A DNA stretch of 64,000 nt, from positions 2,914,001 through 2,978,000 of the forward strand of contig CM039008.1 in assembly GCA_017499595.2 (NCBI GenBank), read 5' to 3'. Numbering within the stretch: position 1 is the stretch's first letter; each line of letters opens with the position of its first letter. Of the stretch, positions 1 through 64,000 are shown in pieces. Both the position numbers and the translations under genes were made by a program. This DNA is from Psilocybe cubensis. Lineage: Eukaryota. The notes beneath the pieces were generated by a model, which searched no databases, had not been told where the DNA came from, and saw only the letters and a program-made list of their open reading frames with translations.

Positions 1-1682
1 CAAACTGAAAGGCATAACAAGAAGGTTAAAGTGTACTTGGATCCCGACATATCCCAACTGGATGACAGTTACATTAAGTTAACATTGGCGATATAACTCA
101 GTACCAAGCACTATGACTCACAGACATTGATGAGAATGGGTGTTTTTCTGGGGATGATATATCCTCGATACTATTCAGATGATTGTGAGCACGATGTGTC
201 GTGGTAATAGAGAAAAGGGTCAGGATATCACCTCCGAGTCATCAACAGAAGCGTGCGGGATGGAAGTCGGCGCAGTGGGCAGGAAGCGATGAGTCTGATA
301 GTGACAAAGGTGAATTCAACGGAGTTCAGATACATTCCAAGTAAGTAACGCACCTCTTTGATGATGGCTTGAACATAGGGCATGGATTTTATATCGTTGG
401 AATCTGGAAGTCTGTCTCCAACGGCATTATCCACCTCAGCTTGGGCTTTCTTTAATACCGCTGGGTATTTTACCAGACATAGAATGAGATTCTGCAAAAA
501 TGAGGCAGTAGTCTCTGCCCCTCCATCTAAAAGGACCCCGCAGATGTACCTGTGCACAATGAAATGAAACAAAGTTGGGCACAGACAAATGATTGAACTT
601 GTTCGGACATACACAATGGTATCACGTTCCAGTGCTAGATCTTCTTGCTGTTCCAACATCTTCGCAGCGAAGCACTCGTCGATCATTCCCGCTCTCTTCC
701 GCCTCTCAACCTCGCGAAATAGTTTGAAATAAAGAGAACACTGCATAGCTTGTATCTTCTTCCACATTTTCTTCCAGGGAGCCCATCGTTCCGGTACGTA
801 CATGAGAGCAGGAATAAAATTGACCGGCACTGATTCGGGAGAGAATACTCTGAAAATTTGCTCGATATACTCCCTAAAGGCAATCACAATAGGGGAGTCG
901 TGTTCTGAGGTGCGCTGCCCAAAGACAATGGTCGTAATAAACGAGAGCATTGAGCGAGTGATATGGTTGTAGAGGGCCTAGTAACTTGGTTAAGAAAGTA
1001 TAGAAATAGATATCATTATTCATGCGTACCTCGGGTTCATGCAAGATGTCGTACAACAACTGTGTTGTTTCCATGTCTGCAAGAGGACAATACTTCTGCA
1101 CGGCTTGAGGGGATACCAGAGGTTGAATAACCTTTCGGGTTATCTTCCAGAAGTGGCTCTCTATTTTATTTACAGTATTCAAGATGAATGCGGCCGGAAT
1201 CCGGAAAGAAACTCACCAGCAGGGGATGCTACAATGTAACGACCACCTGTTACTGCATCCATACCCAGAAATACAGGGCGGGAGGCAAACTCGGCGCTGC
1301 GGTCATCCAAGAGCTCCTTGACTGTCTTCATATCGGAAACTACAACGATTGCTCCATTCAGGACTTTGAGCTTTGAACAGTAGATATGATTAATATCCCG
1401 TAGAGGTCATTCAACACGAACCGACGTACTGAGAAGATGCCGTCATAGTGTGTACCCCACTCTGCCAATCTGAGTGCGCATCAGAACAACTCCAGACAGA
1501 GGTCAAGAAACCTATACATGCTTGATATAGGGAAACTTTGTGGGAAGCAGGTGGGCGTTTCCCAGGATCGGAACTGTTGGTGGACCAGGAGGGAGTGTAT
1601 CCTCTCGACGACCGAAGCGTAGGACTTTGAAGAACAGCCAAGAAACTCCACAAAATACAGCAATAGTGACAATATCTGACAT
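1..1682 (-). CDS. Cytochrome P450 (multi-exon; 3' end runs off the window)
   Basis: ATG 1682, TM anchor then [19 protein letters not shown]-helix LDGGAETT; K-helix KE|THR; 21-nt GICRDP micro-exon 37-57; GT-AG introns. Confidence 0.93.
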
Positions 1683-2498
1683 CTGGAAATTAGAATGAAT
1701 GTTGTCCCCAATTGCGCTGCCTATTACTGAGACGAATGCCTGAACGCAGGGGAATTCCAATGAGTGCCAGTCGTTCGCCTCCGACTACTTATAATTACGC
1801 CACAAACGACTTTACTCACGGTTCAACGGATTCCGCTAACGTTGGCACGAAACAGTTGCATTTCGAAGGACATTAGGGGAAAATACTGTATGTAATTTTA
1901 TACATTTGAATAAATTGGCTGATGGCGGCGCCTTCCGCGTCATTCCCAATGTCAGTACTGCTAGAGATCTTTATTATTTCTAATGATGTTATGCAACAAT
2001 TTATTACATATCCAGAATTGAAACGCGGAGTTTTCTCGGTCAATGTCGACGAGGCCGGACTAAGACGCACCAAAACTAGAACTGTGTATGATATCACCCG
2101 AATTTTCAGGCTCGGTCGAGCATCGCAGATTAAGTTGTAGTTTATTGTCACTTTATCTAAACTTATCTCAACCCCTAAGTCTAACGCAGCCGCGCCCATT
2201 AGTATGTCAAATCAAAACGAAACCTCAAAAGCGAATTAACTCCAATCAGATTCCATGCACAAGTCAAACTGAATTCATCAAAGCCATAGTCATATAATCA
2301 GCCAAAAAGAAATACAAAAGACGTTTTGCCAGCTCATATCTCGCGCCGCACTATCATTCAATCGTTCATTTTTACTTTCGTTTGTTCCTTTTGTGCTCAC
2401 AAAACTACCCATATGTCTTCAGAAGTTCAGAACAAACATTCTTTACTTTCATCTTTGTTTCGCAGTGTTCATATATCATTCTGAAAATCCATGTCGGA

Positions 2499-2714
2499 TG
2501 CAACGAATACCCCTCTGCATCGCACGCAGCCTGTGGCATCCATTAACACCAACGCCGAAAGGTAAGCAGTCACCCGGATACCCCGCCAAATATTTCTCAC
2601 CATCATCCATCTAGTAACACACTCGATGTCTCATTCCTTGCCTGTTGGCCAGGAGGTTCTCGTATTCAGAGTCCCGGCCCTCTACCACGGTACCAATGAT
2701 TTACACACTCAGAA
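2499..2714 (+). pseudogene. Decayed relic of the C2H2 zinc-finger gene family
   Basis: CNEYPSASHAACGIH*HQRRK|gtaagc aligns with finger 2 of the 5078 gene (CEECKFASHTPCGLKVHIRTQH|gtaagc) at about the same donor; next exon LPRYQ*FTHSE ~ MYRHKRNVHPE; in-frame stops. Confidence 0.6.
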
Positions 2715-3899
2715 CATTGGTCTCCCATACACCGCATGAATCTGGCAGATAGACCAACATCCCAGAGCGTGAGCGACATGGCCGAAGAAAGAAGCGACGC
2801 GGGACTCATGGACACCCCTTTCCCCTCATCATCCCAAGCCGCATACAAACGGCAGCACGCGAAATACTGTCGTTGCAGAGCGTTGTCATTGCGCTGCCAG
2901 ACTTTGAGAAGGGCATGGAATGGACTGCTTCCATCATGCTTCACTCACCAATTTGGAACGCCTGGATACTCCCAGTCAAACGCCGACCTTGGACACGACA
3001 ATCCGGGGATGTTGGGATTTGCATTTGCAAGTACACTTGTGCTATTTTGATGCACATTTCATGATGGTCGATTCCTTCTCCCAAGCGCGCCAGGCAAATC
3101 AGGACTGTTATGTTAGTGGTGTCAAAGGAGTGCCAGAGTGATGCGCAATCAAAGGGGTGTTTGTCTCTGGGTGGGATTTACTGATTATCTAGATCCAAAA
3201 CACTCCGAGTATGTATGTTGGATGTCTGGGTTTTTTTTTGCTGTTAATGTAGTCGCTTGTTTCGTTGGTAGTCACACTCACAGTTTCTACAATGGAACCA
3301 CTTAAATTTGAACCATCTTCATTCTTATTTTCTTCAATACTTGCATTTGCATCGCTAGCGCATTCTGAGTAATGTATCTGGCCATCAAAATAATGAACCA
3401 TGTACTTGCTTGAACGCGCGCACTCCGCCCGGTGGTGAGGATAGACTTGTGGCGTCGAGCATCTCCGCCAGACAGCCATGGTCTTTCATAGTTACCCCGC
3501 AGCTGTTGTGTTTCAACATTGTCCGTCGTGAGTATATGCAGAGATGGTGGCGGTGAATGAAAAGCCTCAATACTAATGCCCATTTCGGCCCACGTAGGAT
3601 GAAAGGCGGAATCGGTCTCGGGGGGTCGGGGGGACGTTGTTTATCTAATCTTATCAGCTTCCAAACTCCGCTTCAAATGAGCGTGCGCGTTACCAATATT
3701 CTCACAATTGTCAATGTCAATGTCATGAGTATTGATTGTGTCACGCTACTAATTTAATGCCACCCAGCTGATGATAACCGTGAAGCTGTTACGTACGGCG
3801 CCAAAGTAGTATACAACCATCGAAATCGTACCCAAGGACATGATCGGGGAGCCAATTATCGACACATTCAAATCGCTGTAGTAGACGTGAACCAACGAG

Positions 3900-4565
3900 C
3901 ACTGCGGGCGCCGACCGCTGTAAGTTAAACATACAGCAGAAAACTTACATGTCTTATGTAAGTTTCGCTGTAAGTTCAGCATACAGTACACGTGTATGAA
4001 AAACAAACACTCGACAAAGACATATTGTGTTTGGTGGCTGCATGCTGACCAAACACAATTGCTGTTAGTGGACTGTAAATAAAATAAACACCTAAATTAC
4101 ACAAATTGTGTTTGTCCGGTGTTAGTAAAACATACACATTTTCTGTAAATGACACAAACAGCACTTGCTGTAAGTAAAATTTACACACAAAGAACACTAT
4201 TTGTGTATGTCAGACTTACACCATTAAATGAATTGAAAAACTTGTGTAAGTATAATATACACAAATTGTTTTCTTTGTGTGTAATTTTTACTTACAGTAA
4301 GTGCTGTTTTGGTCATTTACAGAAAATGTGTATGTTTTACTAACACCGGACAAACACAATTTGTGTAATTTAGGTGTTTATTCTATTTACAGGCTACTTA
4401 CAGCAATTGTGTTTGGTCGGCATACAGCCACCAAACACAATACGTCTTTGTTAAATTTTTGTTTTCCCGACACATATGCTGTAAGTTGAACATACACCTA
4501 AACTTACATAAGACATGTAAGTTTAGTGCTGTATGTTTAACTTACAGCAGTCGGCGCCTGCAGTG
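3900..4565. mobile_element. Non-autonomous CACTA/CMC-like foldback element (MITE), 666 bp
   Basis: Ends CACTGCGGGCGCCGAC...GTCGGCGCCTGCAGTG; 3-bp TSD GAG (3897-3899, 4566-4568); imperfect inverted arms cover nearly the whole element around a loop at ~4222-4243. Confidence 0.88.
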
Positions 4566-4782
4566 GAGTGACACAATTGAATTTCAAATTTATTGTAACA
4601 GCTTCTCTAACAAATATAGGGCAACAAATGACTTTCCATAACAGTCAAAAATCTCTTTGTGCCACTCATTGTCTGCCTGCGTTGCCATACAATTAGCCAT
4701 GTGTTATAAAATACAAACACCTTTAAACTCTTCACCTTTATCACCTTCTAAACGAAGTAAAATCGACGGTGTCAATGCGCGG

Positions 4783-4932
4783 ATTGGCCAAGACATGGTT
4801 TTTTGTTACTCTGTATGGTGTCTGCGGCCTGCGCTGTTCCCTCCTACGGCAGGTCTGCTTCAAACCAGCCTTCTAGGGTAATATCCCTCGCGCTAAGCGA
4901 AACCAATCCACCTAGTTTTTTTTCTGTATAAG
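4783..4932 (+). promoter_or_regulatory. Conserved promoter module of zinc-finger gene (ATTGG, CCAAT, TATA-like)
   Basis: ATTGG 4783, TTTTTTGTTACTCTGTATGGT, CCAAT 4903 and TATAA recur in the same order upstream of the 32226 paralog. Confidence 0.55.
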
Positions 4933-5077
4933 TTTCTGCGCGATGGGGGGATTTCTACATCACCTTTACCCTTATTGAACATCTTCAATCAAGTCATCCG
5001 ACTTATCCTTTCCCCTACAAGTCCACTAACTTTCTAAACTTTCTATCTCACCTCATATAACTCATTATCATTGTATC

Positions 5078-6308
5078 ATGCCTGCCAAAAGAACTGCGCG
5101 CCGTGCCACACGCGGTGGAAAGAAGTCGAAGGTATCGTCATCACGTGATTCTTCTTATTATTCACTGGACTAATTGTTCTTGCGTCTCCCTTCAGACAGG
5201 ACGAAGTGATCCTTGTATCAAATGCGGCAAAGTACTGAGCCGACAATCTGATATGAAACGGCACATGCGGAGACACGGAAAAAGGTAAATCTTATTTAAC
5301 ATTCCCCTTTGTACAATTGGCTTATATTATTTGTTCTAGACAATTCAAGTGCGAAGAATGCAAGTTTGCGTCTCATACGCCCTGCGGATTAAAGGTCCAC
5401 ATAAGGACGCAACAGTAAGCAACCAACGAATATATTTACATCTTGTACTCACCAGTTTTTGTTGTAGCACTGGAGAAAAGGATTATTGTCCTTTTGACGG
5501 TTGTCTGTACGCGACTGGAGACCCTGCCCTTATGTATCGTCACAAACGTAACGTACACCCGGAGTTCGTACCTGCAACCCGCGCTGCCACCATCCCTACA
5601 GCCGCAGCGTACAGCGGCAACGAGTCCTTCTCATATCGTCATTCCTCCCCGTTCCGGCCGCCCATCGACACGCTCTCCGACCTTTCGGCACTTTCTCCCC
5701 TTACATACTCCGATGCCGGTTCCCCGGGCACTCTGTCATCCATCCACTCGGAGATTCCATCATCTCCCAACACCAATGCGATGGATATTCATCAAGAGGA
5801 AAGGTACCGTGTTGCATATGCAAGCATGGAAGAGATGAACAGGCCCAGGCACTCTTACATGTGCGAAGAGCAACTTCAGTACCCAAACACAATGCCTTTC
5901 AACTCGTTTAGTTACCAAACTACTCCTGGATATGAGGCTGTCGGCTTCCCGGCCGAGTTCCATGCAAACCAGGTTTGCAATTCTTTCATGTTCCCCCCTC
6001 TACACACCGATGACATCGACATCAGCTCGCCGGCATACGGAGATCTCACCGTCGACCCAACGTTACTCGGAATTGATGAGTACCTTAAAGCTGCATCGAT
6101 GATGGACGCTTTGGACGCCACCTCTCCTTTCAACAAGGATTGGCCTTCCACTCTTCCGCAATCTCAATCTCTCTCGTCGCCTTACTTCGACTCTTGGGGT
6201 CGCTCGGTACAATCTCCTTTTGTACCCACTGGCAACATTGTGGAGTTTGATCCTCTGGCTGTCCCCTGCTTTTCGCCATCCATGGATTTCTTTGCCTCTT
6301 CTTTGTGA
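5078..6308 (+). CDS. Three-finger C2H2 zinc-finger transcription factor (4 exons)
   Basis: MPAKRTARR..; CIKCGKVLSRQSDMKRHMRRH | FKCEECKFASHTPCGLKVHIRTQH | CPFDGCLYATGDPALMYRHKRNVH; S/P/acidic C-terminal tail. Confidence 0.88.
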
Positions 6309-8655
6309 CCATCACGGTCGATCGCGTTTTTCCTATTTATTGTATCTATTCTCTTCCTATTCTCTCTTCACCCACTGTACATAGAACAATCCATTCATCT
6401 TCATTCATATTTTATGCATTCACTTCCACATCTCATTTCATCATTTGCTTTTTCATACCATCACTTGTAGATTTGGTATGTCGGAGCCTGTCATATACAT
6501 TTGCCTGCGCGGCCTTTAACACTCATACGACTATCCCTTCGAACATTCTTCATACATTTCGTTACTATCTACTTGTACTTATACTTTCACCATTAGCTCG
6601 CATCAATCAATATTGTCATCGTCTTGATGGCGATGCCGTATCTATACCATGCGAGAGCGAAATTTAATAACATTACTTTAACCAAAATGAGGATTTTGAA
6701 GACGTCAAGAAATGATACTGCTGGCAATCCAAATCGTGTACTCGAAATACCTTGGGCAGAAAGTCACACAAGAAAGCAGCGATCGACGATCAGAGGGGGG
6801 CGAGAAAAATTGATTCAGCATGCACTTCAAGCGTGAAGTGACGATACGGAAGCTTGCGTGCGCTATAAGCGCTGCACTCCGACTTGATCCTGACAGTCGC
6901 ATGCGGTTCACCCAAGTCAACTTGAAGCTTCGCGCACGTCAGTTGGAGCACGGCGTGTGCGATTGAAAAAAGTGAAGACGGAGGTTCGAGAGGATGTCCC
7001 TTCGACATGTAAACCAAAAAGTGAACGGTGAGCAGAGACGCTAACGATGGCGCATTCAGGCGCATTCTGCGTCATAACACTCAGATCCACATGTTCTGCC
7101 CTCATCGTCTTCTAGTACATGTTCATGTATTGCGTCGGCGTTCTTACTTCACTTGAGACATTCTCGTGGAGTCAAACATGCAACCAGCACGCCAATTTCC
7201 TGCCGCTAAAACCGCATGCGTATCCGCGACAATGGGACGGGAACGAGGATATTGTAACGGTGAGAGCACAAGGCAGAGCGGCTTGAGCACATGTGAGTGC
7301 CGGGACAGCGGAAGACAACATAGTGTATGGCGCAGAGTACGTCCCGTATGTCCTGCGTGTTGTGAGCGCGCAAGTGCGTCGCGTGAATGTGAAAGGGTGA
7401 TTGGGGTTGTGGTTGTGAAAAGGCATTGTCGTCTATGAGTGAAGAGGATATCGAGGCTCATCCAGCAGGAAAAGCTATACGAAGCAGCCAAACACACCGA
7501 TGAAAAACACAATGTGCCCGTGGCGCCTTCACTACAGGTAGGTGCATCGCGTCGACTTCAAAGACTGTGTCCTGAACCGCTCAGGTGCAGCGTGACTATG
7601 AAGGGACACACGGGATTCCAGGGCAATTTCAAGTTAGTTAGGAACTAAGCGTCTACACGGCACACTGAGACCGACCACTCACCTTGTCATGACCCGCGCT
7701 GCAAACACCATCGTCCTCGCCAGGCTACCGCCACATTTCATGACCCACCCCACATATTCATAGAAGCTATAGTTCCACGGGTCGACGGATGGAATTCAGT
7801 CACTTTCAAGCTTGAGCATTTGCAGATGGCGGTTAAGTCCAAGGGGCGCGGACACTTTTTTGATGACATCGTTGAGAATCGGATGCGTAGATTCAAATTC
7901 GGGCGGAGATTGGAATTCGCATCAACACTAGCCGGGTTCACCCGACTTCGCAATGTTCGCATGGCCAGACCATTGCGCAATACTTGGTAAGTCCAAAGTA
8001 AGTCCGTCATCGATACGCATAGGGATAATGGAACTCTGATAAGACCAACAAATGTGGATTTTTTGCATGTATGTTATGTCTACTATAATATTGTAAAACG
8101 TTGTGATGTTGAACGATCATTCAGGACGTGTCTCTCCAGCGTATTTACATAAATTATGAGTACAATTACCCCGTGTGTACTAAATGATGAGTTATCCACA
8201 GAGCTGTACTCAAGCGATGGCAGTGTACAACAAATTTGATCAGCCGTTGGAGGAGAAGAACAGGTCAACGCTTTTTTTGTCAGCCGAAGTCAAACGGAGC
8301 CACTCGCAGCTATTGATCTTACTAATGATACCCATTGTTCTTCGCCGGTACAAATCATGTAACCGAAGAAGCCATTCTGTGTAGTGGGTGCTATACGGGT
8401 GATATAGCAGTTTGAACTCGTATGACACAGACAATGAGGAGCTTTTATAGCTGTCAGTGGAGTAAGTCGATAAAGAACCTCTGGAATCGTGATTTTACAT
8501 GCCCACCCTCCACCCATGATCTTTTCCATAACCATGTCGCTTTTCTATGAGCAAGATATTCACGGATTGCGCGCGCGAATCGTGTATCCCATAGAATTAT
8601 CTGTCTATCGCTACATCTCACTCCGCTGGGGAAACGTCGAGTTGGGAGATTGAGG

Positions 8656-9389
8656 ATGAGCAGATACCAAAGGTATCGTACTCACACATTAATTCTTACT
8701 TGTTCACTGGACTAACGGCTCTTGTGTCTTTATTCACCAAAGGAGAAGTGATCCTTGTATCTACTGCGGGAAAGTTTTAAGCAGGCAGTCTGACATGAAA
8801 CGGCATATGGCAAGATACGGGCTAAAGTAAGTCTTTTTTCATTCAATTTTTCTGAATTTACTTACACTTATTGTTAAAGAAACTTCAAATGCCCAGAGTG
8901 CACTTTCGCATCGCACACGTTGTGCGGGCTAAGGGTCCATTATAGGACGAAGCAGTAAGTTCCTGTCTATTAAATTTTCACTAGCCCTTCTTATTATTTT
9001 ATGCCACAGTACCGACGAAAAGGACGATTGTCCTTTCGATGACTGTCCGTACGGCAGTGGCGATCCATCGAGCCTACACCGCCACAAGCGCGATGCGCAC
9101 CCGGAGTTTGTACCCGCCCCGCGAGCCGCCACGATCCCCATTTTCGAGCTGCATATCGTGCACGGTGGCAGCGCATCCCCCTCATCAATATTTCGTAATT
9201 CGGGCACGACAACAGCCAGCTCGAATTACTCCCATCAACTCAATCTCTCATATATCCGCCCTTACTCCGCCATCACATTACACAAGCACTCCAACAACAC
9301 CGTCTTCAATGTCCTCCGACACTTCGTCAATGTCGATGACAAGACTACCTTCGTTTCATGAGCTGGACATGGATAGCAGCCCAACATGA
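8656..9389 (+). pseudogene. Degenerate C2H2 zinc-finger paralog
   Basis: Same intron positions as the 5078 gene; finger 1 ends RHMARY (His to Tyr); the homologous tail (ITPINSISHISALTP, LPSFHELD) lies in another frame, implying a frameshift at ~9160-9225. Confidence 0.72.
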
Positions 9390-10821
9390 AAATGATAGGC
9401 GAGCTCGGGATAGGTTTCAGGTCTCATATGCAACCCTGGATGTAAGGTGGACAATAGCTAACCATTATTCCTGGGAGATGGGGTAATTTTTTTTTGCACC
9501 TACATTTATCTAGAATAATAACCTTCTTACATTTTGGCATTATTTGTGCTTACACCACTGTACTTTTACTATTATCAGATCTCTTAATTACAATGACTGT
9601 AACTACTTTATGCAAGCATAATTTTATTGATCTTGATGGAACAGACACATGAGATGTGGAGGTTTTCTGACAGTAAGAAGAGGTAAGAAGATAGCCTAAA
9701 AATTGGTGACTATTCAGGTTACTAAAGAAGCTACTACTATTACTTCGTCAAACAAACATGAGACATGTCACCGATTCGCCCAATCCTCTTGAATAAACAT
9801 GTATCAACGAAGATTTGACCATCCAGATGCCATACAAATTCACAGTTCAAATTATTCTCGACATACTGTCCATTTTAATTAATACTTGACAACCGAAGCT
9901 AACCACTATCGGCATCAACTTGTTGATTTTCTTCCAGAGTCTCAACCCAGAAACGTTTGGGAACCAGAAAATGTACATCCAAGGATGAAACAATTCGTCA
10001 AATGACTGTGATTAGTCATGAACCAGCCCAATGGAACGAGCGGGGATGAGGTCGATGCTGACGCTGAGGACAGCAATGTTGTTGAGAGCGTCATATAATC
10101 CACACCATATCCAACAGCAATGACGAGCAGAAGCATTACTTCACAGACTGGAAACCAGAAAGAACACACAAGCTGTCGACGCTATGGAAGGATTCGGATC
10201 GAGAAGTCCGCATTAAGGCTCCAACCGACAAGATATGTACACTCGAAAAGAATCATGAAAGCGCTGCAGCGGGGAACAAAGACTCCTTCAGGACAACGTG
10301 TTCTTGTGTAATTAAGCAGCCATCAGCCATTCAACGTTCAGCCTCCAGCGTCAAACTTCAGGAGCAACAAACCAGAGAGCACACTACCAAACGTCGACTT
10401 ATGTGTCAAGGACCGAATCTAACGGATAAGGCACCGTTGAGAACTCAAACTCACAGAATATACGCGCTCGCTCCACGAGAGCGTATCCCTCTCCGAGCAC
10501 TATAAGCTATTCTGCTCCCGGTCCTGGAATAACGAGCACCAAAAAGGGTTTCGCGGAATCATCAGCAATATCCCTTGATGGGATGCATACAACAGCGAAA
10601 TATTCTTAGGGGGTCACTCGCATGGTTTGAAGTAATGATCCCAATTGTGAATCACCGATTGATTCCGTGAAGGCCAAAACCGTCTTATTTGGGGAGCAGG
10701 AGGGGCGAAGGTGGAGGGTGAATGAATGAGTCAGGAACAGCTCCAGAACGAGAAATATGAGGAGAGACGATGGTGAATCAAAGACGTACATGAATACAAA
10801 GCACAAGGTGTCAATCACCTC

Positions 10822-11002
10822 TGTTGGAATGATAGTCGGCGAGCGACTTCGTTGCTAAGTCGTTATCTTTCTCTTGTAGTTTATCTTATCATATTTTTTC
10901 TAGATCATTCTACTACAGGTTCCGTAGCTACTGTAGGTACAGGTGTATAGTTACGTCGTGAATCGATATCTTTTACCACCACTGCGCATTTTACTTACAA
11001 CA
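10822..11002 (+). repeat. 5' LTR (181 bp)
   Basis: Identical to 30845-31025 except T10853 vs C30876 (CpG transition). Confidence 0.97.
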
Positions 11003-11014
11003 GGTTATGGGCCC
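11003..11014 (+). promoter_or_regulatory. Primer binding site (copia/Ty5 half-tRNA-iMet type)
   Basis: GGTTATGGGCCC directly after the 5' LTR. Confidence 0.8.
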
Positions 11015-11097
11015 CGAGAGGTCATAACTAAAGCTCGCTTTGTTCTAAACTCGTTCTATTCTTATCGATCTATATCTAAACTTGTACTCGACGTCAA

Positions 11098-12574
11098 ATG
11101 GCTGACTCGACAACCGCGGAAGTCAACATCGGCGGATATCGCATCGACACACTGAAGGCCCACAATTGGATGCCGTGGAAGCGGCGCATGCTAGCAGTAC
11201 TGGTGGACCTCGGACTGGAGAAATACGTGGACGGCACGTCGCTTCGACCAGGATCAGCGAAACCGAACGCACCCACGGCGGAAGAAATCGCAGCTCAGAC
11301 AGCGTGGGATAAGGGAGATGCGAAAGCGCGATGCAGGATCGAACTCGCGTTAAGCGATGCGGAGATGGTACACGTCCTGGGAGCGCGCACGGCGCGCAAG
11401 ATGTGGACGCAGTTGTGCACAGTGAAGGAATCCAAGGGACGACTTGGTGTTTTGGCGACACGACGAGCACTTTTCCGGGCAACCGCAGAGGAGGGATGCG
11501 ACATGGCAGAGCATATCGCAAAGCTACGTCAATTCCAGGAGGAGCTGCACATCATGGGCAGCATTGTTTCGGACGAAGATTTCGTCATGATTTTGCTCAC
11601 CTCGTTGCCGGAATCTTGGGAGAATTATGCGTCATCCTTTTTGGGCTCGAGCGGGAATCGTCCTACGCTCACTTCGCAAGAGCTCGTTGGTGTTCTCCTT
11701 GAAGAAGCTCGTCGTCGGAAGGAGCGTGGAGGTGATGGTGCCGGAGGGACTACGCTTCAAGTTTGTGGAGGTCAAGGGTCGTCGGATGGAAAGGGTAATG
11801 GTTCGAGGGATGGCAGCGGCGGGAAGGAGTGCTATAATTGCCACAAGATGGGGCACATTTCGAAGGATTGCTGGGCAAAGGGCGGAGGTCGTGAAGGAAA
11901 GGGTCCGAGGGGGCGGAAGACGAAGAATAGAGGGCGGACAAATCAGGCTCGGGAGGACGTCAACACTACGCTCAATGATGAGGTTGCGTACCACACGTAC
12001 TCGACGTCGAACTTCTCTCGTTACGACTGGCTTTACGATTCTGCAACCACCAGTCATGTTTGTCCCGTCCGTGAAGCCTTCATCGAGTATACGCCACTCG
12101 TTAATTCCTCCGTTCGTGGTGTCGGAAAGAGTCCAGCTATCATTGCAGGCCGCGGAACAGTCATCCTCAACTTCGATGTCGACGGGCAGACGATTACTCA
12201 TCGTTTGAAAGACGTTTTACACATCCCTGAAGCCGAAAATGCTTTGATGTCGCTCGGAAGGTTTGAGAGGGATGGGAGGAGCTCGTCGTTTAAGAATGGG
12301 AAGGTTCTTTTGATGGATGCGAAGGATAAGGTTATTGGAAAAGGGTCGAAACGCGGTCAGATGTATATTCTTCACGCTCGCGCTCAGCTTAATTCAGGGG
12401 AACAGGTCAACTACGTCTCGCCAAAACTCACCTGGGATCAATGGCATCGTCGTTTTGGCCATATCTCAGTGTCGTCGTTGCAGAAACTCGTCCGGAACGA
12501 TCTCGTCGTTGGTCTTTCCGTGGACGAAACGTCTATTCCATCCCCATCGTGCGAGGCGTGCATCCAAGCGAAGC
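11098..12574 (+). CDS. Copia gag-pol 5' part (gag, zinc knuckle, protease, GAG-pre-integrase), interrupted
   Basis: CYNCHKMGHISKDC, WLYDSATTSHV, WHRRFGHIS...CEACIQAK; breaks at the KDZ insertion. Confidence 0.95.
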
Positions 12575-12575
12575 C

Positions 12576-12892
12576 ACATAAGACAGTTTATTTATAACGT
12601 ACATTACCTAAGATTTAATAATAAGGATATTACGTGAGACACGGTGGATTTACTTCCGCTACCTAATTAGGAGATTAGCGTGATGTACGTGTGATTTAGC
12701 CTGGCAAATCATAGCGTACATGACGTGCCATTTAGCGCTAAATGGAGCCGCCGGGTGGCCTGCGGGATCCGCGCGTCTACCTACACGGAAGAAACACGGG
12801 CCGGAAATGAGCCGGACGGGTCCATTTGCATCCCGTGTATTGCAAGCAGACGGATCCGCTTGACCCGTGTTGTGCTGTCAGACGGACCCATT
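12576..12892 (+). repeat. Left TIR of KDZ element (317 bp)
   Basis: Exact reverse complement of 27825-28141; contains palindromes CCTAATTAGG and CCATTTAGCGCTAAATGG and several ACACGG motifs. Confidence 0.96.
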
Positions 12893-13017
12893 CATCCATC
12901 CGCTTCTGTATTCCGACAAATATCCGCCTTGAATCGTACATTGGATGACCGTTAATATATGTAATAAGGTGTATAGATTATACTGGCAGCAAATTCCTTT
13001 CCACATACCCTGATAGT

Positions 13018-14297
13018 ATGGATTATGCCTTTGAGCTAACCCAATCCCTCTCAAACTACATGAAGGCAAAGATAGCTAGTCGTCTTTGGCATGCAGAACT
13101 GCCTAATCAAATCCGGGAAAACTTCAGTGCTGAGACCATGTTTGAGTGCAATCTAGCTGTGGAGGTGATTTTGCAGGCATTTGAAAATCAAGGTATGCAA
13201 TCAATAAGCTTTGAAAATTGAGATTAAATAATGTGTGAATGGCAGAATATACGACGTGGGATGCAGAAGAATATTTGACCCATCTCAGCGCACGTTGCAC
13301 GGGTCAGAATTCTGCCGTTGAGGCTCGCCTGAAAGACCAGTTTCCTCCGGTGCATTCCACGTTACAGTACCAAACCCTGCCCGGAACTGTAATCGATAGT
13401 GCAGGCAACATATTGGTGTGGTACCTGCCAGGTATTTTGTCAGAGACAAGGGTGGTGAGTTTTAGAAACGGACCAATTAATTCCTATATTATGCGTTCTA
13501 AAGAGTAACAGGAGAGTGTGTGGAATTCATTACGGGATATTGAAACAATGATTCACAAGGCGGCACCTTTGGCCACAAGCTGGAGGGTCAATGACAGTTA
13601 CTTTCGACATGAGCCAGGTTGGCTTCAACCTGGAAATCTTAACTTTTCCCCGGCATGGTTTCAGCAAGGCCATGAGGTGAGAAACTTGTTTGCTAAGTAT
13701 TATACTGCCTCATATTTTCCTCAGACGTCCAACCCGCTTGAGGTCTCCTTGGACTTGTGTAATCCTATTGGACAGGAGTTTATACGAGACATGATGACAT
13801 CTTCGGCTTTGCTGGGAGCCATCTTGAGCATTATACACCCCGAGCAGTACCGGGCGGGAATAAAATTTCTTCAACGGCTTGCTGCGGAACCGGAGCTCGT
13901 CCATAAGGCCAAAATATTGAAGCAAATTCTCACAATATGGAGTTCGCCCTTTGGAGTCATGACCGCCATCAGCAACCGAGATACACCGTACCATCGGGAT
14001 AATGGGTCATGCTACTCATGGTACGATTTTTTGATGCCACTTGGGAAGGGTGAACATGGACGGCTTGAGCTTCCTGGCCTTGGACTTCGGTACAAGTATG
14101 ATCCCATGACCCTTGTTGCAATTACCGGCAGGTTGCTTCAACACGGCGCGGTGTGCGAGGGAGATAGGGCAGTCATAGTCTATTACATGCGTAGGAATGT
14201 ATTTAAAGAGCTGGGAGTCCAAGAGGCGGGATGGTCTACTACGTACGATCTTTTTGCAAATTTACCGGCCACCAACACTTTTGATTTTGAAATATGA
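13018..14297 (+). CDS. TET/JBP-family 2OG-Fe(II) dioxygenase (4 exons)
   Basis: Exons 13018-13192, 13246-13454, 13512-13676, 13725-14297; SPAWFQQGH, NRDTPYHRD (HxD), LLQHGA (distal His), DRAVIVYYMR (2OG-binding Arg); lies in a KDZ element. Confidence 0.9.
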
Positions 14298-14381
14298 TCA
14301 GTTTTTGACTTGGAAGTTGGGTTTGGGGAAGATTTTTTTATATTTCCAAAACAAAACGGTACGAAAGCTACAGAACAACCA

Positions 14382-14659
14382 GAATTCTCTGTCCCAGGGT
14401 GTTTCCGACGCGCCCGCGCTGAGCTCTTCCAAGGTTACCGGAATCATCGGACTCCGCCGTCGTATTACCGGCGGAAAAGGCATCATCCGCCTCCTCTTCG
14501 ATGTCCTGTGCGAGAGGTGGGCAACTAAGATTCCTCATCCCAGGGTGTTTCCGACACGTCCTCGCTAAGCTCTTCCGAGTTACCGGAAGCATCTGACTCC
14601 TCCGTCGTATCACCGGCGGAAGACTCCTCATCCGCCTCCTCTTCAAAGTCCTGTGCGAG
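14382..14659. repeat. Diverged ~135-bp tandem duplication
   Basis: ~14382-14515 resembles ~14529-14659 (CCCAGGGTGTTTCCGAC...CATCCGCCTCCTCTTC...GTCCTGTGCGAGA). Confidence 0.8.
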
Positions 14660-16149
14660 ATGCTCTAAAAACGTAGCTGGTGTAGAGGATTCAGTGGTAT
14701 CGGACGTACTATCAATATCATCCTCTTCTCCCGGGAAAACAGGTCTTGACCTTGCGTTAAAAAGGAAGGCATTGCTGGTGTGTGCATTTGACGGAGGGCT
14801 GACGGAACCGGGAGTAGGCAGAGTATCTGTTGGGAGATGAATATTTGCAGTGTTGGAGGGTGGCGAATGATACCAGAGTGGATGAAAAGGTAGTTCCTTG
14901 ACGGCAATAAAAGAATAAAAAATGTCGTTGATGTAAAATGAAGCGACTTTGAGCTTTGAGACCTCGAAGGACCGGGCTTGAGCCGTTATAGCGCCCCAAC
15001 TGTCAGGAGAAGGGTGAACGGGATGCTGAAATTTGTATTTGGCTGAAAGCCCCTTGCCGTTAGAGAACGGGTGCTCCTTAGAGTCAATCCACATCTTCTC
15101 CAATACAGAATATCTGCCCAAGGCGGCCGAAGAAGTAGTCACTGCTTTATGGGCATTTTTCATTTTGTCCGCCACATTCCGGCGCAGGTGAGCCAACTCC
15201 CTCATTACGCCCGTTAGGATAGGCTGACCGCAGTGGGGACAGTAGGGCGGTCTGTGGTCAGAAATTGCAATTGGGGATGTTTCATCCCGCGTGTTTGCAA
15301 CACGGGTCGGCGGATTGGGTTTCCCCGTGGGCGGTGAAAACGCGGAGCCGTGCTTTCCCGTCAACGCGGATCCGTGCTTCCCCAAGGTGGGGACGGATGT
15401 CCGTTCAGCCGCCTTTCCCTTGCCCTTGGGATTGTTTTCCTGATTTCTTGGAGGCCCAGAGGTAGATGAACTTGCGCCCTCCTTAGCTTCTTTCCTCTGA
15501 TTATTTAGCCGGAGTACCTCTTGTTGGTATTCAGGCAGAACCACCTGGTGGGAAGGACGCAAATCAGATATAATCCACAGCAATAAAAAAACATACCTTG
15601 TTCCAAAATTCTCTTGCTTGCGATTCAACGGTAACAAAGGCAACTTGCCACTCATCGCCTTCAGCAAATCCGTCCCTCCACCAATATCCCCAGCTCTTGG
15701 TCTGATTTAAAATTTCATCATCTTCCCATGCTGACCAGCTTTGATTTAGAGATTCAAATAGAACAGCTCGATGGTGGGGAGTTCGGTTCAAAACGGCATG
15801 TACGCTCTGATTGAGAATTTCTGATATAAAAAATGGAATATCGACTTGGAATCCATTGACATAGCAGTATCCGAGTACTCTCAGCAGTATAGCCTGACGA
15901 CCAGTTCTCAATACAAGATATAATCGTTCAAAATAACTGTCTTACCACCTCCAGGTCGAGCAAATACATCCATTTTTGGCGACGCACGGAGGAAACAGAG
16001 TCTCCGTTTGCAATGAACAAACGGTATCCGGCATGGATCCGTGCACCACAAATATGGACATGAACTTTGGCCAGAGCACGTCGCTCATCATAGGTAAGGA
16101 GATGATGTTCGTCCTCGACAGGAGGTTTAAAAAGCCGCGGTAAGTGCAT
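14525..16149 (-). CDS. KDZ cargo protein of unknown function (3 exons, CPHC motif, acidic tail)
   Basis: Exons 16149-15946, 15893-15597, 15544-14525 join in frame with GT-AG introns. Confidence 0.72.
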
Positions 16150-16193
16150 GAATTCAACGAGATGGGATACAACAAGAATGTTCAAAGAACTGG

Positions 16194-19100
16194 TTAATCT
16201 GTAATTATAAATCTCCACACGGACGGATACTCCGGGTTAATTTGACGGAAGACCTTATCCGCGGCCCGCCCCAGATCATTCCACATGGCAATCTGCTTTT
16301 GAGCATTTGCCCTGTGACCAACTAACCTGTCAGGAACAAAATCATGCCGTGCACGCCATGTCTTTGCCATATACACATAAAATCTGACAGTCCATTCCAT
16401 TTCCTTTTTTGTCAAGGCCAGCTCCTCTTGCCATCTATTCCTCTGAGCTCGCGCGCGGAGCCAGTTTAGCCTAAAGACTAAGAAGCCCTTGAGAAAAAAA
16501 TTAGAAATACAAATAGCAGTACTCACACTCATTAACGTATAATTGATTATCATTGTCCAGGCCCTGACGGGATCTCCAAATCCAACTTAGACGGTCCGAG
16601 CTTCCTCCGCGAATGTTCGGATCCGACACGGCATTACTATGCTTGCAATCATGGACTTGCAGAATGGGATATTGTTTCCGAATATTATCCTCATCTCGCA
16701 CGCCAGCAGATAAATAGATCATCTTCTGACGGTTTGTGTTGTAGAGTCGCCGGTGCAATTTCCAGGAAGCATTCAAAAGCTTGACGCCATCCCAAGCACG
16801 AGTCCCCATATAGATGGAGTCGGCGGTCCGAACCTGATATTTATACTGCCAAGAAAGCTGGATCAAGGCTGACCGGACCGCTTCCAGACAGTCCTCTGCG
16901 TGGCCATGTCTTATTTGAAGTTCAAGTTTGCGAAGCCCTTTTAAAATGAGGTTTGTTCCCGCGTCAAGGCCGTCAAAGAAATCTTGTTTGACGGCGGAGG
17001 GAAACAGAAGCGGCTGTCGTTCTGGATCCGCGCGGGTAATGTTGACATTTCCAAGATCAGGATCGTCGTTGTCACTGACTTCATAGTCAAGTATGGGAGC
17101 GATGTCCCCTTGAATATCCTCCAAGACATCTTCGCCCATGAAGGTCATAGCGGATCGACAGAAGGCTTCAACGCGGGTCCGCATGGAGCGACGTTTATTG
17201 ACCAAGTCAAGTTTCTGCGCGGTGGAAGGATGCTTTCCGAGCTTTCTGACATGGTCCCTGAGCTCCAATCTAAAAGCATGTTAAATTCTGTAGGATGCAA
17301 TTGAAATAATCGTACTGCGCTTGCTCCAGTTTTAAGCCGGATGATATCCATGCTGCCTTTCCAGTAGCACCATTAGATGTAAGTTCCATATTTGAAAGAT
17401 GCAATTCAATTTCTTGGCGTCCAGCAGCCGTTTTCACTTTGCTTGCCATTACCTTGCCAACAGCGTCGGCCACACCTTGTTCTCGGTCCGCTTCTGCTTT
17501 TGAAATTTCATCTTCCCAAGTGTTGATGAGCCCGGAATCTTGTTGATCCGTGATACCCCTATAAAATCGGTCTGTGATTCCGGACTGTTCCCGTGCCCGT
17601 TTGAACTTTGCAGCAATTGTTGCAGCCATATTAATGGTCTTCTTCCAGTTGGAATCCCCCATGTGGTCGTCCAAAACCTCTGCTCGATGGGCAGTGGTAG
17701 CGGAACGTGTACTCCGGGATGTGTCATTCAACACGGACCACAACGGCTCCAGGATTTCTCCGTCAATGATTCCCACACCCGGGACATAGGTGGATGCGTA
17801 GTTGTAAAGACATTCCGTCTTGTGCCCGTGGACGTGAAATAAACCAATTGCAAAAATCATTTTAACAGAAGGTGGCCAATGCATTTTTGTGGACTCTGAG
17901 AGACGCCTTGCCAAGTTAACGCAATATTGACAGTTTATATCGTAGATTTCCAAATGTTTTGTGATTCCCTGTGTGTTGGTAGTTTCCCTGGCCTGAGTCA
18001 AAGACCAATCCATGTGCATCTGCTTTTCGCCTTTGTCAAAATCGACAACGCTGGATGGACAGAAGCATCCGTGCCTAGCGCAAGCGTGTGCCCCAATTCC
18101 ACGTACTCTCTTACCCGGGCTGACTCTGTTTTCAGCTTTCTGGGCGTGGTAGTTATGACATGTTTGTTCCTGATATTTTTTTACACGGAGGATAAGCCAT
18201 CCGCCGTGGAAGATTTTTTTGACACGGAAGGGAAGCATCCGCCGTGGAAGATTGTGACACGGAACGTAAGCATCCGCCGTGAAAGATAAATCATGGTAGA
18301 TAACGCACCCGTTTATAACGTGGAGCAAGAGAAATTGCTTCCTTGATGTGCTCCTTGTATGGGCCCGGAGCAGTCATGTATCCTTCTCCAACGCTCAACC
18401 AAACATCGTCTCCCTCGTTTTTCTGATTGAGGTGATCTGCTTTGAAATTACCATCTGCAACATAACTACGTATGTACAGATTGCTATTTGCTGTTAATTG
18501 CAGTCACCCTTGAAGAATAACTAAAACTTGCCTGTCAGCATCATCAATCCAGGTATCAGGTAGGTTTATTCCAGGCTGTGGACAGGCGGGGCAGAATAAG
18601 GCCAACTTCCCTCTCCTATCTTCAACTTTGGGATGATCCTCGGTCCGCGTCATTTGTGGTGCAGGCGGACCATCTAATCCGCCGTGTCCCAGAGACGGGT
18701 CCGTTGACATTCCGACTTCTTGAGACGGACTATCAGATCCGCCGTCAATTGGATCAGATACATTAATACCCATCCTCTCTGGTGATGAATCATGGCAATG
18801 ATGATAGTAAGGGACCACCGCTTCTCTTGTATGCCCTTCTCCGTATTGTCGTCTCAGGACAAGGTCCCTGTATTCTCTACTAAGCCTTCTCAATTCACGA
18901 TAGCGGTTCAGCACCTTTTTTGGAAACGCTGGCAAAGTCAGTCTTCGCAACTTTTGGTAATACTGATAAGCCGACGTTTTGCACTCGAGGTTGTCCATCC
19001 GAAAGTCCTCAAGGACCTCAACTGTGAACACAGTTTGAACGTTTTCAAAGCTGGCTGCAAATAATCCCATCTCCAGATACTGTAAATTGATAGACGGAAG

Positions 19101-20116
19101 GCGGACGGACCGGCATGTGCATGTTCGCACGGGCAGATAATGGACTCCGGAGGTGTGCACAATTGCCTTGAAAGGAATTCCATTGTTGTCTGCTGCCTTT
19201 GGACGAGGTTGGTCCAGATAGGTTGTATCGACTTCCTCGAATAGATCATCGTCTTCATCGTCTCCATCGTCCAGCTCAACCAAATGGGGTACCTCCGGGT
19301 CCGCCAGAAGCTGAGCCGTAAAGGATTCTTGGTCATTGCTCGCAGGAAGCGGATCCAGGTCCAATCCGTGTTCATCCTCAAAGATGGGCAAATTGTTTCC
19401 GCCGTGCCCATGACTCCCGGATGAATTGTTTCCGCCGTCGCATCCTAGATGGCTCGGATCCGTGGGATAAGGACACCGCTTCCCATTATGACCCAAATAC
19501 AACTTGACACCCACTTCCCACAGAGCTCCCGGACGGAAATATAGACCCGTCCACTTCTCAACGCGGTGGAAAGGTGTAAATTGATGGTTTCTTCGCAGGC
19601 ATTCAGAACACAAAATTCTAGAGCCAAAGCATTGGCAACATCTCCACACTCCAGACATTCCTTGACATTGCTGACACCGTCCATTCAGATCCGGATCCGG
19701 GGCTTCTCCTCCAATCATTGTTCCAAGATACACCTCTCGTTTCGGGAGCCATTCCCTCAGGTAATCATTTTGAGACTGGATAGGTAAAGTCATCCTGATC
19801 ATTCTACTGAAAACATGTTAAAACATACCTTTCCTCCCGTTCTGTCGTCATCTAGCTGTCTCAGGTTATCAAGTACCTGCTGATCAGTTAGATCTCCCGG
19901 ATAATGAGGTATTTCTTCTTCCAGAATGTTGTGTTCATGGTTTTGGAAAGAGTAAGTCGTTGTTTGAGGGAGGTTTGTTGATGATGATTCTGCAGGAAGT
20001 TTGTGGATCCTCGGCCGCCCTCTCTTTCGTTTCTTGGCCCCACTAGACCAGGAGGCCTCCCGAACATTGGGAAACTCCTCATCCGATCCCCTATCAGGTA
20101 CTTTCTTGAAGCCCAT
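16194..20116 (-). CDS. KDZ transposase with CxC2-type cysteine cluster (6 exons)
   Basis: CQQC..CCQC..CSEC..H..PFH; VHTSGVH..CTC; CPACPQPGINLP; DGNFK; CARH; YDINCQY; FHVHGHKTEC; DGEILEPLW; WLRARAQRNRWQEE; exons 20116-19829, 19775-18532, 18483-18309, 18169-17316, 17269-16527, 16477-16194. Confidence 0.93.
18183..18297. repeat. Three ~36-bp tandem repeats in a transposase intron
   Basis: ACACGGA-N3-AAGC(C)ATCCGCCGTGRAAGAT three times. Confidence 0.85.
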
Positions 20117-20995
20117 GGATGTTGGAAACAAAGAGTCTGACAGCCTGTGAGCGCAGATCTAAATGTAGTATAACATGTTTATTTCTGTAGATAAATTTCC
20201 CTCAATTATGCCGTTTTAAAGAGGAGAAAAATAGCTTTCATATGACTTATCTTGCAGCATATTTGGATGAGTGAGTGAAATGTTATGAACAAAACTTAAT
20301 CCAGAGATGCACAAAATGGACGTGATCCCATCATAAATGTACAATATGATGCAGAACGACCCTTTCAGAACCACACTTTGGAGTGTTTTTGAAATATCTT
20401 TTCACTGGCTGGCCCCTCATTCCTCCGGCGTATATCATATGAAAGATATTTTTAATAGCTACCGAATGACATTTTTTGTAGAATGTGAATCCTCGTATTT
20501 AAGGAGATATTCTCAATATACTAGAAAATGTGTCAAAATGAGCTCACTGGGATCATTATATTTTTTGAAAAAAATTATGCATTTGAATACCTCTCATGGT
20601 CTCTGAGATGACTGCCGTTTTGGGTTTCACAAGTTTTGGGTGAGAAGACGTGAATTTGAATTTTGTGTTTCTGTATCTTTACAGCCATCTAACAAGAATT
20701 TAAAACCTTGTAAGATTATCTTTATATAAAGCGCTAAATGTTTACAAAATTTCATGTTTATTGATTGAGTGCAGAGGGAACTATTGCAAAATCATGAGGT
20801 CAATGTATGTGACAGCAACCAGCATGCTTTGATCATCGTGGCCAACGATGAAGCGGGATTACCTGATTGGGAAAAATATGACATCACATCATTCATTTAG
20901 TATGATCGGAAGCTTATTTTATCTCCGTATGACGTGAGATTTGACTAGATCACACAGATACTCATCGATAAGCTACTTGTTACATCGCTGCAATT

Positions 20996-23243
20996 ATGCC
21001 CACCAATGCATCCCCCGACGCGGATCCGCTTCCTTCCACCGCAAATGCCACAACCCACAACGGACCCAGAAGCGGACAGACGGCGGAGGGTGACTTTCCG
21101 CCGGAAGAATCAAATATATGGACCACAAAGGAAATGCGCGTGTTGAAAAAGCATGTACAGCCCTACAAAGATACATCAAAGTCATCCAAAGCAGACTACA
21201 TACAGAACACTGTCATACCTGAGCTGCAAGCTACATGGGATCACAGATACTCTAGACGTGCTAGGAAGGAAGATAAGCAACTACACAAAGAATGGAAGGT
21301 GAAGAAGCATGTGAGCTCGTTGTTTCTTTGAAAATTTTGTTACACACATAAACCATCACAATAGCGAATTTTTAATTGGTTTAGAAACCATGCGTCAAAT
21401 CGAATTGGTGTAAAATTGGAAGGATTGAACTCCCGTATAACCTTTCAGACGGTATTCCGTGAGGAGAAGTCGGCAGAGATTGACTCCGAGGTTGCGCTTC
21501 TATCAGGGAATGCTGCTCGTGGAAGTAAAGATTGGATGAAGTTTTATCAACAAGGACGTAAGCAGGTTGAGGCCAGATTGACTCAGGAGGAGCGGGACAG
21601 GTTCATGGAGATCCTCGAGGAATGGAATAAGAAAGGTGTTTCAAAATCAATGAAGGCAAAGTGAGTCGGTGGAACTTGTTTCCGCCGTCAATCTGACATC
21701 TGCAGGACTGCTGCCAGGCAAGGCAGAAAAATACTTCGACAAATGGAGAAACTTAAGTGGCAGAGAATGGGTATGAGGTCCATTACCTTTGAGGGGCATT
21801 ATGATATTGAGGGTAAAATCGAATACTCAATGTAAGTGTTAAACACGGCATGAACAAGTTCCGCCGTGAATGCTTACGGCGGAATAATTTGGCCCGTATT
21901 AATGTTGACTGATGGGCATTGAAGGACCCAGACAAGCGATCTAGCACTCGACGATGTCAGAATTCCTTCCTTTGGGCAACTCTTTCCATCCGAGTTGGCC
22001 GCTTTTCGCAGAGCGTTTGTTCAATACCTTGTCCACATTTCAGAAATAGAGAAGGGTGTGGCCAATCCAGCACTGCCAGATGCATCGTTTCATGAAAAAT
22101 CCCTCAAGTTTAGCAGCAATGGATTTCCAATAGTACCTAGTCCTATCTATGGCTCAACTGGGAGAGAAGTCGCTTATGCGCAAAAGTCAATTATTAGAAT
22201 TTACATGAACAAGGTTTATGGTGTGTAATTTGTCTATGTCCTCAACAAACTTGCTAACTATGTATACAGCTTTAGCCAAGGATAGGCCTGGTTCAAGTGT
22301 TCCTTGGGATGCTCTTGAAAGGCGTTCTGCAGAAATGATTGATCCAGAGCATTGGCCAAGTTCAATCCCCGTGACGGATCCGAGCCGGCTCCGCCTGGAG
22401 TCAACTTCTGCAATTCTCAAGCTATGGAGGGACCGTCAAGCGCAAGGAGACATCCCCTTTAAATTCTCAAAGGTTTTTGGAAATGGCTATGACATTATGG
22501 AACCTCTCTATCCGTCCAACTTGTTTGACGGCCTAGAAGCCCACCCGATACCTCCACCTCCTGCAGCCATAACCAAACGTCGGCTGAGGCAAAAAGCTAT
22601 ACGACTTCAAACCCAATCTTCAAGCGACTCTGAATCATCCAATCTGTCAGAGTTTGATAATGGACGGGGCAGTCCGGCATCCGCGATGCCACGCACTACT
22701 GCCAGATTTGAAGTCACGCCAGAGACGGATGAGACTCCTACCGACGCACCTTCAAGATCTAGCGAGCCACCCTCTCTACCAAGTAGATCCAGCCCAACAA
22801 TTGTCAATCCATCATCCAGCCCAACTCCAGAGGTTGAGGAGGCGCCTCCCAAGCCAGCTAGAAAGATTATGCCAAGAAAAAGAACAAAGCCATATGTCGG
22901 AACGGCGGAAATGGATGGACCCGATGAAGAGAGTTCTGTACCCCCCCCAGTTAAGCCAAAACCAACTAGAAGGATTCAACCTAGGAAAAGAACAAAGCCC
23001 TACTCAGATCCACTTGACACAGTGGAAGAAGATGGAGTCCAAACAGGAACAACCCAAGACACGGATAATACACGGGCCGGCAGGGACGTGACTTGTGATG
23101 CCTTTGTGGAGACAGTAACAAGTCCAGATACGGATGAAACACGGGCCCGCAGGAATGTGACTTCGGATGCCTTAGCACTTCAGGAAGCAAGTCTGCTTGC
23201 TGTAGCAGGTAAAAGACAAAGAAAAAAAACTTTGAAAGCCTAG
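20996..23243 (+). CDS. KDZ-associated protein with WFxN helical region and HMG-like segment, S/P/T-rich tail (multi-exon)
   Basis: RIFNWFRNH; WMKFYQQGRKQVEARLTQEERDRFMEILEEWNKKG resembles a divergent HMG box; HMG genes are known companions of KDZ-TET elements. Confidence 0.7.
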
Positions 23244-23510
23244 CTGTTGAAGTAGATTCATGATACCTATTGAATGTGATGCTTTTTATTCTTATCTTGA
23301 TGTTTCTCAAACATGTTTTCACACAAAATCAAAACAGAAAGCGGGGTTCATTAAAAATCATCAAGTGCTACTTTTTGGGAGAGGTATAAAACAGATGAGC
23401 ACATGAGAGTAAAAACTATATACAGTCCAAATATTAAAAATTGTACAATGCAATCTATGAGACAAGGCAAAAAAGGAGACCAAAAAAAAGTTACAAAGAA
23501 TTGAAATACA

Positions 23511-26082
23511 CTACTTTTTTTGGGCCTTGGATTTTTTGGGCGAGCGCGATGCTTCAGCCAGAGTCGTTTCCGCCTTTCGCTTTCGTCCAGCCCTTGTCTT
23601 TGTGGCTATGTTCGACGCGGGCAGCGTGGACGCCACGATCTCAACATCCTCCTCCTCCACAATTTCAACCTCGTCGCTGTCCGAGGGATCAGACAACTCC
23701 GATGAGTGTCCATTCCCGGATGGCCCAGCCTTGGAGGATGGCTTAGCCTTTGACAATGGCTTAGCCTTTGAGGATGGGCCGGCCTTTGACGATGGCGCGG
23801 CCTTTGACGATGGTGCACCCTTTGACAACGGTGCGGCCTTTGACGTCGAACTTCGAGGACGTGGAGCTGGGAGAGGGGGTGGTGGAGACAGGGAAAGGAT
23901 GGGCGGTACCGGTGGGAGCGAGGGTCGGCCAGCTGGGGGGGGGCGAAGGCGCTTCCGGAGTCGAACCGGGCAAGAATAGCGCTGTTGGTGGCGCAGACAC
24001 GGCAGGGAGGACGGGTGCGGGTGGAGGTGGGGGAGGGGAAGGGAGGACAGGTGCTGGCGGTGGTGGAGGAGGGGAAGGGAGAATGGGTGCTGCTGGAGGT
24101 GGAGGTGGGGAAGGGAGGGGTGCTGGCGGTGGTGGTGCGCTTGGGGATTGTGGCACAGAGGTGGGTTCACGGGTCCGCGACGGACCCGATTCTTGTTCGA
24201 CCTCCGTCTTGGAGGGTCCTGCTGCCTGTTTGGGGGCGGGATTCCTTTGTTCATCCTGCTCTAGCAAATCGTCGACCACATCTCGGACGTGGTTGATCCT
24301 CTTGGTGATGTCGTTGAACATCGTGACGGAAAGCGAGGTGCTTCCTGCCACTTGTTCTTTGGCCATGGTCCATTCGGCCTTCACCTCTTGGATGCCGTCC
24401 TCGATGCTCTTCATCCTGTTCTCCACCGCCAAGTTCGTCTCGGCAAACGTCGCAATCCGTGCATTAATCGCCGTCATGGACGCGGATAACCCGTCCAGCC
24501 GTTCCATGATTCTGCCTTGGCGCTCAAAGAGCTGCACAAGCAGTTCTCCCACATCCTCGGGGAACGACCCTTCCCCGGCCTTCCCCTTCGCCGGAACATC
24601 TTCTCCCTCCTCCAACTTCAACGCCTCCCCATAGCTTCCCAGTGGCGTCGTCAAAAATTGACCCACGAAGGTGTTGCGCCCCGGGTAGAAGCTGCAGTGG
24701 ATCTTGCGAGACTTGCAAGACTCGCAAGATTGGTGCTTCACGGGGACGAGAGGCTCAGTGCCTGTCTCCCCCTTGACATAGCATGGCACCTTGAATTTGA
24801 TGCATGCCATGCACCTTTCCACCATGTCCACCATCCCCTCTGGCACCTGGCGCACTTTCTGGGATCTCGACCGCGCCTTCCTGATGGGGGGGACATCGTC
24901 CTCGGCGTCCTTCTTTACGGAACGCGTGCGCATCTTCCGGGTGGGGGTGGCAGTGGGGGTGGTAGGCGGTGCCCCTTTGTTATCGCCTTCGTCGTCCTCG
25001 TCGACGTCCGCGTCCGCGTCTTCGTCCGTGTGGCTTCCTATGATCGCCTTGCTCCTGAATTTCCCCTGCTTGGACTTCGCCAATCTTTCCAGCTTTTCCC
25101 TGTACGCTGGGTGACCGGGCATGTTGGAGGCGGTAATATGGGGAATGATTTCCCCCTTCTTTGTCCGTGGGCCCCTGTAATCCGCTGGAGCCAACTGAAT
25201 GGACTCCACGGGGTCCGCCGCTTTCCGTTTGCCCTTGTCTTTGTGGGCGTCTGTCACGGGTCCGTCTTCCACCGGGGGTTTGACTGCCTTGCCCTTGCCC
25301 TTCTCGGCCCGTCTCTTCTCCGTCTCCTCCTTGTTCCTCTCCTCGTCTGTCTCCTGCTCCTGCTCCTGCTCCTGCTCCCTCTTCCTCCTCTCCTCCGCCT
25401 TCTGCCTCTCCTGCTCCCTGGTCCTCCTCTCCTGCTCCCTCTTCCTCCTCTCATCCTTTCTCCTCTCCTCCACCTTCTGCTTCTCTTCCTCCCTCTTCCT
25501 CCTCTCCTCCTCCCTCTGCCTCTCCTCCTCCTCCTCCCTCTGCCTCTCCTCTTCCTCCTCCCTCTTCTTCTTCTCCTCCCTCTTCCTCCTCACCTCCCTC
25601 TTCCTCCTCTCCTCCACCCTCTGCCTCTCCTCCTCCTCTTGCTCCTCCTTCTCCCTCCTCTTCTCTTGCTCCTCCTCCTCCCTCCTCTTCCTCTGTGCCT
25701 CCTGGCCTTCCTGGTAGGCCTTGAAGTTGGCGACTTGATGTTTGAGCGTCGCCCAGTCGACCTCAAACCTGTAGATGTTCTCGCCGTCCTTGCCCTGGAT
25801 GACTTTGTACGAGTAGACAACGGGGCTCGCAACATAGTCAATGAGCCGGAAGCGGGCGGCGTCCCTGACATGCTCCTGACACAATGGAACCTATTGGAAT
25901 TTTTTTTTTTTTGTTGAGCAAGTCATGATCTTATAAAATTGAGAACTTACCAAGTCCCTGTAAAGCTGCTCCAACTCAGCGTTGAACGCGCTTTCACCGT
26001 TGCGGTAGCACTCGGTAAACTTTTTTTCCCAGTCAGCGAGGCGTTGGGCGAAGGTGGCGGTGGTGGAAGATGAAGCGGCCAT
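23511..26082 (-). CDS. KDZ cargo protein: E/R/K-rich coil, Zn2Cys6-like cluster, coiled coil, Pro-rich and basic tail; apparent frameshift at a G9 run
   Basis: Exon 26082-25951 spliced to 25890; C-x2-C-x6-C-x18-C-x2-C-x6-C at 24813-24694; frame change at 23935-23943. Confidence 0.75.
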
Positions 26083-26567
26083 TGAAAAAAGCGTGTTTTT
26101 ATGGGGGAAGACGCGTTAAATGGGTGAGGCACGGTAGAATGTGAGGGTGGTGATCGTGGTTGGAGTTTGTCTAAAAAAAGTCTAAAAAAAAGCGGTCCCG
26201 CAAAACAAAACCATACACAAACATGTACAATCTGAGTCATGTGATTTCTTCACCAGATCCAGTTTGTGCAAAAGTTGCTAAGTTCGATACACGGGTGAAT
26301 CTATTTCCGTGTCATGGAGAATCCTCGGATAGTATTGTATTCCGTGAGATATATAAACAAGCCCACCCAGTTGCACTTTCTGGACTGTATGTCCTCCTAC
26401 AACTTTATTCCCACCTCTAGCAAAAATTCCCCCATTGACTACACCAGTCTCAACAATCTTACCAGGCTTCTTGAAAAACTGAAGGAACCTCCTCCCGTAA
26501 AACCTATAAAATGTAAGACTAATGGCATTAATTCAAGTAAATTTTAATTGATTTCTGAGCATCAGCA

Positions 26568-27746
26568 ATGTCTTCAAATATTAGCAACTCTAAGGAAAGC
26601 AAACGCACAGCAAGGACGGATGACCTGGCTCCGCCGCCAATGCCAGTCATTCCAGATAACCTGGCTCCACCCCCTATGCCTGTTATTCCAGATAACCTGG
26701 CTCCTCCCCCTATGCCAGTCATTTCATCTAACCTGGCTCCGCCCCCTATGCCAGTCATCCGGAAAGACCTGGCTCCGCCGCCAATGCCAGTAATTCCAGC
26801 TAACCTGGCTCCACCCCCTATGCCTGTCATTCCAGCTAACCTGGCTCCGCCGCCAATGCCAGTAATTCCAGCTAACCTGGCTCCACCCCCTATGCCTGTC
26901 ATTCCAGCTAACCTGGCTCCACCCCCTATGCCAGTCATCCGGAACGACACGGCTCCGCCGCCAATGCCTGTCATCCGGAACGACACGGCTCCGCCGCCAA
27001 TGCCTGTCATCCGGAACGACACGGCTCCGCCGCCAATGCCTGTCATCCGGAACGACACGGCTCCGCCGCCAATGCCAATCATTCCAGATAACCTAGCTCC
27101 TCCCCCTATGCCTGTCATTCCACCTACCCTGGCTCCTCCCCCTATGCCTGTTATTCCAGATACCCTGGATCCTCCACCTATGCCTGTCATCCGGGATGAT
27201 GTGGCTCCGCCGTTGATGGCAGCACATGTTTCATACACGTCTGTCGTCGACAAAATCATTATGGACTCTCGTCCAGCTATTTCCTCTGAGAGGAAGCAAG
27301 GTCGCTATTCTCCACCCCCTGAAGCATGCCACCTGCTCCTTCAAAACCCTTATTTTCGAACCTACGGCAGGTTTGATCCCATGGGCGGCTACCCCGGTTT
27401 GCCTCCCACCCAGTCTGACATTGAGTTCGAGGATGTGACAGATCAGACGGCATATTTTAACCCTCCTTTTCTATATGTATGCACTCAGATATTACCAAGC
27501 ACTAGATACTGACAACTATTTTAGAATTATACCGAGCAGCAGCTACGGGCAACATACGACCAAATAATCGACAGTTCCGTCGGCGACAATAGTTATGACA
27601 GCAAGGTCACAACGTTTAAGAACCTCCGCCTGCATCAGCTGCAGTCAGAAATTCTGACTTATAATGCGCTGGAGGAAATTGACGCTGGGCTGGCAGGGAT
27701 TGAATCGAGTTTGGAAAAGCATTTGTATACCGGTAGAGATGAATAA
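26568..27746 (+). CDS. KDZ cargo protein with 12-aa xxLAPPPMPVIx repeats (2 exons)
   Basis: Exons 26568-27476 and 27525-27746; silent variation among repeat units on this strand. Confidence 0.72.
26619..27218 (+). repeat. 36-bp coding minisatellite, 16 full units plus 1 partial
   Basis: GGCTCCNCCNCCNATGCCNGTNAT core repeated in tandem. Confidence 0.95.
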
Positions 27747-27824
27747 ATTATTTTTGGAGCCCTTGTGCTCATTGATTCGCAATACCTCTCAAATATCCCT
27801 CCCTCTCTGGGAAGATACGGGTCA

Positions 27825-28141
27825 AATGGGTCCGTCTGACAGCACAACACGGGTCAAGCGGATCCGTCTGCTTGCAATACACGGGATGCAAATGGACCCG
27901 TCCGGCTCATTTCCGGCCCGTGTTTCTTCCGTGTAGGTAGACGCGCGGATCCCGCAGGCCACCCGGCGGCTCCATTTAGCGCTAAATGGCACGTCATGTA
28001 CGCTATGATTTGCCAGGCTAAATCACACGTACATCACGCTAATCTCCTAATTAGGTAGCGGAAGTAAATCCACCGTGTCTCACGTAATATCCTTATTATT
28101 AAATCTTAGGTAATGTACGTTATAAATAAACTGTCTTATGT
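27825..28141 (-). repeat. Right TIR of KDZ element (317 bp)
   Basis: Exact reverse complement of 12576-12892. Confidence 0.96.
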
Positions 28142-28144
28142 AGC

Positions 28145-30837
28145 AGACGCATAAACCTTTCCCTGGAGAAGCAGAAAATCGATCCACGGTTCCTGGAGAG
28201 CGAACCATGAGTGACGTATGGGGTCCTATCGGAATACGCTCGGTAAATGGATTTTATTACTACATTACGTTTATGGACGACGCGAAGCGATACAACGGCG
28301 TGGTTTTCTTGAAGGACAAGAAGGAGGCGGCGAAGGCGATTGAGAATCATGGGGAGCGAGTGAAGAGGAGGTTTGGGCAGTATCCGAGGTACATTCGCAT
28401 GGACAATGGCAAGGAACTCGTGAACGAGCGGATTAAGAAGTGGGCGGCGGAGAGAGGCATTGAAATCGAGACGACGGCGCCATATTCCCCATCTCAGAAC
28501 GGCGTTGCAGAGCGCTACAATCGTACGCTGTTGGAGCTAGCACGTGCGATGATTATTGCAAAGAATTTACCTCTCTTTCTCTGGGACGAAGCGGTCAATT
28601 ACGCGAATTATTTACGCAACCGCGCGCCTACTCGAGCACTCGACGACAAGACACCATATGAAGGCTGGCACAACAAGAAACCGGATGTTTCTCACCTTCG
28701 GGAGTTCGGATGCGATGTATGGGTGTTAGACGAGACGAAGGGGCTTTCGAAGCTCAAGCCACGGTCGAAGAAGAAGGTATTCGTTGGTTTTAATGAAGGC
28801 TCGAAGTCTGTGCGTTATTACGATCCCAAATCGCGCACAGTGAAGTCATCGCGAAACGTATCGTTTAACGAAAACGAAACGCCGCAGAACGTCGAAATTC
28901 CTGGATTATCGTCTGAGGGGGAGCGTAACGAATCGACAGACGTTAAATCCAGCGAAAACGAGCCAGAAACCGTCAAGAACGAACCTATTTCGTCTACAGC
29001 ACCGATTCCACAGCCCAGCATACGTCGATCAGCTCGTGAACACAATTTCATCGATTACAAGAAGGCAAACAACCCAAATGCTCGTTTACCGACTACACGA
29101 TCCCAAACGACTCCAAACGCACCACAAATCGCTACAAAATCGACCGAGACCTCGAGCGCAAAGTCTACAGCAACGGAGCAAGCAAACATTGTCAAAGAAC
29201 AGCTGTGGGGCGCGATTTTAGACGATTCGGAACGTGTCTTCGCCATGCGCGAATCGGACGTACCTCGGACACTTGAAGAAGCTTTGGAAAGCTGTGAGGC
29301 AGCTGCGTGGAAGGCAGCTATGGACGAAGAAATCGAGACGCTTTTACGGATGGGTACTTGGGAGATGATGAAGATTCCGGATGGAAGGAAACTGGTTGGA
29401 TGCCGTTGGGTCTACGCGAAGAAACGGGACGAAAACGGGAACGTCATCAAGTACAAGGCCCGACTAGTCGTTCAGGGATGCTCTCAGAGACCTGGTACAG
29501 ACTACAGCGAGGACGGAACATTCGCACCAGTCATGCGATTCGACACGCTACGCTCGCTACTCGCATATTCGGCCGTACACAATCTCAAGATGCGTCAATT
29601 CGATATAAAGGGTGCATATTTGCACGGTTACATCTCGGAGGAGATTTATATGGTCCAACCACCCGGTTATGACGATGGCACTGGTCAGGCATGCCGTCTC
29701 ATTCGTTCGCTTTACGGTCTCAAGCAGGCAGGAAATGTATGGAACCATGAACTCGATAACGCTCTCACTTCATTCAGTTTTACGAAACTCAAGAGCGATT
29801 ACTGCTGCTACATCCGTCGAGCTGAAAACGGCGATTTTACAATTTTAGTTACCTGGGTGGACGACATAATCAGTTTCTCAACGAACGACTCGCTCAACGA
29901 CCAGCTGGAGCGTGAATTAGGCTCGAAATTCGACGTTAAATCGATGGGTCAGCCCTCGATGATGCTAGGATTTAAGCTCGAGCAAAAGGACCATTACATT
30001 TCGCTCTCGCAAGCACACTACATCGACAAACTCCTCGAGAAGTTTGGTTTACAAGACGCGAACCCCGTTTCGACGCCTATGGACCCGAACGTGCGATTGG
30101 ATAAGGATGAAGGTGTTCGGGAGGATGGAGACGGTCAGGGGGAGGTTAATTCACGTTTAGGATTCAGTTATGCAACGGTCATCGGCTCGCTCATGTATCT
30201 GGCACTCGGAACTCGTCCAGACATCGCGTTTGCAGTATACAAACTCGCGCAATTCACCAGCAAGCCAAAATCGACTCATTGGACCGCTGTCAAACGTATA
30301 TTTCGTTATCTGAAGGGCACGCGCAATCACAAACTCACTTACGGCGGCGATTCGCAAGTTTTGGACGTAAATCTCAATGTTTATTGCGACGCCGATTGGG
30401 CTGAAAATTACGATCGGAAGTCGACTAGTGGATACGTGGTTACGATAGCAGGCGGCGCTGTGGCATGGAGCTCGAAGAAACAGAATACGGTCGCACTTTC
30501 AACCGCTGAAGCCGAATACGTTTCCACAACACATGCGGCGAAGCAAGTCTTATGGCACCGCTCACTCTTCACGGAGCTCGGTTTCCACATCCCGTCGACG
30601 TCAACCATCTTTACCGACAATACGGCAGCCATTTCGATTGCGCATCATCCAGAATTCCATGCCCGTACGAAGCACATTGACATTGCATTTCATTTCCTAC
30701 GCAACTTGGTGGAGAAGAAGACGCTCGACACTGTTTACATCAACACTTCAAACAATTTGGCGGATATATTTACGAAGGCCTTACCTCGAGTTGCACACGA
30801 CGGCTTCATTTTGCAGTTGGGAGTTTTGGCCGACTAA
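28145..30837 (+). CDS. Copia pol 3' part (integrase, reverse transcriptase, RNase H)
   Basis: SDVWGP, RMDNGKE, QNGVAERYNRTL; KARLVVQG, FDIKGAYL, SLYGLKQAG, WVDD; CDADW, STAEAEY, LADIFTK. Confidence 0.96.
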
Positions 30838-30844
30838 GGGGGAG

Positions 30845-31025
30845 TGTTGGAATGATAGTCGGCGAGCGACTTCGTCGCTAAGTCGTTATCTTTCTCTTGT
30901 AGTTTATCTTATCATATTTTTTCTAGATCATTCTACTACAGGTTCCGTAGCTACTGTAGGTACAGGTGTATAGTTACGTCGTGAATCGATATCTTTTACC
31001 ACCACTGCGCATTTTACTTACAACA
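30845..31025 (+). repeat. 3' LTR (181 bp)
   Basis: Preceded by the polypurine tract 30836-30844; followed by TSD ACCTC. Confidence 0.97.
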
Positions 31026-32225
31026 ACCTCCGTCATGTATTACATTCGCGAAATGAGAGGATATTTGCGCGCACTCGATTCATCCCGAACTAAAACGAAG
31101 AAAATCAAACGCACCTTGAGTGGAAAAAGAACACCCTAACCATATAGCCCACCTATAGCATCGTTCAGGAAGGAAAAACATGCAGAGGCAGTAAATAGAT
31201 TCCTGATATGTCATCTTTGATGCTTTATTTTCCACTCACAACTTGTTTTTTGTATTTCCGCGCGATTCCACTGTTATTGTTAGGCTCGAGCGCGGGTGGG
31301 GGACGATGTAACGAGAACAGGGAGCAGAGACGACCGGGGAAGGCGGTCGCAAGAGAATTAGGTGCACCAAATAGTGGCAAGCGCCAGGTCGTGTAAGCAA
31401 TATGCGCGAGCGGTTCGTTAGGTGCAGGCCATATTATGGTTAAGCGAATGCGAATGCAATTGATTCTGTGGATGGCAAGGGTGTGGATCCAAATTAGCCA
31501 TGCGTAAAAATAAAAGGGTTAAAAGTGTTGAGCAGAAGCCATGTTCGTTCGTCGTGATGCCATTGTACGTCGTCAGTTCCTTCAGGATAGAAAGAGTTGC
31601 GAAGAGCAGAGCAACCTCAACGGACAGAGTCGGATCAGAGCGGATGTGACACGTGTGTATGTAGTGGCTTTTCTCCGACATATTTTTAATCTCCGATAAG
31701 GTTTACTACAGTTCCAGGCTGTATTTTTAAAGCTGGAGACAGTTACAATGCAACTCGCAGGAATCAAATTACGTATGGCGCTAAATTCCTACACATACCA
31801 CAGGGATACGTCATTAAAATGGGCATAATTAGCCAAAGATTCATACACTCACCAAATTCCAGCAAAATCCCACTCACACGTCTAAAAATCTCAAATTGAA
31901 ATTCTTGCTGCGGGCCCCGCTAATCGCATTTGATCACTTACCATACAAAGTAACCTCCTCGGCACCAATATGCCGATTGGCTTCAACATAGTTTTTTGTT
32001 ACTCTGTATGGTCTTTTCCTGCCCAAATTTTCCCTCATACGGTAGGTATGCGTGATGATCGCCAGGTAAGGTATGATTTGCGGCGATAATCATAACCAAT
32101 CCGCCTATTTTTTTTTGCTTCGTGTATAACCTACGGCATAATGGGGGAAGGGGACGCTTGGACGTTTGTCTTTGCTTTATTGCATTCAACTAAACTTTAA
32201 CAACCCTGCCCCACTCAATCTCAGA

Positions 32226-32822
32226 ATGGCTGTGAGTGTATTCCGAGTCCCATATTCCGTATTCCTGTATTGCGCATTGTTCACTTGGACTCACATTTTT
32301 GTGTTATGTCTCCTTCTAGTCCTCCCGCAGCACCCCATGCCCTAAGTGTAACAAAACCGTCAGCAAGCAATCTGATTTGGCGAGGCATATAGCCTCCCAT
32401 AACGAGGCCAAGTAGCCCAATTTCTCTCCTCCGCTTCATTGTTTTACCAATGCAACCCTTTTGCTTTTCAGAGACAGGCCATTCAAGTGCATCGAGTGCA
32501 CTTTTACATCGAACACGACAACCGGGCTCAAAAATCACTGGAGAACCCAGTAAGTACCCGTCCTTATCAAGCCTACTTACTAATGCTTTCTCCAACTAAC
32601 CAATCCACACATCACAGTACCAATGACCCGTTGAGGTGTCCCTACAGCGGATGCGAAGCCAGAATAAACGATTCTGGGAATATGCTCCGCCATTGTGAGC
32701 GCAAACATGGGTATATACCACAGACGCGGGCACACAGAGCTTCCGCCGCGTCATCCACTTCCTCCAATCACCAAATTCCTTCCTCCTCCTCCTCCTCCTC
32801 CTCCTCCTCCTCCTCCTCCTCC

Positions 32823-32869
<47 letters not shown>

Positions 32870-33302
32870 GTACTCTTTACACCCATTCGCCCCACCTCCT
32901 GCATCCCATTACCCTTTCCCCTCTACCTCCACCTCTACCTTCACCGCTTCCACATCGCTGTCTACACCCTCATCTTCATCATGCAGGATCACACTCCCAT
33001 CTATCGCAGAACTCGATAGATGGACCGCCGCGCAGCGCGCACACGATGCATATACCGGTGCGACATCCCGGAGACCCGCGCATCGCCCCAACTTTGACAT
33101 GGGGATGCGTATTCGGGGGTGGCGCGCCGAGCCGTATAGCTCGGCATATGCGTCTAGGTCGCGAACTCGACCTCGAATGAGGACAAGGATGCCTCGAGAA
33201 GAAGATGGTGAACAGGGTGGAGAAGATAGTGGAGAGGCAGGATCGGTGTTCTTGCACCATCCTTACCCTCATATGCATCCGTATCCATGGCCTGGGTATT
33301 AA
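32226..33302 (+). CDS. Three-finger C2H2 zinc-finger protein with poly-Ser (4 exons)
   Basis: MA|SSRSTPCPKCNKTVSKQSDLARHIASH | FKCIECTFTSNTTTGLKNHWRTH | CPYSGCEARINDSGNMLRHCERKH; ITLPSIAELD motif. Confidence 0.85.
32781..32870 (+). repeat. Compound microsatellite (TCC)14(TCA)15TCG encoding 30 Ser
   Basis: Read directly from the sequence. Confidence 0.95.
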
Positions 33303-34729
33303 TCGAGAGACTCAACGTTGGAGTCTGTGTTGAGCAAGGTGTTGTTTCTTGCGTTCCGATTTCTTCGCTCGGTTAACATATCATTTTAGCACTCCTCGAT
33401 AGAGCTTGGATAATTAAATCCAACCAGAAGCGCGATCGATCCATGGCGGTTCCTGTGCCTGTACGGCTACTCTACATTATCCATCCCATCTCCATCTCCA
33501 GCTTAATTTCGACCGCAACCCCTACTTCGACATCCATTGCTCTCCCGATACAAAACCCGTTTTTTCATTACTCCATACCCTTTGTCGCATCGCGTAGCAA
33601 ACTTTACATCACTTCCCTATCTATAATCACATTCTTAAATTTAGTCACTCACAGTACATATTTTAATGTTGCATATACACAGTTAGAATTCGACCATCAG
33701 AGAGCGCAAAAATGATACAGCTACACTATCCAGTTAATCCATTGGTACACAGAAATGCTCTCACGCAACTTACCTCGACACACCGACACAGCGCAGGCGC
33801 CATTGCCCTTCTCCGTTGATTGACTGGCTTACCCCCGAATCATCCCATGCGAATTCAGATATCCTATCCTCAGCCTCGCATCCAACGTCCGGTGTGGGAG
33901 ACGCAGTCGTGTTTCAATTGGACCCTTCGAGGGTAGAAGTCGGGTCAAAGGGTTCTTTTTCAGCGTCGTGGATGGGTGGCGGTGTCAAAGGGTTTTTTTA
34001 GCGGGTGGCAGTGTCAACTGGTTCCAGACCTTCGGTCGTGGATTCAGGCGGAGATTTGTGTTCGGATCAATTGTATCCGGTTTCGACCGTTCACCCGCGT
34101 ACAACTTTGTACGGTCAAGTTAATGTGGATGTAGTAGCAAAGTAGGTGATGTGTTTCAGAAAATGATATATTGAATTTGACAGAGTGTCAATTTCTTATA
34201 GTTTGAGTATTCACTTAATTGTTTCTTCGATTCGTCGGTCGAAGTCCTGGGAGACCTGGGAAATCTACGCGGTAAATAGAGAACAAAGGCCGATGTGCTT
34301 CTGTGGTACTTATGGATGCAGTACGGCAATACAACCCAGTGGATTGCGCATGACAAGAACAATGAGGAGGTTTTATAACTGTCAACCTGATAATCTAATG
34401 ATAATTCAGCTGGGTTCAGTGGCCTCAGCAGATCTGATAATCGACGGTTAGTGGCTTATCGCTGTATTTCTTCTTCTCGTACCTTCGACCCGTACCATGC
34501 ACATACTACTTTTTCATGGAACAAGTTGCTACAAGTCACCAATGGAGACTTTGCATTATTATCTGTCTATTGCTACATCACATTATGTTGAGTCAACGGC
34601 GGCAGCCTCTGGGAGACTCAAATGTCGGTGACGGCAAGCGGTACTGTTATCCCAATTGTCTGCGTTGTTTTTTAGCTGCGGGAATCACTATTGTTTTTGT
34701 CTTCCACCTTTAGTCAACGACGTGTAGAC

Positions 34730-34840
34730 TTCCGGCATGGAGAGAAGACGAGGCATTTGGCTACACACCACAGGGCCAAGTAAACCAATTTTCTCTCCTC
34801 CACTTCTCTTTTTCACCAATGCACCCACTTGATTCTCAGT
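34730..34840 (+). pseudogene. Fragment of zinc finger 1 plus intron
   Basis: RHLATHHRAK|gtaaaccaattttctctcctcc matches 35015-35065 and 32381-32432. Confidence 0.55.
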
Positions 34841-34875
34841 GACAATGAATTTAGTGGAACATCGGCCTTGTATGC

Positions 34876-35413
34876 ATGGCTGTGAATCTATTCCTGTGTT
34901 GCGCATTGTTGTTCACTTGGACTCACATTTTCGTATTATGTCTCCCTCTAGTCCTCCCGCAGCACCCCATGCCCTAAGTGTGACAAGACCGTCAGCAAGC
35001 AATCTGATTTGGCGAGGCATATAGCTTCCCATAAAGAGGCCAAGTAACCAAATTTCTCTCCTCCGCTTCATTGTTTTACCAATGCATCCCTTTTACTTTT
35101 CAGAGGCTGGTCATTCAAGTGCAGAGTGCACTTTTACATCGAACACGACAACCGGGCTCAAAAATCACTGGAGAACCCAGTAAGTACCCGTGCTTATCAA
35201 GCCTACTTACTAATGCTTTCTCCAACTAACCATTCCACACATCACAGTACCAATGACCCGTTGAGGTGTCCCTACAGCGGATGCGAAGCCAGAATAAACG
35301 ATTCTGGGAATATGCTCCGCCACTGTGAGCGCAAACACGGGTATATACCACAGACGCGGGCACACAGACCTCCTGCTGCGTCATCCGCTTCCCATCTCGT
35401 TACATGCCTATAA
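34876..35413 (+). pseudogene. Recent truncated duplicate of the 32226 zinc-finger gene
   Basis: Near-identical to 32226-32760; TGCATCGAGTGC has become TGCAGAGTGC (2-bp deletion in finger 2); C-terminal half absent. Confidence 0.85.
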
Positions 35414-38213
35414 TTGCCTAGAATTACACCCTTAGTTTTACCCACTCACAATACATAGTCTTCATGTCATATCACCAATACTCTGCCGGAATAATATTAT
35501 CGGTGAGACAGACACGATATAGCTACACCATCCAATTATCCCAGAGGCACGCATATGGTATTGTTACACTTCCCTCTACTTCGACCTAACCACAACTCAG
35601 ACTTCGTGGCCCTTCTACTGTTAATCGAGAAGCTGCTCGTCATCTTTATACCCAGTTGATACGCCTTCGCATATCCCTATCTAGGGTCCAAAATTCCAGC
35701 TGACCCAGTGCCGTCGTTTTCGAGTATGAGCGACGGGTTGCGGGTGAAAGTTGAGCCAGAGATCTTCAACCTTGGTGGTCGGGCGGAGACTACGTAATTT
35801 GGATCAAGAGAATCTGGGCTCACCAGAGCCCAGCTCCCACCACATATTATAGTTTGCAAACCTATGTGCACAAATATACCATAGTTTAGGGAGTTTCTAA
35901 CGAGGGAAGCACACTTAGGTCTGATACAACACTCTAGCTATTTAGCTCAATAATCAGTACATAGTCAAGTTGATTCGTCGGTCGCAGTCCTAAATGGCCT
36001 GGGTAGATATTATTAGCATGTCCCGTGGGTTTTTCCCGGTGCAAATCATGTAGGCGAGGAATTTATGCTATGGTACAGGGTGCTATACGGACAATATATC
36101 CGTTGGATTTCGTATGGCCAAAAGAATGAAGAGGTTTTATGGCTGTCATTCTGTTAATCTAGGAATCATTGACACTGTCACCCCGTGGAAACTATATCTG
36201 AACTATTGGGTGAGGCTGAAGTGAGAGAGTAAATGAGTTGAACTGGCGCAGCAAGTAAGGCAAAATGCATCAAGACACATTACGAGAACACGGCACAGAA
36301 AGCGTCAAACGCACTATTTTGGCATTCGGACGCACGCGGGTTCGCCGAATTGAAATGTATACGAGCTCACTCAACGCGCGTCGCGCGTCGCAAACAAAAA
36401 TTACAAGGACAGTACAAACGCACCTTGTCTAAAAACGACGATGCCCCAATTAATTCCATGGACAGAGCTTTGAAATATGTTGTTTTGCTGTCAAAAAATG
36501 ATGTGAGGCATAGTACTAAGGAGAGGTGGAAGGGGTGAACGAAACGAGTCGACATCTCAGAATCGAGAGACGCAAGAATTAATCAAGAGAGTGGACGAAC
36601 ACGAAGCAAAAAGTGTCAATCAGTGGGATATATGCGCGCGCTCAACTCGTCCGAAACAAAAAGAAAAACAACGCACCTCGGCAGACAAAAGAACACTACT
36701 AACGCCACATCCTCCATCTATAGCATCGTTTGGTAAGAAGCACAACCAAGAGGTCATTAAAGGCTCGTGATTTTTTCAATTTTTCACTGCATTCGATAGA
36801 AAATACAGCATTGATGGGGACGGGATATGGGGACGCGCGGGTGTGGAAAGGTGAGAGCACAGCGGCTCAAGCGATGCGTGTGGTGCGGTGCCTCATGAAT
36901 GGGAGTAGTTCATATGGGAGAGTACACCTGCCTACTCTGTCGTGGGTCTGCTATGTACGGTACAATTGCATATGTGAGTGTAGATGCGGATGTGGATGTG
37001 GAAAAGTTGCGCACCCCATTTGCCAAGTTCCATCCTATCGATTTCGTACCCGTGTTCTTTCCCACATTATATTTCTACCTAGGAACGGGAAAGGGGATGG
37101 GTTGCAAGAGGATCGTGTCAGCCAGACGAAAATGCGTCGAAGGCCAGAGCAAAGTGCAGTATCACCAGGACGGCACGACAACGGTTGTGGAGCAATGATG
37201 CAGCCGTCTGGGAGAAAAGTGACACAGCTACACCATTCAATCAGCCCAGACCAATAGAGCGAAAAATGGCATCATGCAACATACCTCGACCAACCACACC
37301 GCAGACGACCATCGCCCTTCTCCGTCAACAGGCTGCACCACAATCCCTCAGTTGGTCAGTTTATATCCACCCCTGTTTCGCGGCGAGTGTTAAATCCATC
37401 GTATGAGATGCTATCGCTTCCAAGCTCGAGCCTTTATGGTTTATGAGATGGAAGTTGGGTACAGGCGGCATTTCAGCATCATCGTTCACGGACTGCCAAT
37501 TCTCAAATTCGGGCGGAGATTATAATTCGGATCAAGAAAATCCCGGTTCACCCGAGTCCAACTACCCCTATGTGTGGAGAAATAATGGATTTCAGGCTAA
37601 GCAAAAATGTTACGCAGGTAAGCAGTTCTAGCTGTGCAAAAGTGATATATTTATAACTCTATACAATAGGATATGTATGACTTTCGTAATAAATATGACA
37701 TGCCGTAGCAAGGTGCGGACAAACAGCACCAGCGTCCAGCCGAACGGCAACACAGATCGCAAATTGATTTCCCACGTTTCACTTTCTTTTCTTTATCGTC
37801 CACCACAAAACAAATTCTACCCATCGTTAGTTCTTCAGTAGTTCCAATCAATCCAGAATCGCAGAAATTGCTCGATTCACTTTTCTTTTCCCACCCTTAC
37901 CCGCCCTTGTCATCATGAATTATTTGTAAATTTTATTAGTTGCATCATAGTATAGTATCGAACATGTAAATAATTTTGGTCGCATCTGACATCCTCGATA
38001 GCTTGTTGAGCTGAATTTAATCGCAGAGAGGATTTCCCGCCCACCCAGCGGCTCAATCCGCTCTGCGTGCCCGCCTTGAGCTCACTCAAGCACAGCCCAA
38101 CCCTTTTTGTTTGGTTTAGCAAGCGATCGAGGATAGATGAGGCCGGATGTCGATGATGTACGGTAGAATGTTGTCAGTGCGAGAAACCCATTTCGCCATT
38201 ATTTTTCGATCTA

Positions 38214-40528
38214 TCATTGTGAGCGGTGGTACGAATCTTGAATTACCGTCATCTTCTCTGTACTTCTTGGGGTAACTTTACACCTAAATGGCTTGGGGGC
38301 GAGATTTATCCCCTGTGTAACACAAGTTTGGTCAAGATTTGTTCATGATCCAGAAAAAAATATGATTAAAAACCGACATCAATGAAATGGTCAGCGAGGT
38401 TTGAGGGTGCAGTCGATGTCAATACATGAGCCTTTTCCTTCAGAGGAGAGAAGTCGAATGCCCAAAGCAGTCGCATAACAGCGAGGCTCTGCGCATATTC
38501 TTTTGAGTTGGTGATAATGACTCATAGACACATAAACATGGATACGTACGATATTTGTAGTGGCAAGGTGCATACCGGGACAGAGTCTCTGTAGCATGTG
38601 TTCGGAGTTATCTATAATGACATAGTTTGAGGGAACTGGCATATACCTTTCCACTTCCAAACGGGAGACTTGTCCGAATGGTGTAGCCTTTCTGCAGTCC
38701 TGGTATAGTCCCGTCTACTGACATCAAGTAACGCTCCGGGAAAAATTCATCTGGACGCTCGAAGAGATCTAGCAAAAAAAATGAGTCGTACTCATGCATA
38801 GACTAGAAGTTATGGAAGTCAAAATTCTTACTTGGATCGTGTAGAATTCCCCCTTTTGATAATTGAATTTTTTTTAAAAGCTATGTTTAACAATATTGAA
38901 TGCTACTTACAGACGTTGGTGAAGATAGGTGCTCCTTTGGGTATTATATACTGTCCATACTAGAACATAGTTAGCAAACACCCATGAAGAATGAAGACAA
39001 GGCCGTGTTATCCCGAACTCACAGAAAAATCTTCCTTCGCAGAGTGTGGAATACCCAATGGTCCAGCTGGACGTAGTCGATGGATCTGTACATGCAGAAT
39101 ATCTCAGATACCATCGAATCCATAAGGTTGATATTGACACTCACTTCCTTAATCATGGCTTGTACATATGGTAAGTCCTGGATGTCGCTCGGTTGCGGGA
39201 GTCTAGACAACCCTACGACAGAGTCGATCTCTTGCTGCGCCCTTTTCTGTGACTCAGGAGAGTCAAGAAGGCAGAGGATTAAGGATTGAATCAAGGCCGC
39301 TGATGTCTCTGCACCACCATCTAGCATAATCCCTCCAATATACCTACGTAATCACATGTTAGTTTTGTCTCACAACTGTCATCGCGGATATCAGGCAGAG
39401 CACAACACGCACCCTACCATCTCTCTGGTTAGACCCAGCTCATCTTTTTTGCTCAGAATACTCTCCATCAAAGTCCCATTCCTGTGCCCCATCCCAACCT
39501 GGCTCTCCGCAAACTCTAAGAGCGAGAAATACAAAGACCGCTGAAGATTTCGCGTCCTCTTCCAGAGACGCTTCCATGGTGCACATATCTCGGGTACATA
39601 CTTGAGTAGCGGAACGAGATCCACCGGAGCAGCAGCCGGTGCTATCGTCGCGGAGAAGGACCTCATGTATGTGCGGAAAAGTTCAGCCTCCGGCGAGTCG
39701 TATTGCGGCGTTGGTTTCCCGAACACCACAGAAGTGACGAATGACAGGGTAGCTCGCGAGACATGGGAACATAGATCCTGTCACAGATATCATTTAGTGT
39801 TATCAGTTCGTTCTAGAAGTATGAAGTTATCCGAAAGATGTTTTTACATCAGGTCTTTCAAGTAGGTCGTATAAGAGCTGTGCAGTCTCCCGTTCCGCAA
39901 TGGGAAGATGCGATTGGACGGCCTGGGAAGATACCAGCGGCTGGATGACCTTCCGACCTATTTGCCATAACTTATTGTCTTCGAAATACGATGGAAATAC
40001 ACTTAGATACCATAAACGAGTTGGAATGAGTGGATTGACGTACCGGAAGTAGCCAAAGCGAAGTAATTTTTACCAGTCACGCTATCCGCTGCGTGAAGTG
40101 TAGGGCGTGAGGATGTCTCGTTGCTGTGGTCATCAAGCAGCTCTTTCACGATTCTCATGTCAGAAAGCACTATTGCTGTTCCATTGGCCACTTTTATCTA
40201 AAGTTAATTTTCGAAGTCAATCCCCTCCTTCGTTAGGGTAAGAGAAGGCGAATCACGCACCGACATTATTCCTCCATATTCCTTGGCCCATTCAGTAAAT
40301 CTGCACAGATACAATGGCGCAGGATTAGATTCAAAGCTGCAGAGTCGTTATTCTTTGTTTTTCTTACTTTAAAAATGGGAACTGAATCGGAACCAGGTGA
40401 ATATTTCCTAGGATCGGAATAGTTGGAGGTCCAGGAGGTAGTGATTTCTCCCGTCGACCGTATTGAAGTAGCGAGTAGACAATCCACGAGAAACTTATTG
40501 CAACGAGCGATGTGAGTAGTGTATTCAT
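38214..40528 (-). CDS. Cytochrome P450 (multi-exon)
   Basis: [44 protein letters not shown]; stop at 38214. Confidence 0.94.
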
Positions 40529-40852
40529 TTAGAGATTGAGGAAAGGCAAGAGGACTCTACTGTCAGGTGATTTCAAAAACATTCGTGGACCAATTTATAT
40601 TGGAACCTTTATACCAACGTTTGTGTATCACGCGCTAGCAAACCCAAAGGGCTGATGAGTACATTTTGGAAACAAACCACGGGTAAAAAGGTTCTACCCT
40701 ACCAATCTTCCGGTCAGCAGTATTGATCAATGATCCAATATAAAGAATTTTGACCGATTAGAAGTCTTGGCTTAAAGCGAATGAATTGAGTATGCTATGT
40801 GAATGTACACCTAACTATATGTGTGCGTCTTAAACTGTGACATCTTCCGTGG

Positions 40853-41387
40853 CTAAGAGGGCTTCTCCGCGATTGGAAAGTCCTTTCCAGTGACAGTCTT
40901 GTATCCGCTTCGGATGGCGCTTGCAATTTGTGCATCTTTAGCTTGCTCAATGGCAGATTCGTTGGATTGGTCGCCGGCTTTGAAGACGTGCTCTTGAACG
41001 AGGTCGATGGCTAGATAAGAGCATACAAGGGGACAAGTTAGCAATGCGAAAGAAATGTTATGTGAAGGAGTGATGGCAGAAGCGATGATGATCGACCCAG
41101 AGTATACGTGCCTTTATCAAGATAATCTATGTTAAGTATGGTCAGTTATATTGACTCAATGATTTGAGGGAATGAGAAACGGTTTAAAGGGCAAAATTCA
41201 ATGATGTACGTGTTGTCTCACCTTCCTTCTTCTCTCCCTTCTCGCCTCCCCCGAGCGCACTGTTGATTGCGCCTAGAATCGCGTTTGCACCATTACTATC
41301 ACCATTTCCACTGGGCTCGGATGCATTTACACTCTGGTTCTTGGTCGAGTTTTCAACCTCGCTGGCAACCTTCTTCAAGAAATCCAT
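40853..41387 (-). CDS. Small conserved hydrophilic fungal protein (3 exons)
   Basis: GGGEKGEKKE|DYLDK|AIDLVQEHVFKAGDQSNESAIEQAKDAQIASAIRSGYKTVTGKDFP, a pattern typical of a widespread fungal small-protein family. Confidence 0.8.
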
Positions 41388-41595
41388 TTGGAATGATGTG
41401 CGTCTATTTGAGCTTGATTGTGATCAGCGTAGTCGGACGGGGAAGAAAACTGTAGCAATACCCCACCACATCCCGCCTTTTAATATGAACGAACCCAGGC
41501 CCGCCAAGACTAATCATCCAAGCAAGGATGTACAGTTGAGGACAATCAAAGACATCAATTTTTTTGCACGAATTATATAGACTATGACAAACATG

Positions 41596-42480
41596 TAGGG
41601 TGCCTAGAAACTGTTTTAATAGGTAATACTACGTCTAATTAAACGATTTGCACGAGCAGATTTCTCAGATTCAACTTTTTTGGAAAAAATCTCCCAAAAA
41701 ATTTGGCGGTGGTCAAAAAAATTCGCTAAATTCTCGAAAAATTCATTTTTGGATAGCTTTCGATATTCTGGGTTCGCGCCTGAAATATCAAAAAAAATTA
41801 TCGAGCCGTTCCCCTTAAATAAATTCGGCAAGATGCCACCTAACGGCAGACCACCCAAGCAAATGAGGAACATTTCCGGCCTAAAACGATAACTTTCTCA
41901 ATCTTCTTTTCTCTCAAGGCCATGAATGCATTTTGAGTGAAAATTCCATTGCAAATTGAACCCTGTAGAACTGGCAAGCTATTATACTTTTTAGCTATGG
42001 CTACTCATATTCATAAACTATGTCTATAGTGCTGGGAATGACTGTGCAATACTGCTATTGTGAAGTTGAAAAAAAGACATTTCAAGAAGCAGCTAGGATA
42101 CAGAATCTGAGAAAAAAAAAACATCTTGAAGCACTTCCAAAGCATGTTCCACCAATAATATTTGTTGTTTCATCAATTGCTCCTGGTGCTTTACGGGTGC
42201 TTATCTTGATTTGATGGCGAGTACAGGGGTGTGGGCAGTGAGAAAGCAAAAGTAGGCCAGCCGATTTTGCAGCGAGTAATTCGTGGTAAAATTTGGAGTT
42301 GCCGAGCTGCCCGGCACCAAGTAACATGACTATATTTTGATATTTTTTGGCCAAAAAATTTGGCGGTGGTCAAAACCTCGTGGGAATTTTAAGAAAAGTG
42401 TGTTTTTAGACGCTATTTGACCGTCCGAGTTCGAATCCGTCGTTAGTTTTTGCCAGAAAATTCGCGTTCCTGAGATACAA
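41596..42480. mobile_element. Probable DNA-transposon remnant (ends not resolved)
   Basis: A/T-run-rich non-coding block; direct repeat AAAAATTTGGCGGTGGTCAAAA at ~41697 and ~42354; no TIR or TSD found. Confidence 0.35.
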
Positions 42481-43744
42481 AAATTGATGTCTTTGATTGT
42501 CCTCAACTATAATGCGCCCTGAATTCGACATATGTGATGCTTGTTCCTACCCCTGAGAACCGCCGCTGAGTGGACCCCTGAATGCTTGAATTACCCTATC
42601 TTGGAGAAACGTTGAGCCTCAATCCCTGGAAGCAGTGTAAGGCTATGCTAATGTTGCAGGAGATTATTCAGATTGGAAGTGGACATTTCATTTTGCCATC
42701 TTGCGGTTGGTTTGTTGAAAAGTTTGTGTGTGCACGGACCCACAGTTGTAGGTGGCGCATACATAAGCATACGGAGCCGGCCCCCGGGGGGCCGGAGCGT
42801 ACTATTTTTGAAAGTCCGATCACCTCTCAGTACCATCGGAAAACGAAATACTTTGCCTCCGACTCAAACTCAGACTAAGGAAAGGTACTGAAGCTCTCCG
42901 GGAAAGATCGTGCGATATACTAACGGATGGGTACGAGACTATGTATTGATCATTGAAGGTGATTCAGACTAACATTTGATTTTGAAGAATATCATGCTTT
43001 ATAAAATGTTAATTCCGTTTCTACAAAAATTTTAGAACTTCAATATCACAAATTCAAGAGTAATGTCAATGACATCAGAACAGTGATGTGTCAAAACGGC
43101 GATACAGACTTGGTGTTACTGATTAACGAGATGGCTGAGGATGGGTGACCTAAAATAAGTGAAGGGTCATGCCGTCTGAGAGTCAATGTTGAATCATTTC
43201 TGTTCCGACAGGCGTTTATGTAGATGCCATCAATCCCGGGATGAAGTTTGATGGAGGTCGACATGCAGTCATGGCGGGCATATCATTGACGGAGGAGAAA
43301 TGAAGCCCATTTTTCTCATCTGAACAGAATAAAATACTACGATCATAACACGAGTTTGTCGAGTTCTGATTTACCAACAGGATAACCATGAAGAAAATGA
43401 GCAATCTTTAAGGGAAAGTTTCCAAGTGTAGGGTCACAATAAGTATTGAATGGCGAATTAAAAGATTGGGCTTAGAGAGAATATTGGTGTGGTATTCAGG
43501 TTCAAGTAGTATGCTAAATACACACCCATGTACCACATCATACCTATGCCATGGTGACACATTCTAAAGCATCCGCAAGAAGAAGAGTTGTGGAATGACA
43601 TGCTGTCCAGGTCATTGAGGTGTAAATCTGTATATATGGCATGCCTTTTAGATGAGAGTTAAATTTGTGGAAATAGGACTAGAGCTTCTCTAGAGGTTAT
43701 ATAATGAAGCTTGAGTAGACGACGCATTTCAACACGCCGCCACC

Positions 43745-45072
43745 ATGTCAGACACGCAGGTCGTATCCCTTCCGGTTAGGGTCGAGGAAGGTATTATCAG
43801 CGCAAACCTCAACAGCTCGATGTTGTTTAATTTACTCATGGGTACGTCCCCTTTGGTTCTGACGCGAACGTTGAAGTCAATGAGATATTCCTTAGGGGTC
43901 TACACTATTGTATATTGTGGAACAATGTACATTTACCGTAAGGGCTTCCGTCAATTTACTGACCCTAATTTTGAATGGAACTATATCACACAGTCTCCGA
44001 TAAGGCAACAAACAAGATCAGCCGAACGGTGCTATGGGGAGTTTCCTATTTATACGTTATCTGTGTGACAGAACTGGGCGTCCAGTGGTTTTTTATCAAC
44101 CTATCCATAGTGGTCAATGGCGAAACACGAGATTCCATTGTCTCCTCTACAATAAATGGGGCTCCCAATTGGATGTTTGTCGTTAACGACTTTCAGTTTT
44201 ATTCCATAATCATTGTATCTGACGCATTAATGGTGAATAATTTTCCGTTCTGGGCATTAAATATATTGATTCAACTTTTGCACGATAGATTTGGAGGTGC
44301 TTTAATGTGTGGGGACGGTCATTAAAAGTTACTTTGGTGCCAGTAACACTGCTGATTGCTGAGTTTGGTAAGTACAGTACAAACGAGATATAAATGTGAG
44401 ACTCTGTTTACATTCCTGTAGGCCTATTTTGCGCAGAAATGGTTCTAGCTGGTCTATCAATTCATGAACTGCAAACAGGAGGCTTCAACCCCAATCTATT
44501 CAACGGTATTGAGAGTGCTCTAGCATTTACGTCAGTAGCAACCACAATTGTCACTACATCCCTGATTGGTTATCGTATACAACGTCATTTTCGAGAAAAT
44601 AGAGCGTCAGGGTCTAATGGCACATTTAAGCACATACTCAATATTGTTATCGAGTCCGCTGCCATTTATTCCCTTCTCCTTCTCATGGACGCCATCTCCA
44701 TCATTGTCCCTCCATTCAACGAGCTTGGAACTCCGTGGGCCAACGTCGAGTACTATGTGGAATCAATTCTCATTGTGGTCGCGGTAAGTAATTATAATAC
44801 ATACCTTTCTATGCATCGGCCTAAGATGATACCTTAAGGGAATTGCCCCTACAGTAATTGTAGCGAGGAGTTCTGTGGCAAGACGAGCAGAAAATGATGC
44901 TTTTGCAATTACCAGGGTGTCCGGACTTCGATTTGAATCTGCAGGAGGCAGAGTTCACCACGGACAAAACCCATCGACGATAGGGAGTGGGTCTTCAAAC
45001 GACTCAGAAATTATTGTCTTGTCCTCGGAGGATCCGGAAAAGCAAAGTAATGGTACTCAATCGACACTTTGA
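43745..45072 (+). CDS. Agaricomycete multi-pass (7-TM-like) membrane protein, copy 1
   Basis: Hydrophobic exons; DALM|IWRCFNVWGRS, IESAAIYS, GIAPTVIVAR motifs. Confidence 0.82.
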
Positions 45073-45736
45073 TGCTGCTGATCCAAAATCAGAAGCTGCC
45101 ATTTTTCAATGACGTTCGATGACAAGGGAAGAGATGTACTGGGCGGCTTGGTACCCATATATTTATGATTATGAATAGCATCATTATCATTTGGACTATT
45201 TACAACTTGATTGATGTGTAATAGTGAGAACTTGAAGAACATCGAATAACTCACATAAGCCACTTTGAAATCTGTGTTTATTTGTATCCTAGTGTGATCC
45301 CGCGCTAGATACCGCGGATCAGGACAGTTAAAAGCTGGACAAGTCACACCAATTCTCACACTCACAGGTTAAGTGTAGCTCCAACATCAAGAAATGTCTA
45401 GTATACAACACGTAGTGTCTGTAATACCAAATTTACTTTGTTAAAAATTGACGTGATACATTTAATTATGCCAAAGCGCATCACGGAACCGAGCTTAAAG
45501 GCCTGTACACTGTCAGGATCCATGGTCACTAAAATTGATTCCGCGTTTTCCATACACCGGTTGAAGTGTTCATTGGTGTTTACCTGAGTCACTGATTCAT
45601 TGTAACCGAGTGATATCTGGAAGATGAAAACATATGAATACCCACGTAATGCTCAATGAACTGTATAAAGCTCACAGAAAATCAACCTAAGGCATCATCT
45701 AATATCCTCCTATTACTTCGAATTAAGCTCATATTA

Positions 45737-47071
45737 ATGTCTGAACCGGATCTGCACATACCAGTCACCATAGAGGAGGGTGTAATTCGATCTAACCTCA
45801 ACAGCTCAATGCTACTCAACTTACTTATGGGTAACTAAGTTTCCTCAGCGCAGGTGATCTTAAGCTCACTTTATACAAAATTTTATAGGCACTTATAGCA
45901 TGTGTTATGCGGGTACTATGTACCTATATTGTTAGTTTATTCTTCTTTATCATATCTATCCCTGTATGTTAACATGGAATTTCGTAAGGAAGTATCGCAC
46001 AGAAAGGTTCACAGCATGAATCCACGGATTATTCTCTCGACTATAACCTTGCTGTACCTGTTGTGCTTCATGCAGTTTGTTGTTCAATGGTGCTTTGTAA
46101 ACTGGGCATTTGTCAACAATGGAGATACACGGCAATCGATATTTCTCGACACTCTTGCAGGGGGTCCCCCATGGATATTTGTTCTCGACGATTTTCTCTT
46201 CTTTGCCGCTATCCTCGTGTCAGATACGTTTCTGGTAATGTAACTTTGGATTTAATTTCTTGTAGATTCCACACCAACCAATTAGTGTTCATTCCTGGTA
46301 GATATGGAGAACATTTCACGTTTGGGGCCGTTCAATAAAAATAATATTTATTCCCTGCTGTTTATTAATAGCAGAATTAGGTGCGTTCTACGTTGATCTG
46401 GGCGGTTACCAGTATATGACGCATGACTTGATAGGACTTCTATGCACAGTGGTGGCGTTGGCATGGATATCCCCTGATTCGTCGACAGATTCAAACCCCA
46501 ACCTGTTCAATAGACTTGAATCTGCGTTGACCTTCATTTCCTTAACAACGACAATTCTCTCCACCTTTCTGATAGGCTATAGAATACACCACGGGTTTTC
46601 TTGGAGCTCTGAATTGCCTCCATCAACTTTCAGAAGGGCCTTTAAACGCATTTTTATACTGGTAGTAGAGTCCGCCGCTCTATACTCTGTTGCGTTGCTA
46701 TTAGATGCAATAGCAATCGTAGTGCCAGTCTTTGGAGAGCTCGGATCACCGTGGTCGGAAGTGGAATACTACGTTGAAACAGTTCTCATCATTGTCACAG
46801 TAAGTCCGTCGAAGTCTGGTGTGGGCGTGGGTAATGACCTTACTGCAATCAGGGCCTAGCGCCAACTGTATTGGTGGCAAGACTGGTACTCATTAACCAG
46901 ACTGACACCAACGCTGAGGCCTCCGATGTACCGACTCGTGTCTCTGCCTTGCAATTTGCCTCCCATCAAAAGACATCGGATTATGATGTACAGGTAGAGT
47001 CTGAATTGAGAGATGACGTAGATGGCGAGGAAAGATGGGTCGACCCATTGAGAATGAAAGAGTCTGTATGA
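45737..47071 (+). CDS. Agaricomycete multi-pass (7-TM-like) membrane protein, copy 2
   Basis: Paralog of the 43745 gene with matching introns; EEGVIRSNLNSSML, DTFL|IWRTFHVWGRS, VESAALYS, GLAPTVLVARL. Confidence 0.82.
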
Positions 47072-47214
47072 GGATATGAGGACACTTCCAATAATTAGCA
47101 TAACTTTTAGATGGTGCTGTACAACGCATTGATATTTATTGGTCTGGCAGCTACGCTTACATCAGAGCTCTCGTGAGATGTTTCCCGTTCTGCATGAAAA
47201 TCAGGCTTCAGGCC

Positions 47215-49441
47215 TTAGTCAAGATGCGCAGTGCGTTTGTAGCAGTCTTCTATGATATTTATCTTCTCTTGACTTCTTGGTGTGATTTCACACCTGAATG
47301 GCTTCGGACTCAAAGTTATACCCTATCACAGAGACTTCAGTTACGAATAAGAATAAGAAGTTTATAGCACTTACATCATCGTATTCATCGGATATATTCC
47401 ATTTTGTAGTCCTAGTGGCTGGTTCGTTGGCGCGAGAGAAGTTAAATGCCCAAATGAGCCGCATGACGGCTACGTTCTGTATTAAGACAACGTTAGCATG
47501 CCATTTAACACCGATAGCGTGCATGTATACCATATTTGTATTACCCAGGTGCATTCCAGGGCATAGCCTCTAAATGTTCACGATATGTGAGCTCCAATGT
47601 ACCGCGCGAAAACAGACGCTATGTCACCTTTCCACAGCCAAAGGGTAAGCTTGAACGAAGCGTGTATCCCTTCTCTAATCCCGGCTTTGTACCATCAGTG
47701 GTCAGCATGTACCTTTCTGGCCAGAACTCGTCGGGGCGTTCAAATAGATCTATGCATTTTTGGTGATTGAGGCAGGCAGCGGATTATCACCATTTACATA
47801 CCTGGATCACGGAATATAGCCCCTTCACATAGCATTAGACGTTGTAAGAGAGGTGATAAGTGTTTGGATTAGATGAACTCACAGACGTTGATGAGAATAG
47901 GAGCAGCTTTTGGGATGGTATATCCGCGATACTGATATCAAACGGTCAAACATGTCATAAACGGAAAATGCTTTAAGGTTTCTTACCTGACAGTCCTTGA
48001 TAGCAGCGTGTGGAAGTCCAGTGGGTACGGCTGGCCTCAAGCGGTGTATCTTGCCAAGGGCATCAATTCGCATTTCAAACCAATCCAAGATACGAATATT
48101 TTGTACCTCTTTTATCATTGCTTGAACATATGGCATTGAGTTAATGTCCCTGGCGGTAGGGAGTCTCTCGCTTCCAACTACACTGTCCACCTCTTCTTGA
48201 GCTTTATGCAAGCTTTTTGGCGAGTCAATAAGGCACAGAATGAGAGATTGGATTAGTGTAGACGTTGTTTCAGTCCCTGCGTCGATCATGTTACCTCCTA
48301 TGTATCTATAAGTAGCCTGTTTATCAGCAATTAATCTATGGATGGAAGTTAAACAATATTTACGCGACCATGTCTCGAGTAAGCCCTAGCTCGACTTGAC
48401 GATCAAGAGCCGCCTCGATGAAGCTTCCTGTACGTTTACCGCTCTTGACACGATCCTCTGTATGTTCAAGAAGAGAGAAATACAGTTGTCGCTGAAGGTT
48501 CCGAGTCTCCCGCCAAAGCTGCTTCCACGGTGCCCATCGTTCAGGAATATATTTTAGAAGCGGAACTAGATCCACAGGCGCAGCTTCAGGTGATACTGTT
48601 CTGGTAAGCTGACGGATATATTCAACGAATAGCTTTGCGTCTGGAGAATCGTGGCGAGGAGTTCTTTTACCATATGCGACATAGGTGATAGTGGAAAGCG
48701 TAAATCGAGATGCGTGCAAGCAGAAATCCTAACTCAACCATGTAAGAAATAATCGTACTTTTGTCAGAATGGGAGACGTTACCTTAGGATTGTGTAAAAC
48801 ATCATATAGAAATTGACATGTCTCTTGCTCCACAATTGGCAGGTGCTCCTCGACCGCCTGCGGTGCCATATATGACAAAATTGACTTGCGGCCCATTTTC
48901 CAGACGTGGCTGGCTGTAGAAGCTCGGTTCTCATCACAAGGGATTTGTACAGGATATACTCACCAGAAGATGCAAAAGCAAAGTAGTTACCCCCAGAAAC
49001 GGCTTCTATTGCGTACAAAAACGGACGCGAAGAGGTTTCATTGCTTCTTTCATCGAGGAACTCCTTCACCATTGTATAATCTGAGATTACGATAATTGTT
49101 CCGCTCGAAACCTTGAGCTAAAAGGTACAAATTATGTCGTTACTTCACCCAAATTAATTTTAGGCCAACATAGTCCGTACTGATATGATTCCTCCGTACT
49201 CTCTTGCCCACTCTGTAAACCTAGTTGCAAATAAATCAGTGTTTGTGAGAATGCCAGGGAAAACCACATACTTCACAAATGAGTATTTTGTCGGTAGAAG
49301 GTGTATATTTCCTAGTAATGGGACTGTTGGTGGACCCGGGGGCAAGGTTTTATCTCGCTGGCCAATTCGTATGAGCTTTATGACTAGCCATGCCACGCAC
49401 CCCACAATGGCAAGGGTCGGTACACCGAAAGTCTGCGCCAT
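47215..49441 (-). CDS. Cytochrome P450 (multi-exon)
   Basis: [44 protein letters not shown]. Confidence 0.94.
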
Positions 49442-49956
49442 AGCAGAAATGGTGGAATTAGCTGGTATGAAGGTATCATGAGACGCAGAGGATATATATA
49501 TATATGCACACCTTTTCCACCGCCGGTGAGAACTGCTATGGTGCATGAATGATAAAAACATCCCAAATCGCTTCGTCCTTATTATTTCCGTTGAGCGTGG
49601 AAATGGACATTGCCAACTAATCCAGGTTAGGTCCATTCCAAGCAAAGAAGATGGATGTGTTGATATGCACAGCTACCTGGCATTCTCAGTCAGTAAGGAA
49701 TAAAGAGAAGCGTTGCGTGGGTGCAAAGGGTTGGTCTTGACAATGTCTATCAATTTCAATCTCCGGTTCAATTGTTCCCGAATAGCTCCGTGTACTTTTT
49801 CCCACGTTTAGTCAAAAGGCGGCCGCGCACACTGACAGCAGACATCGGCAGACGTTGGCCATCAGTGCCATCACTTGGAAAATTTTGTATGATACGGCAT
49901 ATCAACACGAAAATTTCTCACTGGTCATTATTTCCAACAAATTAGCCAAAAGAATT

Positions 49957-52177
49957 CTAATTCAGAGATGCCTCATAAGAAGCCATAATCATCTGTTTCC
50001 TTTCTTCGCTCCGAGGAGTGATCTTACACTGAAATGGTTTTGGTGTAAAGGTCACGCCCTTGGATTGGATTGGTTATTCCTGACGTGTAATCAGTAAGCG
50101 ATAGGGTACTTACACCAAGATATTCTTCTTGAAAGTCCCAAATATCCGTTGATGTGGCTTGTTCATCAAAGGCGGTTAGATTGAATGCCCATATAAAACG
50201 CATTGTCGCCATGTTCTATTACTCGAGTTAGATGCACGCTATCGTCATAGAGCAAGAATACCTGTTCATACCAGGTTCATGTTAGCAAAATGGATTCCTG
50301 GGCAAAGTCGCTGTATAAATGGCACTTGGTTAAAGTTTGCCTTTCAACGATCAGTTTAAAAAGACATACCTTTCCACTTCCAAATGGGAGTGATGCGCGA
50401 ATGCTATATTCTTTTTCTATGTCTGGTTTTGTGCCGTCCGGAGCAATCATATAACGCTCGGGCCAAAACTCATCTGGACGCTCATAGAGGTCTAACAGAG
50501 TCGTCATTATTTTTTATTACCTCGCTGCCCCGCTGAATCCATTATCCTTACCAGGATCGTTAAGTATTCCCCCTGCACGGTTGCGTGAGAAGTACTCTAA
50601 ATCACATTCATTCGCATTACTTACAAACATTGATCATAATTGGAACGCCTTTGGGTATAATATATTCACCGTACTGAAGGGCATTAAATGAGTAAATATT
50701 ATGGGTAAAGATGGAAGAGCAGAATTTCAGACCTGAAGATTCTTTGTAGCGGCATGGGGAATGCCAGTTGGGCCAGCGGGTCTGAGACGCTGTATCTGTC
50801 CATATTTTTGACTGATGTTAGCTAATTAAGCAAACAGAATATTTGTATAATTGAACCTCTTTCAGAATTGCTTGTATGTACGGTAGATTGTTGATATCGC
50901 TTGCCACAGGAAGTCTCCCATTACCTACGACCCTGTCGATTTCTTCTTGTGCCTTACGGTAAGAAGCAGGAGATTTCACGAGGCAGAGGATTAATGATTG
51001 TAAGGTTGTTGCCGTTGATTCTGTGCCACCATCCATCAAAACACCTGCAATATACCTAGCGTGAACTGATTAATTCATCGCCACGTCAAAGTTGTTGAAC
51101 CTAACACGCACGCAATCATGTCACGACTAAGTTTTAGCTCTGCCTGTTTCTCCAGTAACGTCTCAACAAAACTCCCGCTTCCATTTCCACCCCGAACTTT
51201 GCTTTCAGTGTATTCAAGGAGCGAGTAATATAGCGCCTGCTGCTGTGCCTGCGTCACCTTCCAGAGCCTCTTCCATGGCGCAAATCTCTCCGGAATATAC
51301 TTCAGAATTGGGATAAGATCTACCGGGGCGGCTTCTGGAGATATAGTGTTAGTAAAGTTTCTAATATAATCCGCAAACTCTCTGATTTTTGGGGAATCGT
51401 GGTTTGGCTCTCGTCTTCCAAACGTTAGAGAGGTGATGGCAGAGAACGTGTATCTTGTAAAGTGTTGGCATATATCCTAACGCGATGTTTAGAAACACAG
51501 CGACGTAAAGAAAATCAAATTCACCAATGGGCTTTCTAGTATATCGTGCAGTAATTGGATGGACTCTTGCTCCGCAATTCGTGCATGTGAGTGCGCCGCC
51601 TGTGAGGTCATGAATAGCTGTGTAAGCTTTCTTCCAACTTTCCATGATTCGTTATCTGCCACAATTGAGCCTGCGGTACCGATATACAAAGGACCCCTGA
51701 CACGCACCAGACGATGCCAGTAGAAAAAACTTTCCATTTGTAACAGCCTCCAACGCGTAGAAGAATGGACGCGACGACGTCTCAATGCTATGATCATCCA
51801 GAATTTCCTTCACTGCTCTCATATCGGAGAGCACAATCATTGTGCTGTTGGCAATCTTCAACTGTATTGCACTATATCATCAGAGAGCTGTCCAAATAGT
51901 GTACTTCAATATCATCTCACAGAGAATATTCCGCCGTATTCCTTGGCCCATTCCGAGAACCTGATTATTGTATATCGCCTTACAGTTTTAAGCGGAAGCT
52001 GTAGATATGTACTTACTTCACAAACATAAATTTACGAGGGAGTAGATGGATGTTTCCTAGCACGGGGATTGTGGGTGGGCCCGGTGGTAGATTAGCTTCA
52101 CGCTTTCCGATGGATAAGACCTTGAAGGCCAACCACCCCAGCACTGATATAATCCCGAGTTGCATGAGGGACAGCAT
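49957..52177 (-). CDS. Cytochrome P450 (multi-exon)
   Basis: [44 protein letters not shown]. Confidence 0.94.
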
Positions 52178-52899
52178 ACTTTCTGTAGGGCAGTAGACAA
52201 TGGACGGTAGGCGTCCACGCTGAGCCTGGTGGGGAGAGGCTGGAGCTGGGTGGTTGAAAATGAACAGAGGATTCCTGATACGTAAAGTTCGTAGACGAAA
52301 GGAACCGAACAGGAATGAAAGCTGTACAGCTATTAATAATAATATAACAGATAGAACCCCGACTTGGGAATCCTGTGGTTCCGTCTCATGCTCATCATCT
52401 TACCATCGAATGGCAAGCTTATATGCCTTATAACACTCGGTTGCTAAGTTTGTCTGTCTAAAGACAGTCAGCATCCCAAAGATACTTAAGCTTGATTTTG
52501 AGTACAGAAAGTCAATTAGAGTAGCCTCCCGCTGACAATGATACTTATTAGGGTTTGACATATTTGAACTACTTACGACATACGATTGATCCCCGTGGTC
52601 CAAAGTTAACTGCATATGGACAGCGTAGGTAATCCAGCAAGCTTTCGAATAATAGAAGACAAAACTGTATATGGGTCATCCGTCCAGAGATACGTTGCAC
52701 AAAAGCAGATATATCATATTATCTGGATTATACCACCATACTATATCTTGACAGACAAACTAGCTACTCTTATCAATAGTCATTCCCATGGATCTGATAC
52801 ATCCCGGGATCGATTCTCCAAATCGCGCAAGAATCTTTGACATATCCGCCCTTTCAGATGATGCAAACAATAAGCTAAACATCAAAAATTGTCAGCAAC

Positions 52900-53759
52900 A
52901 TTTAAAGGAAACACACCCGTTTGCGCGTCACACTGGATGTATCGCATTGGTCGACTGGATACCGGAGGTTGACGTTGCATGCTCCATCTACAACTGGAAT
53001 TCAACTGGCAAGTAATATAATCTGGGTGACAGACGGAGAAGGAGTAAACATGTTGAGTGAAACGAGGACGGAGCCTTGGTCCGTGTAGAATCGAGACTGG
53101 TAAGGCCGTTATCAAGATGGCTCGTAGGTATGCATCAGTACATGGCTTACCCAGTATTCATTTCCAGGTGATACAGTTCTTCCAATCATATAGTTGCTGT
53201 AAGATCAATGCGTTTTAAACGATCGACTACAAAATAAATGGTGTAAAGCTCCTTACCTGCACCAATAGTCAATGACTGTTGTGAGAGCACCACGATTAAC
53301 CTAATGGACGAGTTATTTTTGTGTTGGAGATTGTTATATCAAACAGACAAAGACTCACCGGTGTGCCCTCATTATAGCAAGTAAGAGCGAGTTGTCCCAG
53401 TCTCCTCTCGAGCGAGCTACCGGCCGAACTTGTATCAAGGGACCTCAATTCAGGAACGCCTTCTGCAATGGGGCTCAAGGATATCGATGTGACCTCGCCA
53501 GTCTCTGAATATCATTGCGGTTACAATCTTAAACTTTTTCTATGGATATAATCTCACCTATGTTGGTAATTCCTCCTTCGAGCAACGTGAAGGGCAATGG
53601 TATGATACAGGTTTGAATATCTGGACTGACTTGGGTTGAGATATACGAACTATTCACCTCGTCAGTGCGCGCCATAGCTTGAACGGGTACAGCACTTCCA
53701 CATGCTGACCTAAAGAAAATCAATATCGCAAGAGCTATCAAAGAAAATATGATTTTCAT
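52900..53759 (-). CDS. Probable small secreted protein (3' exons unresolved; may be degenerate)
   Basis: Signal-peptide-like MKIIFSLIALAILIFFRSACG; later SLERR|LGQLALTCYNEGTP; several splice signals; 3' end approximate. Confidence 0.45.
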
Positions 53760-55487
53760 GGAGATGTCAATGTGGAGAATGTTGCTAGATCTGACTGATA
53801 CTGGTGGCTTGAACGATGAGAAGTAGCGACCTAGGCAATGGTGTAAATCTGCAACGGCTTATATACGTTCAACTGAGGATGTTTACCTCATGGATGTTAT
53901 CCACCATTCGGATACGGATAGTACATGTAGTCCTTCTGAAGCGCCCTTGCACATACAAAGATGCCAGGTTGTGTAGGATGCGACATCTGCATTTCTTGGT
54001 TGGTCTATTTTTAGCATGCCAAGATGGGCGTTTCGTTTCCATTTGGACGTGCTACATGGCGAGTGCTTTTGTAGCAGACAACAGAATATATACTCAAGTT
54101 ACTGTTCATGAGTAACTGTTTATTAATATGATTTACGCTGTATCTCAATCATTCAATTCGTAAAATACGAGCAACCACCTATTTGAAGAGCATCGTTTTC
54201 AGGGATAGGGGCATTGCTCGGACATTGTTCTGCACGCACCGAGGCGCCCGTCATACCTTTGTTAACGTTATGAATAAATTAGACCTGGACCCACTGATAC
54301 GGAGACACCGACGGTAAGCCAAACATGCACTGGCGAAGATAACCCACGTACATAATGCCAAGGTACAGAGAGCCCCAGATCAATTCTTGGAGGGGTGACC
54401 TGAAACCCCGCAACAATTTCCAAACTCTTTGTTGACAAAAAGCATGATTTGTGCTTGCTTTGCCGCTCTGTGTTCTAATTGCTTTATAACAACCGTCAGT
54501 CTTCACCCAGGCTTTTGATCATCTATTCATATGACCCAATTATCCACACGAGTTAGTACTCTGGTCGTTTATTGACTTGCTCTTTCAGTCAGGAGCCTTT
54601 ATTATGACTGATAAACATATCATTCCTGAATTCGTCATGACCGCGATGCGCGAACGTCATAATAGTTACCTACCACTCAGTTGCCGCACCCGGCATATTA
54701 CCTAACGGTTTTTTCGGTAAACTCCGGCGAAGGCCCTTGCCACCTTCGATCCCCTCAGATCACAAATCCACCCAGAGACGAGGAATACATGTATCAGGAT
54801 TTACGCCTTACACCCATGAAGCAAGAGAAATAATAGAACTGGAGCCTTGAATACTTTAGAACCAATTCTTAGTTATTGTTAGACTGTTCATCCATGGGCT
54901 GACCGCCCACCACTGCCGCAAACGGCCCGCTAAATAAGTCAGAATGAAGGACGTTGCCGTTTCGGCCAATACGGCACGGAGGAACAGAGGTGTGACATTA
55001 TGGAAGCTTATGGAAGACGATTCTTCCCAGGTTTTATAATGACCAGATTGCATGGATTTTTTAACAGTTAATTATACAAGAATAGTCTTTGCGAGAAATA
55101 CAGCGTGGCGCGCCTTCCCTTCCATAAATTTCATAGATTCGCGGATCAACCGCAGCCTGTGACCGTCAGCTCCTGCGGCTTGGCGAGACTCCCAGTCGCA
55201 GTCCTCAAAGCAAGCCTCAAAAGTGAGTATTGCGCAATGCCAATAGCTGGAGCTACCTATTATAAAATTAAGTGTTACCGCATGAGAGTTCTTTGCGATG
55301 CGCAAGTCAACTTCTATCTAAGCTATTATTGAATCACATCAAACTCTACTCAAGTAAGTACGTAGGCATGAAGTAATTATCAAACGGCGGTGATTGGCTC
55401 AGGAAGCTACATATATCCAAGGCAAGGACCTCCCGCCTTCAATTCAATTATCCCCCATCTTGGTTGTCGCTTCCGCGCCGAACCGCT

Positions 55488-57744
55488 ATGAAGGATACAT
55501 ACACATTTGCAACCCTTTTTCTGGCGGCGGTCGCATGGCTGACCTTCAAGATCGCGCGTATCGGACGGCGGGACGGAAGACTGCCACCTGGACCACCAAC
55601 CGTTCCCGTGTTAGGCAATATTCACGAGCTTCCACGGAAATTCGCATTTCTGAGGTGAATTGGTTTATCATTCTCGCCTTGGAGTGCATTCGCCGATGAG
55701 TATGCATAAGGTTCTCTGAGTGGGGAAGGAAGTATGGGGGTATAATATCCGTGAGTATGTTCAAATGTGTGGCGAACAATTGAAATTATCAACTTCTAAT
55801 TGCAGATTAAGCTGGCAAACGCAACGGCTATTGTTGTGTCCGACCTGAAAGTGGTGAAGGAGCTCCTTGACGATCGCAGCAGTGAGACGTCATCAAGGCC
55901 ATATTCCTATGCATTGGAGGCTCTTTCCAAAGGAAATTTCTTCGTGCTGGCGTCCTCAGGCAAGTTCTAGCCTGGAATTATGTGGTGATAGCTATAGAAA
56001 AATGAGGCGAAATGACGCATAACAGAAAGTCTTGTATGGCGCGCGAGCCGCAAATCAATCCAGCCGTTTTTAGCTGTGCAAGCAAGCGACCTACATGTGC
56101 CGATTGTGGAACGCGAATCGTCGGCTCTATTGCATGGCATTCTGCACAATCCTGGCGTTAGTCCTTCGATCACTTAAGCAAGTAGGCAATCTGAGATTAC
56201 TTCTACAGGCTATATCGTCCCATATCTTGCGTTATACCTTTTCATCCATCGCCTACTTTGCCTTTGGAAAGCGAGTGTTACGACACGACTCTCCAGAACT
56301 TCAGAGCTACCAGACTTATATTCGAAACTTTTGCAAGGCAGTGTCCCCAGAGGCTGCGCCGGTGGATCTTATCCCGATACTCAGATATGTTCCTGACTTT
56401 TTGGCTCCGTGGATGAAACTTTGGCGGGAGACGCGATCGCAGCAACTGTCGCTGTACAACTCTTTTCTTGAGCATGCGGAGCGGGTTAAAGAAGGTGAAG
56501 GCAGAAACCGAAGCATTATTCAAGCAACCCTTGAACAGCGTCACGAGCTTGGTTTAAGTCGAGAGACGGTCGCGTAAGTGATGGAACTATTATATCTTCA
56601 AGTATCTTATGCGCTTTCTACCAGATACACTGGAGGTGTACTCTTAGATGCCGGAACGGAAACGTTAGCGACGACAATGTTGTCGCTGATCCTTTGCCTC
56701 ATGAAGAGCCCTGCGGTGTTGAAGAAGGCACAGAACGAGATCGATGAGCTCATTGGAAGTAAGAGGCTTCCAGTTGCCAATGACATCGAAGAGCTACCGT
56801 ATATCCAAGCTATAATCAAAGAGGTTATTCCCACTTCTTAAGAACGTTTGAGCATAGGATTGACGCAATTGTTAATTAGGTTTTGCGTTTCAGGCCTTCC
56901 ATACCCACTGGTATTCCGCATGCCCCTCTTAATGATTGTCATGTATGTCCCCAGCCCACCCAGACTGCGTATGGTATCCGTTTACATTTTATCTTGCATT
57001 TTAGTACGGTGGCTACACTATTCCCAAAGGTTCTGCTATCTTCATTAATACATGTAATTTTGTTTACCTGAGCTTTCAATCATTTGACCTCACTGATTTA
57101 ATTTTGCCAGGGGCAATATTCCACGATCCAGGTACGTCATATTTAATGCTTCAACGTTGTATCATAGGTTGTGATTATTAATGCATGTGATATGGTAGAC
57201 TTGTTTGAGCGTCCAGACGACTTCTGGCCGGAACGGTACCTCCTGACACCCGACGGTACAAAACCTGGCTTGAACAAAGATTACAACATCCGGTCGAGTT
57301 TATCATTTGGCAGTGGAAAGGTACACACTGGATGGCAATGTACATGTCTGGATCTATCTGATCATTTATATCTTTACATATACAGAGATTATGTCCCGGG
57401 ATGAACTTTGCGAGAACTAGCCTGGTATCCTCCATCTACTACCATTGCGGGGATTTTGTCTTGACTAACCAATCTTTACAGAATGTCGCAGTTATGCGTC
57501 TCATCTGGGCGTTCGATTTTGAGCCCGGAGATAATTCGAGTAGAATGGACCAGTCGTGGTCTCTGGAGGAACATTACTTTGAGGTCAGACCCTCACTACG
57601 ATTAAAGTTTATCTGTTTCTTATCGATGTCAAGGGTATCACATTGACGCCTAAGGAGTTCTCTTGCAGGATGACTCTACGAAGCGCAGATAGGGCAAAGG
57701 CTATTGAGGATAGCTATATCTTATACGAGAATTCGAACGCTTAG
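55488..57744 (+). CDS. Cytochrome P450 (multi-exon)
   Basis: [45 protein letters not shown]; stop at 57744. Confidence 0.94.
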
Positions 57745-58182
57745 CTAGACCCTCTGAACTTATATCCCTTTTTTGTAATCCCACGTCGACGTGACTTGGA
57801 GTGTTGTAGGTAGTTTGGTCGTTGCGGCAGCTGATTATACCATATGGTAGGTTTAACTTCCTCAAAAAAATCCTCTTTATTTCTTAATAGCAAATCAAAG
57901 CAATAATTCAAGCACTGAGATTGTGTGTTGATTGATTCTTGATGACACACCAATGGATGATCAGCGTACTAAGTATATCAATGTCAATGTGATCTGCAGG
58001 AGCCCCGCCGTACCATTCCGACTCCCAAATATATCTTAGGAGACCCAGTCAAGTGTTCTACAATTAAGACAGCACGGATTGGACTTGTTTTAGTGGGCCA
58101 CCGCGGAGCGTGGCATGACGAGTCTTTACAATTCAGCGTCACGCTTTGTAATAATATAATATATATATAATATAATATAAAT

Positions 58183-59157
58183 ATGTCCAACTTTGACGTG
58201 GATATCGGTGCAATGGACGAAGTGATATTCAGACTCCAAGGCATAGTTAGCGACAAGATGCTACCACCAATGGCAAAGCCTGCCTCGTACGTCCACTCCA
58301 TTGAGGTGAATTAATTACAAATGAGGACTGTTACAGCCGCGACAGAACGGTCAAGCAACAACCATATTTACGTACCACCATTGCTATCACGGGACTCGGA
58401 GACATTGTGTTCAATAAGGTGATGGAAAAGCTAGAAGAAGTTTTCCTCCGTTTTGCAAACAATTTTCCCGCGGACAGTGTCAGCGGCTATGACCCAGTTC
58501 TTTACAAAGACACGGGTTTCAATGTTTTCCATGCGCATAGCCAATATTTCACGAAGGTATCCGCATATCAAAACAAATCTGACAACATAGGTTTTCATCC
58601 CCTGGTCGACCCTGATAACGTGTTGGCGTCCATGGTAGGGGACAGTTTCATCCACGCAATCGATAACAAGGTACAGTTTCTTCGTCGGGAGATACTTCCT
58701 GACGGAACAGCCAGGTATGTTTAGAAAATACCAACAACACATCACAACCAAACTAATATCATATTGCAACAGATATTATTCTTATAATCCTGCCTCCATA
58801 CGAATTGGAGACATTGTCGAGATCAGTGTTGCCTTTGTCGCATTTCCTGCCCAAGGAAACAAGTACAAATTTGTTGTCGCTCTTTGCGGAATACTTGTCT
58901 TGGACCAGGAGGCAAGAGAGGTAAGCAATTTTACATTGAACAGTCTCATAGCCATTCATAACTTCCAACAGAAAGCTGATATTCTCAGAATGTGGTCGCG
59001 CTATACTCCAGCGAAAAGACAGGTTGCTGTTTTGTGTAGGACAAAGAGGCAGCTGTACAAAGGTCAGATTGACATTGAAGACACGCAATAGAGGATGGCA
59101 CGTATGCGCTTAAATGAGGACACAGTCCACAATAGCAATACTATGTCCCAAGATTAA
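58183..59157 (+). pseudogene. Cargo gene of unknown function (4 exons; premature TAG at 59089-59091)
   Basis: EVIFRLQGIVSDKMLPP | ITGLG..VDPDNVL..HAIDNKVQF | PASIRIGDIVEISVAF; the frame continues past the TAG to TAA at 59157. Confidence 0.65.
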
Positions 59158-59301
59158 TACATATGTACATAGAAAGACAAGGATATCATAAATGTGCTGA
59201 ACAAACAATCAATCCATTTGCGTGAACATTGTAAATAGCAAGGAATAATTTGTCAAGTCATTTTCATGACAGAAATTATCTGAAGGTGTTAGTTGGCACC
59301 C

Positions 59302-59483
59302 CATGGGAGAATCCTGCGTACACTGTACACAGAATATTCCCACACTCGGCTGAATATCGGCGAGGAAGTCCGTGGGAGAATTCTGCGTACACTGTATGCA
59401 GAATATTCCCACACTTGGCTGAATATCGGGAGAGGTTGACCGTGGGAATATTCTGCGTACACTGTACGCAGAATATTCCCACG
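59302..59483. repeat. Three ~70-bp tandem units, each with a ~43-bp palindrome
   Basis: 59441-59483 is perfect: CGTGGGAATATTCTGCGTACA-C-TGTACGCAGAATATTCCCACG. Confidence 0.92.
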
Positions 59484-59579
59484 CTCATCCGCAAGTCAAA
59501 CTTACAAATTAAGACAAAAAGAATGAGGACGAGAACACAAGTTTATTTCGAACAAAAATTTGACTAAGGATGGAAGAAA

Positions 59580-62535
59580 TTACAAATATCCATTCCACAA
59601 GAGGCTTTGTGGTTGAGGGCGATGCAACCAAAAAATATCTGCCTTTCTGGATAGCAAATACAAAACAGTTGCATGTACACGGTCATCTTTTTGCCTACAT
59701 TACAGGAATTAAATTGACAAATACTAAAACTAAAGAGCACACACCTTATACCCCTTTCCCAGGATTTGATAGCTTTTTTGACACGCTTGTGTAATTGGTA
59801 AACATCTGCCGCTGTGTAGTGAAAATCTAATGCGATACCGCTGATGCGACGGACACCAAAATGCAAACAATCAAATTCATTGAGCAACAATGCCCACGAA
59901 TTGGCTTCAACAAAGGAAGTCTGATTTGCTTTGGGTAAAAGAGGCAAAGAATAAACCCAACAATGCCTGTCGCCAACCCGTCTAATCCCAGGAGAGAACA
60001 ACTCTGGATAAGGATCGTAATCCAGCACAACGAGAACATGACCACGAGATGAACTATACCCAACATTTACATTGTCCCTAATAGACTGTATCCTGCTTTG
60101 GATATGGTGGTCCATTTTCAAAGTTTGCGATGGAATGGAAAGAACAAATTTCAAGCCACGGGAATGATATTTTGCAAGAAATTTTTGCACACGCTTGAGG
60201 TCGGCAGAAGGTTGCAACAGAGAGACTTGATGTCTAAAGGTAGCATTTGGATACAAGCTGTACACCTTCTCAAAGGTAACAAAATTCATGATGCCGGCTG
60301 CAGTAGAACAAAATTGAAGTTAACATTGTTTTGACACATGACATTGGGGATATACTGCTATGATACCCCAAAATGCACTCTACCACCAATTGACAAGTCG
60401 TAATCAGTTGGACAAAAGAACCTTGGCACCATAGGTTAACGACCACTCCAGTGGTATTGTAATGTCGATAAAGAGGATGTTTCTGAAGGACAATTTTTTC
60501 CATTTTCAAAATTTTTTCCGCTGTGGTGTTGTCCGGATATTTGGGATGCGGCATGATAGTAAATCCAATGGACATCATCCAGGAAAGAACGGGAAGAGCA
60601 TATCTGTGCTCAACATACATGTCCATGTCACCCGGAATCCATATATTAGCACGATTGATTACGAAACTTTATGTAAGTAAAGCGAGTTCTTTTATCCCCA
60701 CAACCCACTGTACAAAAATATGTCCTTGCCAATTGTCCCCATCAGTAAATCATTGATGCCATCAAAATTGCGTGATTAATACCGGTTTTTTATTTAACCG
60801 GTATGCTTGACTTAATAATCGGTTACTATCATAGAATTTCTGTTAGTTTTTGTTCCTACCAAGGGGATATGGAAATTAAAATACTAGATATTAGCTAGGT
60901 AGATAGGTTAGCTGCCATATGGTAGAAAACAAAATTAGATACCATTACATTATGACTTTTTAATTGCAAGTTAAACATTTTGACGCAGATAATCATTGCT
61001 CATAACCAAAAATTTTATAATAATGACCTCATTCAATTGATTTAAGGCCATTAATTAGTCACAATCAATTACATACCAACTGTTTTGCATGCTTTATACA
61101 CCTCTAACGGCAAGTAGAGGTAAATAGAATGCTTTATTGTTATCAAAAAAAATTTAGCATGAATAACTAGCAGACTGTGGTGGCATAGAATAAAGAATAA
61201 TAAACATTATGTATCTAGCTATTATCTTTAATGCCACTTCAAATAACTTGTCATATTAAACTTGTTGTGCTGTTCATACTGGCCATGAATTAATAAGCAG
61301 ACTGTGGGAATAATTTGCATATAGTGTATGCAAGTTATTCTCACGGTTGCTGCACTTTGCATTGAGCAACTTGAACTTCTCTGGTAATTCCTGATATATT
61401 ACTGAGATGCATTGCATATACTTTAGGTAAAATACAAGTATTTTTGGCAATAATAATTATTTTCAGTCCTAGTTTAGATGATCTTATTATATTTTACTTG
61501 CTGTGGTGTTTGTACTGGTCGTGAATTAATAAGCAGGTCGTGGGAATATCCTGCGCACACTGTACGCAGGATATTCCCACGGTCACTACACTCAATTTGC
61601 ATTGAGCACTGGCCACTTTGGTCAAGAAATGGTCATTTTGAATAATGTTTTCCATGCATTGAATGTATTTTGGGGAAGAAATAATGCACTAACACTTGCA
61701 AATTATGCTTGAAATATGTTTCCACACAGCCAATTGTGTTCACAGCAACATCAAACTATGCCAAAAAGAAATATGCGCACCAAACAAATGTTTTTGCACA
61801 CAATATTGTTTCACTCTTGATGCACTTTTCAAAAATAAGAAAATTATATTTATGGGAAATATGTCCCCACTTGGGCAGCCATACACATGAGCATTCTTCC
61901 ATCAGTTTTCCATACGGGATTCTCCCAGCAGATCTGGAATTCTTCAATATTTAGCAGGTATGAAAATTATAATAGACAAGTTCTTCCTTACAATTAGGCC
62001 TTATAACCTGTGCAGCTATTTTTTGTGTCTGACACAACTAAGCTTGTAGTAGACCTAAGTCATAGTAATTAATCATAACCTTGCCCAGTATCTGGCTGTG
62101 CATTCAGAACATATTAATATATATTAACTATGTTATATAAATCTAGATTAAAAAATATTTTATACAATTGTGAGATGTAAAGTCTTGTCATGCCACGCTT
62201 TGCGTTGGACCACTAAAACAAATAAAATGCAAAACGGTGGAACCTGAAATAACCAGGCCAGTCTTGAACTGGAGAAGACAAAACAGCAAATGTTCATTGG
62301 ATTTGAAGATAGGAGCAAATAAATTTTTGGGACGGAAGGTGCGGCGCATATAGCCCAAAACGCGGTCGTTTAGCTCCTTGCAAGTCCAAGAGAAACGGTA
62401 GAGGGTTTTCAGATCCATCTGATCCATGTACACATCGTCCATGGGAGGCGGAAAGACTCTAAAAAATAAGTAATAACCAAATGAGATAAAACAGTGAACA
62501 TACTGTTGGAAACGGGGGGATAACGCGGAAGCCAT
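59580..62535 (-). pseudogene. F-box-like plus Pol-beta nucleotidyltransferase-like cargo gene, split by the nested element
   Basis: Joining 62223 to 60658 gives GLVISGSTVLHFINRANIWIPGDMDMYV in frame; then YHST|GIMNF, KYHSRG, RRVGDRHCW; N-terminal LKTLYRFSWTCKEL. Confidence 0.75.
60659..62222 (+). mobile_element. 1564-bp non-coding member of the same Helitron-like family, nested in inverted orientation
   Basis: First ~110 bp match the reverse complement of ~63098-63206; last ~47 bp match the reverse complement of 58084-58130; A^T target; removal restores the host ORF. Confidence 0.85.
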
Positions 62536-63318
62536 GGGTAAAACAGTGCGGAGAAAAGTGCATTGTCTATACTACGTCAATAAATATATTAACCGTAAGC
62601 CAATAGACGCCCGACGTAGGGGAAGAACAAATTGGTATGCGTGAGAAACGATCATGAATCAGAAAATCAAATTCAAATAGTACCAAACGCCCAGAACCCA
62701 AGAACGCGTAATTATTTCTATTTGAACTCTGATTGATGAAGCTACCAATATCAAGGAACGTGTGTGCCTGCACAGTTCTATTTCCAACCTTTCAGACCCA
62801 TAGTTCAAAGAGTGCATTTGTTCCATCTTTAAGTATTAGTACAATATATAAGCACGTTGGCTAGACGGTTCCACATGGTTTTAAAAATTAAACAACAACG
62901 CAAAAAAGTGAATTGAGTAGGACTATTGTTGTTGGGTATAATTAATTTTATGGAAACGCACATTCACATTGCGATCAAAACAAATCAAAAACAACCTTTA
63001 AAGTAACCAATGGTAAAAAGAAGTTGTAGAATGAATTGGAAAGGGGTTGCTTAGGGGGTCCGGTGACCGCTTAAGGAAAATACCGATAGCGGTAACGACA
63101 TTGATCGCATCAATAATATTTTGATGGGGACAATTGGCGAGGACATTTTTGCTTGCTGGGTTGTGGGGATAAAAGAACTCATCTTTACTTACGTAAAGAC
63201 TCGTAATTCCCCAGATGGAGGCGTTATTTAAATTTCATAAATACGCGCTCCATTGACATTCCATATCTCGTCGTTCTTCCAGTTTCTCACTTACCTGCAA
63301 GGCCGCACCTGTACTGCG

Positions 63319-64000
63319 ATGGGCGAATCACGGATAGTGACCCTTGTACTATGTACAGGCCTCGCATGGCTGGGCTTCAAACTTCTGCGTATTGGCCGAC
63401 GGGACAAGACGTTACCGCCCGGCCCGCGTACTATCCCTGTACTTGGAAACGCGCACTTGATTCCGTCAAAGTTTTCGTTCTTGAGGTGCATTCCCGCTGT
63501 CGTGTATCATACCGTTGTGGATCCTCTCAACTGAATTGTACCATAAGGTTCGCGGAGTGGGGCAGGAAGTACGGTGGCATATACTCAGTGAGTGTCTGAA
63601 CCTGCCGACCGACCGACGGACCCCTGACGTTATTTTGAATGTACGTGGGGATTACAGATCAAAGTGGCGAACGCCACAGTCATCGTGTTGTCCGACATGA
63701 GAGTGGTCAAAGAGCTTCTGGATGACCGCAGCAGCGAGATGTCGTCCCGGCCGTACATATACGTGGCAGATATCCTCTCGAATGGGTATTTCTTTACGTT
63801 CTCACCGTCAGGCAAGTGCTAGGGGAGATTTATTTTTAATTTTATACAAGGTGTGCCAAACTGACCCTTCTGAATTAAATATTGTAGAGAACCCTGTGTG
63901 GAGAGCGAGTCGGAGGTCGATTCAGCCGTTTTTTACTGTGCAAGCTGCGCCGCTGCATATACCGATTTTGGAACGAGAGGCGGACACGCTTCTGCGGGAC
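63319..64000 (+). CDS. Cytochrome P450 (5' part; runs off the window)
   Basis: MGESRIVTLVLCTGLAWLGFKLLRIGRRDKTLPPGPRTIPVLGNAHL | FAEWGRKYGGIYS | IKVANATVIVLSD. Confidence 0.93.

Follow-up and report, generated by a model that had tools for sequence, protein, structure and literature searches.

A multi-copy KDZ transposon, likely of the Kyakuja lineage, with a TET/JBP gene and accessory genes, nested in a young Copia element of Psilocybe cubensis

In this study, we analysed a 64,000-nucleotide stretch of Psilocybe cubensis DNA (the whole of it is called the window) and found a 15,567-bp transposon (positions 12575 to 28141) nested in a young Copia retrotransposon. We consider it very probable that this is one slightly decayed copy of a multi-copy, cut-and-paste KDZ transposon, likely a Kyakuja element. 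The first-pass annotation had proposed a KDZ-TET transposon whose ends are defined and which encloses accessory genes, and this is borne out by terminal inverted repeats (TIRs) and by Pfam matches to KDZ, CxC2, and Tet_JBP. The strand order that it gave (+ - - + - +) also holds, for the TET gene, gene 2, the transposase, gene 4, gene 5, and the gene 6 open reading frame (ORF). Five of its six genes are supported, whereas the sixth, encoding the Pro-repeat protein (gene 6), is a candidate ORF only. The termini and the insertion site are as follows.

10822 to 31025, + strand: host Copia LTR retrotransposon, with LTRs at 10822-11002 and 30845-31025
12568 to 12574, no strand: left-hand flanking copy of the target, GCGAAGC; its 7 bp are the duplication length expected of the family
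12575 to 12892, + strand: left TIR, which starts CACATAAGACAGTT and contains subterminal short repeats
27825 to 28141, - strand: right TIR, which ends ...CTTATGT; the terminal G of other copies is absent
28142 to 28144, no strand: AGC, remnant of the right target-site duplication (empty-site joint with 3 shared letters)

An inverted-repeat search of the window returned arms at 12573-12892 and 27825-28144 (320 nt, displayed as 100%); read directly, the ends depart from perfect pairing at one base, the third from the outside (12575 C versus 28142 A). The exact pairing is 12576-12892 with 27825-28141, in agreement with the earlier claim of TIRs identical over 317 bp, and blastn of the window against itself placed the TIR sequence at two sites only. 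The same comparison showed the Copia LTRs to be 99.4% identical over 181 nt. Between these LTRs lie the Pfam domains Retrotran_gag_2, gag_pre-integrs, rve, and RVT_2, which place the host element in Ty1/Copia; its gag-pol frame is broken by the transposon at 12573/28144, and the transposon landed in the integrase-coding part. Of the left target copy, only the last 3 nt (AGC) are found again on the right side.

Public sequencing reads contain the corresponding empty site. The joint 12571->28142, with 3 shared letters, is present in 103 X15 reads and also in contigs of runs X1, X2, and X7. In X15, read depth was ca. 450 to 580 over the element and ca. 150 over the Copia flank, and it was fairly even along the element except for a low-complexity stretch and gene 5. 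From 1631.7 M letters read, and conditional on an assumed genome of 40 to 47 Mb, this depth corresponds to roughly 13 near-identical copies. X15 also yielded 658 junction reads with diverse flanks (536 breaking before 12575 and 122 before 12574), or about two ends per estimated copy. One further insertion, nested within another copy (joints 13113->12574 and 12575->13108), is flanked by a 7-bp duplication, CAAATCC (14 and 9 reads), and has CAC...GTG ends, the same family termini that are shown by the break points of the junction reads. The 7-bp duplication of the family is read from this insertion, the sole one read at both ends. A 3-bp (or 2-bp) duplication of the CACTA type had been considered as the family rule and was dropped, since the nested insertion showed 7 bp. 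The window insertion itself shares only 3 letters at its joint; given the single nested insertion and the literature, we infer a 5-bp junction deletion at this copy, or alternatively it may represent an atypical 3-bp insertion event.

Other copies carry the same genes, as the first-pass annotation implied: in an annotated P. cubensis genome, gene 5, gene 4, and the transposase occur under consecutive locus tags at five loci, in line with the fairly even depth, and there are five further transposase-gene 4 pairs. Recent activity of the family is supported by the empty site, the ca. 13 copies, and the nested insertion. Mis-assembly can yield long perfect inverted repeats, and Kyakuja elements were reported without TIRs in the available text of Kojima (2025, PMC12730594); on such grounds, one might suspect that the structure stems from faulty assembly or that two elements merely came to lie together by chance. 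However, of the words in a 10-kb query (12576-22575), independent runs from several studies contain 0.71 to 0.91, the empty site is precise, the number of junction reads fits two ends per estimated copy, and the nested copy has both ends together with its duplication, so that we regard this explanation as extremely improbable. The multi-copy transposon is the reading that we develop below, beginning with its two enzyme genes and the spacer next to them.

13018 to 14297, + strand: TET/JBP dioxygenase gene, 389 aa; exons 13018-13192, 13246-13454, and 13512-14297
16197 to 20116, - strand: KDZ (Kyakuja-type) transposase with CxC2 cluster, 1196 aa, Pfam KDZ and CxC2, open spliced frame; exons 20116-19829, 19775-18508, 18465-18309, 18169-17316, 17269-16527, and 16477-16197
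20117 to 20995, no strand: AT-rich spacer between the divergent transposase and gene 4; GC 0.38 (20001-21000) versus 0.46-0.49 around it

In the TET/JBP fold, HxD...H provides the metal ligands and R is the 2-oxoglutarate-binding residue. The claim that the TET/JBP protein of the element keeps this signature proved correct on alignment to CcTet of Coprinopsis cinerea (PDB 7vpn, 8jkk): the TET exon aligns to CcTet residues 200-418 (E 2.3e-27 with 7vpn), and HRD (as HxD), the distal H, and R are all aligned. Pfam Tet_JBP matches at 13509-14297 on the + strand (E 4.4e-19, 68.7 bits versus a cut-off of 34.9), and once the introns of 53 and 57 nt are removed the frame is open. The predicted product is CcTet-like, with the metal- and 2-oxoglutarate-binding residues aligned; about one-third of the aligned residues are identical, and it is a homologue of CcTet and not an orthologue.

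The transposase likewise splices into an open frame, as had been claimed, with 1196 aa and no internal stop, and the model keeps 97 near-invariant columns (25 homologous sequences). Pfam KDZ (PF18758) matches at 17270-18373 on the - strand (E 7.6e-38, 130.8 bits versus a cut-off of 26.6), and CxC2 (PF18803) matches at 18504-19817 on the same strand (E 2e-21), N-terminal to the catalytic domain; a KDZ catalytic domain with a CxC-type cysteine cluster N-terminal of it is the arrangement of the KDZ superfamily. Its C-terminal residues recur in the annotated P. cubensis models of 1195 aa, and 37 of 68 homologues end at the same point. Some public gene models join two genes via impossibly small introns. 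Among these P. cubensis models is P0001, a 1691-aa fusion of the transposase and gene 2, which we rejected because it needs gaps of 15 and ca. 23 nt; a splice model guided by it collapses beyond residue 1154. The AT-rich spacer is presumed to be a promoter region shared by the transposase and gene 4.

Several features point to the Kyakuja lineage. At its 5′ end, the element shares 12 of 14 bases with the start of the Kyakuja-1_LB consensus, and Kyakuja-1_AuPo and Kyakuja-1_SuBr begin in a similar way; the consensus starts given in the available part of Kojima (2025, PMC12730594) are CACATATGACAGTG and CACATAAT. According to the same source, Kyakuja elements have 7-bp duplications and 5′-CA..TG-3′ ends. 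Here, the left end is CAC and the right end of the family is GTG, its final G missing from the window copy. With the TET-positive Kyakuja elements of Agaricomycetes, as far as the available text describes them, the element has in common a KDZ transposase with an AG-type TET/JBP gene, an Agaricales host, a 5′ end patterned as CACATA..CAGT, and, in the family, CA..TG termini; the one nested insertion agrees with them in its duplication of 7 bp. Based on terminal sequence, CxC2, and TET type, it most likely belongs to the Kyakuja lineage of the KDZ superfamily. Unlike the window element, with its 317-nt perfect TIRs, Kyakuja-1/2_LB were reported there without TIRs, and we find it doubtful that absence of TIRs is a defining trait of the lineage. 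Accessory genes, present here, are not described for Kyakuja in the available text of that paper, and the available part of its Table S1 has no Psilocybe, Hymenogastraceae, or Strophariaceae entry.

Another parallel is KDZ1 of Cryptococcus neoformans (Huang et al., bioRxiv 10.1101/2024.08.15.608186), which, in the available text of that preprint, is a 10,944-bp element with 236-bp TIRs, a CxC-domain transposase, extra genes of unknown function, and experimentally observed mobility. Both are thus large KDZ elements with long TIRs, a CxC transposase, and extra genes. However, KDZ1 belongs to the Dileera clade, with CxC1, an 8-bp duplication, and no TET gene mentioned in that text, whereas the window element combines CxC2 with TET.

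Next to the transposase, and divergent from it, lies a conserved accessory gene.

20996 to 23243, + strand: gene 4, 668 aa; exons 20996-21310, 21365-21660, 21706-21831, 21925-22220, and 22270-23243

Gene 4 is a real gene of a wide family, with 280 representatives at E<=0.001; its product is identical to P0072 at 665 of 668 residues. We describe it as a putative DNA-binding protein: its N-terminal domain is helical, its basic tail is disordered, and it has two further domains, one HMG-box-like and one GTF2I-like. An AF2 model has pLDDT >90 across residues ca. 40 to 430. The HMG-like protein of the first-pass annotation corresponds to gene 4, and the likeness is weak. Pfam HMG_box_2 matches 6 of 62 family members at E<=0.05 (the best, at 2e-4, lies at the cut-off), P0072 gave no HMG-box match by Pfam profile, and single gene 4 exons gave no credible Pfam domain up to E 5. 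In the fold search, HMG boxes, an L-shaped three-helix fold, make up 11 of the 50 matches listed (residues ca. 122 to 212, Z 4.5 to 5.4), and the top match is the GTF2I-like 2d99 (Z 7.3, 89 of 90 residues aligned); every gene 4 match lies below Z 8, the caution line of that search. The GTF2I signal recurs in Pfam (6 of 62 members, best 0.0057), in a profile search of the family against PDB sequences (E 0.04 to 0.05, in a search with no match below E 0.017), and in Foldseek (probability 0.57 to 0.77 but E >1), which returned nothing at E<=0.001 with the gene 4 model.

In Crepidotus variabilis, a gene 4 homologue and a KDZ transposase have adjoining protein numbers and equal-sized contigs, and in Agrocybe pediades the contigs of another homologue and of a KDZ transposase have the same length (19,805). 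Gene 4 adjoins the transposase in other P. cubensis copies and apparently in another genus. Iyer et al., in 2014, reportedly linked TET/JBP genes to CxC-cluster KDZ transposases in Coprinopsis and Laccaria, and such elements are said often to encode a divergent HMG-domain protein. The HMG-domain protein of that association fits gene 4, which also shows a GTF2I-like domain signal; here, moreover, a single family is defined by its boundaries, duplication, copy number, and complete set of genes.

The remaining genes are as follows.

14525 to 16149, - strand: gene 2, tentative 492-aa model; exons 16149-15988, 15893-15597, and 15544-14525; start approximate
23761 to 26082, - strand: gene 5, exons 26082-25951 and 25890-23761 in the window copy; frameshifted
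26568 to 27512, + strand: gene 6 ORF, 314 aa, candidate gene; 36-bp tandem array of 16.5 copies at 26619-27211

The first-pass annotation listed an acidic-tail protein. Its ORF is present but the upstream exons were missed, and it probably forms the final exon of gene 2, a distinct gene downstream of the transposase. Removal of two GT..AG introns (94 and 52 nt) leaves gene 2 with an open frame, whose product has one CxxC and an acidic tail encoded on a 145-bp repeat (1.8 copies). A Flammula alnicola protein, P0013, matches 15887-15594 (28.6%, E 1.4e-10; E 0.003 for the mid part); gene 2 gave no Pfam match and no usable atlas match.

In its family form, gene 5 encodes 838 aa and extends to a stop at 23511-23513; the protein comprises an E/K/R-rich coiled coil, a cysteine cluster, a long helix, Pro-rich repeats, and a basic tail. 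The frameshift of the window copy lies in a G9 run (23935-23943); the run is one base shorter in 282 of 353 reads from X15, as it is in the X1, X2, and X7 contigs, and in silico removal of the extra base restores the frame. The proposed Zn2Cys6-like identity of gene 5 survives in its cysteine spacing alone. The Zn2Cys6 consensus is CX2CX6C-X(5-12)-CX2CX6-8C; gene 5 has CX2CX6C-X18-CX2CX6C, with a linker longer than that range. The Pfam Zn_clus profile stayed below threshold (11.4 bits versus 21, E 0.36, 14 of 39 profile positions), and the AF2 model of the cysteine region has pLDDT 30 to 54.

The gene 6 repeat reads APPPMPVIxxxL. Its APPPMPVI core is invariant, and within this core unit-to-unit variation is confined to third codon positions. 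The opposite strand is also open (26528-27304), and because the two open frames share wobble positions, the period-3 pattern cannot separate the strands. Neither strand's ORF was present in the protein collection by exact look-up, and neither gave a Pfam match.

It is possible that genes 2, 5, and 6 are passengers (captured host fragments or fast-evolving repeats) and that the functional parts are limited to the transposase, TET, and gene 4. None of the three has a credible Pfam domain up to E 5, and atlas searches gave either nothing or, for gene 5, only "hypothetical protein" rows scoring 0.83. Relatives of gene 5 were found only in P. cubensis (P0069, P0070, and P0071; 3 clusters of 4582 candidates, 389 to 1241 aa) by a word-based search that distant relatives can escape, a limit that also tempers their value as evidence for passengers. 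Moreover, identity between two gene 5 subtypes is just 86%, against 98 to 99% among the transposases; the 36-bp array of gene 6 can be read through on either strand; and the window copy persists with a broken gene 5. On the other hand, 8 of 10 annotated members of the gene 5 clusters have the full 811- to 838-aa frame, the weak gene 2 homologue lies downstream of a Flammula transposase, the gene 6 core varies at third codon positions only, and tblastn found no paralogue of any element ORF elsewhere in the window. On balance, we think a pure passenger role for these genes rather unlikely, although it deserves serious consideration.

The opposite view, which builds on the first-pass annotation, is that the window copy is complete, intact, and still active, and that its six genes, with their accessory proteins, form a self-contained chromatin-modifying and regulatory module. 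TIR identity across 317 nt, open frames for TET, the transposase, gene 2, and gene 4, recurrence of the gene set in other copies, the HMG and GTF2I signals in gene 4, and the Zn2Cys6-type cysteine spacing of gene 5, followed by a long helix, are all in its favour. However, the data speak against completeness of this copy: it lacks the terminal base at its right end, 4 nt are missing from the duplication (3 nt present, where 7 bp would be expected from the family), gene 5 is frameshifted relative to most reads, and CpG-to-TpG changes account for 16 of the 20 differences listed between the window copy and the family majority. The subthreshold Zn_clus match, the low pLDDT of the cysteine region, and the candidate status of gene 6 also weigh against a module of six genes. 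"Complete, very young, may still be active" is thus fair in that the family was recently active but overstates the case for the window copy, and we judge the intact-copy interpretation improbable and the self-contained module to be speculation. The window copy is slightly decayed, through end loss, the gene 5 frameshift, and CpG-to-TpG changes. Its own ends probably no longer allow it to move, whereas sister copies may still be mobile.

For the slightly decayed member of a mobile family that we favour, the following division of labour can be proposed. The transposase would excise the element and integrate it at its ends. The TET protein would oxidise 5-methylcytosine, and possibly 6mA as CcTet does, and so oppose silencing of the element by CpG methylation. 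The gene 4 product may bind DNA, perhaps at the subterminal repeats, and either help the transposition complex to assemble or direct TET, while genes 2, 5, and 6 would be lineage-restricted cargo. A bolder version, which we consider a long shot, is a self-targeting anti-silencing unit in which the gene 4 protein recognises the subterminal repeats and recruits TET there, perhaps along with the products of genes 2 and 5. Were this true, demethylation would be focused on the family's own copies, and this would account for the retention of a separate TET gene by each transposon family and for the persistence of gene 4 beside the transposase across genera.

As a kind, TET-carrying KDZ transposons are already known from other mushrooms. 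What this family adds is a Kyakuja-type element in Psilocybe whose boundaries are fully defined, with TIRs that are long and perfect and with many near-identical copies, its termini fixed, and a 7-bp duplication indicated, by an empty site and a nested insertion; a conserved accessory gene beside the transposase, with HMG-like and GTF2I-like signals; and CpG-to-TpG decay in a copy that encodes a predicted demethylating enzyme. The family thereby offers a usable system in which to ask whether a transposon-encoded TET shields its own element from methylation.

The element is real and well bounded, and of a kind already known, and the present copy is slightly damaged. A repeat search of the window returned a single inverted pair (12573-12892 and 27825-28144, 320 nt, given as 100% identical). 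When the ends were read directly, the third outermost base proved to be mismatched (C at 12575, A at 28142), and exact pairing joins 12576-12892 with 27825-28141; the 317-nt identical terminal inverted repeats (TIRs) claimed by the first-pass annotation were thereby borne out. Self-BLAST and a paralogue search of the window revealed no third TIR site and no second copy of any element part. On either side lies one half of a Copia retrotransposon, with these Pfam domains:

11080-12573: Copia 5' half, with Retrotran_gag_2, Pol_BBD and gag_pre-integrs
28144-30837: Copia 3' half, with rve, SH3_retrovirus and RVT_2

Read across the element, the Copia gag-pol frame passes from ...CEACIQAK to QTHKPFP..., and the LTRs (10822-11002 and 30845-31025, 181 nt each) are 99.4% identical, with one differing position. 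Since the element halves one gag-pol frame between near-identical LTRs, it is an insertion within a young retrotransposon. Downstream of the Copia element lies a direct repeat of ca. 505 nt (32260-32762 and 34889-35392, 94% identity), and near the start of the window a cytochrome P450 domain (E 3e-22) is encoded by an open frame (228-977, minus strand) that is probably a host-gene exon.

Part of the stretch is contained in 14 public runs from 6 studies, 9 of which hold at least half of its words; we aligned the reads of one DNA run (X15) and the contigs of three sets (X1, X2 and X7) to 11000-30000. An empty Copia site shows as a joint from 12571 to 28142 that skips 15,570 nt (3 letters fit either side); 46+57 X15 reads carry it, as does one contig in each of the sets X1, X2 and X7. 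X15 depth was ca. 150 on the Copia flanks (both directions summed) and ca. 450-580 over 12902-23045, fell to 310-370 over gene 5 and to ca. 170-210 over a low-complexity stretch, and was ca. 450-480 over the gene 6 array. With 1631.7 M letters read and a genome size assumed to be 40-47 Mb (the contig-set sizes), this gives a rough estimate of ca. 13 element copies at ≥95% identity and ca. 4 Copia copies. Most of the latter are empty at this site in X15, so the insertion may be absent from that strain.

The same reads caught one copy inside another. One joint goes back 540 nt, from 13113 to 12574 (14 reads, 1 ambiguous letter), and the second links 12575 to 13108 on opposite strands (9 reads). 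With host bases 13108-13114 (CAAATCC) on both sides, the two joints amount to an insertion, with ends CACATAAG...CTTATGTG, that made a 7-bp duplication. Two internal-deletion derivatives also were present: one (12917 to 13912, 27 reads) has lost most of the TET 5' part, and the other (19595 to 26435, 10 reads) the transposase start, gene 4 and gene 5. Loose ends in X15 begin before 12575 (536 reads, agreement 0.36) and before 12574 (122 reads, agreement 0.43), and no row at 12576 reached the threshold for display, so the outer C/G is present at most ends of both arms.

The left junction of the present copy is GCGAAGC followed by CACATAAG. Its right junction reads CTTATGT+AGC+AGACG, where a 7-bp rule would predict CTTATGTG+GCGAAGC+AGACG. 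This is most simply explained by the loss of 5 nt, comprising the terminal G and the initial 4 nt of the right duplicate; alternatively, this copy may have integrated atypically, with a 3-nt stagger. On both accounts, the right end is without the family's last base, and the mobility of this copy is probably impaired. In X1, X2 and X7, loose ends placed at 12570-12571 show several differing insertion flanks that end in AAGC or GAAGC beside the CAC terminus, which hints at a target preference.

Pfam recognized Tet_JBP (E 4.4e-19), KDZ (E 7.6e-38) and CxC2 (E 2e-21). The models for the first three genes are as follows:

13018-13192, 13246-13454, 13512-14297, plus strand: TET, 389 aa, open, with GT..AG introns of 53 and 57 nt
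16149-15988, 15893-15597, 15544-14525, minus strand: gene 2 (tentative model), 492 aa, open, with introns of 94 and 52 nt
20116 to a stop at 16197, minus strand: transposase, six exons, zero internal stops

As proposed from the sequence at first reading, the transposase thus splices into an open frame and TET keeps its HxD...H...R motif: in an alignment of the main exon with the Coprinopsis cinerea enzyme CcTet (PDB 7vpn; E 2.3e-27), the HRD, distal H and R all aligned. At 97 alignment columns where 24 or more of 25 homologues agree, the transposase model has the shared residue, and the nearest proteins are from P. cubensis, P0001 being 99% identical. Its C-terminal EYPSVWRFIITD also ends three 1195-aa models annotated in P. 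cubensis. In 37 of 68 longer homologues the C-terminus falls no more than 25 residues from the point aligned to 16203-16314, and only two (P0001 and P0013, the latter from Flammula alnicola) have matches below 16190; in the other 29 the alignment mostly stops earlier, five having unmatched tails of 57-282 residues. We also considered the 1691-aa P0001 as a single transposase, and rejected it: it reaches the "acidic-tail" ORF by skipping 15 nt and ca. 23 nt, too short for introns. For this reason we read gene 2 as a separate downstream gene. The fusion sites in public P. cubensis models such as P0001 lie at 16197-16240 and 16300-16330, other copies being annotated at 1195 aa. The "acidic-tail" ORF is probably the last exon of its three-exon model. 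P0013 matches the gene 2 middle exon (28.6%, E 1.4e-10) and, weakly, its CxxC region (pairwise E 0.003). Both the start of gene 2 and its separation from the transposase transcript are tentative. A 35-nt repeat (3.1 copies, 18175-18287) lies within the 139-nt transposase intron; all four runs have one unit fewer (joint 18175 to 18215).

Gene 4 (plus strand) yields a five-exon model of 668 aa, 665 residues of which are identical in P0072; a P. cubensis paralogue has 646 aa and is ca. 52% identical. At E≤0.001 a full HMMER scan places 280 cluster representatives in the family, of which 46 reach E≤1e-10 and 11 reach E≤1e-30; the ten checked belong to Agrocybe, Galerina, Crepidotus, Gymnopilus, Hebeloma, Cyclocybe and Dentipellis. 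In Crepidotus variabilis the gene 4 homologue (no. 891564) and a KDZ transposase (no. 891565) are each on a 691,380-nt contig, and in Agrocybe pediades each is on a 19,805-nt contig; the equal sizes are strong evidence, though not proof, of one and the same contig per species. The "HMG-like" label first given to gene 4 is suggested by signals that are weak but convergent. At E≤0.05, HMG_box_2 and GTF2I each hit 6 of 62 aligned members (best 2e-4 and 0.0057), HMG_box_2 hit 2 of 45 at E≤0.001, and P0072 itself has no Pfam domain. Modelled by AF2 from the alignment of 62 sequences, the protein scores pLDDT >90 over about residues 40-430. Foldseek gave the model zero matches at E≤0.001. In a wide structural search, where all matches fall under the tool's caution line (Z 8), the top ones were GTF2I domains (Z 7.3 and 6.9, residues 295-431); of the 50 listed, 11 were HMG boxes (Z 4.5-5.4, residues ca. 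122-212) and 4 homeodomains (Z 4.5-5.1, residues 30-122). A divergent HMG protein is reportedly mentioned for KDZ-TET elements in the 2014 abstract of Iyer and colleagues.

Gene 5 (minus strand) starts at 26082, has one 60-nt intron and in its family form encodes 838 aa; among proteins of 389-1241 aa, three P. cubensis clusters were the only relatives found. In the window it contains a G9 run (23935-23943) that has one base fewer in 282 of 353 X15 reads and in the contigs of X1, X2 and X7, and deleting a single G in silico brings the frame back as far as ...SPKKSKAQKK, as in the P. cubensis protein P0069. The 71 X15 reads that retain G9 argue for a real variant, not only an assembly error. The cysteine spacing (CX2CX6C-X18-CX2CX6C) resembles the Zn2Cys6 pattern named in the earlier description, with a linker longer than usual, but Pfam Zn_clus scored 11.4 bits, below its cut-off of 21. 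In the AF2 model the cysteine region is unreliable (pLDDT 30-54); only the long helix that follows is predicted with confidence. The family has two gene 5 subtypes: relative to the window, P0070 is 99% identical (residues 215-580) and P0069 86%. They differ over 24211-25245 (ORF residues 215-560), the transposases meanwhile being 98-99% alike, and may account for the lower read depth over this gene. At 23432-23465, in the interval separating the 3' ends of gene 4 and gene 5, about one-quarter of X15 reads have other sequence (loose ends of 125 and 136 reads, agreement 0.96-0.99).

The candidate gene 6 ORF (26568-27512, plus strand) is built of a 36-bp array of 16.5 copies. Inside the invariant APPPMPVI core its units differ at third codon positions alone, and the three or four residues between cores vary at first and second positions too. 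An open frame on the opposite strand (26528-27304) has the same wobble positions, so the period-3 pattern does not tell the strand of gene 6. Exact look-up in the protein collection found neither ORF.

The first-pass annotation named a lack of the extra genes in other copies as grounds for refutation; for genes 4 and 5 that objection does not hold, since five triplets place them in other copies.

Locus tags of gene 5/gene 4/transposase triplets in the annotated P. cubensis genome
Triplet 1: 0009326/27/28
Triplet 2: 0002971/72/73
Triplet 3: 0010150/49/48
Triplet 4: 0010382/81/80
Triplet 5: 0011985/84/83

Locus tags give five more transposase-gene 4 pairs, and gene 4 has at least 16 distinct tags among the 15 rows listed of its 22 members. 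Read depth suggests as much for the remaining parts of the element. The further proposal that the accessory genes form a "regulatory module" is conceivable but unsupported.

From 40 listed differences (436 further), we set aside 13 Copia-flank and 7 minor-variant rows. At 16 of the 20 remaining listed sites (13475-22350; at least half of X15 reads differ), the window has TG or CA against a majority CG. Change of CG to TG or CA is the signature of 5-methylcytosine deamination, and the pattern suggests methylcytosine-type decay in a copy that encodes TET. For CpG, the observed/expected ratio is 0.80 within the element and 0.89-0.95 in the rest of the window once Copia is left out. This copy had been called complete and very young; it is young by its TIRs, but CpG decay, the missing right terminal base and the gene 5 frameshift make that description an overstatement.

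According to the accessible part of Kojima 2025 (PMC12730594), TET+ Kyakuja elements of Agaricomycetes have 7-bp duplications and 5'-CA..TG-3' ends, and Zisupton and Dileera duplications are 8 bp. In its Table S1, the Kyakuja-1_LB consensus starts CACATATGACAGTG, and Kyakuja-1_AuPo and Kyakuja-1_SuBr start CACATAAT; the start of our element, CACATAAGACAGTT, matches the first at 12 of 14 bases. We provisionally file the element as Kyakuja-type from its end sequence, CxC2 and CcTet-like TET. Unlike Kyakuja-1/2_LB of Laccaria, published there as TIR-less, it has a 317-nt TIR. The Cryptococcus element KDZ1 (10,944 bp) is described, in the text available, as having a long TIR too (236 bp), with an 8-bp duplication (Huang et al., 10.1101/2024.08.15.608186). 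The accessible portion of the Kojima 2025 supplement holds no Psilocybe, Hymenogastraceae, Strophariaceae, Galerina, Hypholoma or Coprinopsis entry, and the literature on KDZ, Kyakuja or TET/JBP transposons has no mention of Psilocybe among the matches listed.

In C. cinerea, oxidised methylcytosine is found around Kyakuja copies and CcTet is active on 5mC and 6mA, as the same source reports in the part available (Kojima 2025, PMC12730594). In P. cubensis, the element would move by cut-and-paste, with the KDZ transposase acting at the CAC...GTG ends, the gene 4 product may serve as a DNA-binding helper, and TET would counteract CpG methylation.

Follow-up and report, generated by a model that had tools for sequence, protein, structure and literature searches.

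The closest described systems are the Helitron2, HLE2 and HINE elements, for which publications describe an asymmetric inverted repeat whose 5' arm holds a nested hairpin, a second hairpin following the 3' repeat, a T at the 5' end, and a centre with tandem repeats and a microsatellite (PMC3627910, PMC5148889, PMC11417382, PMC4067079). Features of the Helitron2 group are taken from PMC3627910 (Bao and Jurka 2013). The usual HLE2 target is T^T (PMC11417382), and the targets of Helitron2 vary, with TTTT^T/C in one report (PMC3627910) and TNAT^T or TNAT^A in another (PMC5148889). In the Agaricales, Helitron2 is on record from Agaricus bisporus (PMC12730594).

We analyzed a 64-kb window of contig CM039008.1 (assembly GCA_017499595.2) of Psilocybe cubensis; the window is the whole stretch of DNA examined, and its coordinates are used throughout. 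It holds two nested elements which, with high probability, are non-autonomous members of one Helitron2-type (HLE2) family, the nested composite appearing to have spread as a unit to most of about 19 copies. The features of the outer element are as follows.

58084..63206, minus strand: outer non-autonomous element of 5123 nt with the minus-strand sequence 5'-TTACGAG...AACAAG-3', delimited by read joints and depth steps
63193..63204, minus strand: asymmetric inverted repeat, 5' arm (ACGAGTCTTTAC), separated from the 5' tip by 2 nt
58118..58129, minus strand: asymmetric inverted repeat, 3' arm (GTAAAGACTCGT), located just before the hairpin at a distance of 34 nt from the 3' end
63182..63199, minus strand: 5' hairpin with a 7-bp stem and 4-nt loop, overlapping the 5' repeat arm
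58097..58114, minus strand: 3' hairpin; the 13 nt after it close with CAAG (58084-58087)
58083, minus strand: invariant T on the element strand directly after CAAG, either a target base or a terminal base
58151..58184, no strand: AT microsatellite just inside the 3' repeat arm
59304..59486, no strand: central tandem repeat with 2.6 copies of a 69-nt unit, every unit having a palindrome of about 41 nt

A sequence-only reading of this DNA had described a 12-bp asymmetric repeat, a hairpin near each end, a TT start and a CAAG end, and all of these features were found where it had placed them. The repeat arms match perfectly over 12 bp, a length that never arose when the 25 nt at the start and the 60 nt at the end were shuffled 20,000 times, and the 5'-TT and CAAG-3' tips, flanked by A and T, were both read. 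The 5' hairpin, earlier placed at 63183-63198, has its stem and is slightly longer (-4.7 kcal/mol, z -2.86; 4 of 200 shuffles were as good). The 3' hairpin is present as described, but its energy (-5.7 kcal/mol, z -1.08) lies within the shuffle range, with 26 of 200 shuffles as good; its position and most of its sequence are kept in the inner copy. The central tandem repeat sits between the 3' ends of two convergent passenger genes, a and b, and its palindromes fold down to -25.3 kcal/mol (z -11.7).

The boundaries and mobility of the element were read from raw reads of the public run X13, of which 29,224 were placed. Sixteen reads carry the outer empty site, a joint from 58082 to 63206 that skips 5123 nt with an ambiguity of 1 nt, and 39 reads carry the inner empty site, a joint from 60657 to 62222 that skips 1564 nt with an ambiguity of 2 nt; no target duplication longer than 1 bp is seen at these joints, which bears out the earlier claim that there is none. 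Read depth is about 32-40 in the flanks and about 650-760 in the element, roughly 19-fold higher, and the step, from about 38 to about 700, falls exactly at the element edges. At the 3' boundary (58083), 537 reads exit into varied sequence with a consensus agreement of only 0.35. The contigs of X7 and X8 hold copies with other flanks and none of the flanks of this locus, and those of X1 span both junctions here; an X1 repeat contig stops exactly at 63206. Since the X1 contigs bridge the junctions and X13 has the empty joint, one sample carries the insertion and some reads of another lack it. Depth, diverging reads and empty joints together indicate a multi-copy family whose presence varies between samples; the family is real, recently mobile and of roughly 19 copies.

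Within the outer element lies the second one, with the following features.

60659..62222, plus strand: inner non-autonomous element, 1564 nt, about 34% G+C, TTACGAA...AACAAA, delimited by a read joint
60661..60672, plus strand: inner 5' repeat arm, ACGAAACTTTAT, pairing with 62177-62188
62177..62188, plus strand: inner 3' repeat arm, GTAAAGTCTTGT, pairing with 60661-60672
62193..62208, plus strand: inner 3' hairpin, weakened (-3.7 kcal/mol, z +0.31, no better than shuffles)
61300..61585, no strand: two related palindromes (61300-61345 and 61539-61585) within a 236-nt direct repeat
63066..63206, minus strand: 5' terminal block of the outer element, matched in the inner one by 60659-60802

The 5' blocks are 78% identical over 145 nt and include a 24-mer (63157-63180) that is the same in both copies, and the 3' blocks (58085-58130 and 62176-62221, about 46 nt) are 87% identical. 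This confirms that the two are relatives, one inside the other on opposite strands (outer minus, inner plus). Both terminal patterns were absent from all 100 shuffles of the window. That the inner copy has decayed versions of the same features was also rightly observed: its repeat arms form 9 Watson-Crick pairs, 2 G.T pairs and 1 mismatch, its 5' hairpin is weak (z -0.21), and, taken alone, its repeat and hairpins are statistically unremarkable. Judged by eye, its three imperfect repeat pairs are all C-to-T or G-to-A differences, and one pair is switched on both sides between outer and inner copy (T-A to A-T). An AT-rich stretch lies at the place that matches the microsatellite, and the stems of the palindromes, compared over 5 units, have compensatory double changes in 4 of 20 pairs. 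No long ORF is found in the inner element. At position 62222, X13 reads have G rather than A (270 of 279 and 340 of 346), so that most reads end in CAAG, and the base after this end (62223) shows the same constancy as 58083.

Removal of 60659-62222 restores the frame of gene a, as had been proposed; an independent paralogue (P0009) aligns with the upstream piece up to residue 73 and with the downstream piece from residue 75, and the annotated copies P0075 and P0076 read uninterrupted across the junction. Depth is flat across the inner element, and the uninterrupted form occurs in only 39 reads. Among 16 models of gene a, 2 span the junction, 13 begin past it and 1 enters the inner element. Most copies appear to be the nested composite, an indirect conclusion, as the loose ends listed are the best-supported ones only and the shortened gene models are not proof.

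The structure of the outer element follows HLE2: its asymmetric repeat is within the 8-16 bp described, with the 5' arm within 0-4 nt of the end and the 3' arm upstream of a hairpin, its 5' hairpin includes a portion of the 5' repeat arm, and there is no target site duplication, a 1-bp T duplication being compatible. The 5'-T, central tandem repeats and microsatellite complete an HLE2-like set. No Helitron_like_N or PIF1 match was found among the 37 longest ORFs of the window, and the collection scans returned no RepHel either. Because no RepHel gene was seen, the rolling-circle assignment is made from the end structure and the missing target duplication alone. The suggestion that an autonomous partner lies elsewhere agrees with these scans, the element having no transposase coding capacity of its own.

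Two other classes were considered and rejected. Canonical Helitron1 (HLE1) requires a TC start and a CTRR end and is without terminal inverted repeats or a 5' hairpin; here both copies begin with TT and finish with CAAG (the inner one in its majority form), and both the repeats and the hairpin are present. A DDE-type TIR transposon or MITE needs symmetric repeats and a target duplication of at least 2 bp, and here the repeats are asymmetric and no duplication exceeds 1 bp.

The target site is where the element departs from the usual HLE2 pattern. The reconstructed empty sites are GGGGAA|TCCAAT and GATTGA|TAAAAT, so that insertion between two Ts fails at both sites of known empty form, each having a single T. 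The 3' flanking T is common to all junctions seen, and the copies in X7, X8 and X13 still agree with the window at 58083, departing from it before that position. Three junctions show the base that precedes the element at its 5' side, and it is A, A and G, the G being that of the X7 contig. The sequence-only reading had assigned an A^T target; A and T do flank the outer element, but with these bases and an ambiguous cut the target itself is not established. Given a junction ambiguity of 1 nt (outer) and 2 nt (inner), A^T is one of several equivalent readings, and insertion at N^T, insertion at T^N or a 1-bp T duplication fit the junction data equally.

These junctions also bear on a different classification, in which the family would be a separate rolling-circle lineage mixing Helitron1 and Helitron2 signatures, with an A^T target and a RepHel outside or between the known clades, comparable to proto-Helentron. 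The single T in both empty sites and the A before two of three 5' junctions are in its favor, as is an end that recalls the canonical layout (13 nt from hairpin to end, a 4-nt CAAG and no T-run), and intermediate forms such as proto-Helentron do exist (PMC11417382). On the other hand, the third 5' junction has G, and copies that differ in the preceding base would make the X1 repeat contig halt at 63206, as it does; T^N or a duplication of 1 bp accommodates the 1-nt ambiguity equally, and published Helitron2 targets already vary (PMC3627910, PMC5148889). We therefore regard such a lineage as improbable. The related claim that the ends are a hybrid of both signatures did not survive, the layout being the standard one of Helitron2/HLE2 and HINE/DINE-1 (PMC3627910, PMC11417382, PMC4067079). 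A further conjecture, equally improbable in our estimate, is an HLE2 lineage of mushroom-forming fungi that would integrate at a single T with A preferred before it, carry a hairpin-13 nt-CAAG end, have its own RepHel clade and bridge canonical Helitrons and Helitron2, its composite having out-competed the uninterrupted parent. Were this true, the advantage of the composite would lie in a change of mobility, the candidates being a knocked-out gene a and a doubled internal palindrome module.

The HLE2 element, as we prefer to read it, carries two passenger genes.

59583..62535, minus strand: passenger gene a, interrupted by the inner element, in pieces 62535-62221, 60665-60354, 60397-59744 and 59696-59583 (tblastn)
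58183..59091, plus strand: passenger gene b, antisense to the element, with exon starts at 58183, 58347 and 58771 and an early TAG at 59089-59091

Gene a belongs to an Agaricales family sometimes labelled F-box, with P0067 and P0070 being annotated pieces of this copy, and its relatives are ordinary genes in at least 9 other Agaricales genera. It has a GS...DxD motif, which we take to be reminiscent of nucleotidyltransferases. For gene b, the 139-aa fragment used in the search has a 100% identical match in P0001, 14 of the 20 models examined are 268-281 aa long and start with MSNFDVD, and X13 reads have C rather than T at position 59089 (361 of 365 and 360 of 377). Neither gene has a Pfam family. 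The cargo is annotated as hypothetical proteins of Psilocybe cubensis, in clusters of 20 members for gene a and 18 for gene b, which is a count independent of read depth; in at least 9 cases the two genes have neighboring locus tags, on 8 contigs that differ in length.

The retention of both genes in most copies, neither with a Pfam family, the GS...DxD motif of gene a and the failure to find RepHel among the window's 37 longest ORFs could point to a mobile element without target duplication that is moved by something other than RepHel, such as a tyrosine recombinase (Crypton-like), a PIF-like enzyme of the Spy kind or a protein of the cargo. We hold this to be very unlikely, for gene a is split by the inner element in the amplified form, its family consists of ordinary genes across those other genera, and the inner element moved despite zero coding capacity. 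To our knowledge, an asymmetric repeat with two hairpins has been described for HLE2 only. A dispersed segmental duplication or multigene family with terminal similarity by chance, for which the annotation of the cargo as ordinary hypothetical genes might speak, is refuted by depth that steps exactly at both boundaries, varied flanks and precise empty-site joints, and by unrelated contents (outer cargo and non-coding inner sequence) between the same ends, and is left with next to no probability.

The anatomy, exact boundaries, lack of target duplication, copy number, presence or absence between samples and cargo of the HLE2 family are shown by these data, and the following course of events is proposed. 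A short non-coding relative, oppositely oriented, would have landed in passenger gene a, and the composite of outer and inner element would then have multiplied as a single unit until it made up most of the approximately 19 copies. A RepHel encoded elsewhere may nick the element strand at the 5' T and unwind the nicked strand 5' to 3', halting at a 3' signal made up of the 3' repeat arm, the hairpin and the 13 nt ending in CAAG. Pairing of the repeat arms could compete with the 5' hairpin, after the published Helitron2 model, and the single strand would be joined to the target beside a T without duplicating it. Since end recognition would be strand-specific, the antisense inner ends would go unread while the outer element moves.

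In this much-studied mushroom, about 40 models publicly annotated as "hypothetical protein" are cargo of a transposon, and gene counts should reflect this. The family is young, and the present insertion varies between samples. It lies within a P450 cluster, where 112 nt separate it from the start codon of a cytochrome P450 paralogue downstream, and is therefore a candidate cause of regulatory differences among strains. The nested pair is also a natural test of strand-specific end recognition, in which internal antisense end signals did not block spread. In essence, the locus is one further example of whole-gene carriage by fungal Helitron-type elements and opens no new class.

Compared with the Helitron2 group (PMC3627910), the element has the same short asymmetric repeats with the 5' arm 0-2 nt from the end (here 2), a 3' arm that precedes the 3' hairpin, a 5' hairpin to which part of the 5' arm contributes, a T start and a compensatory change that preserves arm pairing, whereas the 3' arm lies at about 20-30 nt there and at 34 nt here, and the target is TTTT^T/C there and a single T here, with a CAAG end. 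The HINE/DINE-1 elements (Thomas et al. 2014, PMC4067079) are likewise multi-copy and non-autonomous, with subterminal repeats of 12-15 bp that are set in by 2-4 nt at the 5' end and by tens of nt at the 3' end. Their 5' arm contains a nested inverted repeat, and they have a stem-loop at the 3' side as well as tandem repeats in the centre and a microsatellite. They are, however, animal elements with TT insertion and terminal T-runs, while ours is fungal, 5.1 kb long and carries two whole genes, and the Helentron-type T-runs (cf. PMC4067079) are missing from its ends. FoHeli1 and FoHeli2 of Fusarium oxysporum (Chellapan et al. 2016, PMC5148889) share a 12-bp asymmetric repeat, two terminal hairpins, a 5' T, near-identical copies that mark recent activity, and a T that, as their authors remark, can be assigned to element or target, but they are autonomous elements of 5-6 kb with a TCAG start, an ATTTT end and insertion after TNAT; compared by description only, their termini have no similarity to those found here.

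HELPO1 and HELPO2 of Pleurotus ostreatus (Castanera et al. 2014, PMC4289320), also from the Agaricales, carry whole expressed passenger genes of unknown function, break haplotype colinearity and have a subterminal hairpin and no target duplication. They differ in their canonical-type ends (T[C/G] with CTRR or CTTG) and AT insertion, as the text describes them, and in that the text gives no terminal inverted repeats. Proto-Helentron and HLE2-reverse (PMC11417382) are a precedent for ends between the canonical and HLE2 layouts, whereas the layout here is that of ordinary HLE2. The element belongs to a transposon group already known and is not a new hybrid kind, its only departures from the HLE2 layout being the CAAG end and the target.

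From our analysis of the window, a fungal sequence, a domain scan found clustered cytochrome P450 paralogues as well as a Copia retrotransposon and a KDZ transposase that carries CxC2 and Tet_JBP domains. The region is transposon-rich overall (KDZ and Copia ORFs), and between two of the P450 genes lies an element (hereafter, the outer element) which carries two passenger genes, gene a and gene b, and a smaller relative of itself (the inner element). The features are as follows.

58084-63206, minus strand: outer element, 5123 nt, between two P450 genes
60659-62222, plus strand: inner element, 1564 nt, related to the outer element and opposite to it in orientation
59583-62535, minus strand: gene a, passenger gene, interrupted by the inner element
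from 58183, plus strand: gene b, passenger gene
59304-59486: tandem repeat, 69-nt unit with strong palindromes, folding at as low as -25.3 kcal/mol (z -11.7)
58151-58184: AT microsatellite
13509-19817: KDZ transposase with CxC2 domain; Tet_JBP oxygenase ORF next to it
11080-12597 and 28144-30837: Copia-type gag and pol ORFs, ~15 kb apart

Elsewhere, positions 24001-26000 are 57-60% G+C with strong skews (AT skew -0.53) and contain long ORFs in both orientations, of 709 aa and 475 aa, that match no Pfam family. In the stretch next to the outer element (63207-63534), a P450-like ORF has its ATG at 63319, which places the 5' end of the element 112 nt upstream. The reading frame starting there shares 49-56% identity with the N-terminal exons of five further P450 genes in the window, and in the Pfam search this short exon was not scored as P450.

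The outer and inner elements have only their ends and a palindrome module in common, the similarity starting at ATTACGA and ending at CAA[G/A]T. Their 5' blocks are 78% identical over ~145 nt (one 24-mer being identical), their 3' blocks are 87% identical over ~46 nt, and palindromic units of ~41 nt are present in both, which bears out the proposal made from the sequence that two related elements lie one inside the other in opposite orientation. At position 62222, G also prevails among copies of the inner family (270 of 279 and 340 of 346 reads). In a BLASTN search with a word size of 9, no copies besides the two elements turned up in the window, the remaining matches being their internal palindromes. 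An asymmetrically placed 12-bp inverted repeat and a 5' hairpin had also been proposed, and both held up: the two arms of the repeat (63193-63204 and 58118-58129) pair without a mismatch, a length that 20000 shuffles of the terminal 25 and 60 nt never produced, and the hairpin (63182-63199) folds at -4.7 kcal/mol, with a z-score of -2.86 against shuffled sequences. The 5' arm of the repeat is 2 nt from the tip, with the hairpin nested in it, and the 3' arm immediately precedes the 3' hairpin. The latter is present at 58097-58114 as claimed, but its energy is no better than that of shuffled sequence (z -1.08). Weaker versions of both the 5' and 3' features, hairpins included, were found in the inner element, in agreement with the decay suggested for it. 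Reading by eye, one pair in the repeat arms is altered on both sides between the outer and inner elements (T-A to A-T), and the inner arms have three imperfect pairs (all transitions). Compensatory double changes occur at 4 of the 20 stem pairs across five palindrome units. A search of Rfam with 57500-63700 gave no match at E up to 0.1, and the element is hence no tRNA- or SINE-derived repeat. Another palindrome (59439-59483), followed on the plus strand by CGCAAG with a boundary before T, was considered as a vestigial terminus of an earlier plus-strand element; the idea was dropped, as no read evidence bears on it.

We then aligned four public sequencing runs to positions 57000-64000 at a likeness threshold of 85%; these comprised one run of raw reads (X13, 29224 reads) and three of contigs (X1, X7, and X8). 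The read evidence consists of the best-supported entries, outside which lie a further 411 loose ends, 22 joints (reads skipping a segment), and 631 differences. Depth in X13 was ~32-40 in the flanks and ~650-760 within the element, a ~19-fold rise with steps at both boundaries. At 58083, 537 reads continue into sequence with a consensus agreement of just 0.35, which is indicative of many different insertion sites. The X7 and X8 contigs, which are labelled as other organisms, carry copies ~96-99% identical (pieces of at least 240 nt) with other flanks, and no flank of the window locus was found among them; X1 contigs span both junctions of the window locus. In agreement with the depth, the annotation holds a gene a cluster of 20 members and a gene b cluster of 18 members, and by our own count at least nine adjacent a/b locus-tag pairs are present on eight contigs of different length. 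Pattern scans for the 5' 24-mer and for a degenerate 3' terminus each gave no match in metagenome contigs, and the 5' 24-mer gave none in prokaryotic genome contigs. In essence, the element moves, has many copies, and differs from sample to sample.

The empty site of the outer element is seen directly as an X13 joint from 58082 to 63206 (5123 nt skipped), carried by 16 reads that extend up to 73 nt on their shorter side; its position is ambiguous by 1 nt. Since the insertion is absent on these 16 reads, the regulation of the adjacent P450 gene may differ between strains. The second joint, from 60657 to 62222 (1564 nt skipped), represents an outer element that lacks the inner one and was found in 39 reads with a 2-nt ambiguity. 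These two joints uphold the reported absence of a target site duplication, and a 1-bp duplication of T fits them equally well. Both empty sites have a single T, hence the target is not TT. The proposed A^T target is not secure either: the T following CAAG is common to the junctions (both window copies, the X7 and X8 contigs, and the bulk of the X13 reads), and the base preceding the 5' end is A, A, and G at the three junctions seen. An X1 repeat contig breaks off exactly at 63206, which is what variation of the preceding base between copies would produce. Three descriptions fit equally well: TT...CAAG at N^T, TACG...CAAGT at T^N, and a 1-bp T duplication. Published accounts give variable targets for Helitron2 (PMC3627910; PMC5148889), and the authors of the Fusarium FoHeli study describe the same terminal-T ambiguity (PMC5148889).

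Excision of 60659-62222 had been predicted to restore the reading frame of the interrupted gene a, and this was confirmed both on the sequence and with independent proteins. The gene a paralogue P0009 aligned to the upstream piece up to residue 73 and to the downstream piece from residue 75, leaving one split codon between the two pieces. Two annotated copies elsewhere in the genome, P0075 (...LHFINCAN...) and P0076 (...LHFINRAN...), run uninterrupted across the junction. Among 16 gene a models (15 of the 20-member cluster and the model P0008), the junction is crossed by 2, 13 begin beyond it, and the last is an upstream piece that continues into the inner element; the two that cross it belong to a subfamily of their own, slightly diverged. 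In X13, the depth stays flat from the outer into the inner part, only 39 reads have the uninterrupted form as against the 537 exiting the outer boundary, and no loose ends at the inner boundaries occur among the best-supported entries (the smallest of 319 reads). Taken with the gene a model counts, the flat depth and the few uninterrupted reads suggest that the nested composite of outer and inner elements spread as one unit. Such spread would be expected if end recognition were strand-specific, as the inner ends would then be presented as complements during processing of the outer strand.

The copies also differ in sequence and structure. In the window copy (58084-63206), 36 of the 40 best-supported differences from the read majority are changes from G:C to A:T, 21 of them in CpG context; the pattern resembles the outcome of deamination linked to methylation in a silenced copy, with the direction assigned by majority rule. 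Structural variants include a 119-nt deletion at 60482-60600 (94 reads and one X1 contig), a 39-nt deletion at 62717-62755 (49 reads), one additional 236-nt repeat unit at 61353-61588 (24 reads), and a 35-nt insertion at 61608/61609 (17-18 X13 reads and one X1 contig). A different 35-nt stretch, within the inner element at 61849-61883, is also present in another abundant repeat: 714 X13 reads enter it from uniform sequence (agreement 0.94), 642 exit to varied sequence (0.38), and the depth bin containing it (61680-61913) rises to ~1050. This stretch is possibly a terminus of some other repeat family. A low-depth X7 contig matches the outer element rightwards from 62222, exactly the 3' boundary of the inner element, and has 101 nt of unrelated sequence leftwards, which might reflect either another insertion into that site or a truncated copy. 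The 5'-terminal 357 nt (62850-63206) has a depth of ~940 as against ~700 and is joined to different internal sequence in 464 X13 reads and one X1 contig. A further subfamily has the same 5' end, and is the first place to seek an autonomous partner.

Of the passenger genes, gene b has protein matches in P. cubensis only, and its look-alikes in the protein atlas are confined to unnamed Basidiomycota clusters. A 139-aa fragment of an ORF within the element is 100% identical to the hypothetical protein JR316_0012004 of Psilocybe cubensis. The window copy of gene b has an early TAG stop; at 59089, C was found in 361 of 365 and 360 of 377 reads. The gene a family is wider: a search at E up to 0.001 gave 60 representatives, and the genera with members include Pluteus, Agrocybe, Cyclocybe, Flammula, Crassisporium, Crepidotus, Volvariella, Marasmius, and Panaeolus. 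UniRef labels two of the members F-box domain-containing. Relatives of at least 63% identity were found in P. cubensis only, and the next nearest paralogue is 40-43% identical. Gene a matched no Pfam family, its 251-aa ORF had no match among longer proteins, and the best match of the family profile in a PDB sequence search (E 0.33) was taken as no relative. The gene a consensus ISGSTALQFF...SDLDLYVEH (62223-62260 and 60600-60658, minus strand) resembles the G[GS]...DxD signature of nucleotidyltransferase folds; the Pfam and PDB sequence searches gave no support for this possible relation. An uninterrupted, more diverged a/b pair (P0075 and P0081, locus tags JR316_0004007 and JR316_0004008) lies three genes from the 40%-identical gene a paralogue P0009 (JR316_0004011), and its gene b model is extended N-terminally by 65 residues, running beyond the position at which the 3' terminus begins in the element copies. 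This pair may mark the locus from which the genes were captured, or it may be an artefact of annotation.

The element is real and well-defined, and from its end layout it is of the Helitron2/HLE2 kind and not a new kind. The sequence-only reading had taken its ends for a hybrid of two signatures; the features listed in support are instead those of the published Helitron2 definition. Bao and Jurka describe asymmetric terminal inverted repeats of 8-15 bp, with the 5' arm 0-2 bp from the end and the 3' arm upstream of the 3' hairpin, a 5' hairpin that takes in part of the 5' arm, and T as the 5' nucleotide (PMC3627910). The same layout is given for HLE2 in the HELIANO paper (PMC11417382), and DINE-1/HINE elements have central tandem repeats and a microsatellite in addition (PMC4067079). 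No RepHel (Helitron transposase) was found among the 37 ORFs scanned in the window. A link to HELPO2 through its CTTG end, the reverse complement of CAAG, was rejected on comparison with the published description, as the hairpin is on the other side (PMC4289320). The papers found on Psilocybe Helitrons mention them only in passing, and those found on transposable elements and genome assembly in P. cubensis do not treat the family as far as their titles and abstracts show. Helitron2 has been reported before in Agaricales (PMC12730594). The features of the published layout listed above are present in the window element, with a 3' hairpin no more stable than shuffled sequence; it departs from the textbook Helitron2 in its CAAG end, 13 nt past the 3' hairpin, and in a target other than TT.
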